This document shows, piece after piece, positions 1-64,000 of a DNA stretch of 64,000 nucleotides. The notes under the pieces are model-generated. The model was not told the DNA's origin and made no database searches. It was given only the letters and a program-made list of their open reading frames with translations. Within the stretch, counting starts at the first letter, position 1. Every line of letters starts with the position of its first letter. The DNA comes from Piromyces finnis finn (lineage: Eukaryota > Fungi > Neocallimastigomycota). Location of the stretch: NCBI GenBank assembly GCA_002104945.1, contig MCFH01000009.1, positions 682,001 to 746,000 of the forward strand, written 5' to 3'. The translations under genes and the position numbers were made by a program.

Positions 1-1
1 T

Positions 2-97
2 GATTTAAAAGAAAAATATAAAAATATAGAAAATGAATTAAATGCCTTAAAAAGAAAATATGAAATTCAAGATCAAAATAGACAAATTTTTTATTAA
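2..97 (+). CDS. 3' end of a coiled-coil-rich ORF running in from beyond the window
   Basis: Frame from 2 reads DLKEKYKNIENELNALKRKYEIQDQNRQIFY* (TAA at 95-97), with heptad-like spacing. The 5' part is not visible. Confidence 0.45.
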   Translation, partial: DLKEKYKNIENELNALKRKYEIQDQNRQIFY

Positions 98-402
98 AAA
101 AAAGTTTTTTATTTTTAACAAAAATTTATTGACTTTACGATATTAAAGATATTTATTTTTTTTTTAAAAAAAAAAAATAAAAATAAAGAGTGTTGATATT
201 TTTTTAATACAGTAATATAGTAAAAAAAATGTGATATAATGATATAATGATAATATAATGATTATAATAGGTTTAGTGCTATAATCATTAAAATAACAAA
301 GGATAAAAATAAAGAATAATAAAAATATATATATATAAAAGATACCTAACAATCGTTTGATATAAATATGAAAATTAATTAAGACAAGAAAATAAAAAGT
401 TT

Positions 403-584
403 AAATGAATAAAAAAAATTAGAAAATAATTAATGAGTACAAATAAAATATGACGAGTTAAAATGATTAAACTAAATTAAAATCAATTATAATAAATGAA
501 TAAAAAAAATTAGAAAATAATTAATGAGTACAAATAAAATATGACGAGTTAAAATGATTAAACTAAATTAAAATCAATTATAAT
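403..584. repeat. Exact tandem duplication of a 91-bp unit (2 copies)
   Basis: aaatgaataaaaaaaattagaaaataattaatgagtacaaataaaatatgacgagttaaaatg...caattataat starts at 403 and again at 494; the internal marker atgagtac is at 433 and 524. Confidence 0.9.
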
Positions 585-1136
585 AAAGTATTCTCAACAA
601 AAACAAAAGATGTCTATAACTTTAAAGAAACGAAACAAAATGTTTAATTCATCTACAGAAATAGAAAATTTTGAAAACCGAAATATTTCAATTGATATAT
701 CAACACTTCAATTATTATTTAAAAAGATATTTCGTAGTAAGAATAAAGATATATATTACTAAAAGATTTGTTTATTATTATATTTTTATTTTTATTTTTT
801 TTTTATTATTTTATTTTTGCAATTTTTATAAAATATATTTACATAAAATAATAATTATGTATTTTTTTTATATAAATATTTTAATTACATTTATATTATT
901 ATCAATTTGTATAATTAATATAAATCTGTAATTTTCATTCTATTTGAACTTTTTATTTATGCTTTATTACATAAATATAAATTTGAAATAATAATTTAAT
1001 TATATTCTATATTTTTGTTAAAAAAAAAAAAGCTTTTCTTAAAAAATTTTCAATTTTTTATAAAATTTCCTTCGTTTTTATTAAATTTTTTAAAACGTTT
1101 TTCTATAAGTATATATAAATATATGGATATTTATTT

Positions 1137-3509
1137 TTATTGACAAATACCATACTTAGCTTGGCAATTATTTGTACAGTGTGCATCAGAAGTACCACAG
1201 TAACCATATTGAGAACAACAACCAGATCTACATCTACCGTGACCTTCACCACACATACCATCAGTACTATATATCTTAGTGTAATCAACTGTTGATCCAG
1301 TGTTTCCAGTGTTTCCAGTGTTAGTAGAAGTAGAACCACATTTACCGAAACCAGATTGACAACCAGTACCACAATGGGCATCAGTTATTCCACAATAACC
1401 ATATTTTGAACAGCACTGGCCAGATGGACAACTGCCCTTGTTTGGACCACAGGTACCATCTGTAGATACTGGAAGTGTGGTTTTGGTTGAAGTAGTAGTT
1501 GTGGTCTTTTTAACTGTAGTGGTGGTTTTTCTAGTAGTGGTTTTAACAGTAGTAGTGGTTTTAACAGCAGTAGTTTTAACAGTAGTGGTTTTAGCAATAG
1601 TACTACCTGGGCAGTAACCAAATTCGGCTTGACAATTAGTACAGTATTCAGTTTCAGAACCACAGTAACCATATTTAGAACAGCATTGCTTATCTGGGCA
1701 TCTACCATAATCTGGTCCACATAATCCATTACGAGAAATATCTGAACCGTATGTTTCACTACCTAAATCAATGTTTAAGCCAAATTCTTTATTCATAGCC
1801 TTAGCACGTCTGTAAACCCATTCCTTTATACCATAACCAGCACCATGTCTAGAAGCAGTATTAATATTAGTTTCAAAGTCTTCCATAGTCCAATTTAATT
1901 GTGTGCCTGAACCTTTACGAAGTGGGTTTTTGTTGATAACTTCATAATTCCAAGCAATTTCATCACGGTGACGTTCAACTAAAGCGTCAATTCTTTTATT
2001 AAGAACTTTAGGGTTGAAGATTTTAACAACAATATTTTTAAGAATAGTTTCAAAACGTGCTCTGAGAGTTGCATTAGATAATAATTTATCAATAGCATAA
2101 CGTTGTGGAGCATCATATTCATCAAGACCCCATTCAATGTTAACAAAATCTTTGTAAGAACGATCAATAAAATCATCATAACGCATGTATGGCATACCAA
2201 GATTTAAACCAAAAGTACCATCCCAATCTTGACAAATGAAATAGTATTTATTGTTTTCTGTTGGATTATCATATACAGCAAAGTTTGTTGAGTATAACCA
2301 ATATGAATCCCAATGACCAGTGAGGATTTCCATAGCTATTCCTTTAAAGAAAGTATCAATATCAAACCAATTTTGTTCAAAACTCTTAACTTGAGAAGAA
2401 CTGTTAACATTTAAACTTTCAAATTGCTTGCAAAGATTTTTAATATTTGAGTTGTCATAACGATCACTATTGTATGGTTGGAAAGCATAAAAAGTGTTTC
2501 CAGTGTAATAGAAATCAGCACCAGTACTACAATCAAGTGGATGACCTAACTTATTAACATCAGTGATTAATAATTTACCGTTGTTATCCCCATGGAAAGT
2601 AGCACGAGCAAATGATTCACTGGCTGCTTCTTCTTGTAAAATATAGTAACCAACAGCTTTTTCATTAACATAAACTCTAGTTTTAATAGATTGAATGGTA
2701 GGATAACCGAGAGCATTTAAAATGTCACCATAGAGATCTTGACGTAAGAAAGTTGGATCTTCATTATTATCACGGAATTTTAAAGTATAACGACCTTCAA
2801 CACCGTCACCACTTAATTGAACCTTAAATTGGAATTTATTCCAAGATTTATTTTTTGGATAAGCTGGTATATTTTTAAAGGTTAAAATTGAATCTTTTAA
2901 AATGAAAACGATTCTTTCTAAATAATCAGCACTAGCTTTAGTAGAAGTGAACATTTTGTTACTTCTATCACCATAAATATGAACAGTTGGGATATAAGAA
3001 TCATCGAATAATTCACCCTTACCAATAGACTTGGTCCATTGATAAACCTGTGGTAATTGTGGTAAAGTCTTGACTGTATCTTTTCTACCAAGGAATTCAT
3101 TGTGTGTAGTAGTAGCTCCTTTAGCTAAGGTACGAGTAAAACCTTCTGAAACATTATCAACATAATAAGTGTAACTATGTTTTAAATTTTTTTTATTATA
3201 ATTATAATATTTTTTTTAATAATTTATTAATTAATTTTTTCGTTTTTTTAATATAAAATGAAATAAAATACTAATTATTAAACTGTAATTATTTTTTGAA
3301 AATATTTATATTTACGTTAATTCAGAATCAGATACTGTAAGAGTAGCTTGGTAAACTGGAGCATATGTACTGTATCTTTTTAAGTTGTATGATTTTGAAC
3401 CAATTTTAACTGATACATTTTGAGCGTTTAAAGCTATAAGTGAAAATTTTACACTTCTAGCAGCTGCTAAAGCAATAAAAGCTAATATTAAAAATAAGTT
3501 TTTGTACAT
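1137..3509 (-). CDS. cotH: Secreted CotH-family protein kinase with three C-terminal CBM18 (hevein-like chitin-binding) domains, copy 1; about 743 aa
   Basis: Exons 3509-3316 and 3174-1137 (GT-AG intron, total 2232 nt, in frame). Signal peptide MYKNLFLILAFIALAAA; CotH motifs [44 protein letters not shown]; three CGxxxGxCxxxxCCSxYGYCG modules separated by a Thr/Lys-rich linker. Confidence 0.92.
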
Positions 3510-5521
3510 TTTTTAAATTTCTATTTTTAAATTTTTATTTTTTATGTTTTTTTTCATATGTTACTATTTAATACAACATATATATAAATATATTTTTTAT
3601 TATTATTATTTTGTTTTTTTATTTTATATTTATTTATTTTTTTTTTTTTTAATTTTTTCTTTTTTACTTTTATTATTTTGTATCTTTATATTTTTTGGTA
3701 TATAAAGGTACAAAATTATAAAGCAACAATTGAAATAAAAAACTAAAAAAAATTAAGGAAAAAAGGATAACTTTATATATTCATTTCAATTCATACATTA
3801 AATATATTAAATAATGAATAAAAACTTCAATCATAATTATTATACAATAAAGTTTAATATTAAAAAAGAAATTAATATAATAAATGAATATTGGGAATAT
3901 AGAATATATTATATTATAATATATAATTTTCATTTATTAAAATATATAAGGTTTTTAATTTTCATATTCATTTTAATATACAACTTTTTTAATTTTTTTT
4001 AAAAAATAGTATTACTATTATAATATGAAAAATAATAAAAAAAAATTCATTTGTTAATTAAATTATTAAAAAATTTTTAATTTATTTCTAATTATATTAA
4101 TAATATATAAACTTTCTTTTTGAAAGATTGAAAAATATAGTAACAATATTATAAATAATTAAAAAAGAGCATTTTAATATATAATATTCTTTTTTAATAA
4201 TAAGATGATTTTCATTATAATAATAAATATTTTATTATTATCATTAGAAGTATCTAATAAAATGATTAAAATTCAACTGAAACTACCATTTTCAAGTGAA
4301 TTTTTTTAATACTCTTTCGTTCATTTCAAAAATTAAGGGTCATTGGCTATGTTCGTTTAACATTTCATTTCAATATCACAATAAATTTAAATTATTATAA
4401 AATTTATTTCAATATATTTTGTTATATTTTAATATATTGTTTAATATATTTCACAGTACTATTTATTTATTGTATTTAAATTAATTTAATAATATTGGTG
4501 TAAATTAAAATAGGCGCTGATAATATTTCCATATTGTTCAATAATATTGTTCTCTTTAATAACAATAAAATGTATCATGTTTAATATTAATTTTTATTCA
4601 ATGCTTTATATAAAAATATATGATTTTATTATATTATAATATATTTAGTTTAATATTAAATTCATATAGGAATCCATGAATGCCAATGATATTTTCAAGT
4701 TAAATATGTAGTACAAATCATTTATTAAATATAAAACCAAGTTTTAATTTTTAGGAAGAAAATTATACAATAAAATTAAATTAAATATATAAAATTTTAA
4801 TTATTATTAAAATTTAATTTTTTAATGAAATAATTAATTACATAGAAATATAATGAAAATATAATATAATAAAATTAATTATTATTTTTATATAAATATT
4901 TATAATGAAAATATAAAGTTAATAATAAACTTTAATTATAATTATTTAAAGAATCACTTAAAAAATTAATTTTTGAGGAAGGAGAAAAAAAGTAAAGATA
5001 TAAATAATAGTTCTCATAAACTTTATAATTCTACATGAAAAATATAAAATATATAATGGAATACTTATTACTTATTTTCTTTGTAATAACTTTTTATTTC
5101 TATAATCATATATTAATAAATTATCTTTTATAACAAACAAACAAAAACAATAATCCAAAAATTGTATTATTTTACTTATTTATTTCTTTATAGCTTTTTT
5201 TTTTTTTTTTTTTTTGAAATTATTTCTTTATAGCTTTTTGTTTTTTGGTTGTATTAATTTTATTTGTGTTCAGGGTACAAGGATTATTGTGTTCATATAA
5301 TATATTAAAGTAAAAACTGCTCTTTGAACACAAAAAAAAAAGACATCTTAATAATTTAACAATAATTAATTTATTATAAATTAAGTTTAAAAATTGGCCT
5401 AATTTTTAGATACAAAAATAAGCTCAAACTTTATTTTAAAAATATTAATATAAAAATATATCATTAGATTTGTTGTCTTTACAAAACATTATATATTTAG
5501 CTCTTTACTTTTCTTTTTTTT

Positions 5522-5552
<31 letters not shown>

Positions 5553-5855
5553 GAGCAATAAATTTTAAAAACTATAAAATAATTAATATATTAATAAATA
5601 AATTAATAGAATTAATTATATAATATATAAAAATAATTTTAAGTTTTATTTTAAAGATATTTATTTACAGTAATTAAAATACAATGAATTAAAATGAATT
5701 AATTATTATGTTTTATATATGAATATTATAAAAAAAAAAAATACTTAATTATATATTGTATATATAGTATAGAACTATTTTAAAATTGTATGCATATATG
5801 ATATATATATTAAAGAAAATTATAAAATCATTTTAATTCCAACTTTCTTTTCTTT

Positions 5856-8271
5856 CTACCAACAATGACCATAAGTAGATTGGCACCCAGTACCACAATA
5901 TGCAGATGAGGTACCACAATAACCATACTTTGAACAGCATAAATTACCTGGGCATATACCTTTTTCAGAACCACATGTGTAATCAGTAGAGATACTTAAA
6001 TATGAACGTGATGAAGAATCAGTAGTACATTTACCATACTCGGATTGACATCCAGAACCACAGTAAGCAGATGATGTACCACAGTAACCATACTTAGAAC
6101 AACATTGACCGTTTGGACATGCACCTTTACCAGAACCACAACTTCCATCATATGTTGAGTCAGTAGAACTTGAGTTTTCTGTAGTAATAGTTTCAGTTGT
6201 TGTACTACTATTAGATAATGAACAATAACCCCAAGCGGATTGACATCCAGAACCGCAATAGGAAGATGTAGATCCACAGTAACCATATTCAGAACAGCAT
6301 TCATCACTTGGACATCTACCATGACCTTCACCACATCTTCCATCGATAGATAATGATTCAAAAGCTTCACTATCGGATCCTAAATCAATATTCAAATTAA
6401 ATTCCTTATTCATAGCTTTAGCACGTTTATATACCCATTCCTTTATACCATAACTGGCACCATGTCTTGAACGAGTATTAATATTAGTGTCAAAATCTTT
6501 AATAGTCCAACCTAATTGTGAACCTGTAGCCTTTCGAAGTGGATAATTATTAATAGTATCATAATTCCAAGCAATTTCTTCACGATGACGGGCAACTAAT
6601 GCATCTAATCTTTTACCTATTTCAACTGGATTGAAAATATTAATTACAATATCCTTAAGAATTGTTTCAAAACGTGCTCTAAGAGTCTCATTAGATAATA
6701 ATTTATCAACAGCTATACGATGTGGAGCATCATATTCATCAAGTCCCCATTCAAGATTGACAAAGTCTTTGTATGAACGGTCAATAAAATCTTTATAACG
6801 CATGTATGGCATACCAAGATTTAAACCAAAAGTACCATCCCAATCTTGATCAATAAAGTAAAATTTGTTATTTTCAGTTGGATCATCGTAAAGAGCGTAA
6901 TTAGTAGAATATAACCAATAAGAATCCCAGTGACCAGTAAGAATTTCCATGGCAATAGCCTTGAAAAATGTATCAATATCAAACCAATTTTTTTCAAAAT
7001 CTTTAATTTCAGATAAATTGTTGACATTTAGTTTTTCAAAAGCTTTACTAAGTTCTTTAACTCTTGAGTTGTCATAACGATAACTATTATATGGTTGGAA
7101 AGCATAGAAATCATTACCATTATAATGAAAATCAGCACCAGTACTACAATCAAGAGGATGACCTAATTTATTAACATCAGTAATTAATAATTTACCGTTG
7201 TTATCCCCATGGAAAGTAGCACGAACAAATGATTCACTGGCTGCTTCTTCTTGTAAAATATAGTAACCAACAGCTTTTTCATTAACATAAACTCTAGTTT
7301 TAACAGATTGAATAGTAGGATAACCAAGAGCATTTAAAATATCACCATAGAGATCTTGACGCATAAATGTTGGATCTTCATTATTATCACGGAATTTTAA
7401 AATATACCTTCCTTCAATTCCATTATTATTTAATCTGACTTTAAATTGCATTTTATCCCAATATTTGTTTTTTGGATCACATTGAACATTCTATAATTAT
7501 TAATTAATATATATATAGGTTATTAATTTTTAAAATTCTTTTTTTTTTTTTTTTTCTAGTAAATATATAAATAATTACTTCAAAAGTGTAAATATTATCT
7601 TTTAAGATAAAAACAATTTTTTCTAATTTATCAGGATTTGCTTCAGTAGTAGTGAAAATGGTTTCACTTCTATCACCATAAATATGTACAGTTGGAATAT
7701 ATGAATCATCAAATAATTCACCTTTACCAATAGATTTAGACCAATTATAAACTTGTTTAAATTGAGGAATTTCTTTTATTGTATATTTTCTACCAAAGAA
7801 TTCATTATGAGTTTTATCAACATTTTCTTCTAATACACGACTAAAGTTTTCAGAAATACCATCAACAACATATTTGTATCTAGCAATTTGAATATTAAAG
7901 TAGATAATTATGAAGAAATGAATAAAAATTAATATTTATTGCATCTATGTCACAAATTATATAATTTTTTAAAAAAAATAGATTTTTTTTTTTGAATTTT
8001 TCAATAATTTTATTATTATTAACCACTTTAAAATTAAATATTAAAATTTTATTAATTGGCTATAAATAAAAACGTACGAAACATTGGTATCATCAATAGA
8101 AATAACTGATTGATATACTGGGGCATAAGAACTATATTTCTCTAAAGTGTAATATTTTTCATTTATCTTTACACTGACAGATGAACCGAAAGCAACCACC
8201 GAAAATTTAACGTTTCTGGAAGCTACTATGGTAATTAGTAGAGAAAATATTGATAAAAAGTTTTTAATCAT
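5856..8271 (-). CDS. cotH: Secreted CotH-family kinase with three CBM18 domains, copy 2 (tandem paralog); about 709 aa
   Basis: Exons 8271-8078, 7879-7579 and 7490-5856 (2130 nt, in frame, GT-AG). Signal peptide [18 protein letters not shown]; same kinase motifs ([21 protein letters not shown]); three CCSxYGYCG chitin-binding modules. Confidence 0.92.
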
Positions 8272-8602
8272 ATTTTGATTTAATAATCGATTATTTTTAA
8301 TATATTTTTAAATTTTTATATTTAATAATAATAAAATAAAACAAAACAAAATCAAAAAAAAAAAAAAAAAAAAAAGAAATAATCTAGTTCTTTTATATTT
8401 ATTATTAATAAGAAAAAATATTTTAAAAAATATAATTATTAATTATAGTTTATTATATAAAAAAATAAGTACGTATGATTAGAAAATATAGAAATATTAA
8501 GATAATTTTAATGTAAAACCGAAGTTACATTTTAAACTTTATAAAGATTTTTAAATTGATATAATTAATAAATAGTAAGATGTAATATAAAAAGGCGTCG
8601 AA

Positions 8603-8698
<96 letters not shown>
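8603..8698. repeat. (AAT)n microsatellite, about 32 units, intergenic
   Basis: Direct reading. Confidence 0.95.
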
Positions 8699-9498
8699 TA
8701 GTATAATAGTAGATTTGAAAATTAAATTACCTTCAAAAGCTTAATTTATCAATTTCTCTTAATTAATTTTTATATTAAGGGTTAAAGAAATCGCATTTCT
8801 AATTAATAATATTTATAATTTCCTTTTTATCTTTTAACTTCCTTTGTATTTTTAATTTCCTTTTGAACTTTTGATCTTTCCTTTTAATTTTTAATACCTT
8901 TAAGATTTTTTTTATTTTAATTTTAAATTATGAATATTTTTTATAAAAACAAAAATAAAAATAAAAAAAAAAAGGCATAACAAATTTTATTTTTTTTTTT
9001 TTTTTTAAAAAAAAGGAAAAAGGTTTATATAGATTATTATTAAAATATTAAACTACAACATAATAAACTTAATAGGATATATATTGAAATATAAATTCTT
9101 TTTGATAATAGATAAAGTTTTCAGTATATTTTAAATTTATTTATTAATGTATAATAAAATAATACTATAAAAAAAAATAATAAAAAAAAAGAAAGAAGAG
9201 AAAAAAATTAATATATATATAAATATATTTAATGCATAAAGAATAGGAATGTCTTGATATATATTCATTGATTTTTATTCTATCAGCTCAACAAATTAAA
9301 AATAAGAAAAATAATTGAAATAAAAATAAATATTTAAACTATATACCCTTATATTTTATTATTAATAAAATTTAATGAAGAAATAAATATATTCTATTTT
9401 TTATTTTAATAATTTATTATATGATATAAAAAATATTCAATAGGGATATTATATTCATTTATTTATTTACTAATATAAATGTAGAGTTATTTGGTTTT

Positions 9499-11020
9499 CT
9501 AATTTCTTTGTAAAGTTGATTCTAATAATTCTCTTAAACTGTCAGTACGCTCTATAGCACTACTCATACAATCCTGTATTAATTCTGAAGAAAGTGGAAT
9601 ACCACCAAGTTTTGATATACCACATAACTTATGTTCTTCATTATATATGAAAGTAATTGAAGTACTTGAAAGATTTTCTTCTTCTTCATTTGGATCAGCT
9701 AAAACATATTTACTAAATAAATATTTTTATATTAAATTTAAATATATATATATATACATAAAGAAATTTAGTATATAAAGGTCTTTCAATCTTTTAATAT
9801 TTAATTAATTTAAAAACATACTCATCAAATACGACATATGTAGCAGATAATGGGATTGATAATAATTCTAAAGATATTGTCTTCTCTTTGGAAGCCTCAG
9901 CTTTTCCTTCTTCTTCAATAAAAGTGACTTCTGGAAGTTTTACTTTTTAAATTTATTATATTTTAAAAAAATTTTTTTATAAATATTTATTAATTTTTGT
10001 TAATTATATTACATTGCTCATTGGCCTTGTATGAAAAAAAAAAAAAAAAAATACATAATAATACATACAACTTTTTAAAGCGGATATTATTGAGTATAAA
10101 GCAGCATCGAATATATTACCATCATAAGATAAACAAATAACATCTATATATAATACCCATACAGCATTTTTTTCAGATATACAGAGCTTATCTAAATCAA
10201 TAATTTTACATCTAATTTTTAAAGTTTATATATGCAATATGTATAAAATGTGGAAATTTAAAGATTTATATTTTAATTTATGTACTGTTATACATTCGAA
10301 ATTTTAATATTATTAAAAAAATTTAATTATATTAAAATATTACTGTTTAAATAATTTATCAATTCTTTCACTAATAGATTGAGCTAATTCTCCTGGTGGT
10401 CCTGGTTTAAAAATTGAAGAGCATATAGGTGATAATTCAACATTTGGTACTTTTAAATTTTAATAAAAATATAATTTATTTTGAAATTTGATTGTAATTC
10501 AATTTTGATTTCGAAATTTTGGGATTGTATAAAAATTAAATTATTGAAATATAAAATAATAATAATAAAATGAATGAATAAAATAAAAAATAATTAAATA
10601 TTAATAAAATTATTTATTTTCTATTCTACAATAAATATAAATGAGTAAATAAAATATAATCTATATATGTAATAGTAATATAAACTGTATATTTTTTATA
10701 TATTTTACCAATGTATCCTTTTCTTGGATCATCAACTCTTGGTTCGGCAACTTCTGCTTTAATACCACAAACGACTGAGGTTTTACCCATTTTTAGTACA
10801 CATGAACCTTCAGCACTTTTTAATGAATCTATTTAAAATCATACAGAATAATACATTTTATTTTATTTATAATGGTAATAGTATATATTTTTTTAAAAAA
10901 ATAATAAAATAAAATATAATAAATTATATTTTATAACACAATTAATTTTTTAATAGATAGCAATTTAAATTTTAATTATATATTAACAATCTTTGTTTTG
11001 TAACAATGATAACATTGACA

Positions 11021-11096
<76 letters not shown>

Positions 11097-11255
11097 CTTA
11101 CTTAAATTAATAGAAGTTTTTCTAAACTTTTTTAATAGTCTTCCATCTGGTCTAATGTTATTTGTTAAAAATTTTCTGTAAAATTCTTTCGGATGTAATT
11201 TAGCAAAAGTATTAGCATCTAATACAAAAGAATCTTTATTTGATACTTCATTCAT
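9499..11255 (-). CDS. RRP43: Exosome complex RNase PH-like subunit Rrp43/EXOSC8 (multi-exon)
   Basis: Spliced segments: KLHPKEFYRKFLTNNIRPDGR, SAEGSCTVKMGKTSVVCGIKAEVAEP, VPNVELSPICSSIFKPGPPGELAQ, WVLYIDVICLSYDGNIFDAA, YVLADPNEEEENLS, stop TAG at 9501-9499. Confidence 0.9.
11025..11093. repeat. (AAT)n microsatellite inside RRP43 intron 1
   Basis: Lies just after the GTAAGT donor at 11101 on the minus strand. Confidence 0.9.
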
Positions 11256-11605
11256 TTTAAATTTCAAATTATTAAATTTTAAAAATCTGCTTGTATGTAT
11301 GTATGTATATGTATATTGATATTTATTAATTATAAAGTTTCTGTATATAGATTATCCAAAAAAAAAAGACACTTTTTAAATATAACTTTAAATTTAAAAT
11401 AAAATTTTTTAAATAGAAAAATAATTTATTTAAATTAATTTTTATTGATTTATTTTTTTTTAAAAAAAAAATAAAATCAGCAAATCATAAAATAAAAAAA
11501 ATTAATCTATTATATAATTTCATAAATAAATGGCTATCATATGATATGTATATTTTTTTTAAAATTTTATTCATTATAATAAAACTAAATTGAGAGGAAT
11601 GTGTA

Positions 11606-11640
<35 letters not shown>

Positions 11641-12826
11641 ATACATTAAATTTTATTTGATGAAAGATTATTATAACATTTTCTTAATAAATAGTATAAT
11701 AAAAAAAGTTTTTTTTTTTTCTAAATATTATAAAATAGACAATATATAATAAATAATAAATATAATTGTCTATTCTGTTTTCTTTTTTTTTTTATTCTCA
11801 ATTTAATGGCAAAAAAAAAAAAAAAAAACTATAAAAGAACACAAATGGATGATTAATAAAATAAAGAAATGTCACATTTATACTTGATTATAATAATATA
11901 ATAATACTTGACTTTCAATGTATTATTGAATTGAAAGAAAATATTATGAGATATGTAAAAATGTTTCAATTCCTTCAAAAATGTCTGGTTTATTCTGACA
12001 AAGTTTTTCTTATTTTTTAAATTATTATTTTAAGAAGGTCACTCTATAGAGTATAATAATTATATGACTTCTAATGATGACTGACTGCCTTACATATCTA
12101 ATTTTAAATAATTACACATCTTATATATACTCAAGATTAAATTGTTATTTAGATCAATTGTCTTAAAATAAAATCATTACTCCTAGATATTTTCTTTCTC
12201 TTTTATATATAAAGTTTTTTTTTTTTTTTATTTTTATTTTTATTTTATATTTTATTCATATTGTATATATATAATTTTTATAATAAATTATATATATATA
12301 ATATCTATATATTTTTATAATTATTTTAAATGTTTATATTATTACTAAATATCATTTTAATAATTATTATTATCAATATGTTATTGTTATTTTTATATAT
12401 TTTTAATTTTTAACAACTAAAAATAAAACTATTTTTCAGCTCTATTTAATATATATCTAATTTATAATTTTATTTTAATTAGCATTGTATATAATGTATT
12501 AATGTATTATAAAGGCTTAAAAAAATAAAAAAGGTATTAAATTTACTCACTTTTATTTTTTCTCCTTTTTTACATAAACTTTTTATATTTTTTTAGTATC
12601 TATAATTTTTAAATATTTTATATTTTATAATATAAATATATATTTATCTTTTTAATATTTATTTATACCTTTTTTTTTTTTTTAATTCACTAATCTATAG
12701 TTAATTAAAAGTTGTAATAATTATATTGATTTAATTTATTTTATAATTTGCTGTCAATATAGTTTATGTATTCTTTTTTTAATGATTTTTTAGTTTTATT
12801 TTGATACTATATTTATTATTTTAATA

Positions 12827-15800
12827 TTAATTACTGTTTAATAAAGTAGTTTGCATTAATGTACGATAACGAGCTAATTCTTCTTTTGCAGATTCACATG
12901 AAGCACGTTCTGCGCTTAATTCAGATCTAAGTTTTGTCAGCTCCTTTTGTAATTTGGTATTTTCTTCAAATAATAATTTTGCGAATTCTTGAGTTTTATT
13001 ATAATCTTTTTGCTTTTCTTCCTTATCTTCAAGATAATTAATAATTTTATTAAATAATTTGTTAATAATTTCATCTTTTTCTTTTTGTATATATATATTT
13101 TGAGTAGTCCTTTCATCTTCATTCTTTTTAATTTGTGTAGTATTTGTTATTATTGCCTCATCATTTATTTCAGTTTTATCTTCATTATTTAGAGATTCTA
13201 CATCATCAGTATAATCATTAATTACTTCAATAGAAGTATCAATTTGTTCTTCATTATATGATTTATTAATAACTTCAGTAATAATTTCCATTTCCATATC
13301 ATCACTTACATTATCTTCAATAGATTTATAGTATTGATAATATTCACTATTTATTACATTTAATGAAGTTTCTTTCTTATCCCAACCATTGTAAATATAT
13401 TTAGCAATTGGATTAGTATCTCTCCATGGATAATCACCTTCTTGTACAATAAACATATATTTAGCAATTGGATTAGTATCTCTTTCTGGATAAACCCAAT
13501 TAACAACTTCTGTTTCTATTCCTCTACTAATCATTTCTCTCTTTGGCATTTGAGGAACATTAAATGGATATCTAGCATAGTAGAAAAAGTTTCTAGCTAA
13601 GAAATCATCTGGAACATAATCCGGAGCATTAGCACGTCTCTTCTTGAATGCTTCATTTGAAACATATATAGTTTCAACAAAAGCATGATTGAACATATAC
13701 TTTGCAATTGGATTTCTTCTATCAACTGGTCTGAATAATACTCTCTTCTTTCTCATTAAGAAAGCATCACTAATGTACCATTGAGTACCAACACTAACCA
13801 TTTTTGGTTTTGTAGAAACCTTCATTTGTTGTGGCTGCTCATGAATTTGCATCATTGGTGGTCGTATTGGCGTATTCCAATTGTCATCTTCGGTTGAAAC
13901 AGATTCCGGTGTTCTAGCAATATTGGATATAGTATGTGCTAATTTCATACTATTACTTTTGCCTATACTATTTTTGGCATATGTTCCATGTGGAGGTGGA
14001 ACTGGTACAGTTGGGCCATTAGCTCTATTAATATTACTTTTACTTGTTGATCTTTTTGATACTGGAAGTGAAGTGTTATTACTAATTGGAACTTTATTTT
14101 CATTTAATGGTTTCTTTTGATAAACCATAGGTTGAACTGGAACATGCATCATTTTTGAATTGTTATTATTATAGGTATTGTTTTTATAGTTCATACCATT
14201 GTTTAAATTATTATTATTAAAATTATTTTCAATATCTTCATTATTGTTATTGTTGCTATTATTGTTTGTTGAGTTTTTGTTTTCAACGTTTTCAAATGGA
14301 GAATATTGAATTTTAATCGGAATATATTTTGTTTGAGAAGTGTTATTTGTCAATTTTACTGGAGCTGTTGAATTATTATTCACATTGTGAACATTCTTTC
14401 CCTTTCCTAAAACATCTTCAGGACTTGAATTCTTTAAAAATTCCCAAAGGGTTTCCTGTTTTCTCTTTGGCTTACCTTCATTGAGAAGACGATCAATAGA
14501 ATCATCTGAATCATATTCATCAATCATATTCATGTTTTTATATTTATTTTCTCTATTTCTACCTAATGTATTATTAATAACATTCATTGGAACTAGATTT
14601 TCACGTTCATGACTCTTTGGCTTTAAACGGTTAGATGATTGTTGATGTTTTTGAATTTCATTCATACGATTTGGAGTTAAACTAATTTTTCTAGTTTGAT
14701 CTGAAGAAATCATAGAATCAAAATCAAAACTATTATCATTATTAGCATCGCCATAATTTGAAATAGCTCCACTTGATGGCTTAAATACTAATGCATTATC
14801 ATTAATTTCTTGATATGAAAGAGGTGGTACATCTGGCTGCTTAACAGAACTAGTATAACTGGCATTTCCTCTTGATGAAGATGAAGCATTTCTATGATGA
14901 CTTTTTTTTGACTTTCTTGAATTTCTACTGACTGCGCGTTTTAAAGATTTTGAAAGGCTTCGAGAATGATTTTTTTTTTCCTTTTCAGATCCATTAGTGG
15001 TAAATGAACCTTCATAATTATCATTTTGAGTAAAACTATATTCGGTGATACTATCATTTATAAAATCAAATGAATCATCTTCATAAGTTGATGGAACATT
15101 ATGAATAGACTTTGATCTTGGTTTATTAGTAATATAAGCAGAAGAAGCTGATCCAGAGATTGGATACTCTTTTACACTTCTAGATGCTTTTGGTGGTTCA
15201 TTATAAACAGCATCAGGTTTACTTAAATCAACTGCAGAAAAACTTTGTTGTGATCCCTTATAAAATTTTTGATTATTGACATTAATTGGAAGAGGAGATA
15301 GTGGTGGAGAATTACTATAACTTGAATTATAATTTACACTATTTAAGGATTTACTTGAATTATTAATAGTATTAAGATTTTCTTTCTTAATTGCATTAAT
15401 AATATTATAGTAATTTGATGTTTCGGTTTGTTCGTTGGAAGTTTGTTGTTTATATTGACTTTCAACGGGTGCACTTACCGGAGAATTAAGGTGATAATTA
15501 TTTGAAGCCATACCATACTTATTATAACCCTTTTGGGAATTTTGTGAAAATATATTAGCAGACATTGGATAATTTTGACTTTCTTTTGAATAATTTACAT
15601 CAATTAATGATGGTTTATTTCCACTTTGGTATTGATATTGTGTTTGTGGTTTTTGTACTGGACTTTGAGATGAAGTGCTAGAATTAAGCTGTGGAGATGA
15701 TTCTATTGTTAAAAGATAAATAATTATTAATTATTAGAATTAATTTTCATTTTTCAAATATTTCTTTTTTTAATTGTTTTTTTTTCTCCTAATATTACAA

Positions 15801-15973
15801 TGAATTAATATATGCTTTAACTTTTTAAATTTGTACTTACTGTCAGAATTTTTATCCAAATCAAAATTCATTAAATCTTTATTTTCAAATAAAAAAGAAG
15901 AAAATGATGAATTATTAAAAATTTCCTTAGAAAAGGCAAAGGAAGTAATTCTTGGTTTAGTATCGTCTGACAT
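12827..15973 (-). CDS. Large low-complexity hypothetical protein (about 1002 aa) with C-terminal coiled coil and three NPIAKY repeats
   Basis: Exons 15973-15841 (donor GTAAGT) and 15702-12827 join in frame (3009 nt). Ser/Asn-rich; ends with heptads ENTKLQKELTKLRSELSAERASCESAKEELARYR. The 5' end is uncertain because the ATG is preceded by TAG, a possible acceptor. Confidence 0.75.
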
Positions 15974-18900
15974 CTATTAATATTTATAAATTTAAAATAA
16001 AGTATTTCATTAAAAACTTAATATATAATTTTCTTTTATTATACAAAATAAAAAAAACTTTAAAATTTATTTAGTAATCTTTATGACCCCAACATTATTT
16101 ATTTATTAATTATACTACTTATTATAATATTTATTTAAATATAAGCATATATCTATATTTGGATGATTGTAAAATATTTTATTATCTATTCCTTTTAATT
16201 TATATTTTATTTTTTTTATAATTTTTACTATTGTTTAATTATTCATAATTTAATTGCAATACTTTACTCTTAAATAATTTTCTTCATGTATATTAATAAA
16301 TATATATGAATGTTTTTTCTTTTTTTATATTTTTATTGTTTTATTTTTAGTATTTATTTTATAACTTTTTATAAGAGTATATGATATAAGCTATTTCATA
16401 TATTCTTATAAAAATTGTTTAAACTTAAATTAAGATTTTTTTTTTTTTTTATATATATATATTTATTTACAATTAGTTTATATATATAATTTTTTTATTT
16501 TTTTTTATTTTAAATAAAAGGAAAAAAAAAATGAAAAAATGAAAATGTTTTAAACTAATATATAGTGTATTTATGGTTGTATTTCTATTTTGTTATTATT
16601 AATAATATAATGGTAAATTTCATATAATTCTAATTTATAATAAAATTATTTCAAATATGAAAAAAAAAAAAATAACATAAAATTATTAGATAATAAAGTT
16701 AATCTTCATTACACTAATAATATATATTAATATATTACTAAAAAAAATTGAAAACGTTTTTTTTATAGTATAAAATTTTTTTGATAGTATTTAAATATAT
16801 TATAATTTATTAATATATTATATATAAAAATGAAGATTTGTATTTGTATTTAATATAATTTATTCCAATTAAATTTAATATATATGATATTCTAAAATTT
16901 ATTTTAATTTATAATTCATTTAAACCAATATAAATTTTTATAGATTTTTGTAATAGGTGAAAAATAAATTTATTAGTTTAATATTTTAAGTTTATTCCGA
17001 ATTTTTATTTTAAATTAAAATTTAAATTAAATTCTATTAAACTTTAAATTTCAATACTTACTGTTACACTCATTGATTTGTGTAATGTTTATCATAATAA
17101 AGTATAAAATCTTTTTTATTATTTAATAATATATTCTTATGCAAAAGGAATTTATTTGTATATATAAATAAAATTTCTATGGAATATAATCAATTAAAAT
17201 AAATTAAATAATATATTATTGACCATATATTTATATTATGGTAAAACATAAAATTTCATTTAATATAAAATTTAAATTGAATTTTAAAACATTTACCTTA
17301 ATATATTAGAATAATATTATAATATTTAAATATAGTATGAAATAATTAAATTGAGTTTTTTATTCTTTTTTATTATAAAACAGAATTCTTATTAAACTTC
17401 AGTTTTGTACCACATAAAATTTCTTTATTAAAAATTTTACATACATTTAATTAAAAATCTTTTATTGATTACATGATTTTAGGTAAAAATTTTAAAAATT
17501 ATATTTATTATTCAACTTTTATACTTCTATAATTATATGTGATGTATTAACTACGTAAAATTTTCTTTGTGTATACGCCACATATAATTTACTTAATGTA
17601 AAATCAATAAAATTTTTGTTTTTTGAATTTTATAGTAATAAAAAAGTCAAAAAATATTATTACTAAAAAAAAAAAGCTATTAAAATTATATTATTGTTTT
17701 TTTTTTATTTTATTTTATTCTTCAGATAACATTAAATTGAAACTACTATTGCATTTCAGCAATATATCATTTACTGTTTACATATAAAAAATTGGAATAA
17801 TTCTTCCCTATTTTATTTATTCTTTTATTATCATCATTAGACCATAAAAATATGATATTATTACAATAAATTACTATTCTAAACTGTAATAAAAATATAA
17901 TTTCCCTTCTTTCAATAAAAAGGTGGTGTCATTGATAATTAATTGATACATATATTAATAACATCAATTTATACAATATATATAATAAACTGTAGGATTG
18001 TTTTAAATATACATCAAACATGTAAAGGTAAATATGACTTATAAAAATATGATAGAAAAAACTACCCATCAGTAAACTAACTTAATAATAAATTTATTTT
18101 TTAATTTTTAAATAATAAATATTATATTAATGTGTCAATAGAAATAAAAAAGAAAAGATAGCTTAAATTTCTGGGATATTATCTACAATATATGGTACTT
18201 TACAATATTCATGATATTATATTTATGATAAAAATATACTTTTTTTTTATAATAATATATTCAATATGTAATGAATAATGAATATCTAGTAAATTATTTT
18301 TCCATTTCGTAATGATAATGATATTATATCATTGATTTATTTTATTTTAATTGAACTATTTATCCTAAACTATTTATTCTCTCTTTTTTTTTTTTAGTTT
18401 TTGGTTTGATTAAATTTCCATTGAATATTCTAACAATATTAATTAACCAACCGAATTTAACTTACATTCCTCACATGTCTTATTTAATAATTCCATTAAA
18501 GTTTAATAAATATATTAAAGATTTCAATTATTGCTTTTTTTTTTTTCATTTAACTTTAAATTATGAAATATAAAAAATATATTTTTATAAAAGTGTTAAT
18601 TTTCAACAAAATAATATTAATAGATAAATATAAGTTGAAAATGAAATTCATAATTATAATATAAACGAAATTTTTATAATTATTTTTTTAATATATTTAC
18701 TAAAATATTTTTTAATATTACATTCTTAAAAGTTAAATAAAATGTAAATATTAAATTATTCAATTAAACTTTTTTAAAAAAAATTCAAATGTGTTTAGAA
18801 TTATAAAAGTATATTATTAAAGTTTCAATAATTGTACTGAAATTAAAAAATATATACTATTGAAAAAATATTTTAAATATAATATAAATTAATCGTGAAA

Positions 18901-19096
18901 AATTTACTTATTGTTATTTTTTTATTTTTAGTAATAAAAGAAAAAAAGTACACTTTTTTGGTTATAATTAAAGTATTTGTATATTTGTAATACAATTTAT
19001 TACTGTCAATATATAAAATATTACTATATTCTTTTTATATTTAAACGTTATGATATCCTCTTTCAAAAATAAAAATAAAGTAAAATAAAAAAAAAA

Positions 19097-21969
19097 ATGA
19101 GTACTAATATAATAATTTGTATTATTGTCTTTTGTAGTATGACTTTTTCAAAATTAATTAACAAATCTTATTCCTTAAATATAACTTTTAATGAATCCCA
19201 AAAATTTAATAAAAAATATATTATTGTATTCAAAAGTATTATAGAAAATAATGATATTAATTCTGTAAGTGAAAGAGGAAATATGAATAATAAGAGACAG
19301 GAGAATCATAGGAGAAAAAGAGCAATTATTAAAAATTATTTAAAATCAAAATATAATTTATTAACTCTTCAATATAATATAAATTATCACAATGATATTA
19401 AAACTAATCTTCATGAATATGTAGAATATCCTATTTTCGAAAACATCGTCCAACCTGCCAATAATAAGTCTATGTCAAATCCAATATTGTACAAATCTTT
19501 TATGTTTTTGAATGAGCAAGATATAATGAAAAAAGTTTATGAAAGTACAAAGGATCAGAATATCATGAAAAGATCAAAAGAAGATTATCAATATATTATT
19601 AACAAGTTTATGAATGCTATTAATTCCACTGAATTTCCAATAGATTATATAGAAGAAGATTTTTCTGTTAATAGCGACGATTTATCAGAAGAGAATTATA
19701 AAAACCTTTTACGACTTAAAAATAAAAAACATAAAAAAAGGTCAATAACTTTAAATATCATCAATAAAGCATTTAAAAAAAGAAGATCTATATCTAATGA
19801 TAATATTGAAATTCAAGATGATAATTTAGAATGGGTAATAATAAATATTTAAAATATAAAATATATATATAAAGTTGTTAAGTAAAATATATGTATTAAA
19901 ATATTTCTATTAAAATATTGTATTATAATATACAAATAGGGCTTAGATAGGATTGATCAAAGACAAACTACTGGAGATAATATTTACAAGTATCAAAAAA
20001 ATGCTGGTAGAAACGTCAACGTTTATATAATTGATACGTAATAAATATAAATAATATATATCTTGTTAATATAAATATTTTAATTATTTTTTATATTGAA
20101 AAATATTCGACTTTATAGTGGATTAAATTTTAATCATAAAGATTATAAATCAAGATGTTATCATGGTGCAAACTTTGTAGATAATGAAAGCGATGATGAT
20201 CTATATGGTATTATTAATTTTTTTTTCAATTTTCTTTATTTTATTTTTATACCTTTTATTTATTACTATTTTTTAATGATTTAATATTTAAATCAAATTA
20301 TCGTTATACTTATTACATATTCACTTAATGTTTCTTTTTAATTTCAAAAAATAAATATTTTTATTATTTATCAACAAAAAGTTATTTAAATTAGATATTT
20401 TTCATAGATTCAAAAATTTAATTTTAATATTTTTTGTAACTTTATTAGGTCATGGTTCATATGTTGCAGGGATCGTTGGAGGTTAGAGAAGTATTTTTTT
20501 TTTACTCCTTAACCATATTTTAATAAATTTTTATCATAAAAAACATTAGGAGAAATCCATGGAGTAGCAAAAAAAGTAAACTTAATTTCTGTAAAAGTTC
20601 TAAATAAAAATGGGAGGTTGATTTTAAAATAAAATAAATATATAAACTGAAATATTTATCATCAAAATAATAAATGTTATAAATATTTAAAATATATATT
20701 AGTGGAAAATCAAGTACTGTTATACAAGGTCTGTATTGGGTTATTAATAATCATAAAAATAATAGAGAAAATAATATAGGTTCAATTGCAAAGTAAAATC
20801 AAATAAATATTAAGTAGAAAGAAATAAATTATAATATTAATAAATTAAAATAAATTTTTTACTTATTAAATAATATCAATAATTTAAAATATATATACAG
20901 TATATCATTAGGATCAATTAAAAGTAATGCATTGAATGATGCTGTTTCAATAGCCAAAAAAAATGGAATATTGGTTATTACTTCTGGTACTACTTTAGTG
21001 TTATTAAATTTTATTTTTTAAATATATTTATATCTATTATAATAATCATAAAAATTTATGATTTTATCTTTTATTCTATCATTACTATTAGCTGGAAATG
21101 ATGGAGGTGATGCTTGTAATAAATCACCAGCATCATCAAAGGACGGTAGAATCAAATATATTATTTTATATTACTTTTCAAAATAAATATTGAATTTTTT
21201 TTAATAGTTATTAGTGTTGGAGCTATTGACAAAGATGATCATATTAGTCTTTTTTCTAATAGAGGCTCTTGCGTTTCTATGTAATAAAAATATTTTATAT
21301 AGATTATCAGAAAAATAAAATCTTATTATTTTTATATTGACAAAATTTTAATATTTTTTACCTTTAATATATAAGTTATGCTCCAGGAGAAGATATTTCT
21401 AGTTCATCGAATATTTCATCCAATTCTGGAATAAAATATGGCACTTCCTTTTCAACACCATTTGTATCTGGAGTAAAAATAGAATTATTTTCATATAATT
21501 ATATAAAAACTATTATATTTTTATACTATATATAATTAATAATTAGTATTTTAAAATGATAATTTTATAGGTAGCTGCCTTGATGATGTCTGAATTATAT
21601 AATTACCAACAAAATTTTTCTCCTGATAGAATTAAGAATATTCTGCTTAATATTGCTACCAATAGCTTGACAAATGGTGATTCGATTACTCAATCCAACA
21701 ATGCTATGATTTACGAATATAATTTCGAAAATGGAAACAGAAAAGACTCACAAGATAATAAGCAAACTAGTAGAATAGATGTTTTTTCTCAATCAAATCC
21801 AAATAATATTTATATCCTGTATAATGGTTGGAATTATGGTTTTACCATTAATAATACTATTTCTTCAATTACAAATTTTACAATGAAATCTCTTTCATTG
21901 AAAGAATTTTTTCAAAATTTTATAATTATTTATTGTATTTTATTATTGTCTTATATTTTATTTTTATAA
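19097..21969 (+). CDS. Subtilisin/proteinase K-like serine protease (S8A) with long propeptide and hydrophobic C-terminal tail; 11 exons
   Basis: Exon 1 is 19097-19834, then small exons: WGLDRIDQR, VNVYIIDTG (Asp), GHGSYVAGIVGG (His), HGVAKKVNLISVKVL, SAGNDGGDACNKSPAS, FSNRGSCVSIYAPG, GTSFSTPFVSG (Ser). N-terminal hydrophobic signal; ends FFQNFIIIYCILLLSYILFL*. Confidence 0.9.
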
Positions 21970-22240
21970 TTGATATTAAATAATAATAATGATAGTCATA
22001 ATTATAATGAAAAAATTTATAACATTTATAATCTAGTTTTACACGATGTATAATAATTTTATTTTATTTTTAAATATGTATAATAAAAATGATTTCAAAA
22101 TTTATGTTAAGGCATTATGTATTAAATTATTATTTATTTTTATTTTTTACTTTTTTTTATTCTTTATTTATATCATTATTTATTCATTTTTACATTATTT
22201 TATTATACTGTAAATATTTTATTAAGAGAATAATTTATTT

Positions 22241-23828
<1,588 letters not shown>

Positions 23829-24480
23829 ACTTCTTAATGCTTATTATTATATAGTATTTTTTTTTATTATTATTTTATTTTATTTTATTTTTTATTTTTA
23901 ATATATATTAGTAACTTCTTATATTTCGGTAAATTCCTTATTAAACCTCTAGTAATATAAACATAATAAATTTATATAACAATAATAATAAAATATAGAG
24001 AAATGAGTGTTAATTGCTTTTATTGTTATATAAATTCATCCTTATAATACTATTATTCTACTATGTCATTATTATGTCAATTATTTATATAATTCAATAT
24101 ACCTTTATAATTTTTCAATTATTTGTTTAAAAAAAAAAGTTTTTATATAATCTAATATAAATAATATATAGTTGGATAAAATGGTTAAAGTTCCTTTATT
24201 AAATACTATTACTTCCCCTTTTTTATGTGATTTAACATTTACTTTGATTATATAGAATTTTTACATATATAAAATGATAGTGACATTTTATTTTACATAA
24301 CAAAAAACTATATATAAAATTATTTTTAAATTTTTATAGAAATATTTAGATTTGATTTGTAGGTAACAAATTAAAATTAAAATTTAAATAATAAATGAAT
24401 AAATGAATATCAAAGTTAAATAAAATAAAAAAATAGAACTAAAAAAAAAAAAAAAATTACTAAAATTTAATAAAAAAAAT

Positions 24481-25331
24481 ATGGCACAAAAACTCCCAAA
24501 AGCACCAAGAAGAGTGAAAGTATAAATAATATTAATAAATTATTAACAAATACTTATTAAATTTTACATATTTTTAATTGAAAGATTAGTTTTTATACAA
24601 TTTATTAAATTTATTAAATATGTTGTATTAATAATAATCCTTTACATTTTATTTTTGAACATTCATTAATAAGAGACAAGAAGAATTGAAAAAAAGAAAA
24701 GAAGGTAGTTGAAATGAAATAAAATCTATCATTTTAACATTAATTATAAAATACATTCATTGATGTTAAAGAAAAAGTTTATAATTAATTCAAAAATATG
24801 ATTATAAAAATATATTAATAAATATAATAAATGTTCATAAATCATTAACTAATTTTAATTAATGAATTTTCGTACTATTTTATGTATGAAAATAAATTAA
24901 CTTTTTGAATTAAGACCTTGTTAAAGCAAAGAAAGAAGAAAAAACAATATTTACTCAAAAAAATATAACAATTTTTATTGTTTGGTTTGTTTTTTTATTA
25001 ATATTTGCTTACTTTGAATTTGGTCTTTTATTCTTAATAATTTCTATTGGTGTTTTAATTTATATAGTAAATATATCAAAAAAGCAACATATATATATAT
25101 ATATATTTATTTATTTATTTATTTATTTATTGTTATCAATTTTATTAAAAACTATCTTCAACTATATATTTATTTAAATACTATATAAAATAAAATATTT
25201 AGAACACTAGTACAGAAGAAAAAGATCCTGAAAAGAAATCTGCATATAGTGTATTCAATAAAAATTGTGAAAGACTTGAAGGTCAAATTACAACTGAAAC
25301 TTTTGAAAAGCAAATATACCATAAAGCATAA
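24481..25331 (+). CDS. SAYSvFN domain-containing membrane protein (SAYSD1-like)
   Basis: Exons give MAQKLPKAPRR..., a hydrophobic hairpin ITIFIVWFVFLLIFAYFEFGLLFLIISIGVLIYI, and a last exon NTSTEEKDPEKKSAYSVFNKNCERLEGQITTETFEKQI*. Boundaries of the small middle exon are approximate. Confidence 0.88.
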
Positions 25332-26121
25332 TTTATTTCTTCTTTTTAAATAAATTTACTAAATAAAAATACATTTTAAAAATTATGTATTTATACAAAA
25401 TATGATATATATATATATATATAACAAAAATTTTTTTTCTTAATAATATTCTCATTTTATAAAATCTTATTTTATAAAACATAACACAGTTGTAAAAATA
25501 AAAAATAACCCATTTCATAATATTAATATCAAGCTTATAACTAATAAACATGAAAATAAAATAACAAATATTATTTTACAAACTTTGATTATTATGTTAA
25601 TAATAACATATTATTATTAATTTGTATAGACATTGAAAATAATTTTTATTTTCATAAATTTTTAATTTTATTATATGCTTTTGTTTTATTATTATTAATA
25701 TTATAATTATTGTTTTTATTGTAATAATTATATTTGTTGAATATTGTATTGATTTTATATCTTGGAATTAAAAAAAAAAAAGAATAATTTATATTATAAA
25801 AATTGAGGATTATATTAAAAATAAAAGCATGCTTAACAAAAACAAAGTCTTAGATTTATTTTTAATTAAATAAATTAGCTTTTATTTTTGCTTTTTTATT
25901 TTTGTATTTAAAATGAAAATAATTAAAGTACTTTTAATAAATATTATCCCACGTTTGTTATTACTTTAAAACAAATATATGCATTAATTGATAGTTTATA
26001 CTATTAATTTTATAATGTATATCTTTCCCTTTAGGTTTATTTATTATTATATATATAAATAATATAGTTAATAATATATCTTACTTTTTGATGTTTTTAT
26101 GCATTTTAAATTTATTTATTT

Positions 26122-27429
26122 TTAGAGTTTTACATACTTAGCCTTACTGCTTTGTTTTCCATCTTCATGTGAGTTGAATGATAACTTTTCTGTACCAATT
26201 AAAGTTTTAAAGTATTTACTATTTAAAAAAAAAATTATATTTAAAAACACTTATTAGTTTTTATTTAAAATAATAAAAATAAAAACTATTTAAACATTAT
26301 TTCTTAAACTTACCCAACATTTAAAGTTTCTTCTTCATTCTTCCAGTTCTTAGTCCAAAGAGCTAATCTGTCACCTCTAGTTCTAACAGAAGCAACAGCA
26401 CCATTTACTTGATTTGGACAATCAAAAGCTTCACCAATACAGGCTAATACCTGTTATTAATTGTTATTAATGATATTAATATGTTAGGAGAGTATTATTA
26501 TTTGGTTTTGTATTATATATTATTAATGTATAAATAATATCAATAATATTTACAAGATTCATCCAATAATCATCAATCTTTGATCCCATTCTACTAACAG
26601 TAACGGTCCATCTACCACCTTCTTCATTTTGTTTGTCCTCTATTAAAACATAATTTTTTTCATTTTATAAAGAAATTTTAATTTTCAGTTTTGTATTCAC
26701 AAAAATTTTGTTTTTTTTTTAATAAATCAAAATTCACATCATACCCCATTCTGGTTTAATATCATGTCTAAATAAGAAATAGCTTGATGATGGAGCAATC
26801 TTTGAAACTGGAGGTATTGAATTAAATACACTGTTTATTATTGAATGAATAATTTTTATTTTGATTTTTTGATTTTTTGCATCCAGTATAATTTATTCAA
26901 TTATTTATTTATAGTATTTGGCATATTAAATGAATAAATAAAAATTAATAAATTTTATTAATTGATTTAGTACTTATATATATTTTATTATATTTTTCTT
27001 AAAATTCTTTTATTTATATATTATATAAATAAAAAAACATTATTTTTTTTCTTTTTAAATTAATATTCTTGTTTTTGTTATTAATTAAGAATAATTAATA
27101 ATTATTATATCAATTTAAAAGATCATATTTATTTCATTTTAATTTATCTTCATCAAAATACTTATTGATGATAAGGAATAATAAAAAGTAGATTTAATCT
27201 ATTTAATTATTTAAAATTACCCCCAAAAATCTTCTATAGTATTGAAAGTAGCAATGGTTTTAATATTTTGTTGCCAAGTTTGAGCAGTACTTTTCTTTTG
27301 TTGTGGTATATCATAATAAATAGTCCAACTAGTACTTAATTTGTGCTTAACATTGAAATTTTCTGGATCAACAAGAATAGATGTTAATTCTTTGTTTTGA
27401 ACTTCGTTTTGCTTTTCAACTTCAGTCAT
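26122..27429 (-). CDS. eIF4E: Translation initiation factor eIF4E (class I-like); 5 exons
   Basis: HKLSTSWTIYYD, TWQQN, TIEDFWGVFN, YFLFRHDIKPEWEDKQNEEGGRW, VLACIGEAF, GAVASVRTRGDRLALW, LSFNSH; stop TAA at 26124-26122. Confidence 0.95.
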
Positions 27430-27945
27430 TTTGATATATTTATTATTTTTGATTATATATTATTTATTTGTTTATATTATATAAAAATAAATGTTTTATA
27501 GTATTCTTGATATTATTTATTAAGTATGTTTAGTTCTTATGGATATATATTAAATTAATATTTCTTTATTTTTCTTATGAATAAATATTATTAATTTTTT
27601 TTTTTTTTTTTTATAATTTTTAAAAGAAAATTTTATTAAACAAATATTTATTAGATTATTAATAAAAATAAAAATTATAAATAAAATTTATATATGGAAT
27701 TAAAAATTTCTGAATATGTTATAACCCTTTATACTTTTCTAAATAATTTATGTATATAAATATTTAATAATGAATATTATTATATAGATTTTATTTATTT
27801 TAACTAATAAAAATTAATTTATAATATATGTATATGATATATTATAATATATATAAATTAATTTAAATTCTTAATAGCTATTGATCTATAATAAATTAGA
27901 TATATATATTTAGAAGAAGAGTTGTACTATGAAAATATATTTATT

Positions 27946-27973
27946 TGATTGGTTACAAATAATTTGATTGGAT
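27946..27973 (-). promoter_or_regulatory. Two CCAAT (NF-Y/HAP-type) boxes about 520 bp upstream of eIF4E
   Basis: TGATTGG at 27946 and 27965 (ATCCAATCA and AACCAATCA on the minus strand), 19 bp apart in otherwise GC-poor DNA. Confidence 0.4.
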
Positions 27974-28523
27974 GTTATTTAACATTAAAAAATGTATAAA
28001 TGTATAGTGAAAATATTTGTGTATTTCATAATTCATAAATATATGTAAAACTAATAATCAATTGTTCGTTTATATTTACATTATGTATATTAAAATATTA
28101 TGTATATTTCAATGTTTAGGAACGAACTGGGCAAAATCATTAAATTTAAAATTAATAGATAAAATATTATAAAATATATTTAAATTATAAATATGGTTAT
28201 TAATATGGTTATTTCTCATATTGCTTCACTTTATATATATAAAATAAAATACTGTTTATCCTTTAAGTATTTTTATATTATTATTAATAATAAGCATTTA
28301 TATAAAATAAACAAAATTACTAAATATTTACATAATAAATTTTTGGTATTATCATTTATTTTAAAAGTCATAATAAAAATATTTCATATAAAGAATACAT
28401 ATTAAGTATTATTTAATAATGAACTTCTTTGGATATATTTAATAATAGAAAAGATACATTATAAAAAAGTAATTTAAAAACTTGTTATTGCAGATAAATA
28501 TTAATTAAAATTATCATAGTGAT

Positions 28524-30679
28524 TTATGACATCGATTCCTTTAAAACATAATCATCTATTTCTTTAAATAATTTCATTTGTTCGTCCTTAGCTTTTTTTA
28601 TTTCTTCTAAATCATCAGAGTCCTTTTAAGATAAAAACATAAATAAGCATTATTAATTTACATCAAAATTAAAATAACATTAATATTATTATATAAACTT
28701 ACCAATTTTTCCATATCTTCAATTTTTATCTTCTTTCTATTTCTCTTTTTTTTCTTTGATTCTAATATTTGTTGATGCTCTTGAAGAAGGATTTCATTAA
28801 CATTATCAAGATAGTGTGATTCCTTTTTACTAGTATAAGAGCCAGAAATAGAAATTGGAGTGTGAGTTCCTTCATTTTTTATATATTTTTGCTTTGATTT
28901 ATAAATTTTTTCAGCTTTTGAAAATCCAAATGGGTCATCAGATGATGAATCTTGATTAAAATAAATTTTTTCTGGTTGATCGTAATTTAATTCTTCAATT
29001 ACTGTAGTTTTGATTTCTTTAGGATGAGATATGAATGAGTCTGTTCTGTAAATATTGGGAATATTAGTTACATAAGCGGTACCATCATTGCTTCTAATTT
29101 TTCGCTTTCTATTTAATTCATCTGGTGAAAGAGGCTTATATCTTAAATTATTCTTATTATCATCATCCATTACTAAATTGAAATTATCGTTACCTGATAA
29201 AAGCTTTTTAATCTTCTCATCCAATTCATCTGCACTGTAAAGTGATTTATCATCAGAATTAAATACATCACCTTCATCAAGAAATTCATCTGGCTGGAAA
29301 TCAAAATGACTGATATCAGAATCAGTACGAATTAAATGACTATTAGATATAGGAGATATATTAATAAAATTTGATAATGAATTACTGTCTTGAAATGAGG
29401 TATTTCGAGATATAGTACTGACCTCTTTTTCTGGCGATTTAAAACTACTGCTTTCTAATGGAGTATGAAAACTCATTTCTTCATTTAATATTCTGGTATA
29501 ATTAATAGGGGATTCTTCTAAGAAAAGAAGGGTATTATTAAAATTATTAGGAGTAGAGGATTTATAACTATTATTACAATTAAGTGACTCTAGAATATCT
29601 GATATTTGAACTTTTCCACCTTTATTAAATTCGGCTAATAACTCTAACGACTTATTACTTAAATCACATGATTTTCTTTTTAAATTATGGTCATCATCAA
29701 TTATACTATTATCAATTGTTGATTTCGATGAATTAAAATCATTTTCAGAATCACTTCTTATAAACGGTACAATAAGATCGTTGTTATGTTTTTTTAATGG
29801 TGATGAATCATCAATTTTAATGATTTCAATTTTATCGGGACTTCTGCTTGTTTTTTTTTCTAATGAAGTGTTATAAGATATATTTATTGAATCATTAATA
29901 TTTTTTACTTTGTCATCAAAAGTAACCTTCTCTTTACGTTTTGAACTGGTATTATCTTTTTTCTTTAAAATAGATGGTTTACATAATATATTTTTCTGAT
30001 CATTCTTTTCAATCTTTTTTGGCTCTAAATTTTCATCTTTAAAATCTGGAACAATGTCCTCGTCAATTCCTATATTTTCCTTTATTTCTATTTTAACTTT
30101 TTTACTTTTTAATTTATTGTCATTATTAACGGTATCATTATGAATATTTTCTTTTGATATTTTATTTTGTATTAATACAATAAAATTTGGATCATTTATT
30201 AATTTATCTTTTTGATTTTTGATTTTTATACTAGATTTAGTTTTGGCATTTTTATTTATATCAAGATTTATATTTTTATTATTAATAATTGTTGTTATTT
30301 TTGTTTTGTTATTTCCTTTTTCTTTTAGAGTATCACGATTAACATTACTATTTGAAGTAGCAGTATTATTATCTTTTAATACATTTGTTTTAATTGGCTT
30401 TTCATTTATAGTTTTGATTATATTATGATTTTTTACTAATTTTTCTTTTAAGCCCCTTCTATTTACCAAATTTTCGCTTTTTTGCTTTAATAATATTAAG
30501 TTTTCTTTAGGCTTGCTTCTGCTTCTTAAAGAATATCCTATGCTTTTTGGAATAATATTTTCCTTATTCGTTTGTATTTTAGGTTTAGTTGAACGCTTTC
30601 TTTTTAAGCCATTTAAATTATTTTCTTTATTTATATTTTCATTATTCGCTAATAATCTCTGTTTACTTCTTGTTAACAT
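28524..30679 (-). CDS. Candidate sororin-family cohesin regulator (about 691 aa)
   Basis: Exon 1 30679-28703 (GTAAGT donor) plus exon 2 28622-28524, in frame. Several KEN boxes, a DPFGF motif, polybasic KKKKRNRKK and C-terminus DEQMKLFKEIDDYVLKESMS*. Confidence 0.65.
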
Positions 30680-31306
30680 CTTTTTTATCTTTTTATTTTT
30701 TTTATATAATGTTTAAATTAATAATAGATTTATTAAATTTATTCAAATCAAAAATGAATATGAAAAAAAAATAATAAAAATAAACCAAAATAACGATAAT
30801 AATGTTTTTTAATAAATAAATATTGGAATTTAATAATCCTACTTTATAATGAATACAATTAAAATCTTTATTCAAATAAGTTAAAATAACATTATATAAT
30901 CTTTATATATATATATACAATATATATAATAAAATTACAAAATTTTAAATACTATAATGTTGAAATAATTTTTAAAATAAAAATATAAAAATAAAAAAAA
31001 TTTTAATAATGAAATATTTTTTTTTATAATATATTAAAAAAAAAAAAAAAAAGTTATTAATAATTAAAGTTTTTAAAAAAAAATTATATTTTACTGCGTA
31101 TAAAAAATTATAGTTTAATTAAAACAAAACTAAAAAATAACAAAATAAATTTTAATAATGTATAAGTATTTAACACTGATATAATACCAAATTATTATAA
31201 TATTATAATATTATAAATTATAATGAATTAATATTTATACATTTTGTTAGATATTTAATAATAAATAAATAACTCAATTATTCAATAAATAAACTGCTTA
31301 ACAAAA

Positions 31307-31856
31307 ATGACAAGTTATGAAAAAAGATATAGTCAAAGCACTCAGAATCTAGTTAAATGTATATATATAGAAAACTCGCATAAAAAAATATATTTCATTT
31401 TTTAATAATGAAAAAAAAATTATATATTTCTCCTTTTTTTCCTTTTTTTATTACTTTAGCTATGATGAAAAGTTCAAAGTTATCTTATTCTCAACAGCAA
31501 ATACTGGATAATCTTTTACAAGGTAACAACAAACAAACAAAATAAGTGCAAATTTCATCTAAAACTAAATATGCTATTTTTCTATTACAATTTAAAAACA
31601 TTTATTTATAGAGGGTGGATCTTTTCCGCCAACAAGTTATTTTAAAGAAAACTCTCAAAAAAAACCAGTTCGTCCAATTAATATATATAACGGAAGATGC
31701 ATTTATCAAAGTACAAAACCAAAAATTCGTACAAAGCAAATGATTCTTCGAAGAGATCCAACTGCATATCAAAGAGAGCAATTTGTATCTAATATGCTAT
31801 ATAGTAGTAATGCATTTATTAAAATTAAAATAATAATATTATTATTATTTGTTTGT

Positions 31857-31927
<71 letters not shown>

Positions 31928-32517
31928 TATGTTTTTATTTATAATAAAGAAAATAATACAGAAAAGGAAAAGTTAAAACTTCAAACTTATATGGCATCTA
32001 ACGGTTTAACATCTAATCCTGATGAATATTTAAAAGCATTTCCTGATAGAGAAAATCAAAAACATAAAAAATTAGATAGCAATTATGATGAAGATATTAT
32101 AGAGGATATTGATGAAATTAATATGTGTAATAATATTATATATTTTATGATTAAGAAAATAAATTATTTTTTAGTGTTTTCTCATACAGCATTATTTCTA
32201 TTAATAAAATAAATATTTAAATTTAATTTTTTTTTTTTTCTGTCAATTTTTGTTAGTAATTAATGAAATTAAAGAAAGACAAGAATTTTTAAATGAAATG
32301 AATATTTTAGGTCAAGGAAAGAAATATAAAGGAAAAATACAATTTGAAATCAATGAGGTAATAATCAATATATGAAATTAATAATTAATATGTAATTTGA
32401 TTTAATATGAATAAAATAATAAAATAATGCATTTCAATAACAACATTATTAATTTTTGATATATAACAGAGAATGGCCAGACTAAAGCAATTAGAAAGTA
32501 AATCAACAAATAAATAA
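31307..32517 (+). CDS. UPF0193/EVG1 (C22orf23-like) protein
   Basis: Spliced MTSYEKRYSQSTQNLVKSMMKSSKLSYSQQQILDNL, TAYQREQF, EKEKLKLQ and INEIKERQEFLNEMNILGQGKKYKGKIQFEINERMARLKQLE match the UPF0193 pattern as I recall it. One internal junction is uncertain. Confidence 0.78.
31855..31925. repeat. (TTTA)n microsatellite in an intron of the EVG1-like gene
   Basis: Direct reading; it explains the FIYL-repeat ORFs. Confidence 0.9.
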
Positions 32518-32627
32518 ATTATCAAATTTATTTATACCAATATATAATTTAACTTAATATAATAAAAAATAAGAAATATGTGTTGATATTTTTAAAAAAT
32601 AAATAAAAAATAAAATAAAATATTATC

Positions 32628-32983
<356 letters not shown>

Positions 32984-33056
32984 GATATTTAAACACTATT
33001 CCACATATAATCATTTTGTTAAAATAATGAGAATAAAAAAAACAATATAATTGAAT

Positions 33057-33089
<33 letters not shown>

Positions 33090-33210
33090 GTAAATTTTTA
33101 ATATAATTTTTAGAGAAAAAAAAAAGTTTAACATGATGAATATAGAAAAATAAAAAAATATTTCCATTTGACTTTTTAAACTTTATTTCCATCTTATAAT
33201 GCTTTTTTCA

Positions 33211-35120
33211 TTAGAAAGATGTTGCACTACGATCATTATAATAGTAAGATACATAATTTTGATTTTGATGTGGATAGTAACCATTATTTCTTGAATTTTT
33301 ATAATTATTACCATTACCATTACCATGACGATTATTGTATTGACTATTTTGATAATTTCTTCTGCCACGGCCTCCCTTATAATAGCCTCTCTTCTTTTGA
33401 TAATGATTATTTTTATTATTTTGGTAACTTGTATTTTGAGATTGTTCAGATAATTTCTTTTCCTCTGTTACTGAAGTTTCTGTTTCTTCAGTCATTAATT
33501 CAGTTTCTGTTTCTACTATATCATTTGTATTATTTATTTCTTCATTTTCAATTACTGAAATTTCCTTAGAAAAACTTTCATCATTTAGTTCCTTGCTATT
33601 TTCAATCTTGATTTCGTTTTCAGAAATCTCATATTTGTCTTTTTCATTTTCTTCATCTTTCATTATTATTTTAAATAAAAAAATTATCTTAACAACTTTT
33701 ATCTTTATATATTATATTTTATTATTTCATTTCAGTATATAAATTACTTACCAATTACTTCATTTGGTTGCATAAAATTAATTTTTGGCATAGCAACGGT
33801 AATATCATTTACTATATCATTTTGTTTTTCCTCATAAGTGTTAGAGGAAAAGTCAATTTGTTGTTGTGGTTGAAATTGTTCATTATATTCAATAATAGAA
33901 TCATTGCTAAAGAAAGAAATGTTTTGATGACTGACATTCTTGCTTACTTGTGGTGGATTTAATATTAAATTAATTATACTATTAACATCTTTAAATGTAA
34001 CATTTTCACAACATTCATCTGTAGATGCTTCATATAATTTTTCAAGAACTAATTCACCTTCAGATTTTTCTTCATTTTTACTGATCATTATAATATATTA
34101 TGTAAATTAAGTAATCAAAGAACTAATTAGTCTAATCTCTTTATATATTTTTCCAATTTACCATAAAAATAACATAATTTTATTTTTTTTGTATTAACAT
34201 TTATACATACTTCATCATTTCGTTAGTTCCTAACAAAATGTTACGGACATAATTTAAAGCATTTAATTCAGCGTTTGAAAATGTAAATTTTCTGGTATTG
34301 ATTTCAATATTTAAAGCATAAGAAGCTTTAAATAAATATTGTAATTGAGAAGAATGCATTTTCTTTAATTAATAAAAAAAATATAATTATTATAATATTA
34401 ATTTCAATATAACATTTAGTTATTGTGAAAGACAAAAAAGAATATAATTTATTTTTATTATTAATGATCATTTTAAATTTAACATCATAATACCTTTTCA
34501 AGTTCAACCTTCTTATTAACTTCGTCAAGAAGTCTTTCATCTTGTATTTTTTTATTAACTTCTTGTTCCCTTTTTTCCTGTTTTCATAATTTATGAAAGA
34601 TAAATAAGAAAAGTTATTGATAAATTATATAATTACAATATAATCATTTATATGTTTATACTTGTTCATCAAAAATAGTATATTGTTTATGAAGGTCTTC
34701 AAATTCTTTTAACAAAAGAGAAACCTCTGGCTTCTTTTTGATAGCTGATATTTGATCAGTATTGAGTTCCTCATCATTACAATTTTCATACTTTTCAATT
34801 TTATTCTATTTCATTAATATCATTGTTAATATAAAAAGAAAGAAATCAAAAATCAATATTATGAATAATTATTATATAGTATTGATTTTTTACATAATAA
34901 AGTCTATTAATTTGCTTACCATACGTTTACGTAAAGTTCTAAGTTTTTTATTAACAATATTAATATATTTGTTAACTTTTTCTTCAGAATTTGTGTCACT
35001 TATAGCACATGATTCAACTTCCGCTTCTTCGTTAACAATTTTAGCTAACCTTTTCTTTTCTTTTTTAGATAATTTATTTTCAGCTACGCGGATTGAATCG
35101 TTTAAACGTGAAGAAAGCAT
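33211..35120 (-). CDS. Caprin-1-like coiled-coil/RG-rich RNA-binding protein (multi-exon)
   Basis: Spliced NKKLRTLRKRMNKIEKYE...ELNTDQISAIKKKPEVSLLLKEFEDL resembles the Caprin HR1 region. It is followed by an acidic linker and a C-terminal RGYYKGGRGRRNY / Asn-Tyr-rich tail. Confidence 0.65.
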
Positions 35121-36778
35121 TTTACTTTATTTGGTTTTTTTTTTAGAAAAAAAATCTAATTTCAATTAAAAATTCTATTTTATGTTTAAATCATTAATAA
35201 AAATTCTATTTAATATAGGCAATTATATAAGTATATTTGATTTCTATCTATGAAATACACATATTTAACGCTAAAATGTTACTATTTTAAAAAAAATTAA
35301 ATATAGATATATTTATATATTTAAAAATAAATACAATGACCATAATTTTTATTAAAAAAATTTTTTTGACTTACCTAAATAATAATTTAATGTCCAAAAA
35401 TATATGTATATATTGGATATTACAATATATAATTAATGAGAAAAATTAAAAGTAATTTTATTTGTTTTTTTAGATAAAAAGTTTATTAATATTTACAAAA
35501 AGTTATAACTTTTTTTTAAGACTATTATACTATTATAATAAATGGTATAAAACAAAAAGAATTATTTAATATACATTAAATGTTTAAAGAAAAAAAGGTA
35601 TATACAAAAATTAAATTTATAATTGTTTCAATTAAACAATGTAATAATGTTTTTTCTAATATCTAAATATTTAAGACGATTTAAAAATATTAGTAAATAA
35701 AAAAAAAAAAAGAGAGAGAAAGAGAAGAAAGAAAGAAGAAGTGAATAAATAATAATATTATAAAAAACAAATTCCATTATTCTTTTTAAATTTTTATAAT
35801 TTTTAAATTTAATTAAAATATCTTTTTATTAATTAAATATTTTAATAAAAAATAAAATTTATTATTTATTAAAGTTTTTAATTTAGCTATTTAATGATTT
35901 AGATTAAATTTTAATCATTAACTAAAATATAAGACTTACTTAAAATAATGCTTATATTCAATTAAAAGTTTAAGATGTTCAGCATAAAATAAAATTACTA
36001 AAAACAAATCACCTTTTTCTAAAAGCCTACAACCTCATTATGGAATATTTAAATCATTAAAGTTAATAGTTAAATATAAAACCTTTTTTAAAAAAAAAAA
36101 AAAAAGAATTATTATTATATCTATTGTTGATTAATTAATTAATTAATTAATTATTAATTATAGTATTCTTGTTTTGTTAAATGTATTTTATATTTTAAAT
36201 GTCTAATATTTTATTCATATAAAACATTGTTTTAATTTAAAGAATAAAATATTTAATTAATATTTCCATATTTATATAATAATTAAAAATGAATAAACTC
36301 AAATAATTTTATTATTAGTCCAATGAAAGTATGTTCAAAAATGTTAATTTATTAAATGTTTTAAATCTTGCCTATATATATTTAAAAAAACTATTATTAA
36401 AACTTTAACTTTATCTCAATAATTATAAAAAGAAAATTAAATATAATAAAAAGTTATAAAAGTTTAATGCATTTCTTATAAGAGCGTAATAATAGTTTAA
36501 AACTGTTTATCACTGTATAAACTACTACTTAGATATTTATAATATGTAAATAAATATATTAACTTACACTTGTTATATAAAAGATATATTTTTTCTCTTT
36601 TATAAAAGAAATTTATATATGATATTTATATTTATATGTTACATTTATATTTTGATATAAAAAATTTTTTAAGAAGGGTATTTTATATTAATAATTGATT
36701 CTATGACAGATAGAGAATCATTCTGTATTCTTTAATTAAAAAAAAATCATTTGTTTTAATTCATAGAAATTAATGTAT

Positions 36779-37000
36779 CTATTGAAGTTTCTCTTTTAAA
36801 ATTTCTATTTCTTCTTTATTCTTTTCCATTCGTTCTTTTATTTTTTCAATGTCATCACTATTTTCTTTTAATTTATTATCAATAGTATTAATCTTTTTTT
36901 TATTTAGTTCAATTTCTCTTTTATGGTTTTCGATATCTCTTTCATTTTGTTCAATTTTTCTTTTAACTTCTTCAATACTCATATTTTCAAAGTTGCTCAT
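36779..37000 (-). CDS. Short coiled-coil ORF (73 aa or last exon of a longer gene)
   Basis: Regular heptads IEQNERDIENHKREIELNKKKINTIDNKLKENSDDIEKIKERMEKNKEEIEILKEKLQ. The frame stays open upstream past a possible AG acceptor near 37030. Confidence 0.45.
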   Translation of the reverse strand: MSNFENMSIEEVKRKIEQNERDIENHKREIELNKKKINTIDNKLKENSDDIEKIKERMEKNKEEIEILKEKLQ

Positions 37001-37765
37001 GGTATTCCTGATATTATTTATGATACTTTCTAAAAATAAAAAAAACGTTAATTTTAATGATACGAAAAAAAGACAAGATATATTTCTTTGTTTTGTACTT
37101 TAATTTGATTATTTTATATTGTATTATTTTTAATTTTCAAAAGTTTTCTTTACTTCCAATTATTCTTTATTATCTTTTCGTTTTATTATGTTTTTTTTTT
37201 ATTAAAATAATATAAGCATATAAAAAAATGTTAAAAATTAAGACAATTATCAATATATTTTATTATAAAGAAAACACAAATAAGAATTTAATTTCGTTAA
37301 TATATAAAGTATAGATTATAATGATTGGATAAATATATTTATTATTGTAAACTAATGTATTTAATTACACTTTAATAAACTATACATACAGAAAAAACGT
37401 GTTATAAATGAAAAATAAAAGAAAAAAAAATATTGAATAAAATGTATAAATTGATTTATTATGATATTTATCATTACAATAAAAAAAAAAAGAAAGAAAG
37501 AAAGAAAGAATATGTAATATAAGTTATTAATATTTTGGTAGATATAATAATATGAACAATAAATATAAAGCATTTTAACTCAATAGCAATGCTTTAATAG
37601 CTTCATTAAAAAGACATTAGTGATTTTATTACATTAACATATTGTTAGAAAAATAAGTATATTTATAAAAAGAAATATATAATTTATGGAATTAATAATA
37701 ATAATTAATAATAATATTCCAAGTTACCACTCTATACATTATTTAATAATATTAAAAAATTAAAC

Positions 37766-37900
<135 letters not shown>

Positions 37901-38430
37901 CTATTTGTTTCTCATTTCTCATTACTACCTTATATATATATAATTATAATTATAATTTTTAATATATTTGATATTAATATAATACATATAATACAACTAT
38001 ATATAAACTAATCGAACAAAATAATTTAAAATAAAAAACATTCAATAATTTTAATAATTTTAATATATATTTAAAAAAAAAAAAGTTTTTTTTTTTTTTT
38101 TCAATAGATAAAAATATTAAAATCTTTTTAATATTTTTAAAACGCATTTTTAATCATAATTTAATACCTTTTGATATTTAGATATCAAAAATTTTGTTAA
38201 TATTAATTCTATGCATATTCATAGATTCCATCGTTAATTTATTCCATTTATATACATATTTTATTATATACTAAAAAAGAACATATATATAAATATTTTT
38301 TATTTTATTATTTAAATAATTTTAATTATATACCATTTTTTTAAATCTAAAAAATTAAATAGTAATCATAAAAGACATATATAACACTACATTCAGTTTT
38401 TAAATTTCTAATATAAAAAAGTAAAATAAA

Positions 38431-39979
38431 ATGTCTTTAAAAATTAAAAAGAAGTTTAATGCTTTTAATGACACTTTAGCTACTAAAGCCAAAAAAATTA
38501 TTGAAGAAGAAATGCCTGAAAAGGTTAATATTTTGTGGAATTTAATTTATTTTTTAATCATTCAAAATTTGCAGGAAATCTTAAATTAATAGAAGTTATA
38601 TATATGTAATAATTCATATGGAATTTTAAGTTGAAAAAACTATTACAAAGAAATAATATTTCATAAGCAATAATAATTTGTAGTAATTAACTATTACCAT
38701 AAAGAAAAAGTTAAAGTTAAAAGAAAAAAGAAAGAAAAAAACAATTTTAACAAGATTTATTTTGTAATTTAAGAAAAAATAATAAAATTTAAACTTGTTT
38801 TTACTTTATTCTTTTTTTTTTATTTATTTATTTATTTATTTATTACTATTATAACAATCAGTACAGATAGCTAATTTTTTTTTTTTTTTTAATTTTAATA
38901 AAAATAATTTCAAATAGATTTTCACTTTAAATGATTTTTTGAAAACATCGGATTTATTTAATGTTCAAGATTTATCTATTTTCCATCAACCAATTGTACC
39001 AAAACCTGATTCAACTTTCAACACTAACAAAAAAAGAAAATTAGATGAGGAAAATGAAAATAAGTCAGAATCAAAACCAATAGTTTATACTGATCACACT
39101 GAATCTTGTCATCCACATTTATTTAAATGTATTGACTTTTTAAAAAATGAAATTGAAGAAGTTGTAAGTTTATGTAATACTGTTAAAATTTATATACAGG
39201 TAATAAAAGGAATAATTGTTTTTTATACTATATTTTAATTTTTTTAAATGATGTTGTATAATATAAATATTTATTCTTAATTTTTGTTTTCTTTTTAATT
39301 GATAATACTAATATGAAATAATATGAAATATTCCTTTTCAAAACAAAAAAGTTAAATATTCCAAAAATTGAAGATGGTAATAACTTTGGTGTATCAATTC
39401 AAGAAGAAGTTGTAAAGGAATTATCATCAGGTAAATTATTTCAAATTAATAATAACAATAATTGGATTTTTAATTTATATAATGAATATTTTTTAACATC
39501 AGCCTTCAATAACACTTTCTACTTTTATTATTATTTATTCACTTTTCATTTATTCATACAGCTGAAGATTCAGCATTCGCAGTTCTTGATTCTATTAGTA
39601 AATATTACATGCAAAGAGCTAAATTAGTTACTAAAGTTATGAAGGTAGATTCATTATCATATTGAATATTAATTTCGTAATATTTATATTGTAATTTCTG
39701 AATTATATAAAAATTAATTTGATAAAAATTTTGAAATATTATTAACTAAAATAATTAATATTATCTTATATCATCATTTGATTATCTGTAATATAGTATC
39801 CAAACGTTAAGGATTATCAATTATGTATTTGGGAATTAGATGAAAAAGAATATACTTGGTTACGTTTAACTGCCATCGATATAAGAAATAATTATGCTAT
39901 GTTATATGATATGATTCAAAAGAATTATGATAGAATTGAAAAACCAAGACAAGAAAATGCTCATGCAGCTTTATATTAA
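38431..39979 (+). CDS. PSME3: Proteasome activator PA28/REG, gamma-like (PSME3); 5 exons
   Basis: Activation loop LNIPKIEDGNNFGVSIQEE, KYYMQRAKLVTKVMKYPNVKDYQ, YDMIQKNYDRIEKPR, NLS-like KKRKLD, C-terminus AALY*. Confidence 0.92.
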
Positions 39980-41135
39980 TATAAAAAATATTTCCCTTTA
40001 TATATATTTATATAGTATTAATAATAATTTTCCATAAATAAAATAGAATATAAATATATATTACAAAAAGACGAAATAATCATCATAATAAAAAATAATA
40101 ATATTTTTATATTTTAGATTAGAGAAAAAAAAAACTACTTTTATATTTATCATTTAATTAATTTATTTATTTTAAACCTTTTTAAAAATTATTAAAATTA
40201 TTATTTAAATATTGTTTTAATCCAATTTACATTTACATTTATTTCAGTATTTTAATATACAAATATAATATTATTTTTTAATAATTCTAAATAAAAATAA
40301 TTTTATATCATTAATTTATATACTTATATTTACTTATTTTGTGGGTTAGGTTATATATGTTATGTTTTTATAATATATTACACCGGATTTAAAAAAATTA
40401 TTGAGGTTTTTCACAAAAGAACAAGTAGAAAAGAAAGAATTAGTAATTTGAAGTCTATTATGTTATGTTATTGCTGAATAATAACTAAGAGGGCTATATA
40501 ATACAACTTAATTGTATTTATAAATGAATGTGAAAGACTAAAATATAAAAGTATAATATATCAAAAGAATCAAATTATAAATAAAAAGTAGATATTACAT
40601 CTATTATAACTAATATTAATAGTAATTTAAAAGAGAAATATATAATTACAAATATATTTTTCTTTTTTGCTGTTAATATATAATATATGTTTATAATAGA
40701 AATGATGTTATTAACTTTATTTAAAAACAGATAAAAAAAGTTTTTTTTTTTTCTCATTCACATTAAATTTTAATAATCTATAATAAAAATTTTTGGAATT
40801 TCTTTTTTTTTTTTTTTTTTTATTTTTATGTGTAAATATATAATTTCATAAAAATATCAATAAAATAATACATAGAATTATGTTGATAAGAAATAAATAT
40901 TTTGAATAAATAAATAGGATATAAAAATAAAATGAAAGTTAAAAAAAATTATACTTGATATTAAAAATTTACAATAAAAAAATAAATTAAATGCAATATT
41001 TATGACAACTGTATGTAGAAAAAGAAAAGAAATAATGAATATCTATTCAAAGTTTTTTTTTTTTTTTTTTTTACTATTATTTATTTTTTTTAAAAGAAAA
41101 TAAAAAAAATATAATATGCCAATATCTTAAACTTT

Positions 41136-42700
41136 CTAGCGTTTTGAGGCATACTTTTTTTTCATTCGTTTAGAATATGATATATACCAATTATTGATTT
41201 CCCACATATTTGGATTATCTAAATATTTAGATGGATTATTATCTAAAAGATAATTTATACGTTCATCAATGTTAAATTTAAAGGAAAGAATTCGAGCTCT
41301 ATCAACTGGAATCCAAACACCCTTTAAGTGGAATGGTGCATTCTTGACTACATCTCTTACAGGTTCATTCTTTAAAATAGCATCTCTTTTTCCTCGGGTT
41401 AAACCCGCAACATTTAAGAGTTTAGTACCATTAACAAGATTATTATCAAATCTTCTTGAAACAATTTTTTCACCTATTTCAACTTGATAGACGTAGGTAT
41501 TACGATCAACCCATGGAATTAAAGTCACCCTTGGAACAATATTGTCTTTGTTATTTGTACACTTTTTTTCAATACCAGATGGAAAATAGTTAAAATTTTG
41601 GATTTTTGGTTTAAGATAAACGTTTGCAGAAGAATATGATATGTCCTTAGGTAATCGATGTGTTGCTGAAATCATAGATGAAATGGAATCTTGAGAACTT
41701 GAAGAATCTAATATTGTTTTTTCATTACCGTTGATATTACTGTTATCATTATTTTTATTATTATTGCTATTTTTATTATTGCTATTTTTATTTTTGTTAT
41801 TTTTATTACTATTTTTATTTTTATTACTATTTTTATTTTTATTTTTATTATTTTTATTACTATTTTTATTGCTATTTTTATTGCTATTTTTATTGTTATT
41901 TTTAATGGTATTATTTCTGGTACTATTATTATTGTTGTTGGTGTTATTGTTATTGTTGTTGTTACTATCACTATTGATGTTGTTATTATTATTATTGATG
42001 TTGTTATTATTATTATTACTATTATTATTATTATTGCTGCTGCTGTTATTACTATTATTACTATTAGTTTTATTATTGTTGTTATTATCATATGGGGAAA
42101 TGCTTTCTAATGAACTTTCACAGTTGTTTGTTGAAGAAATTGGGGTTGTCATAACATTCTTATGATGATTAATAGTAGGTTTAGGTGTATATGTAGTATT
42201 TGATATAAAATATAAATTTTTCGTCGTTGGGGGAGAAGTAGGTGTACGAATATTGTCAAATTCTGAATTATATTTTAAATTTCTCTTTGGAGTTGAAACT
42301 GAAGTAGTTTTTGGAATAGATAATATGGAATTCATATTTTTACTTATGGTAGTATCTTTTGAAAGGACTGGTGTATGTATTGGAGTAATTAAATATGGAC
42401 ATGAATTATCACTTTTTCGTACAGCTAATGAAGAATCAGAAAAGGTAGATTGTGAAAGAAGAGGTGAGGAATGATTAGATGCGGTTTCAATCATTGAAGT
42501 TTTCATAGAATTACTACTAGAAGGTAAAAGGCTCTTTTCATTACTAATATCATCTTTTTCTTTACCTTTTTCTTTCATTCTTTTATTATTTCTTAATTCA
42601 TCTATATTCCTTTCTTTTTTCTTTTTATTATTTTTCTTTGCCTTTTTCTTATCATCATCTATTATTAATCATATTTTAAAAATGGAAAGAATAATTTCAA

Positions 42701-42789
<89 letters not shown>

Positions 42790-45700
42790 TTATATTAACA
42801 TCTGTAGATATGTCATCAGATAAAACAGTACTGATAAAACTTATTTTATTATTAATAGAAATTGTTGAATTAACATTGACAATATTTCCTGTTAAACTTT
42901 TATTATGGACTAAGATATTTTCTTTTTCATGAGAGACACTACTACAATTATTATAGTCAGAATTTTTACCTATTTAAATTAAGAATGTATTTATTAAAGT
43001 TATTAACAAAAAATATTAATTCATATTAAATAAATTAGTTTTTAAATATTTGTAGAAAACAACAATTTATAAATAAAATCGTTATGATAATAAAATTATA
43101 TTGAACTAACCTTCAGATGAAAAATAATATGGATTAATATTTGCTAATGAATTCAACTTTATTCCATTACTACTGCCATCATCGTTATAATTAAAATTGA
43201 AATCTAATGACGAATCCATTTGCGATTTCATTTGAAACTCTTTTGGTGTCTCCTCAATATTTGAAATTGTTTTTAAATTAGAAGATTCAAATAATGGATT
43301 TAATGATGTCGATGAAACTGGAATAGGTGAAAAATAATTCATTTCATTAGAAAGATCTATATCATTTTGAATAGAAGAATCCTCATCATTTGGCATATCA
43401 ATGAAAGATTGATTCCATAATGGAAATGTTGAGTCATTATTCAATGTATTAAACTCATAATTTTTTTTATATGTATTTACTGAAGAAAAATCTTCTGGAA
43501 TAGATCTTGAAGAATTAATATCATTTAATTTATTTTGATAATACATAGTAATATTATTGGAAGGCATATTAGAATAAGAATAAAGACTTTTGTTTAATAA
43601 ATTAGAATTTTTACTTAAAGCAGATTTACGAATCAGTGCTTTTCTACTAAACGAGTTCAAATTATTATATTTTTGAAAAGTTGAATATGGATGATAATAA
43701 TTCATTTTTCTTTTCAATTTTTTTCTTAATCCCTGATTAACCAACAATGAGTTGGCTTGAGCAGAATTGATATTTATTAAAGAAGATTGATCACAATAAG
43801 CTATATTTTTATTTCTTATTAGATAATTATTTACCCCTTGATTTTGATAAAGCAATGGTAACATTTGTGGTGATGATGAAATTTTATTTGTTTGATCTAC
43901 CATTAACTTTTTTCTTAATAAATTAGTAGGTGAAACATTTTGATAAAGTAATGGATCTGTTGCTATTCTATCTCTATTTGTCAATTCTGGTATGAGCATT
44001 ATAGGTGAATTCGAGTCTAATAGGTCTAATGATGAATTATCATAAGTTTTTGAAATTGAATCTACGAAATTATTATTACTTGAATCAATTGCATAGAAAG
44101 CTGGTGAAGAAATTCCTTTTAGTTCATTTGGACTAATAACGGGATCCAGTGGTTCAATTGTAATTGCTGTAGCATTTACTCCGGTATTTTCTATAGAATT
44201 CGATGAACCTGCCAAGGAATCTGAATTATAGGACGTTTGTAAAGAGAAATAATCCAATGGTGAAGATTTAGAACCTAGTATTTGGGAATCTACATCCATA
44301 GATGATTGTAATGTAGACTGAGATGAAAAAGTAGTACTTGGCCGTGATAATAAAGTAGAATTTAATTTTGTTTTTTCTAAATATGATGGTTCTACTGGTG
44401 TTAATAATGGTTCCAATGAATCTTCTGACCCTGTTTTTACACTTTTTGAAATATTAGAGAAATCAATGAACTCTGAATCTTGTCCTTTTAATGTATTGGA
44501 ATAATCATAATCAACTAATTCATTATCATAGAATTGACTTTTCGACATCAATTTAGATGAAGAAGATGATAATGGCAATGCATTATTGCTTTTTAGTATT
44601 GTACTATAAAAAGGAGTATTAAGAGATTGACTTGCTGAAGAAGAAGGATGAAAACTATCTTTATCATCCACCATTAATAATTGTTGATAAGGACTTAAGG
44701 ATGTAGAAAAACCAGATTCATATTCTTTTTTAAGAATAGGTGTAATATCATCATTAATAAAATCATTAATATTAGAATTAGAAAAATCATTCAAATCATT
44801 ATTTTTTAAAGAAAAAGGTAAATTAGAGATATCTTCTTGATTTGTTGTGATTACATTATTCGTCTCATTCATAATTAAATCATTAGAATCAATAAAAGGT
44901 GAAAGAACTAAATTATTATCAACGTTTGATGGAATTAAAGAATCAAAAATAGATATTTCTAATGGGTCCGGAATTGTATTTAATAATGGTATAGTATCTT
45001 CTAATTTTTCCAAAGTATTATTATTAGATAAATCCATTAATTGTGAATTATTATTTTCATTTTTTTCTTTCTTTACTTTTTTAAGGTTAGATGTTCGATC
45101 ATTAGGTTTTTTTTCTTTCAATACTGAATTATTTTCTTGTTTACAATTAAGCATAGGTTGAACCGAAAAATGAGTATTAGAATCGTCACTTTCAAATGAA
45201 AAATCTTTATTTAATACTTTATTACTTGGGGAAGATGGGCTTAAATTCAAATCTACTGAAAATGATAAATTCTTATTTGAGAACCTCACTTTATTATTGA
45301 TTTTTTCACTCTCAGACTTAGTTTTTTTCTTTATTTTTAAACTACTATTCCTTGAATTTATTGCTGATAACTTAATAGAAGAAGACTGAGTGATAGGTTT
45401 TATTTTTGGAATTTCAGAAAATGGATGTTTTTGATCTTTTAATTTTGATTTTAAAGTTTTATCCTTATGTAATACATCGTCATCTATTGAAGATAATCCA
45501 TTTGAAATTTTAGCCATTTCAGATGGATTGTAAATAATTGATGAGGATTTAGATGATGTATTTAATAAGTCTTTCCTTTTTCTTTTTTCTAAATAATTTT
45601 GTTATAAATGTATATATTAATTACATTATTTTAATTAATTAATTGCTTATTAAATCATTATATTAATAGTATTGTTAATATTAATTCAATATTTATTATT

Positions 45701-45988
45701 ATACCCACCTAATTTAATTTCTACCGAAAAATTAGTAGACATTTTACCATTATTTAATGACATTTCAACTGTTTCTGTAATGTTATCGTTTTTTATATTA
45801 TCTTTCGAAGCTAGATTTGACTTTTTTTTGAATAATATAAAATAATATATATTACATTACAATTTAATTAAAGTTTGATACTATATTATTTATTTCTATT
45901 ATATAAATAAATCATATTAATTTTACATTATTTAAAACTCGATCTTTATCCTCTGCTTTTTTTAAGGTTTTCTTATTATTACTGTATT
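41136..45988 (-). CDS. Very large APSES (KilA-N) transcription factor, StuA/Efg1/Sok2 subfamily; at least 1370 aa
   Basis: In-frame splicing of 45517(45588)-43111, 42969-42787 and 42658-41136 joins the 803-aa and 480-aa track ORFs. C-terminal PRVTLIPWVDRNTYVYQV...[31 protein letters not shown]...HLKGVWIP. Upstream exons to an ATG at 45988 are tentative. Confidence 0.8.
41750..42090 (-). repeat. Coding Asn/Lys/Ser low-complexity repeat (poly-N, NKNS units) in the APSES protein
   Basis: Translation NNNNNSNNNNNNINNNN...NKNSNKNSNKNNKNKNKNSNK. Confidence 0.85.
42701..42784. repeat. (ATT)28 microsatellite directly after the donor of an APSES-gene intron
   Basis: Minus strand reads AAT G|GT (AAT)28; the intron is 42786-42659. 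Confidence 0.85.
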
Positions 45989-48900
45989 TTTCTTTCATTA
46001 TAAGTATTTTTGTTTGTAATATTATAAATGCCTTCTATATTGTCTTCAGAATATTTGGATATTGAAATTTGATGATTGATTGACTTTATATTATTACCTA
46101 TATAATGAAAGGCATGCCAATAAAAAATTTGATCTTTAATTAGCTGAATTATTAATATTATTAAATTCTAATTATTGAAATATTACTAAATCTTTTCTTT
46201 AAAATAAAGAAAATATTAATATAATATTTACTTTTTTGATAAATCAGTATAAATCAATATAAATATTAAAGATGCGTCACAAATTGTCGTTAATTTATAT
46301 TATCGTTTTATAATTTTTAATAATATCTCTTTTTTTTCTTTTAACTTTTTATATATAATAAATTATAATTACAACTAAAATTTCTAAAAAATATATATTA
46401 TTTAAACTTTAAATTATATTACAAATAAAATTTTCTATTAATTATTAAATATGATAATGAAAATGCGCTTCTTATTTTTACTATACAGGAATCTTTATAA
46501 TATAAATCTATTATTATTATTATTATGTTGTGTTATAATTAAATTTTTAGTATATATTTTTCTGATTTTTAATTTTGACCTTCTTTTTTTTGCTAAATAT
46601 GAAATTGATAGGTTATGATAGTTGTATATCCTATATAAAAATAAAATACTAAAAATTTATATATTTAAATAATAATAATAAATTAAAAAAAAAAAAAAAA
46701 CTACTACTACTATAATTCTATAACTATATTTGCAAATATATAATAACAGTATAAAAAATTAACTATTAATATTTATAAGGGGAAAAAAAAAAAAAATTTA
46801 CATTTAAAAATAATTGTTTGATAAATAGATTTTGTTTTCTGACGTTAAATTAAGTTTTTTTTTTTAAATCTACTTTCGTTTATTATTGATTATTGTTATG
46901 AAAGGGAAATATAATATTATATTAATGAAGAATAATGCTATATTTCACTTTCATTTCTTTTAAATAAACAAATAGTCTTGATTTTATTATAATTTTAGTA
47001 ATAGACTAATGATTTTTATATTAAATTATTAATATTAGTTTTATCAAATTTTATATAATTTCAAATATTCTTTATATTCTGAAATAAAATTAATAATATT
47101 CTTAATATAATTTAATATATTATTATATCTTTTTTTCAGTTTTTTTTTTTTTTTTTTTTTTTTTTTGTTCAATTTTAACTATTCTTATTATATTTTTAAT
47201 ATATAAATAATTATTGAATTATTAGATATTTTTTTTATATATTTAAAGGAAAATTATGAAAATAAATATAATATAAATTTAAAATAAAATTATGTTTTGT
47301 ATAACTATTCTAAATTAGATATTACCCTATTTTTTCTAATTTTGCTTTTTTTATTATTATTATTTTTTTTTTAATTTATTTAAATTGTTTGTTAATACTA
47401 TTTTCAAACATTATCTCTTACATATAATTATTATATATATAAAGACAATTATTCAAATGTTAATTATTACTTATTTTTATTAAATGATAATGATTTTATC
47501 ATATAAAAATACTATTTTTTAAAAATGTCAAATTTAAAAAATTCATTTTTATTTGGTTTAACGGGGGAAATAAGGCTTATATTCTCTTTTATTTAAAACT
47601 TAAAGTTTTAAAATAAAAGCCTAAAAAAAAGTTTTATTTTTTGTTATAAAAAATTTTTTTATCAAAGCCAATGAAAAAATATTTTAAGCCTTGAAATTAA
47701 AATTTAATTATTTTTCTTTGTTATTTTTATTCTTATTAAAAATGAAATATAACGAACGATTATTATGTCACTTTTTAATAATTAATATGAATGGATATAA
47801 TCAAATTTTGAAATAATATATATATATTTTTTTGCTGTTGGTATATTATATTGTAATATATTTGTGGGATTTATTTAATGTTATTATTTTGCTGGTTTTA
47901 TATATATATATTATTGTTAATAGTGAAAATGAAGAATGAAAAAAAAAAAAAAGAGAATATTTTTTTTTACTTTCTTCAAATATATTATGTAAATTGATAA
48001 TAAAATAAAATTTACAAAGTAATAATTTTATATTAATAATATAAAATGAATTTTACTAAAAAGAAATAGAAACTAAAATATTATAATATTGAATTTAAAA
48101 AAAAAAGAGAAAGTATTTTTTTTACAGTAAAATTAAAAAAAAGTAATATTTCCTTTATACTAAATACAAAATATAAAAATGGTTAAAAATAAAAAAAGAA
48201 AAAAAGAAAGTAGAAAACTAATTTAAAGTAAAAAATAAAATAAAAAAGAGAAAAAGAGGTGAAGTTGTATATAAAATAAAAAAAAATAATTAATTTATTT
48301 TAAAGTATATTTTAATATATTGAATAATATATTAAAAACAATATAAATATTATATTTTGTATATTAGGATTATATTTCAAAAAAATTTTAAATTTTTATT
48401 AGTCTCTTAAATAGAAAAAATTTTTGATTAAACAAATAAGTAGCTTTAATATAAATGGTAACTATTCATTTTCATAAAAGAACTTACTAATTATTTTATT
48501 ACTATTATGTATTAAGTTTAAAAGTAAATATTATACTAAACTAATAAATAATAAAACTAAATATTAATGATTGTATGATTACTTTTAAAGATTAATACCT
48601 ATGAATTAAATTAATGTTTATTACTCTTTTAAAATTAAATTAACAATTCCTTTAAAAATTTGATAAGCCAAAAATTTAAAATATTATATAAAATCCTATT
48701 CACAAATAAAAAATAAAAATTATTTTTTTCCAGATATCATAGGTAAAAATTATAATACGTCAAATAATGATATATCTTTTATATAATAATTACATTTTAT
48801 AATAATGAATAGCAAAAAAATATATTATAGCAAGAATATTTATTTGCTATTCTTCCTTAGTAATTTGATATCATTATTATAACAAAAATTATAAATAATA

Positions 48901-50852
48901 TCAAATTAAATATGTCTATAATACTTAAATAATTGTTTATTATATATTACTTTTATAATTTATAACTATTAATGTCTTCTATTATTATTATTATTATAAT
49001 ATTTATTATATGCCATTATTATTGATTGCTATTATCATTATCCTTATACTTATTGTTATTATTATTTTTGTTGTTGTTGTTGTTATTTGAAGTAATAGTA
49101 ATCTATCTATTATAAATGATTATTCTTTCTATCAATAATTAATAATTGCTTTTAATATTTAGTTTTTTAAAACTATTCATCTTTTTTATTATCATTAAAA
49201 TTGTTTCTTAAATTATATTTGTTTTTAAATGGTAATTTTGTTTTATAATATTTAGTGGATAATACATTTATAATATATATAATCATATATTATTTAATTT
49301 ATTATAATGAAATTGAATGGATATTCCAACTTTTAAAATATTCTGTATAATAAAATAAAAAACTTTATTATATTTAAATAAAGGTCATAATATATTAATT
49401 ATATATGAAGAGTAAAGTGTATTTAATTTATAATATATTAATTATATATTTGTATATAATAATAAAAAGAGGCATAATATATTTATAATATATTTTATAA
49501 TATATTAAAATATTTTAATAATTATAATAAAATATACTTAAATATATTTCTTATATTTTTTAAAAATTGTTCTTTTTATTTTTTTGTATTTTAAATATTA
49601 TTACCAAAAAAGGATAATTAATTTATAAATTCAAAATATATTAAAAATAATTGATTCAAACACAAAACCAAACTATATAATATATATTATGAATATAAAT
49701 TTTAATATATTATAATTATATTTAGATATATATAGAAATGTATTGAATATTATATACCAATTCAAGATTTAAATAATGCCAAAGTAAAATAAAAAATATA
49801 CTAAATATAGATTTATTTTAATTAATTTTTGGTTTTTTTTTTTTTAATTATAGATTAAAACTTTATTTTAATATTAATAACACCAAGATCAAAGTAATAA
49901 TGAAAAAGCAGAAAAAAGTAACAAATTACTAATGACCAATAGACAAATTAAAAAAGGGGTGGTTATATAATAAAAAATTAAAATAGTTATTTTAATTAAG
50001 AAACAAATGATTAGCAATAACATATAACATCATATATAAGTTTGTATAAAATGTTTTTATTTGACTTAATAATTGACTTTTTCGATACAGAGAATTAAAT
50101 ATTTCGAAGGAAATAAGAAACAAAAACTTCTAAGCTAATTTATACTTTTTAATTATAATAAATTAATTTTAGTTTTTTAAAATAATATTCAATCTTTTTA
50201 TTGTTTCATTACCACTCTTTTTTGGCTTAGATTTAATAAAAAATGAAAAAAAATTATCAAATAAAAAAATAAGTGAAGATCATAGAAATAATAATAATAT
50301 AAATTAATTTAATATAATATTAATAAATAATTATTTAAAATTATTAATAATAATATTAATTATAAGTTGTTTTTTTAAGAATGTGGTATGGAAATACCAA
50401 TTGTCTAATTATTAAAACATATATTTGAAATAAAATTACATATCAAAGCTATGGTTAATTTTATTATTATTTATAAAGTAATATATTGTCTTTATGGTAA
50501 TTGTTACAAGAATTCATTGCTACGGAAAATTACTTTTTTAATAATTTGTTAAATTAAAAAATTATTGATATTGATTAAAAAATAGCTATATATTCAGATG
50601 TCTATTTTTTCATAATATTTTTATAAAATTCTTCTCAAAAATATAAAAGGTTAATAGATAATAATATAATAAAGAAAGTTATGTATCTTTAAATATATAG
50701 TAAATTTGTAAATTATCAACATCAAATAAAGATGAATAAAGGATATAAAAATAGATTTATTACCTCTAAAAGGTTAAATTTATTTATTCCAATATACAAT
50801 TAAAATTAATATATTAAAACATTTTCTCTATCAATTATAATTCTAATTTTAA

Positions 50853-51058
<206 letters not shown>

Positions 51059-52015
51059 GGAAAACTACAAAGTAATATTTTAATTCTTAAATAGAGTATT
51101 GATATCAATCAAGCAATAATATCAAATTTTTAATAAATAAAATATTTATTATATTTCTTTTTATCTATATGAATTACTATTAAATTATAAAATTTCCTTT
51201 TTAAGTAAAATTTTTATACTAATATTTATATATTAGTTTTGTAAATTTTGATATAATAACTAATCATAGAATAAATTTAACCCTAGTTATTTCTGTTGTT
51301 AAATTTGTATTTATAATAATGGAATTAATTATTTTATATTTAAAATAATATTATTATTATTAAGAGAAAAAAGATTAACAAGTGATAGATTTTATTCAAT
51401 TAGTTTTTTTATACTAATTATTTTAAACTATAATTTTTTTAAAAAAATAATATTAATTATTTTATATATTTTGCAAAGATTTTCTTATTAACATACCATT
51501 AAAATTATAATTTTCTTTTAATACTAATGGAGATTAATAATTATAATTATTATTATATTTTATTTTTTATTTCATCTCACTATTCAATTTTCTCTTGTTA
51601 CACAATAATATTTGTTTAAATTCTTTCATGAGAATTTTTTAATCATATTCATTCTTATTAATAATATATAAAATTCTCTTATTATACCATATGAAAATTA
51701 TGTGTGTATATATGTATTAATAAATAGATCATATATGAATAATTTTCTCATTGGAAAAATATATCTTTTCCTTTTCATTATGCATTCAATATATACAATA
51801 AATATTCTCATCCTTTCAGGCTTATAAATATTATAAATTTTTTCATATAAAATTTATTTTACATTTTTATAACTATAAAAATATATTTAAAACAAAATAT
51901 AGAAATTTTGAAATATTATTTTTGGTTTCTATATTTTAATATATATATATATTTATTTTATACTATATATATAAAAAAATAATAAAGTAAAATAAAAAGG
52001 TGATAATAACCAAAT

Positions 52016-53589
52016 ATGATTTATAATAGTATTTATAATTTAAATGGATACTGGAGGTAATACAAAAAAAAACTTTATAATTTCTAATAATAATAGCGTT
52101 TAATTAATTATTGAGTTTAAAACTTATATTTAGTCCAACAACTTCAAGTATTGACTGGTGTGAAGAAAATTATACAAGTATATATATATTATAATTAATA
52201 AATAAAGATATAATACTATTAATATATTATTAATTATAATAAATTATTAATTTTTTTTAAAAATATTTAAACTTAGTGACTAAATATATAGCTGAATTTT
52301 GGAATACTCTAAGTAATGGAATATATATTGCATTTGCATTGATAGGAATATGGTTTGTTAAGAAATATCATTATGAAAAACGTTACTTTTGGGCATATTT
52401 TGTAATTTTTAAGTTTTTATTATTAGATTTATGTTTATGAATTAATAAAAATATTAAAATAATATAATAAAATTAATATTATTTATTAAAAATTTAAAAG
52501 GGTTTATTGTGTATTGGTATTGGTTCATGGTAAGTAATATTTAATAATTATAAAAATATTTGTAACAATTCATTATTTTTTATTAATTAATAATTTATTT
52601 TTATTTAATTATTTAATCAATTATTTATTAAGGTTATTTCATATGACCTTAAAATATCAAATGGAATTAGCAGATGAATTACCAAGTAAGAAAATAATAT
52701 TATATACTTCTATTAATATTTTATTAATTTTTTCTATTAATAACCTATTTTAGTGATATACACTTGCTGTATTTCTATATACTGCATGTAATTATAAAAT
52801 TATATGTTTTTATTTAAATTTATTAAATATAAAATAAATAAATAAAAAAATATTTATGACTTAATTTTATTTATTTATTCATTTATGTATTAATTAGATT
52901 TGAAACATCAAATATTAAGACATATAGACCTTATATTTTAATAAACTTATGGATAATTGCATTATTATTTACAGTGATTTATACTGAAATCATATCCTGG
53001 CCTTGGTTTCAGCATGGTGCCATTATATTTTTAATTGGTGTTATTATTTATAGGTAATAATAAAATTAAACGAAATTTCATTATTATATTAATTCTAATA
53101 TATTATATTAATTTAAAAAAAAAAAAATAGATCATTATATTACATTCATGACTTATCAAATACAAATGCTTTAAAGAAAAATTTATCTATCCAGAAACAT
53201 TTAAATATTTTGAGAGTTTTATTAGTAGTATGTGCTTTTACTTATGCTCTTGCTTTTCTCTTATGGAATATTGACAATACTCAATGCAATTATTTAATTA
53301 GTCTAAGAAATAAATATCCTTCTTTAAAATTTCTATTCCAATTTCATGGTAAGTCATTATATATACAATACTTTAAATTTGAATAATTAGAAAAAATATT
53401 AAGACACATTTTTTTTAAAATATATTTATAATAGCTTGGTGGCATATATTGACAGGAATTGGAACATATTATTATTTTATTTTTAGTCAATATTTAAGAA
53501 ATATTATCTGTGATTATGAATACACTCAAATGGAATGGTTGTTTCACCTTGTTCCATATGTTTCTCGTAGCTATAAACATACATTATAA
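52016..53589 (+). CDS. Alkaline ceramidase (ACER3/Ypc1/Ydc1 family, CREST superfamily); multi-exon
   Basis: [78 protein letters not shown]; the three Zn-binding His are present. Confidence 0.92.
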
Positions 53590-54139
53590 AATATATATGT
53601 ACTTATATTTTAATAATAATTAATATATTATTTTTTAAATTTATTTTATTAGTTATACTTTTATTTTCAATTTAAATATAGTTACTTTCACTTATATTTT
53701 ACTTCTTATTGTTATTTTTATTATTGTTTATTACTTAACTATCTATTTTATTAATAAATGAGTTTAATTATTATTATAATGAATATTATAAGTATAAATA
53801 ACAACTACTTGTACTAAATCTGGAAATAATTGTATTATTATTATTATTATAATTATTATTATTAATAAAATAAAAAAAAAAGTTAAAATTTTTTAGATAA
53901 ATTTTTAATCAAGTTTTTTATTTATAATTTTGTGTTACTCTACAAAATTTGATCTAATATTTTAAATTGTAATTATCCATTAAGCAATTCTAAAACAAAT
54001 CTTTTATATTTATTATATTTTTTTATAAAAAAAATCTTTTTTTTTTCTTCTTTTAAGTAATATTTAAATTATATTAAATTATTTTTTATTTAAATAAACA
54101 AAATTATTTAAAAGGTAAAAGATAAAAAAAAAAAAAAAA

Positions 54140-54173
<34 letters not shown>

Positions 54174-54351
54174 AATAGTAATTTGATTTATTAGAATTAA
54201 TAAGTTTTTTTTAAAAAAAAAAAAAACAATTACAAATATATTACAAAGTTTTATATTTGTTTATATAAAATTCATTAATTAATAAATAATATTACTCGAA
54301 TAATATGGATATTAAAAATTATAATTATTATTATTATAATTATTATTATTT

Positions 54352-54382
<31 letters not shown>

Positions 54383-54418
54383 TTACTCAAAAATAAATAA
54401 ATAAAAAACAATTTAGAA

Positions 54419-56682
<2,264 letters not shown>

Positions 56683-56761
56683 TTTTTATGGGCCTTTAAA
56701 AAAAAAATATTAAGATCCTAATTATTGATGTAGCAATTATTAATAGCATATAAATAAGATT

Positions 56762-56762
<1 letters not shown>

Positions 56763-56804
<42 letters not shown>
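56763..56804. repeat. Genomic poly(A) tract, 42 nt, about 80 nt after the AAT stop
   Basis: Direct reading. Confidence 0.9.
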
Positions 56805-56805
<1 letters not shown>

Positions 56806-57002
56806 CAGATATAATAAAAATGTATAGTATATATTTTTTAATTTTTTTTTTTATAATAATAAAATAATAGTTTATATTTTTATTTTTAAATTTCAGTATT
56901 AAAAATAAGTAAAATATTATATTTTTATTATTTTATTTCTTTTTTAATTTTCGTTAATATATTTTATTATTATTATTATTATTTTTTTATTTATTTTTAC
57001 TT

Positions 57003-57339
57003 TTACATAATTAAACATTTATCATCAGATTCTTTTGGTTTATTTATATTTGAGAATCTAATATTTTGATATGAATTATTTTTTCTATTGTTATTTGTTA
57101 CACTACTATTTCGTCTTGCATTTGAATCATGATTTTGATTGTTATTTCTATTGGCTTGATTTTTCTTTGTATTATATTTTGCTATTTTTTTAATTCTTTC
57201 ATCTCTTCTCTTTTCTTCATCTTCTTGCAATGATAACGCAATAGCATAATCCAAACTTTTTTTTTTTTAATATATATTAAAAAGAATAATTAAATAATCA
57301 AATTAAAAAGTGCTTTTCTTTTTTTTTTTTTTTTTTTTA

Positions 57340-57409
<70 letters not shown>

Positions 57410-59668
57410 TGAAATGCTTACTCTTCATTTGGTTCATTTAATATTAAATCACAGTTTGGTTTGTCATCATATGTTTTAAATAAACCATCAACAAATATAG
57501 AATCACCATCAATAGTAGAAAGAGATTCCCAAACAATTTTCTTCTCATTAACAAAACCTTGGTCAGTTACTAATGTATACATATTATTATCTTCTGTTTT
57601 AATTAATGTTAAAAAGTGATTATTTCTAAAAAATGCTGTTGGTTCCCCAATTTCTAATACTTCTGGAATAGAAGTAAGTCCATGATAGGTTAATTGAGAA
57701 GCATTCGATTCAATAAAGTTTTTACATACTAAACCTTTAATATAAAAATAAATATTAATTTAAAAATATAATAATGGAATAAATATAAAATATATATTAT
57801 TCATATAATAATGAATAATAATGTAACTTATTTTTCTAAAACGCTTTTCTTACCATCGTGATATAATTTTTCTTTTTTATTATTTTCATTAATAGATTCT
57901 TGACATGAATTGAGATCAGTTCTCGAATTACAAGCTGAATCACATTCTATGATTTTCTCAACTACTTTATTATAATTTCCACATTCTTTTACAATAATTC
58001 TATAGGTTTCATCATCTTCTGGATCAACTGTCCATCCATGTACAAGTTTAATATTAAAAAATCTAAATACTGATAAGGCAGGTGAAGGTTCAAAAGATGA
58101 GACAGAATCAAATTTCACGTTTACATCTAACCCTTTTTTTAAAGTTGGTATAATGTCTAAAACGTCTTGGAAATTAAAATCAGTATCGTCAGAATTACAC
58201 TATTTGGTCAAATATGAAAAAATTAATTAATATTGAATTAGAGTAATTTAATTAACTATAACATATTTGGTTTAATTAATATTACATTGTTATTTCGGTT
58301 ACTGGTATTTCTTGCAATATAATCACCTAAAATATCAATTATTTCTTCATAAGTAATTTCAGTTTTTTTTACTGGTATTGATATATCACCTCTTAAAATT
58401 AATATATTACCTTAAATAATAAATAAAAAATATATTAAATAAAATTATTAAAATACTTCGTTTTTGAAAATTTATATTTTAATATATACTTTAATATATA
58501 TATAATCATTTATATTATAATATGTATGATATTTACATAATGCTAATAATGGACAAGGTCCATTTATATTTTGTGTAATAATATTTTTTTGCTGTATAAT
58601 TCCTTGATATTCATTTTTTTTCTCAATAACTTTTAATTTATAAACATCTTCTTCTTTTTCCTATTTAATTAATTAGTTATTTATTTATTTATTTAAATAA
58701 GTATTAATATTATTAATTATTATTAATTATTTAAATAAATAAATATAATAGTAGAAATTTAATTACTTTTTGTTTCAATTTATTTTCCTTAGCCTGATCC
58801 ATGACTAAAATTTAATAATTTATTTTATAATTTAGAATATTTATGATTAATACGTTTAATTTTTTTTTTTTTTTTTTTTTTTTTAATATTTCAGGCATTT
58901 TATTATATTTTTACTTTCACTGTTTTTTTCTGGTTCTTGTTTGTTATTATAATTAATTTGTTTTTCTTCATTAATATTATGCTTATTTAAATCTATTTTT
59001 GTTATTTCATTTGAAAGTTCTTTATTATTTTATTATCATAATTTTTTAAATTCAAAGTTTTAAAAATAATTTAAATATGTAGAAATTATAAATAATTAAC
59101 AATTATTGTATATTATTACCTTTTTAATAATAAGATAATTGTATATAATATTTACCATTCATACTATTATTTTGGTATTCCGTAAAATTATTAATGTTAT
59201 TGTCTTTATTATCATTTTCTAAAAATACATTAAACAAAACCGAGTTTTAATATAGATTTTTTAAAATTTAGCATATTGTAAATAGGATTTAAATATTACT
59301 ATATATTATTAATAATTACCTAGCTTTTCTGCTATATTTATTTTCATTAAATCACTATCATTGTTTTTGCTTCCATCTAATATATTAAAAATCATATATA
59401 AAATGAAATTTATATATATTAAATTCAATACTATATTTTTTTTAAAAAAAAAAAAATCTTTGTTTCTTATAAATATGAAAATACTAATATATATATATGT
59501 ATATTTTCAGTAAATAAAAAATAATTATTAAATTTTATTAGCAATATCCTCAGTTGAAGTAATAAATATACCATTAATTTGATTATTAGTTAAATCCAAA
59601 TTATCTTCATTATCCCTTGTAGTTTCATTAAGAAAGTTTGAATGTGACTCATTTTCTTTTGAATTCAT
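57003..59668 (-). CDS. MINDY-1/2 family K48 deubiquitinase (DUF544) with MIU motif and CaaX box
   Basis: TQNINGPCPLLAL (catalytic Cys), GLDVNVKF, LVHGWTVDP, FFRNNHF (His), LVTDQGF, VWESL, DYAIALSLQEDEE (MIU), ends KCLIM*. The 5' exons are approximate. Confidence 0.9.
57340..57405. repeat. (AAT)n microsatellite in the last MINDY intron
   Basis: Direct reading. Confidence 0.9.
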
Positions 59669-60088
59669 ATTTAAATTTGTTGTTATTTATAAGATGCAAT
59701 AAAAAATAAAATTAATTATGTCTATATAAAATTTACAATTTCAAAAAAAAAAAAAAAAAACATTTGTATTTTATGAAATTGTATTATTTATTATGTTGTT
59801 TTAACTACTTCTTATTAATTAATTTATATATTATTATATTGACTTTTATTATTATTATTAATTTTATAATATCAATTTATTATTTTTGTTTCTTTTAATT
59901 TCTTTATTATTTTTTACTTTTTATTTAAGGAATACAAATTTCAAAATGCTATTAAATTTTATTAATTAAATTTCATATATTTAATTAATTTTAAAAATAA
60001 TTTTAATAATAATTGAAATAAAATGGTACAATTTAATATTTTTTCTATTTATTAATATCTAAATTATATAAAATTTAGATAATTTATA

Positions 60089-63000
60089 TTAAAGTTTTAA
60101 ATATTCAACTACTTGATCTATTAAATCTGCCTTCTTTTTTGCAGGTTTAATATTTACACCACTTAAGAAATTCTTTAATTCTACCACAGTATAAGATTTT
60201 AGCTTTGTATTATATAATAATATATATATATTAATATATAATTTACAAAAATAAATATTATATAAATAAATAGTATGTATGTTTTTGTTATAGATATTTA
60301 CATTATCAGCTGATGTAACCTTTAATATATCACCCTTTTCACTACATTGCTTCTTTCTTTGAGTATTATTATTATTATCCTACATACATAAATAGATATA
60401 AATATTAATTTTCGAAAACAGCACTTTTAATTTTAATAATATATTTATTATTACATTATTTTTTCTTTTGACATCTTTCACTGGTGTTTTATTCTGTAAT
60501 TGTAAATGAGTTTTAACAGAGCTAATCAATTCTTCAATATTACTATCCATTTTATATTTAAATACAGTATCATCTATTTTTTTGAGATATATATATATTA
60601 ATATTATAAAATTTTGATTATTTTTTTGCAATTTATAGTAATGTACCTTGAATATCTTCCATTTCATCTCTGTTTAATGCAATAGTTTGTAAATTTAAAT
60701 AAAATTTTTGAAGATCTATACAATATAATAATAACTTAAATTATTAGCAATATAAATTTATTATAAAAATTATAATGAAAATATATACATGGATTATTTA
60801 TCGATTTTGGGTTATAGCCTTCTTCATTATTAATATTATTAATGACTTTTCCTATTGATATATCTAATTCTTCTGATGCTATAAAAATATTATAAATATT
60901 TATTGTTTTAATTTCATTATTTCTTTCATTATTTCTACTTAATATTAAAAAATATTTTTACCTCTATCACAAGCACTATTTTTAACATCCCTTATATCAT
61001 CTGCAAATGGCAAAGGAATGACACTGAATCCAGGTGGTGAAATTTGAACATTATTTTTATCTCTCTTTTCCATCTTATTTTATATTAATTATTAATTAAG
61101 ATACCAATTTCAGTTTTTTTTATTAATTAACTTAACTAAATACCTGCGGTAATAATGCAACAAGTCTTGGTGAACTATTTGATCTAGGAATAAAATTACA
61201 TATTGCAATTTTTTCCATTTTATTCATAGTATTTAAAAGATGAGCAAATACTGAATAACTACCTACATATTGCTTTATGATGATAACATAAATATAATTA
61301 TTATTATTATTGTTGTTGTTGTTAATATAACAATTTAAACGTTTTATATCACACTAGTAAAACATTTACACTTTCATCTGGATATATAAAATATGGATGC
61401 TTAATATTATACTGAAACTTCAATTTTGACTTGGGTTTAAAACCTAATAAAGTTAAACCTTTGAAATAAAATAATATTAAAAAAATTTAAATAACATAGC
61501 AAAAGAATATTAATAAATTATTATATTCGTCATATTATATATATAATATTATTACCTGGTTTTCCAAAGTTTCTTATTTTAAAAAGCTCATCTTTTGTAA
61601 ACACTACCTATTTGTTATCAATATTAACAATTTTTAAATAATGAATAAATTTTATAAATTTATTCTTACAAAAAAAAAATAAATTAAATTAAATAATAAA
61701 ATAAAAATTACTAATTTGCCACCATAAATATAAGAATATTTAAAGTCTGATGGAAATAACGGTTGAGTTGTATCGTGGCATATCCAAGTCGTCGATAAAT
61801 CTGCTACCTTTCCTGATTTATCATCTACCCAAATATAACTATTCTTTTTTTGCTCTGATACTATATTAAATCTTAATTATTGATATTATAAATGAATATA
61901 TACATATATAAAGAATATAATAAATATGGGGAATTAAAAAGAATACCCTTCTATTCCTATTGCTAAATTTTCCGATATATTAAATGGGATTCTAAATAAT
62001 GATCTCTTTTTAATTTCTTTTTGATGAATTTTTGTTACTAATTGATCTAGTCTTTTTGATATGTCTTGTGACACCATTGTTAAATATTCTTCATTATCTG
62101 CATATAGTGATTCAAAAAAATCCTTATTTTATAAAATATATTAATCTTTTATTTCTTGATTTTTAAAATATATTTAATATTTCTAAGGTATTTACTTTAT
62201 AAAATATATTAAAATCAAAGGGTTTTTCAGCATTATATAAAAAGAATGGTTCAACTAAAATTTTTAAAAAGGAAAAATCCTTTAAATTTAAAGGTTTTGA
62301 AAGTCAACATTTCGAATTTTGAAATATATTGGGGAGGAAAAAAAATACATATTTAAGAAATATGAAGATATATTTTATTACATTTATAATATTGAAAATT
62401 GTTTTATTTTCTTTTGATAAACTATCAGGTATTGGATTGTCTTGATTTGTAAATAATAATACTTTCTTAGAATCTACAGTTTTAATGCTAAAAAATTAAT
62501 ATTAATTTTAATATATAAATTGCTAAATAAAAAAATATTATATTATTATTTCAATAAAATACTTTTCTGAAAACATTTGAGATATAGTTAACAACATTTC
62601 TGAAAAATTAACTTGATTACTTGAACCTATTGAACTTTCAAATAAGTCGTTATCTATTTATATTGTAAATATAAAAATGAAAATAAAAAAAAAAAAAAAA
62701 ATTAAATACTAAAAAATTATAGCAATCATTTTTCTATAATTTCATACTTTTTTCTATTTCCTCTAAATCTAAAATAGTTTGTGAATCTGGTACATCAATA
62801 TTTTTATAAATATAAATGTTTTTGTAATCATGTGCGTTTTTATTTTTATCCTTCAAAATATAATAAGATCAATTAATTGCTATTTAATAAATATAACAAG
62901 TTTTTCCATAATAGAAATTTAGAATATATAAACTTACAGTTGAAAAGAATAAAATTCCAATAAAATCATTATGATTTTGTATGATATATTTTTCTAAAAA

Positions 63001-63284
63001 ATTAATAGTTGCTTTTAAAGAAAATTTAAATGGATAAATATCTTCATCTTTCTGAAACATTGAGGTTGAACAATCTATCGCAAATAATAATGCTTCTCTA
63101 TTAATAAAATCATGAACCTATATATTTAATATATATAATATACATACAATGTTAATAATATATTATATGAAATATAAATAATTTAAAAATATGTTAATGA
63201 TAATTTTATTAGTACATTATCATTATCATTTTCCTCATTTTCTTCAATAAAATCAATATCAAAAAGACTTTCGTGTGTATTCAT
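60089..63284 (-). CDS. KU70: Ku70 (XRCC6) DNA end-binding protein with C-terminal SAP domain; many exons
   Basis: REALLFAIDCSTSM (vWA), KRSLFRIPF, LLGFKPKSKLK...YFIYPDE, PRLVALLPQ, PPGFSVIPLPFADDIR, and SAP-like LKSYTVVELKNFL...KKKADLI; stop at 60091-60089. Confidence 0.9.
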
Positions 63285-63721
63285 TATCCTAATTTTAAAT
63301 ATAAGTTTTTTTAAAATAATTATAAAAAGGTATATTCTATATAAATAAAATCCTAACCATTATTTTTTTAATTATAAATTATAAATTAAATTTATTTTCA
63401 ATTTATAAAAACCAAAAAAAAAAAAATATTATTTAATTACATTTTTTCTTTATTTAAAGTTTTAAAGTATATAGAATAATATTTATTTAATAAAGATAAT
63501 AAAATGATAAAATATTAATTTTTTCTAAAGATATTGTGTAATAAATGTTATTTTTTTTATTAATAACTCCCATATTGTATATCGTCTTTTTATTTTTTAA
63601 TAATATAGATAATAAATTATTATATTTTATATTTACTTATATACTAAACAAGCTGAAAAAAAAAACTAAAACAAAAGTATTAATAAACATATACTAAAAA
63701 AAAAAAAGAAAAAAAGAAAAA

Positions 63722-64000
63722 TCATATTTTAATGCTTTTTTTCGATAAAATATAATTTGTGTATGAATTAAAGAATAAGCTATTAATAACTTCTTTATAA
63801 GCATCATCAAATAAACATTTTAATTTTTCTCTGAAATCATGTTGATCTAAATCGTTGTTCTTTATATCTTTTAAATTAATTATGATATTTCGCCTAACTT
63901 TATCACCAATGTTAACTTCAAATTTTCCATCATCTAAAATAAAATCTTCCATAATATCGTTAGCTTTTTTTAATAAGATTTCGTTTTTTGTAATTTTCCT
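63722..64000 (-). CDS. C-terminal part of an RGS-domain protein (gene starts beyond the window)
   Basis: The frame is open to the window edge: KANDIMEDFILDDGKFEVNIGDKVRRNI...LFDDAYKEVINSLFFNSYTNYILS matches the RGS pattern I..xFI...EVNI...R..I...FD.A..EV..L..NSY. Confidence 0.75.
   Translation of the reverse strand, partial: RKITKNEILLKKANDIMEDFILDDGKFEVNIGDKVRRNIIINLKDIKNNDLDQHDFREKLKCLFDDAYKEVINSLFFNSYTNYILSKKSIKI

What the first reader, a model, noticed from the sequence alone, without database searches (positions are those of the whole stretch)
1137..8271. Tandem pair of secreted, dockerin-free CotH kinases each tethered to three chitin-binding CBM18 modules
Both genes encode signal peptide + N-terminal beta-rich domain + CotH kinase + 3xCBM18. 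The catalytic-type motifs are intact (K in LKFR, D..N in [10 protein letters not shown], DxD in QDWD). CotH proteins are atypical extracellular kinases. In anaerobic fungi they are mostly known fused to fungal dockerins as cellulosome parts, but no dockerin motif (CWS..LGYPCC type) is visible here. The architecture suggests a kinase targeted to the fungus's own chitin wall (cyst, sporangium or rhizoid) that phosphorylates wall proteins or shields chitin. That would be a eukaryotic analogue of Bacillus spore-coat phosphorylation. Whether this exact architecture has been characterised, I cannot tell.
Basis: partly seen in the sequence, partly recalled or inferred. Interest (0 to 1): 0.75.

Follow-up and report, generated by a model that had tools for sequence, protein, structure and literature searches.

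The report
Chitin-tethered CotH kinase gene pair
Two neighbouring genes of the gut fungus Piromyces finnis encode secreted kinase-like CotH proteins that end in three chitin-binding modules instead of a cellulosome dockerin; the pair is old, conserved and uncharacterised, probably works at the fungal wall, and gives a handle on why anaerobic fungi keep over a hundred CotH genes.

Summary
Window 1137-8271 (minus strand) holds two intact genes of Piromyces finnis. They match, exon by exon, the deposited proteins BCR36DRAFT_347197 (743 aa) and BCR36DRAFT_410326 (709 aa).

Each protein has:
- a signal-peptide-like start;
- a ~75-residue CBM20-like beta-sandwich;
- a CotH kinase core (Z 32.7 to Bacillus cereus CotH) with the family-wide Lys, the catalytic Asp/Asn and the DxD intact;
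- three 8-Cys CBM18 modules that keep the Ser/Tyr/Tyr binding residues;
- no dockerin.

K178 is.

The genes belong to one well-supported clade carrying 1-8 CBM18 modules, found in Piromyces, Anaeromyces, Neocallimastix and Orpinomyces. This genome has five copies. The tandem pair keeps its order and intron pattern in Anaeromyces robustus, and the CotH core has dN/dS 0.21.

Sister clades end in GPI-like tails, and the nearest outside match is Mucoromycota CotH. So this is a surface or wall branch, separate from cellulosomal CotH.

The wall-tethered kinase reading is plausible but untested. I found no paper describing the fusion. The scan noted an 8xCBM18 copy elsewhere in this genome (s1-171805).

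The parts
1137..3509 (-). Gene 1 (P0001, BCR36DRAFT_347197, 743 aa): exon 1 3509..3316, intron 3315..3175, exon 2 3174..1137 including the stop codon
   Evidence: Read from the sequence. tblastn of P0001 on the window. Splice sites GTAAAT..ACATAG.
3081..3452 (-). Gene 1 N-terminal CBM20-like beta-sandwich (residues 20-96, interrupted by the intron)
   Evidence: Full model pLDDT 95. Z 9.1 to glucoamylase CBM20. Domain folded alone: Z 8.5, rmsd 1.8 over 73 residues to STBD1 CBM20. No Pfam family.
1776..2999 (-). Gene 1 CotH kinase core (residues 124-531; Pfam match 175-522 = 2846..1803). Codons: K178 2837..2835, D354 2309..2307, N362 2285..2283, D381 2228..2226, D383 2222..2220
   Evidence: Pfam. 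5jda Z 32.7, rmsd 3.1, 339 residues aligned. Residue mapping.
1611..1721 (-). Gene 1 CBM18 module 1 (residues 550-586)
   Evidence: 8-Cys pattern and CCSKYGYCG. PF00187. Hevein and WGA hits.
1452..1610 (-). Gene 1 Thr/Lys-rich linker (residues 587-639; 57% Ser+Thr with regular Lys/Arg)
   Evidence: Across the clade, linkers are 36% T, 14% K and 12% S.
1338..1451 (-). Gene 1 CBM18 module 2 (residues 640-677)
1143..1253 (-). Gene 1 CBM18 module 3 (residues 706-742); the protein ends one residue later
5856..8271 (-). Gene 2 (P0006, BCR36DRAFT_410326, 709 aa): exons 8271..8078, 7879..7579 and 7490..5856; introns 8077..7880 and 7578..7491
   Evidence: Read from the sequence. tblastn gives 100% on the large exon and 95-98% on the alignments that overrun the two small exons. 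Splice sites.
7786..8211 (-). Gene 2 N-terminal beta-sandwich (residues ~21-96, interrupted by intron 1)
   Evidence: Homology to gene 1 and alignment A4.
6414..7463 (-). Gene 2 CotH Pfam match (residues 175-524). Codons: K178 7454..7452, D354 6926..6924, N362 6902..6900, D381 6845..6843, D383 6839..6837
6222..6335 (-). Gene 2 CBM18 module 1 (residues 551-588)
6027..6140 (-). Gene 2 CBM18 module 2 (residues 616-653)
5862..5975 (-). Gene 2 CBM18 module 3 (residues 671-708)

Best explanation
The two genes encode secreted CotH-family kinases that are held on chitin by a C-terminal array of three hevein-type CBM18 modules joined by Thr/Ser-rich linkers. The chitin is most likely that of the fungus's own wall.

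Shown here:
- The genes are intact and under purifying selection.
- They belong to a monophyletic CBM18-bearing clade conserved across anaerobic-fungal genera.
- The tandem pair itself is conserved in Anaeromyces.
- The kinase core has the CotH fold, with the family-wide Lys, the catalytic Asp/Asn and the metal-binding DxD in place.
- The CBM18 modules keep their disulfide pattern and the Ser plus aromatic sugar-binding residues.
- No dockerin, transmembrane segment or GPI-like tail is present.

Inferred:
- The proteins are exported through the signal peptide.
- The CBM18 array binds wall chitin multivalently and places the kinase domain at the wall surface.
- There the kinase uses ATP with Mn/Mg to phosphorylate Ser/Thr of wall or secreted proteins, possibly including its own or neighbours' Thr/Lys-rich linkers. 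This would change wall assembly or surface properties, as Bacillus CotH does for CotB and CotG.

In this family the anchor appears to decide the working place: dockerin for the cellulosome, a GPI-like tail for membrane or wall, and CBM18 for chitin.
For: - Gene models and identity to deposited proteins.
- Domains.
- Fold: model pLDDT 95.4. Foldseek E 1e-16 to 5jd9. Z 32.7 over 339 residues to 5jda.
- Catalytic residues: B. cereus D224/N229/D247/D249 were read off the 5jd9 alignment of a bacterial bridge. Their spacing of 23 matches B. subtilis D228 and D251, whose mutants are inactive (PMC7821199). They align to D354/N362/D381/D383.
- Conservation of those residues: D354, N362 and D383 in 50 of 50, D381 in 49 of 50 and K178 in 48 of 50 CotH sequences, bacteria included. 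All are invariant in 72 relatives.
- CBM18: six 8-Cys modules with CCSxYGYCG. Across 179 clade modules, of the 170 that matched the core motif, all 170 have Ser and 136 and 165 have Tyr at the two aromatic sites. Hevein, WGA and pokeweed lectin hits.
- Clade: 54 rows with SH-aLRT 100, and the two genes fall in different subclades.
- Synteny with the same order and intron pattern in a JGI contig and in Anaeromyces robustus.
- dN/dS 0.21 for the CotH core.
- Five clade members in this genome, with 2-8 modules.
- Surface setting: sister clade with hydrophobic GPI-like tails. Mucoromycota CotH is the best structural match over residues 13-512 (features). Mucor CotH4 loss alters spore-wall chitin (PMC9973265).
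- Expression of a close relative: P0005 (81% identical, in gene 1's subclade) sits as one uninterrupted 2229-nt frame on 16 contigs of 2.6 kb, which implies spliced transcripts.
- Runs X1-X4 hold 0.44-0.49 of the sampled words of 2700-8400, about the exonic share.
Against: - There is no direct evidence of kinase activity, chitin binding, location or substrate.
- Expression of these two genes themselves is not shown.
- The catalytic loop has three more residues between Asp and Asn than Bacillus CotH.
- The ATP-binding mode could not be inspected.
- Mucorales CotH proteins, the nearest outside relatives, are known as ligands (invasins) and no kinase activity of theirs was found in the papers read.
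- CBM18 proteins can also bind foreign chitin or shield chitin without any enzyme.
- In two of gene 1's three modules the third aromatic site is His instead of Tyr.
Confidence: 0.42

Rival explanations
1. The protein is a non-enzymatic surface protein. The CBM18 array anchors it to the wall, and the CotH domain with its N-terminal beta-sandwich acts as a ligand-binding or structural surface module, as in Mucorales CotH invasins. It could mediate adhesion to plant particles, bacteria or methanogens, or shield chitin from rumen chitinases. Under this reading the conserved 'catalytic' residues serve nucleotide binding or fold stability only.
For: - The nearest outside relatives by fold and features are Mucoromycota CotH, which are known as host-cell ligands (PMC9973265; PMC10079182).
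- CBM18-only proteins are strongly induced in Caecomyces co-culture with a methanogen, and the authors suggest a role in physical association or wall remodelling (PMC8665504).
- The N-terminal domain has a carbohydrate-binding-module fold.
Against: - Complete conservation of Lys/Asp/Asn/DxD across 72 relatives and 50 diverse CotH sequences is what an active enzyme predicts.
- dN/dS of the core is 0.21.
- B. subtilis CotH with changes at the same Asp residues loses function.
Confidence: 0.25
2. The protein is a glycan- or glycoprotein-directed kinase. Flanked by carbohydrate-binding-type modules on both sides, the CotH domain would phosphorylate a wall sugar (a chitin or chitosan end, or an O-linked glycan) rather than a protein side chain, as the secretory-pathway kinases FAM20B and POMK do in animals (established knowledge, not tested here).
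For: - The architecture is a CBM20-like fold, then the kinase, then 3xCBM18.
- Fam20C appears among distant structural neighbours at Z about 9.
- Earlier scan notes report CotH domains fused to GT2 polysaccharide synthases in this genome (not tested here).
Against: - No CotH is known to act on sugars. Bacillus CotH is a Ser/Thr protein kinase.
- The N-terminal domain has no Trp, gives no Pfam CBM hit, and is shared with GPI-type and Mucoromycota CotH, so it is not specific to the chitin-bound form.
Confidence: 0.1
3. The protein targets foreign chitin. It would be released into the medium and bind chitin of other rumen fungi, of ingested material or of protozoan prey remains, acting in competition or nutrient capture rather than on the producer's wall.
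For: - There is no covalent anchor, transmembrane segment or GPI-like tail, so the protein is free to diffuse.
- CBM18 occurs in lectins and chitinases that act on foreign chitin (one search hits; PMC8665504).
Against: - No chitinase or other hydrolase domain is present.
- Sister clades are cell-anchored.
- The producer's own wall is the nearest and most abundant chitin at secretion.
Confidence: 0.1
4. The genes are decaying duplicates or annotation artefacts without function.
For: The CotH family is very large in this genome (at least 124 matches, some with internal stops).
Against: - Both frames are intact with canonical splice sites.
- dN/dS is 0.21.
- Orthologous pairs are kept in Anaeromyces and in a metagenome contig.
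- A close relative occurs on transcript-like intronless contigs.
Confidence: 0.02

Closest known systems
Bacillus CotH spore-coat kinase (B. cereus 5JD9/5JDA; B. subtilis CotH)
   Same: - Same kinase fold (Z 32.7, rmsd 3.1 over 339 residues).
- Same catalytic Asp, Asn and DxD, and the same conserved Lys.
- It acts outside the cytoplasm on a protective surface layer.
- Its substrates CotB and CotG are Ser plus Lys/Arg-rich repeats, which recalls the Thr/Lys-rich linkers here.
   Different: - Only 17% identity; a sequence search of the PDB does not connect them.
- The Bacillus protein has no signal peptide, no N-terminal beta-sandwich and no CBM.
- It is placed by coat assembly, not by a carbohydrate anchor.
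- The catalytic loop here is three residues longer.
Mucoromycota CotH proteins (Rhizopus and Mucor CotH1-CotH17, including the CotH2/3 invasins)
   Same: - Same overall layout of signal peptide, N-terminal beta-sandwich and CotH core (Atlas TM 0.80 over residues 13-512; feature score 0.97).
- They are surface proteins.
- Mucor CotH3/4 affect wall structure and spore-wall chitin.
   Different: - Mucorales forms end in a Ser/Thr-rich region, and some carry a GPI signal. Here the end is 3xCBM18.
- The invasin motif MGQTNDGAYRDPTDNN is only 7/16 identical at the homologous place, which lies between the catalytic Asn and the DxD.
Cellulosomal dockerin-bearing CotH of anaerobic fungi (Haitjema 2017 as cited in PMC8665504; Lillington 2023, Protein Expr Purif 210:106323, not held)
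   Same: Same phylum, same Pfam family, secreted, and the catalytic D/N/D is conserved.
   Different: - It is a different, distant clade within the genome. The dockerin-type frames sampled were taken from the best-scoring Pfam CotH matches, while the two window genes score far lower.
- It carries two C-terminal CBM10 dockerins that dock to scaffoldin. The window genes have none.
CBM18-only lectin-like proteins of chytrids and anaerobic fungi (Batrachochytrium CBM18 expansion; Caecomyces CBM18 proteins induced in methanogen co-culture)
   Same: Tandem hevein modules with Ser/Thr-rich linkers on secreted proteins; a proposed role at the fungal wall.
   Different: - Those are counted as having no catalytic domain because CAZy annotation does not see CotH.
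- Here a kinase-fold domain of about 400 residues precedes the modules.
- Whether some of the published 'CBM18-only' genes are CotH fusions could not be checked.

Membership tests
CotH kinase family (PF08757) | Profile match above the curated cut-off | tested here: met
   85.5 and 92.7 bits against a cut-off of 23.8; also found in the own-genome scan.
CotH kinase family (PF08757) | Atypical kinase fold of Bacillus CotH | tested here: met
   Model pLDDT 95.4. 5jd9 Foldseek E 1e-16. 5jda Z 32.7, 339 residues aligned.
CotH kinase family (PF08757) | Catalytic Asp (B. subtilis D228), the Asn that follows it, and the metal-binding Asp (B. subtilis D251) | tested here: met
   D354, N362 and D381/D383, mapped through a bacterial bridge sequence to 5jd9. 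Conserved in 49-50 of 50 sequences. Functional meaning of D228 and D251 from PMC7821199.
CotH kinase family (PF08757) | Conserved nucleotide-binding Lys | tested here: inconclusive
K178 is Lys in 48 of 50 sequences, bacteria included. Which Lys touches ATP could not be read from coordinates, and the structure paper is not held.
CotH kinase family (PF08757) | ATP-dependent phosphotransfer | not testable with these tools
   Needs a recombinant protein assay.
CBM18 / hevein domain (PF00187) | Profile match, three copies | tested here: met
   76 and 88.5 bits against a cut-off of 27.8, three stretches each. PDB hits to pokeweed lectin, WGA and hevein.
CBM18 / hevein domain (PF00187) | Eight-cysteine disulfide pattern | tested here: met
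   All six modules fit C..C..CC..C..C..C..C.
CBM18 / hevein domain (PF00187) | Ser plus aromatic residues of the GlcNAc-binding face (hevein S19, W21, W23, Y30) | tested here: met
   Ser-x-Tyr-Gly-Tyr in all six modules. The fourth site is Tyr in four and His in two. The clade-wide pattern is the same. Hevein numbering is from established knowledge.
CBM18 / hevein domain (PF00187) | Binding of chitin or chito-oligosaccharides | not testable with these tools
   Needs a pull-down or ITC.
Cellulosomal CotH (fungal dockerin, CBM10 PF02013) | One or more fungal dockerin modules | tested here: not met
   No PF02013 at E<=1. No GYxCC motif. The same motif scan finds dockerins in about 13 other CotH frames of this genome.
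Mucorales CotH invasins (CotH2/3, clade ZyGo-A) | Invasin motif MGQTNDGAYRDPTDNN | tested here: not met
   The homologous stretch is 7/16 identical (window sequence, against the motif as quoted in PMC10079182).
Mucorales CotH invasins (CotH2/3, clade ZyGo-A) | C-terminal GPI-anchor signal | tested here: not met
   The proteins end one residue after the last CBM18. There is no hydrophobic tail.
CBM20 starch-binding module (for the N-terminal domain) | Fold of the starch-binding beta-sandwich | tested here: inconclusive
   The top 20 rows are almost all alpha-glucan modules (CBM20, 41, 25, 26, 48). But Z is only 8.5 (rmsd 1.8, 73 residues) and Foldseek E is 2e-3, which is near the level of common arrangements.
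CBM20 starch-binding module (for the N-terminal domain) | Sequence family match and ligand-binding Trp residues | tested here: not met
   No Pfam hit at E<=1. Residues 20-96 contain no Trp (translation).

The most novel reading that the evidence does not exclude
The CBM18-tethered CotH proteins form a self-contained wall-modifying system. The kinase, fixed on chitin, would polyphosphorylate the Thr/Lys-rich linkers of itself, its tandem partner and other CBM18 proteins, as Bacillus CotH does with the Ser/Lys/Arg repeats of CotB and CotG. Alternatively it would phosphorylate wall glycans directly. Either way it would lay a charged phospho-layer over the chitin of the cyst or sporangium. That would be the first extracellular wall phosphorylation system in fungi, and it would explain part of the unexplained CotH expansion.
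Probability: 0.12. Interest if true: 0.8.

Novelty: new variant of a known kind. Interest (0 to 1): 0.45.

Why it matters
Anaerobic gut fungi hold more CotH genes than any other fungi. Two genomes contributed 348 of 846 copies in one survey, and its authors state that the reason is unclear (PMC10079182).

Work so far has looked at the dockerin-bearing, cellulosomal copies. This finding shows a separate, old branch whose members are sorted by their anchor: a GPI-like tail, no anchor, or a chitin-binding array. The chitin-bound form has been kept as a syntenic gene pair across genera.

That gives concrete, testable candidates for extracellular phosphorylation at a fungal wall. It links the family to the wall phenotypes of Mucor cotH mutants. 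It also warns that 'CBM18 proteins without catalytic domain' in CAZyme surveys may hide kinase-fold domains.

It is not a new kind of system. The genes are already deposited, though only as hypothetical proteins.

Tried and rejected
- **Read laying.** There is therefore no read-level evidence on expression or splicing. After that I sent no DNA of those places to any tool. Scripts used 1-3507 and 3558-10000, and protein P0001 was used from residue 2 or later.
- **PDB sequence searches.** Searches with the CotH part alone and with a 15-sequence profile did not reach Bacillus CotH. A bacterial bridge sequence and structure comparison were needed.
- **Papers not held.** Nguyen 2016, Lillington 2023, the MMBR review and the PNAS commentary. 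The identity of the ATP-binding Lys and the reported activity of cellulosomal CotH therefore rest on other sources or remain open.
- **The look-up of encoding contigs for P0006.** It found nothing.
- **Profile word search with A1.** It returned only Neocallimastigomycota and saturated at 8000 candidates. Whether CotH+CBM18 occurs outside the phylum was not tested. The large representative search was left unused.
- **Supplement of PMC8665504.** It lists CBM18 genes by CAZy modules only, so I could not tell whether they carry CotH.
- **Pfam on six other large frames of the window.** No hits.
- **Joined spliced models.** I did not build them myself. Searches used single exons by reference, or the deposited proteins P0001 and P0006, which match the exons.
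- **Rejected readings.** A cellulosome part is rejected because there is no dockerin. A recent local duplication is rejected because the tree and synteny show it is old. A pseudogene is rejected because of the conservation.

Full report
**What is there**

The region is very AT-rich: 10-18% G+C between genes and about 30-36% in exons. On the minus strand it holds two genes.

- Gene 1 runs 3509..1137 with one 141-nt GT..AG intron (3315..3175).
- Gene 2 runs 8271..5856 with introns 8077..7880 and 7578..7491.

A word search with the large exon found two deposited proteins on the same 1.2-Mb contig of Piromyces finnis:

- P0001 (BCR36DRAFT_347197, 743 aa), 100% identical to the queried part of gene 1;
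- P0006 (BCR36DRAFT_410326, 709 aa), 80% identical to it.

Both are named hypothetical or 'Chitin-binding type-1 domain-containing protein'. tblastn of both proteins on the window matches exon by exon. P0006 is 100% identical on the large exon of gene 2. The window is G000:C222:682001-746000.

Searches used exons by reference or these two deposited proteins.

**Domains**

Pfam gives CotH at residues 175-522 and 175-524 (85.5 and 92.7 bits, cut-off 23.8). It also gives three Chitin_bind_1 stretches per protein. No CBM_10 dockerin appears even at E<=1, and nothing is found for residues 1-190.

Each protein starts with a hydrophobic stretch followed by a small-residue site. It has no other hydrophobic segment. 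A signal peptide is therefore inferred, not predicted by a dedicated tool.

Each protein has three 8-Cys hevein modules with CCSxYGYCG, that is, the Ser and two aromatic residues of the GlcNAc-binding face. The fourth site is Tyr in four modules and His in two. The modules are joined by linkers of 17-53 residues that are 43-63% Ser+Thr. The long linker of gene 1 is a Thr/Lys repeat. PDB sequence hits are pokeweed lectin, wheat germ agglutinin and hevein.

**Structure**

An AlphaFold model of residues 20-545, built with 72 homologues, has pLDDT 95.4 and pTM 0.93.

- Model residues 105-512 match Bacillus cereus CotH kinase at Foldseek E 1e-16 and at Z 32.7, rmsd 3.1, 339 residues, 17% identity. 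More distant neighbours are HipA, CtkA, MavQ, PI3/PI4 kinases and Fam20C, at Z 9-12.
- Model residues 1-76 match starch-binding-type modules.
- Folded alone (pLDDT 83.6), this domain's best matches are STBD1 CBM20 (Z 8.5, rmsd 1.8, 73 residues), glucoamylase CBM20, GDE5 CBM20, and then CBM41, 26, 25 and 48. Foldseek E is 2e-3.

This is a consistent but only moderately strong fold assignment. There is no Pfam match and no Trp in the domain, so a ligand cannot be named.

**Catalytic residues**

Sequence searches of the PDB did not reach Bacillus CotH. A scan of bacterial genomes gave two bacterial CotH genes, L005 and L006. L005 aligns to 5jd9 at E 9e-23.

From that alignment, B. cereus has Asp224 in NFD, Asn229, and Asp247/Asp249 in WDYD. 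The Asp-to-Asp spacing of 23 equals that of B. subtilis D228 and D251, whose substitutions inactivate CotH (PMC7821199).

In the joint alignment these are D354, N362, D381 and D383 of both window proteins. All four are invariant in 72 relatives. Among 50 diverse CotH sequences (48 from this genome and 2 bacterial), D354, N362 and D383 are present in 50 and D381 in 49.

K178 is Lys in 48 of 50, bacteria included. The catalytic loop is three residues longer than in Bacillus.

**Family context**

The genome has at least 124 CotH matches. Twenty-five of them belong to the same branch as the window genes at E<=1e-40. Five of those are at least 58% identical.

After fetching those loci, a frame-by-frame scan showed the following.

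- All five carry CBM18 modules. The two window genes have 3 each. The others are at C160:70 kb (2 modules), C112:544 kb (4) and C112:592 kb (8, = P0046).
- Of the other genes in the branch, about 11 end in a hydrophobic GPI-like tail. About 6 end in a soluble NPPxKSC-type tail.
- Of 33 more distant CotH frames, about 13 carry dockerin motifs, mostly two each.

Dockerin-free CotH is therefore common in this genome.

Among database relatives, every protein at 52% identity or more that is complete carries 1-8 CBM18 modules. These come from Piromyces, Anaeromyces, Neocallimastix and Orpinomyces, and none has a dockerin.

A maximum-likelihood tree of the CotH parts, with the CBM18 tails cut off, gives three clades:

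- a CBM18 clade of 54 rows (SH-aLRT 100);
- a GPI-like clade of 20 rows (99);
- an anchor-less clade of 14 rows (99).

Gene 1 and gene 2 fall in different subclades. Gene 2 groups with Neocallimastix lanati and Anaeromyces robustus proteins.

**Age and selection**

The same tandem pair is present in a 35-kb JGI contig and in Anaeromyces robustus MCFG01000043.1. In both, the upstream gene has three exons (gene-2 type) and the downstream gene has two exons (gene-1 type), and both are on one strand.

The duplication therefore predates the split of these genera, and the pair has been kept together. Between the two window genes, dN/dS is 0.21 for the CotH core (dS 0.61) and 0.46 for the CBM18 tail.

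**Expression**

Indirect evidence:

- Four runs from three studies hold 0.44-0.49 of the sampled words of 2700-8400. That is close to the exonic share, but their RNA status is a guess.
- P0005 is 81% identical and lies in gene 1's subclade. It is encoded as one uninterrupted 2229-nt frame on 16 contigs of 2.6 kb from at least four JGI samples. That is what spliced transcripts look like.

**Relation to known things**

- The nearest match outside the phylum is a Mucoromycota CotH cluster. Atlas structure search gives TM 0.80 over model residues 13-512, which includes the N-terminal domain. Bacterial CotH clusters align only from about residue 90. Feature search agrees.
- Wang et al. 2023 describe three anaerobic-fungal CotH groups and say the expansion is unexplained.
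- Szebenyi et al. 2023 show that Mucor CotH3 and CotH4 shape wall structure and that CotH4 affects spore-wall chitin. Some Mucor CotH carry GPI signals.
- Brown et al. 2021 report CBM18 genes as the most induced CAZy class in Caecomyces-methanogen co-culture. They mention CotH only together with dockerins.
- Cellulosomal CotH kinases were expressed by Lillington et al. 2023. That paper is not held, so it is known here by title only.
- Three full-text searches found no paper that describes a CotH-CBM18 fusion.
- The scan itself had noted the 8xCBM18 copy on another piece (s1-171805). It had also noted CotH-GT2 fusions and other CotH clusters.

**Verdict**

The most likely mechanism is a secreted kinase fixed on wall chitin by a multivalent CBM18 array, one of three anchoring solutions in a surface-type CotH branch. 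The rivals are a non-enzymatic surface or adhesion role, a glycan-directed kinase, and action on foreign chitin.

This is a conserved, undescribed variant of a known family, already deposited as hypothetical proteins. Interest is moderate.

Noticed in passing
window 3081-3452 and 7786-8211 (minus strand): The N-terminal ~75 residues of both proteins fold as a CBM20/CBM48-type beta-sandwich (Z 8-9). There is no sequence-family match and no Trp. The domain is shared with GPI-type CotH of this genome and with Mucoromycota CotH. Its ligand is unknown.
   Followed up: partly
The tool describes this as a filter that also trips by chance.
   Followed up: no
window 7491-7578: Gene 2 has a second intron (88 nt) that gene 1 lacks at the homologous place. 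The same difference is seen in the Anaeromyces robustus and JGI orthologous pairs, so the intron gain or loss is as old as the duplication.
   Followed up: partly
window 1452-1610: The linker between CBM18 modules 1 and 2 of gene 1 is a Thr/Lys repeat (TTTxK-like). Linkers across the clade are 36% Thr and 14% Lys. This recalls the Ser/Lys/Arg repeats that Bacillus CotH phosphorylates, but it could simply be an O-glycosylated spacer.
   Followed up: partly
G000:C68:44361-49238 (locus L044): One open frame of 1752 aa contains three CotH kinase-domain matches in tandem. A neighbouring 1025-aa frame (C68:52703-55336) contains two. Multi-kinase CotH proteins were not examined further.
   Followed up: no
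G000:C172:270726-303342 (loci L041, L042): A dense array of at least nine CotH genes lies within 33 kb. The sampled members end in hydrophobic tails and have an extra N-terminal region.
   Followed up: no
window 12827-15565, 19097-19852, 28658-30679, 33211-33663, 41136-42578, 43106-45517: Six other long open frames in the window have no Pfam family at E<=0.001. One of them (28524-30679) was read by another agent as a candidate sororin.
   Followed up: no
L045:11641-19060 and L046: Downstream of the gene-1 orthologue in the JGI contigs lie a 260-aa frame without a family and a 603-aa carboxylesterase (COesterase) gene. The corresponding side of the window ends 1.1 kb after gene 1, so synteny beyond the pair could not be seen.
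   Followed up: no

Follow-up and report, generated by a model that had tools for sequence, protein, structure and literature searches.

What does a gene encode when its long first exon reads as low-complexity sequence and its last exon spans only 99 nt? The question is raised by a locus of the anaerobic gut fungus Piromyces finnis, located on the minus strand at 28524-30679 of the window, that is, the stretch of 64,000 nucleotides that was analyzed as a whole and whose G+C content is 18%. A first-pass annotation had proposed that splicing uncovers a cryptic terminal exon and, with it, a sororin-like regulator of cohesin; sororin safeguards the cohesion of sister chromatids. The reading frame begins with an ATG at 30679, and in-frame stops were found upstream of it. 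Exon 1 (28703-30679, minus strand) comprises 659 codons, ends in phase 0 at 28703 with ...EDMEKL and is 100% identical to the public protein P0001 along its full length. It is followed by an 80-nt intron (28623-28702, minus strand; GTAAGT...AAAAG) with its donor at 28702 and its AG at 28624-28623, and then by the 99-nt exon 2 (28524-28622, minus strand), which holds 32 codons and a TAA stop. The translation of exon 2 reproduced exactly the 32 residues that the first-pass annotation had quoted, whereas retention of the intron would result in a protein ending in 14 unconserved residues. The exon is not cryptic, as had been claimed: P0001, deposited for P. finnis as a "hypothetical protein", has 691 amino acids, corresponding to 659 plus 32, and the exon-2 peptide forms its C terminus.

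The proposed splice from the GTAAGT donor at 28702 to the AG at 28623 held up in its coordinates and received strong comparative and transcript-like support. Orthologues with 47-66% identity occur in Piromyces sp. E2, Anaeromyces robustus, Neocallimastix and several metagenome contigs, and every orthologue that is spliced or has a correct model retains the terminal exon. Five related genomic loci, representing three genera and a metagenome, carry an intron of 133-187 nt at the same position. In the four loci that we fetched, this intron (133, 145, 175 and 187 nt) lies in phase 0 after ...E(D/E)ME(K/E/Q)L, starts with GTAAG and ends with AG, and its sequence aligns neither to the 80-nt P. finnis intron nor among the four. 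Complementarily, the 2266-nt contig L001 is intronless and encodes a 691-aa orthologue, P0004, as a single uninterrupted reading frame with both exons abutting. P0005, which is 91% identical to P0004, departs from it exactly after ...EDMEEL, where its contig, L036, contains a 181-nt GT..AG intron followed by an exon 2 identical to that of L001. Judged by their sequences, the two contigs look like the spliced and the genomic form of one gene. Two more orthologues (697 and 716 aa) come from contigs too short to accommodate an intron (2094 and 2151 nt).

These data also bear on the suspicion that the terminal exon, or even the entire reading frame, is an annotation artefact of low-complexity, AT-rich DNA. 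The low G+C content of the window and a low-complexity protein product without a Pfam domain are what such an artefact would bring with it, but it would not produce orthologues in three genera and in metagenomes that share many invariant blocks at this level of identity, introns that agree in position and not in sequence, intronless contigs carrying the very same junction, or a start defined by in-frame stops. For practical purposes this reading is already refuted, and we give it a negligible chance. The locus is a spliced, conserved, single-locus gene for a largely disordered protein.

Two further observations concern the surroundings of this gene and its family. Just upstream of the gene neighborhood, at 31853-31950 (plus strand) of the window, lies a short tandem repeat that appears as FIYL repeats in the lists of open reading frames and is probably a non-coding microsatellite. 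A divergent relative, P0017 (44% identical, 380 aa as called), is encoded at 2-478 and 609-1751 of the Logan contig L034 (run SRR25404267); it retains the KVSF, ESPIN, FGF, basic-run and box blocks in order, and the gap in its reading frame (478-609) stems from an intron, a frameshift or an assembly error. A word-based search with the P0017 box region at E up to 10 returned P0017 itself only.

As the aligned sequences show, purifying selection on the 691-residue protein is concentrated in short islands, and the model stored for it in the Atlas is disordered (pLDDT 0.40). In alignment A1, the islands comprise the first 30 residues, KENxxP, K-[VI]-[TS]-F at about residue 252, FLEESPINYTRILNEEM, DELDEKIKKLL, SSSDDPFGFSKAEKIYK, the basic run and the terminal helix. 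Several of them match elements that the first-pass annotation had listed as hallmarks of sororin. The N-terminal KEN boxes are indeed five in number (residues 18, 39, 58, 176 and 200), compared with 0.91 expected when the protein's residues are shuffled (a chance of about 1 in 1000); only one of them, KEN 39-41 (30557-30565, minus strand), is invariant among the orthologues. Here, K39, E40, N41 and P44 are identical in all ten sequences of A1, making KENxxP a candidate degron for APC/C-Cdh1. The claimed FGF motif was likewise found where it was expected, N-terminal to the basic cluster: it is the protein's single FGF (residues 584-586) and is embedded in the 17-residue invariant block SSSDDPFGFSKAEKIYK (residues 578-594; 28898-28948, minus strand), a candidate Pds5-binding motif that does not vary in alignments A1 and A2 and is kept in P0017. 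AF2 placed a helix immediately after the FGF. The polybasic run, SKKKKRNRKKIK, is present at residues 641-652 (28724-28759, minus strand), and its K/R cluster is conserved in every member, including P0017.

Two other islands had not been part of that inventory. KVTF (residues 251-254; 29918-29929, minus strand) is RVxF-like and a candidate site for the docking of protein phosphatase 1 (PP1); every orthologue has K-[VI]-[TS]-F here, and the counterpart in the divergent relative on L034 reads KEVSF. RVxF patterns are common by chance, and for a pattern this short and frequent we treat PP1 docking as a lead only. To our knowledge, no RVxF-like motif has been described for sororins. The most strongly conserved part of the protein is the invariant block FLEESPINYTRILNEEM (residues 386-402; window 29486-29524, minus strand), which has no counterpart in described sororins. 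It contains SPINYTRIL (residues 390-398; 29486-29512, minus strand), invariant in A1, with a tripeptide resembling the YSR motif. We considered a YSR-like role for SPINYTRIL and regard it as doubtful, as the YTRI residues are missing from the divergent relative on L034. Near the FGF itself, there is no YSR, which in vertebrates lies about 10 residues before the FGF; the gut-fungal protein has only this YTR, 190 residues upstream.

The terminal helix, claimed to follow the pattern F-x-E-I-D-x-Y-x-L-x-E, is likewise present. Its box-like core, FKEIDDYVLKE, occupies residues 678-688 (28536-28568, minus strand) and ends three residues from the C terminus, with FKEIDDYVL at 678-686 of 691. Across nine members, including P0017, the F, E, I, Y, L and final E are invariant and the D is either D or E. 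AF2 prediction on the last 114 residues yielded three helices, the terminal one of which spans the box at a pLDDT of about 90. Roughly one occurrence of the box-core pattern is expected per million positions, and among the 128,000 six-frame residues of the window exon 2 holds the only one.

How well does this helix agree with published sororin boxes? In animals, the box is a short C-terminal helix of the form [W/F/Y]xxx-hydrophobic-NxxFxE[A/hydrophobic][E/D]x[F/Y]ELx-hydrophobic-E; a basic stretch lies ahead of it, as do FGF and YSR motifs in the vertebrate proteins (PMC10656103). FKEIDDYVL fits six of the seven specified positions of the core FxE[A/hydrophobic][E/D]x[F/Y]ELx (PMC10656103), the exception being the E before L, which is V, and the residues invariant across the nine members are those at positions that the animal core specifies. 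In the fission yeast protein Sor1, whose box has one phenylalanine, F299, V302, D303 and Y305 are each required for function (PMC11148194). F678, I681, D682 and Y684 reproduce their spacing (0, +3, +4, +6) and are conserved family-wide, a match of pattern and not of function. The first half of the animal box is absent: in the family consensus, the F is preceded by AKDQQMKY, which has neither an aromatic residue at -8 nor an N at -3. The N-terminal half of fungal boxes has been reported to be variable (PMC10656103, PMC11148194). The acidic/polar linker between the basic run and the box measures about 24 residues, slightly above the quoted 10-20. Taken together, KEN, FGF, basic run and terminal helix follow one another in the order known from vertebrate sororin, by the published definitions (PMC10656103, PMC11148194).

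We then turned to profile and similarity searches, scanning exons 1 and 2 separately against Pfam and running full-length analyses on the database record P0001. A sororin match of the C-terminal profile had been set beforehand as one of the tests of the assignment, and its outcome was formally negative, as neither PF09666 nor PF25220 matched. Specifically, Sororin_C (PF25220; 24 positions, cut-off 27.4 bits) gave no match at E up to 10 in the exons, P0001 or nine orthologues, and Sororin_middle (PF09666) gave none in the same sequences or in the whole genome, a search for which the control genomes were uninformative. Against any Pfam family, including shugoshin, securin and Wapl, the exons, P0001 and the nine orthologues produced only chance-level matches at E up to 10. 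The lack of a match is, in turn, a weak criterion, because the validated sororins of fission yeast and plants were themselves found only at HMM E values of 0.04-10 and without a Pfam match (PMC11148194). Attempts to extend the family beyond animals gave no significant E-values; the choice of Sor1 and of the plant protein within this range rested on position and hydrophobic pattern, and experimental validation followed (PMC11148194). The profile negatives, as the literature would predict, are therefore compatible with membership, yet they do not demonstrate homology.

Broader searches pointed in the same direction. When 1.84 billion representatives were searched with a 114-position profile, the six proteins recovered were all within the gut-fungal family, and searches of PDB sequences with the 114- and 52-residue C-terminal profiles gave chance matches only (E 0.26 or worse). 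Searching the Atlas by structure would be meaningless, because the stored model is disordered. By language-model features, the nearest named Atlas clusters were arthropod proteins of 739-783 aa (scores 0.76-0.78), and in one near cluster (score 0.76) 18% of the members carry Sororin_middle; such look-alikes stay below the level at which they would count as more than a lead. No better candidate for Sororin_C or Sororin_middle was found elsewhere in the genome, and in the literature that we searched, sororin and Neocallimastigomycota were not mentioned together. In a six-frame search of the genome, the only Sororin_C match (contig C178, 19.2 bits) was rejected as spurious, as it runs antisense to a gene with a carbohydrate-binding-module-like product. 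That gene (1482-1838 of L032, minus strand, the same contig) is a 118-aa reading frame resembling what we take to be a glycogen/starch-binding module, its antisense strand having given the Sororin_C match.

The genome encodes Rad21, Smc3, Wapl, an acetyltransferase of the Eco1 type and a Pds5 that has an APEAP loop. The first exon of P. finnis Rad21 covers 88 residues, the SMC3 gene on contig C161 has more than 15 exons, and the Pds5 gene has more than 12 small exons. For a close relative of P. finnis, an intronless, full-length Smc3 of 1195 aa was found at 284-3871 of a metagenome contig (L033, Ga0307465_100783). It shares 95% identity with the hinge exon of P. finnis and can be used as a cDNA-like reference for the multi-exon P. 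finnis gene. In the course of the SMC searches, a long reading frame on contig C186 was first taken for an SMC protein and turned out to be an ABC transporter. This single-exon gene (2647-6294 of L020, minus strand) encodes 1215 aa with ABC_membrane and ABC_tran domains, appears in SMC_N searches and is unusually intron-free compared with the cohesin genes.

Published AlphaFold models place the box at the interface of the Smc3 head and the Scc1 N terminus (PMC10656103). We modeled the corresponding complex from four chains, comprising Smc3 1-245 and Smc3 950-1195 (both from L033, not from P. finnis), the 88-residue Rad21 exon and, as the partner, P0001 residues 645-691. The complex scored 0.44, compared with 0.00 for the best of three controls, one of which had the C-terminal half of Smc3 replaced (0.00); no interface was returned. 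Runs agreed in at least 86% of contacts, with a partner pLDDT of at least 67. Of 78 solved complexes, 51 attained the mark set for this score, as did 2 of 108 mismatched pairs; at 0.60 or less, however, it was attained by only 5 of these 78, alongside all four mismatches that passed (of 180). A score of 0.44 lies in a band where a positive call tends to be wrong more often than right, except when the guess was already likely. As the motif match had given a reasonable prior, the score modestly raises our confidence, and the model lends weak support to a complex of the C-terminal 47 residues with the Smc3 head and the Scc1 N terminus.

Overall, we consider it probable, though by a moderate degree of belief, that the gene encodes a sororin-family cohesin regulator of Neocallimastigomycota, an identity that no sequence profile can prove. 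The first-pass annotation was right in its motif inventory; its sororin assignment agrees with published motif definitions and is weakly supported by the modeled complex, but it was not backed by Pfam, and half of the box and the YSR are missing. Statistically significant similarity to any known sororin was not found, and the motifs are short in a proteome rich in K, N and E. The main rival is that the protein is specific to this lineage and has no relation to sororin, being a disordered nuclear or cell-cycle protein whose conserved islands serve other partners and whose likeness to sororin is a coincidence of short motifs. Neither sororin profile matches, the family is undetectable outside gut fungi, its most strongly conserved stretch is a middle block that sororins do not share, support from the modeled complex is weak, and KEN is frequent in sequence of such composition, all of which would be expected of an unrelated protein. 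Coincidence, however, would have to explain a strict box core within the last 15 residues, expected about 0.08 times per 11,000 proteins by a rough, composition-based estimate, together with an FGF within 100 residues upstream (about 0.009), for a joint expectation of less than 0.001 if the proteome size and independence are assumed. It would also have to explain why the invariant residues coincide with functionally tested positions of Sor1 (PMC11148194), and why all three controls of the modeled complex scored 0.00. We rate this explanation as unlikely, while taking it seriously.

A cohesin-associated adaptor that is no orthologue of sororin is a further alternative, either a Dalmatian- or shugoshin-like protector, recruiting a phosphatase through KVTF, or another Pds5 client with an FGF, as in Wapl, the box having arisen by convergence. 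The conserved RVxF-like KVTF, the length of the protein and its nearest Atlas look-alikes, arthropod proteins of 739-783 aa, would agree with such an adaptor, as would the fact that FGF-type motifs are common to several Pds5 clients (PMC10656103). On the other hand, a box core at the extreme C terminus after a basic run is a family-defining feature of sororins, neither shugoshin, securin, Wapl nor any other Pfam domain was matched at E up to 10, and RVxF patterns are frequent by chance, leaving the adaptor very improbable in our estimate.

If the protein is a sororin, its islands suggest a mechanism by analogy with the known family members. After replication, the amphipathic FxEI[D/E]xYxLxE helix would dock at the junction between the Smc3 head/neck and the N terminus of Scc1/Rad21 and could thereby hold the exit gate of cohesin shut, with the upstream basic run presumably located close to DNA or to acidic surfaces. 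The invariant FGF block may compete with Wapl for the groove of Pds5. Finally, the invariant KENxxP would make the protein a putative substrate of APC/C-Cdh1, to be cleared after mitosis.

The gene model itself is already public, and the candidate sororin identity in Neocallimastigomycota is, in our judgment, somewhat more probable than the alternatives. Sequence searches rarely reveal sororins, and their history in fungi is patchy, with none known from budding yeast, fission yeast lacking the KEN and Sordaria both KEN and FGF. A gut-fungal candidate with KEN, FGF, basic run and box would help to tell which features are ancestral, supply a well-conserved fungal box alignment for better profiles and give a functional name to a gene labeled hypothetical in several published genomes. 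More speculatively, and rather doubtfully in our view, it could represent an early-diverging fungal sororin that keeps most vertebrate-type motifs (KEN degron, FGF, basic run and box, with the YSR missing) and may recruit PP1 via KVTF. If true, this motif architecture would already have been in place in the common ancestor of animals and fungi. From the Dikarya sororins studied so far, KEN, FGF or both have been lost. In animals, protection of sororin comes from Shugoshin-PP2A; KVTF, if functional, may recruit PP1 directly in a comparable manner. The first-pass annotation had stressed the rarity of sororins outside animals, a view overtaken by their description in fission yeast, Pezizomycotina, Lipomyces, Yarrowia and plants (PMC11148194, PMC10656103, PMC12758814). 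As fungal and plant orthologues are already established, nothing fundamental would change.

Among the known systems, Drosophila Dalmatian and the arthropod Sororin_middle proteins resemble the gut-fungal protein in being long and disordered with a C-terminal sororin box, and they include its nearest named look-alikes (0.76-0.78), but no alignment or profile match connects them. With vertebrate sororin (CDCA5), the protein shares the order of KEN, FGF, basic cluster and box helix, the core FxE-hydrophobic-[E/D]x[F/Y]xL and a largely disordered chain. It differs in being far longer (691 aa), in the absence of a YSR near the FGF, of the box's N-terminal half and of any match to Sororin_C or Sororin_middle, and in the distance from FGF to box, which is about 95 residues, whereas in vertebrate sororin the FGF lies close to the box. 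Within the family, KEN boxes are present in the vertebrate and Drosophila sororins and absent from Sor1, AtSORORIN and the Sordaria protein; the FGF motif, found in vertebrates and Sor1, is not universal. The Sordaria macrospora sororin SMAC4_08091 (701 aa) is similar in length and unstructured except for its C-terminal boxes, and was reported to be without FGF and KEN (PMC12758814), both of which the gut-fungal protein has. A length of 691 aa is thus not unusual for a fungus, while keeping both FGF and KEN is. Sor1 of S. pombe (SPAC9E9.05), in turn, is a protein of about 313 aa without a KEN box that was not degraded by APC/C in Xenopus extracts (PMC11148194); features that set the gut-fungal protein apart are its invariant KENxxP and additional conserved middle blocks. 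In the terminal region, the two fungal proteins agree, each with a single box phenylalanine, the F/V/D/Y spacing close to the C terminus, an upstream K/R cluster and a putative FGF, in sequences that Pfam does not detect (PMC11148194).
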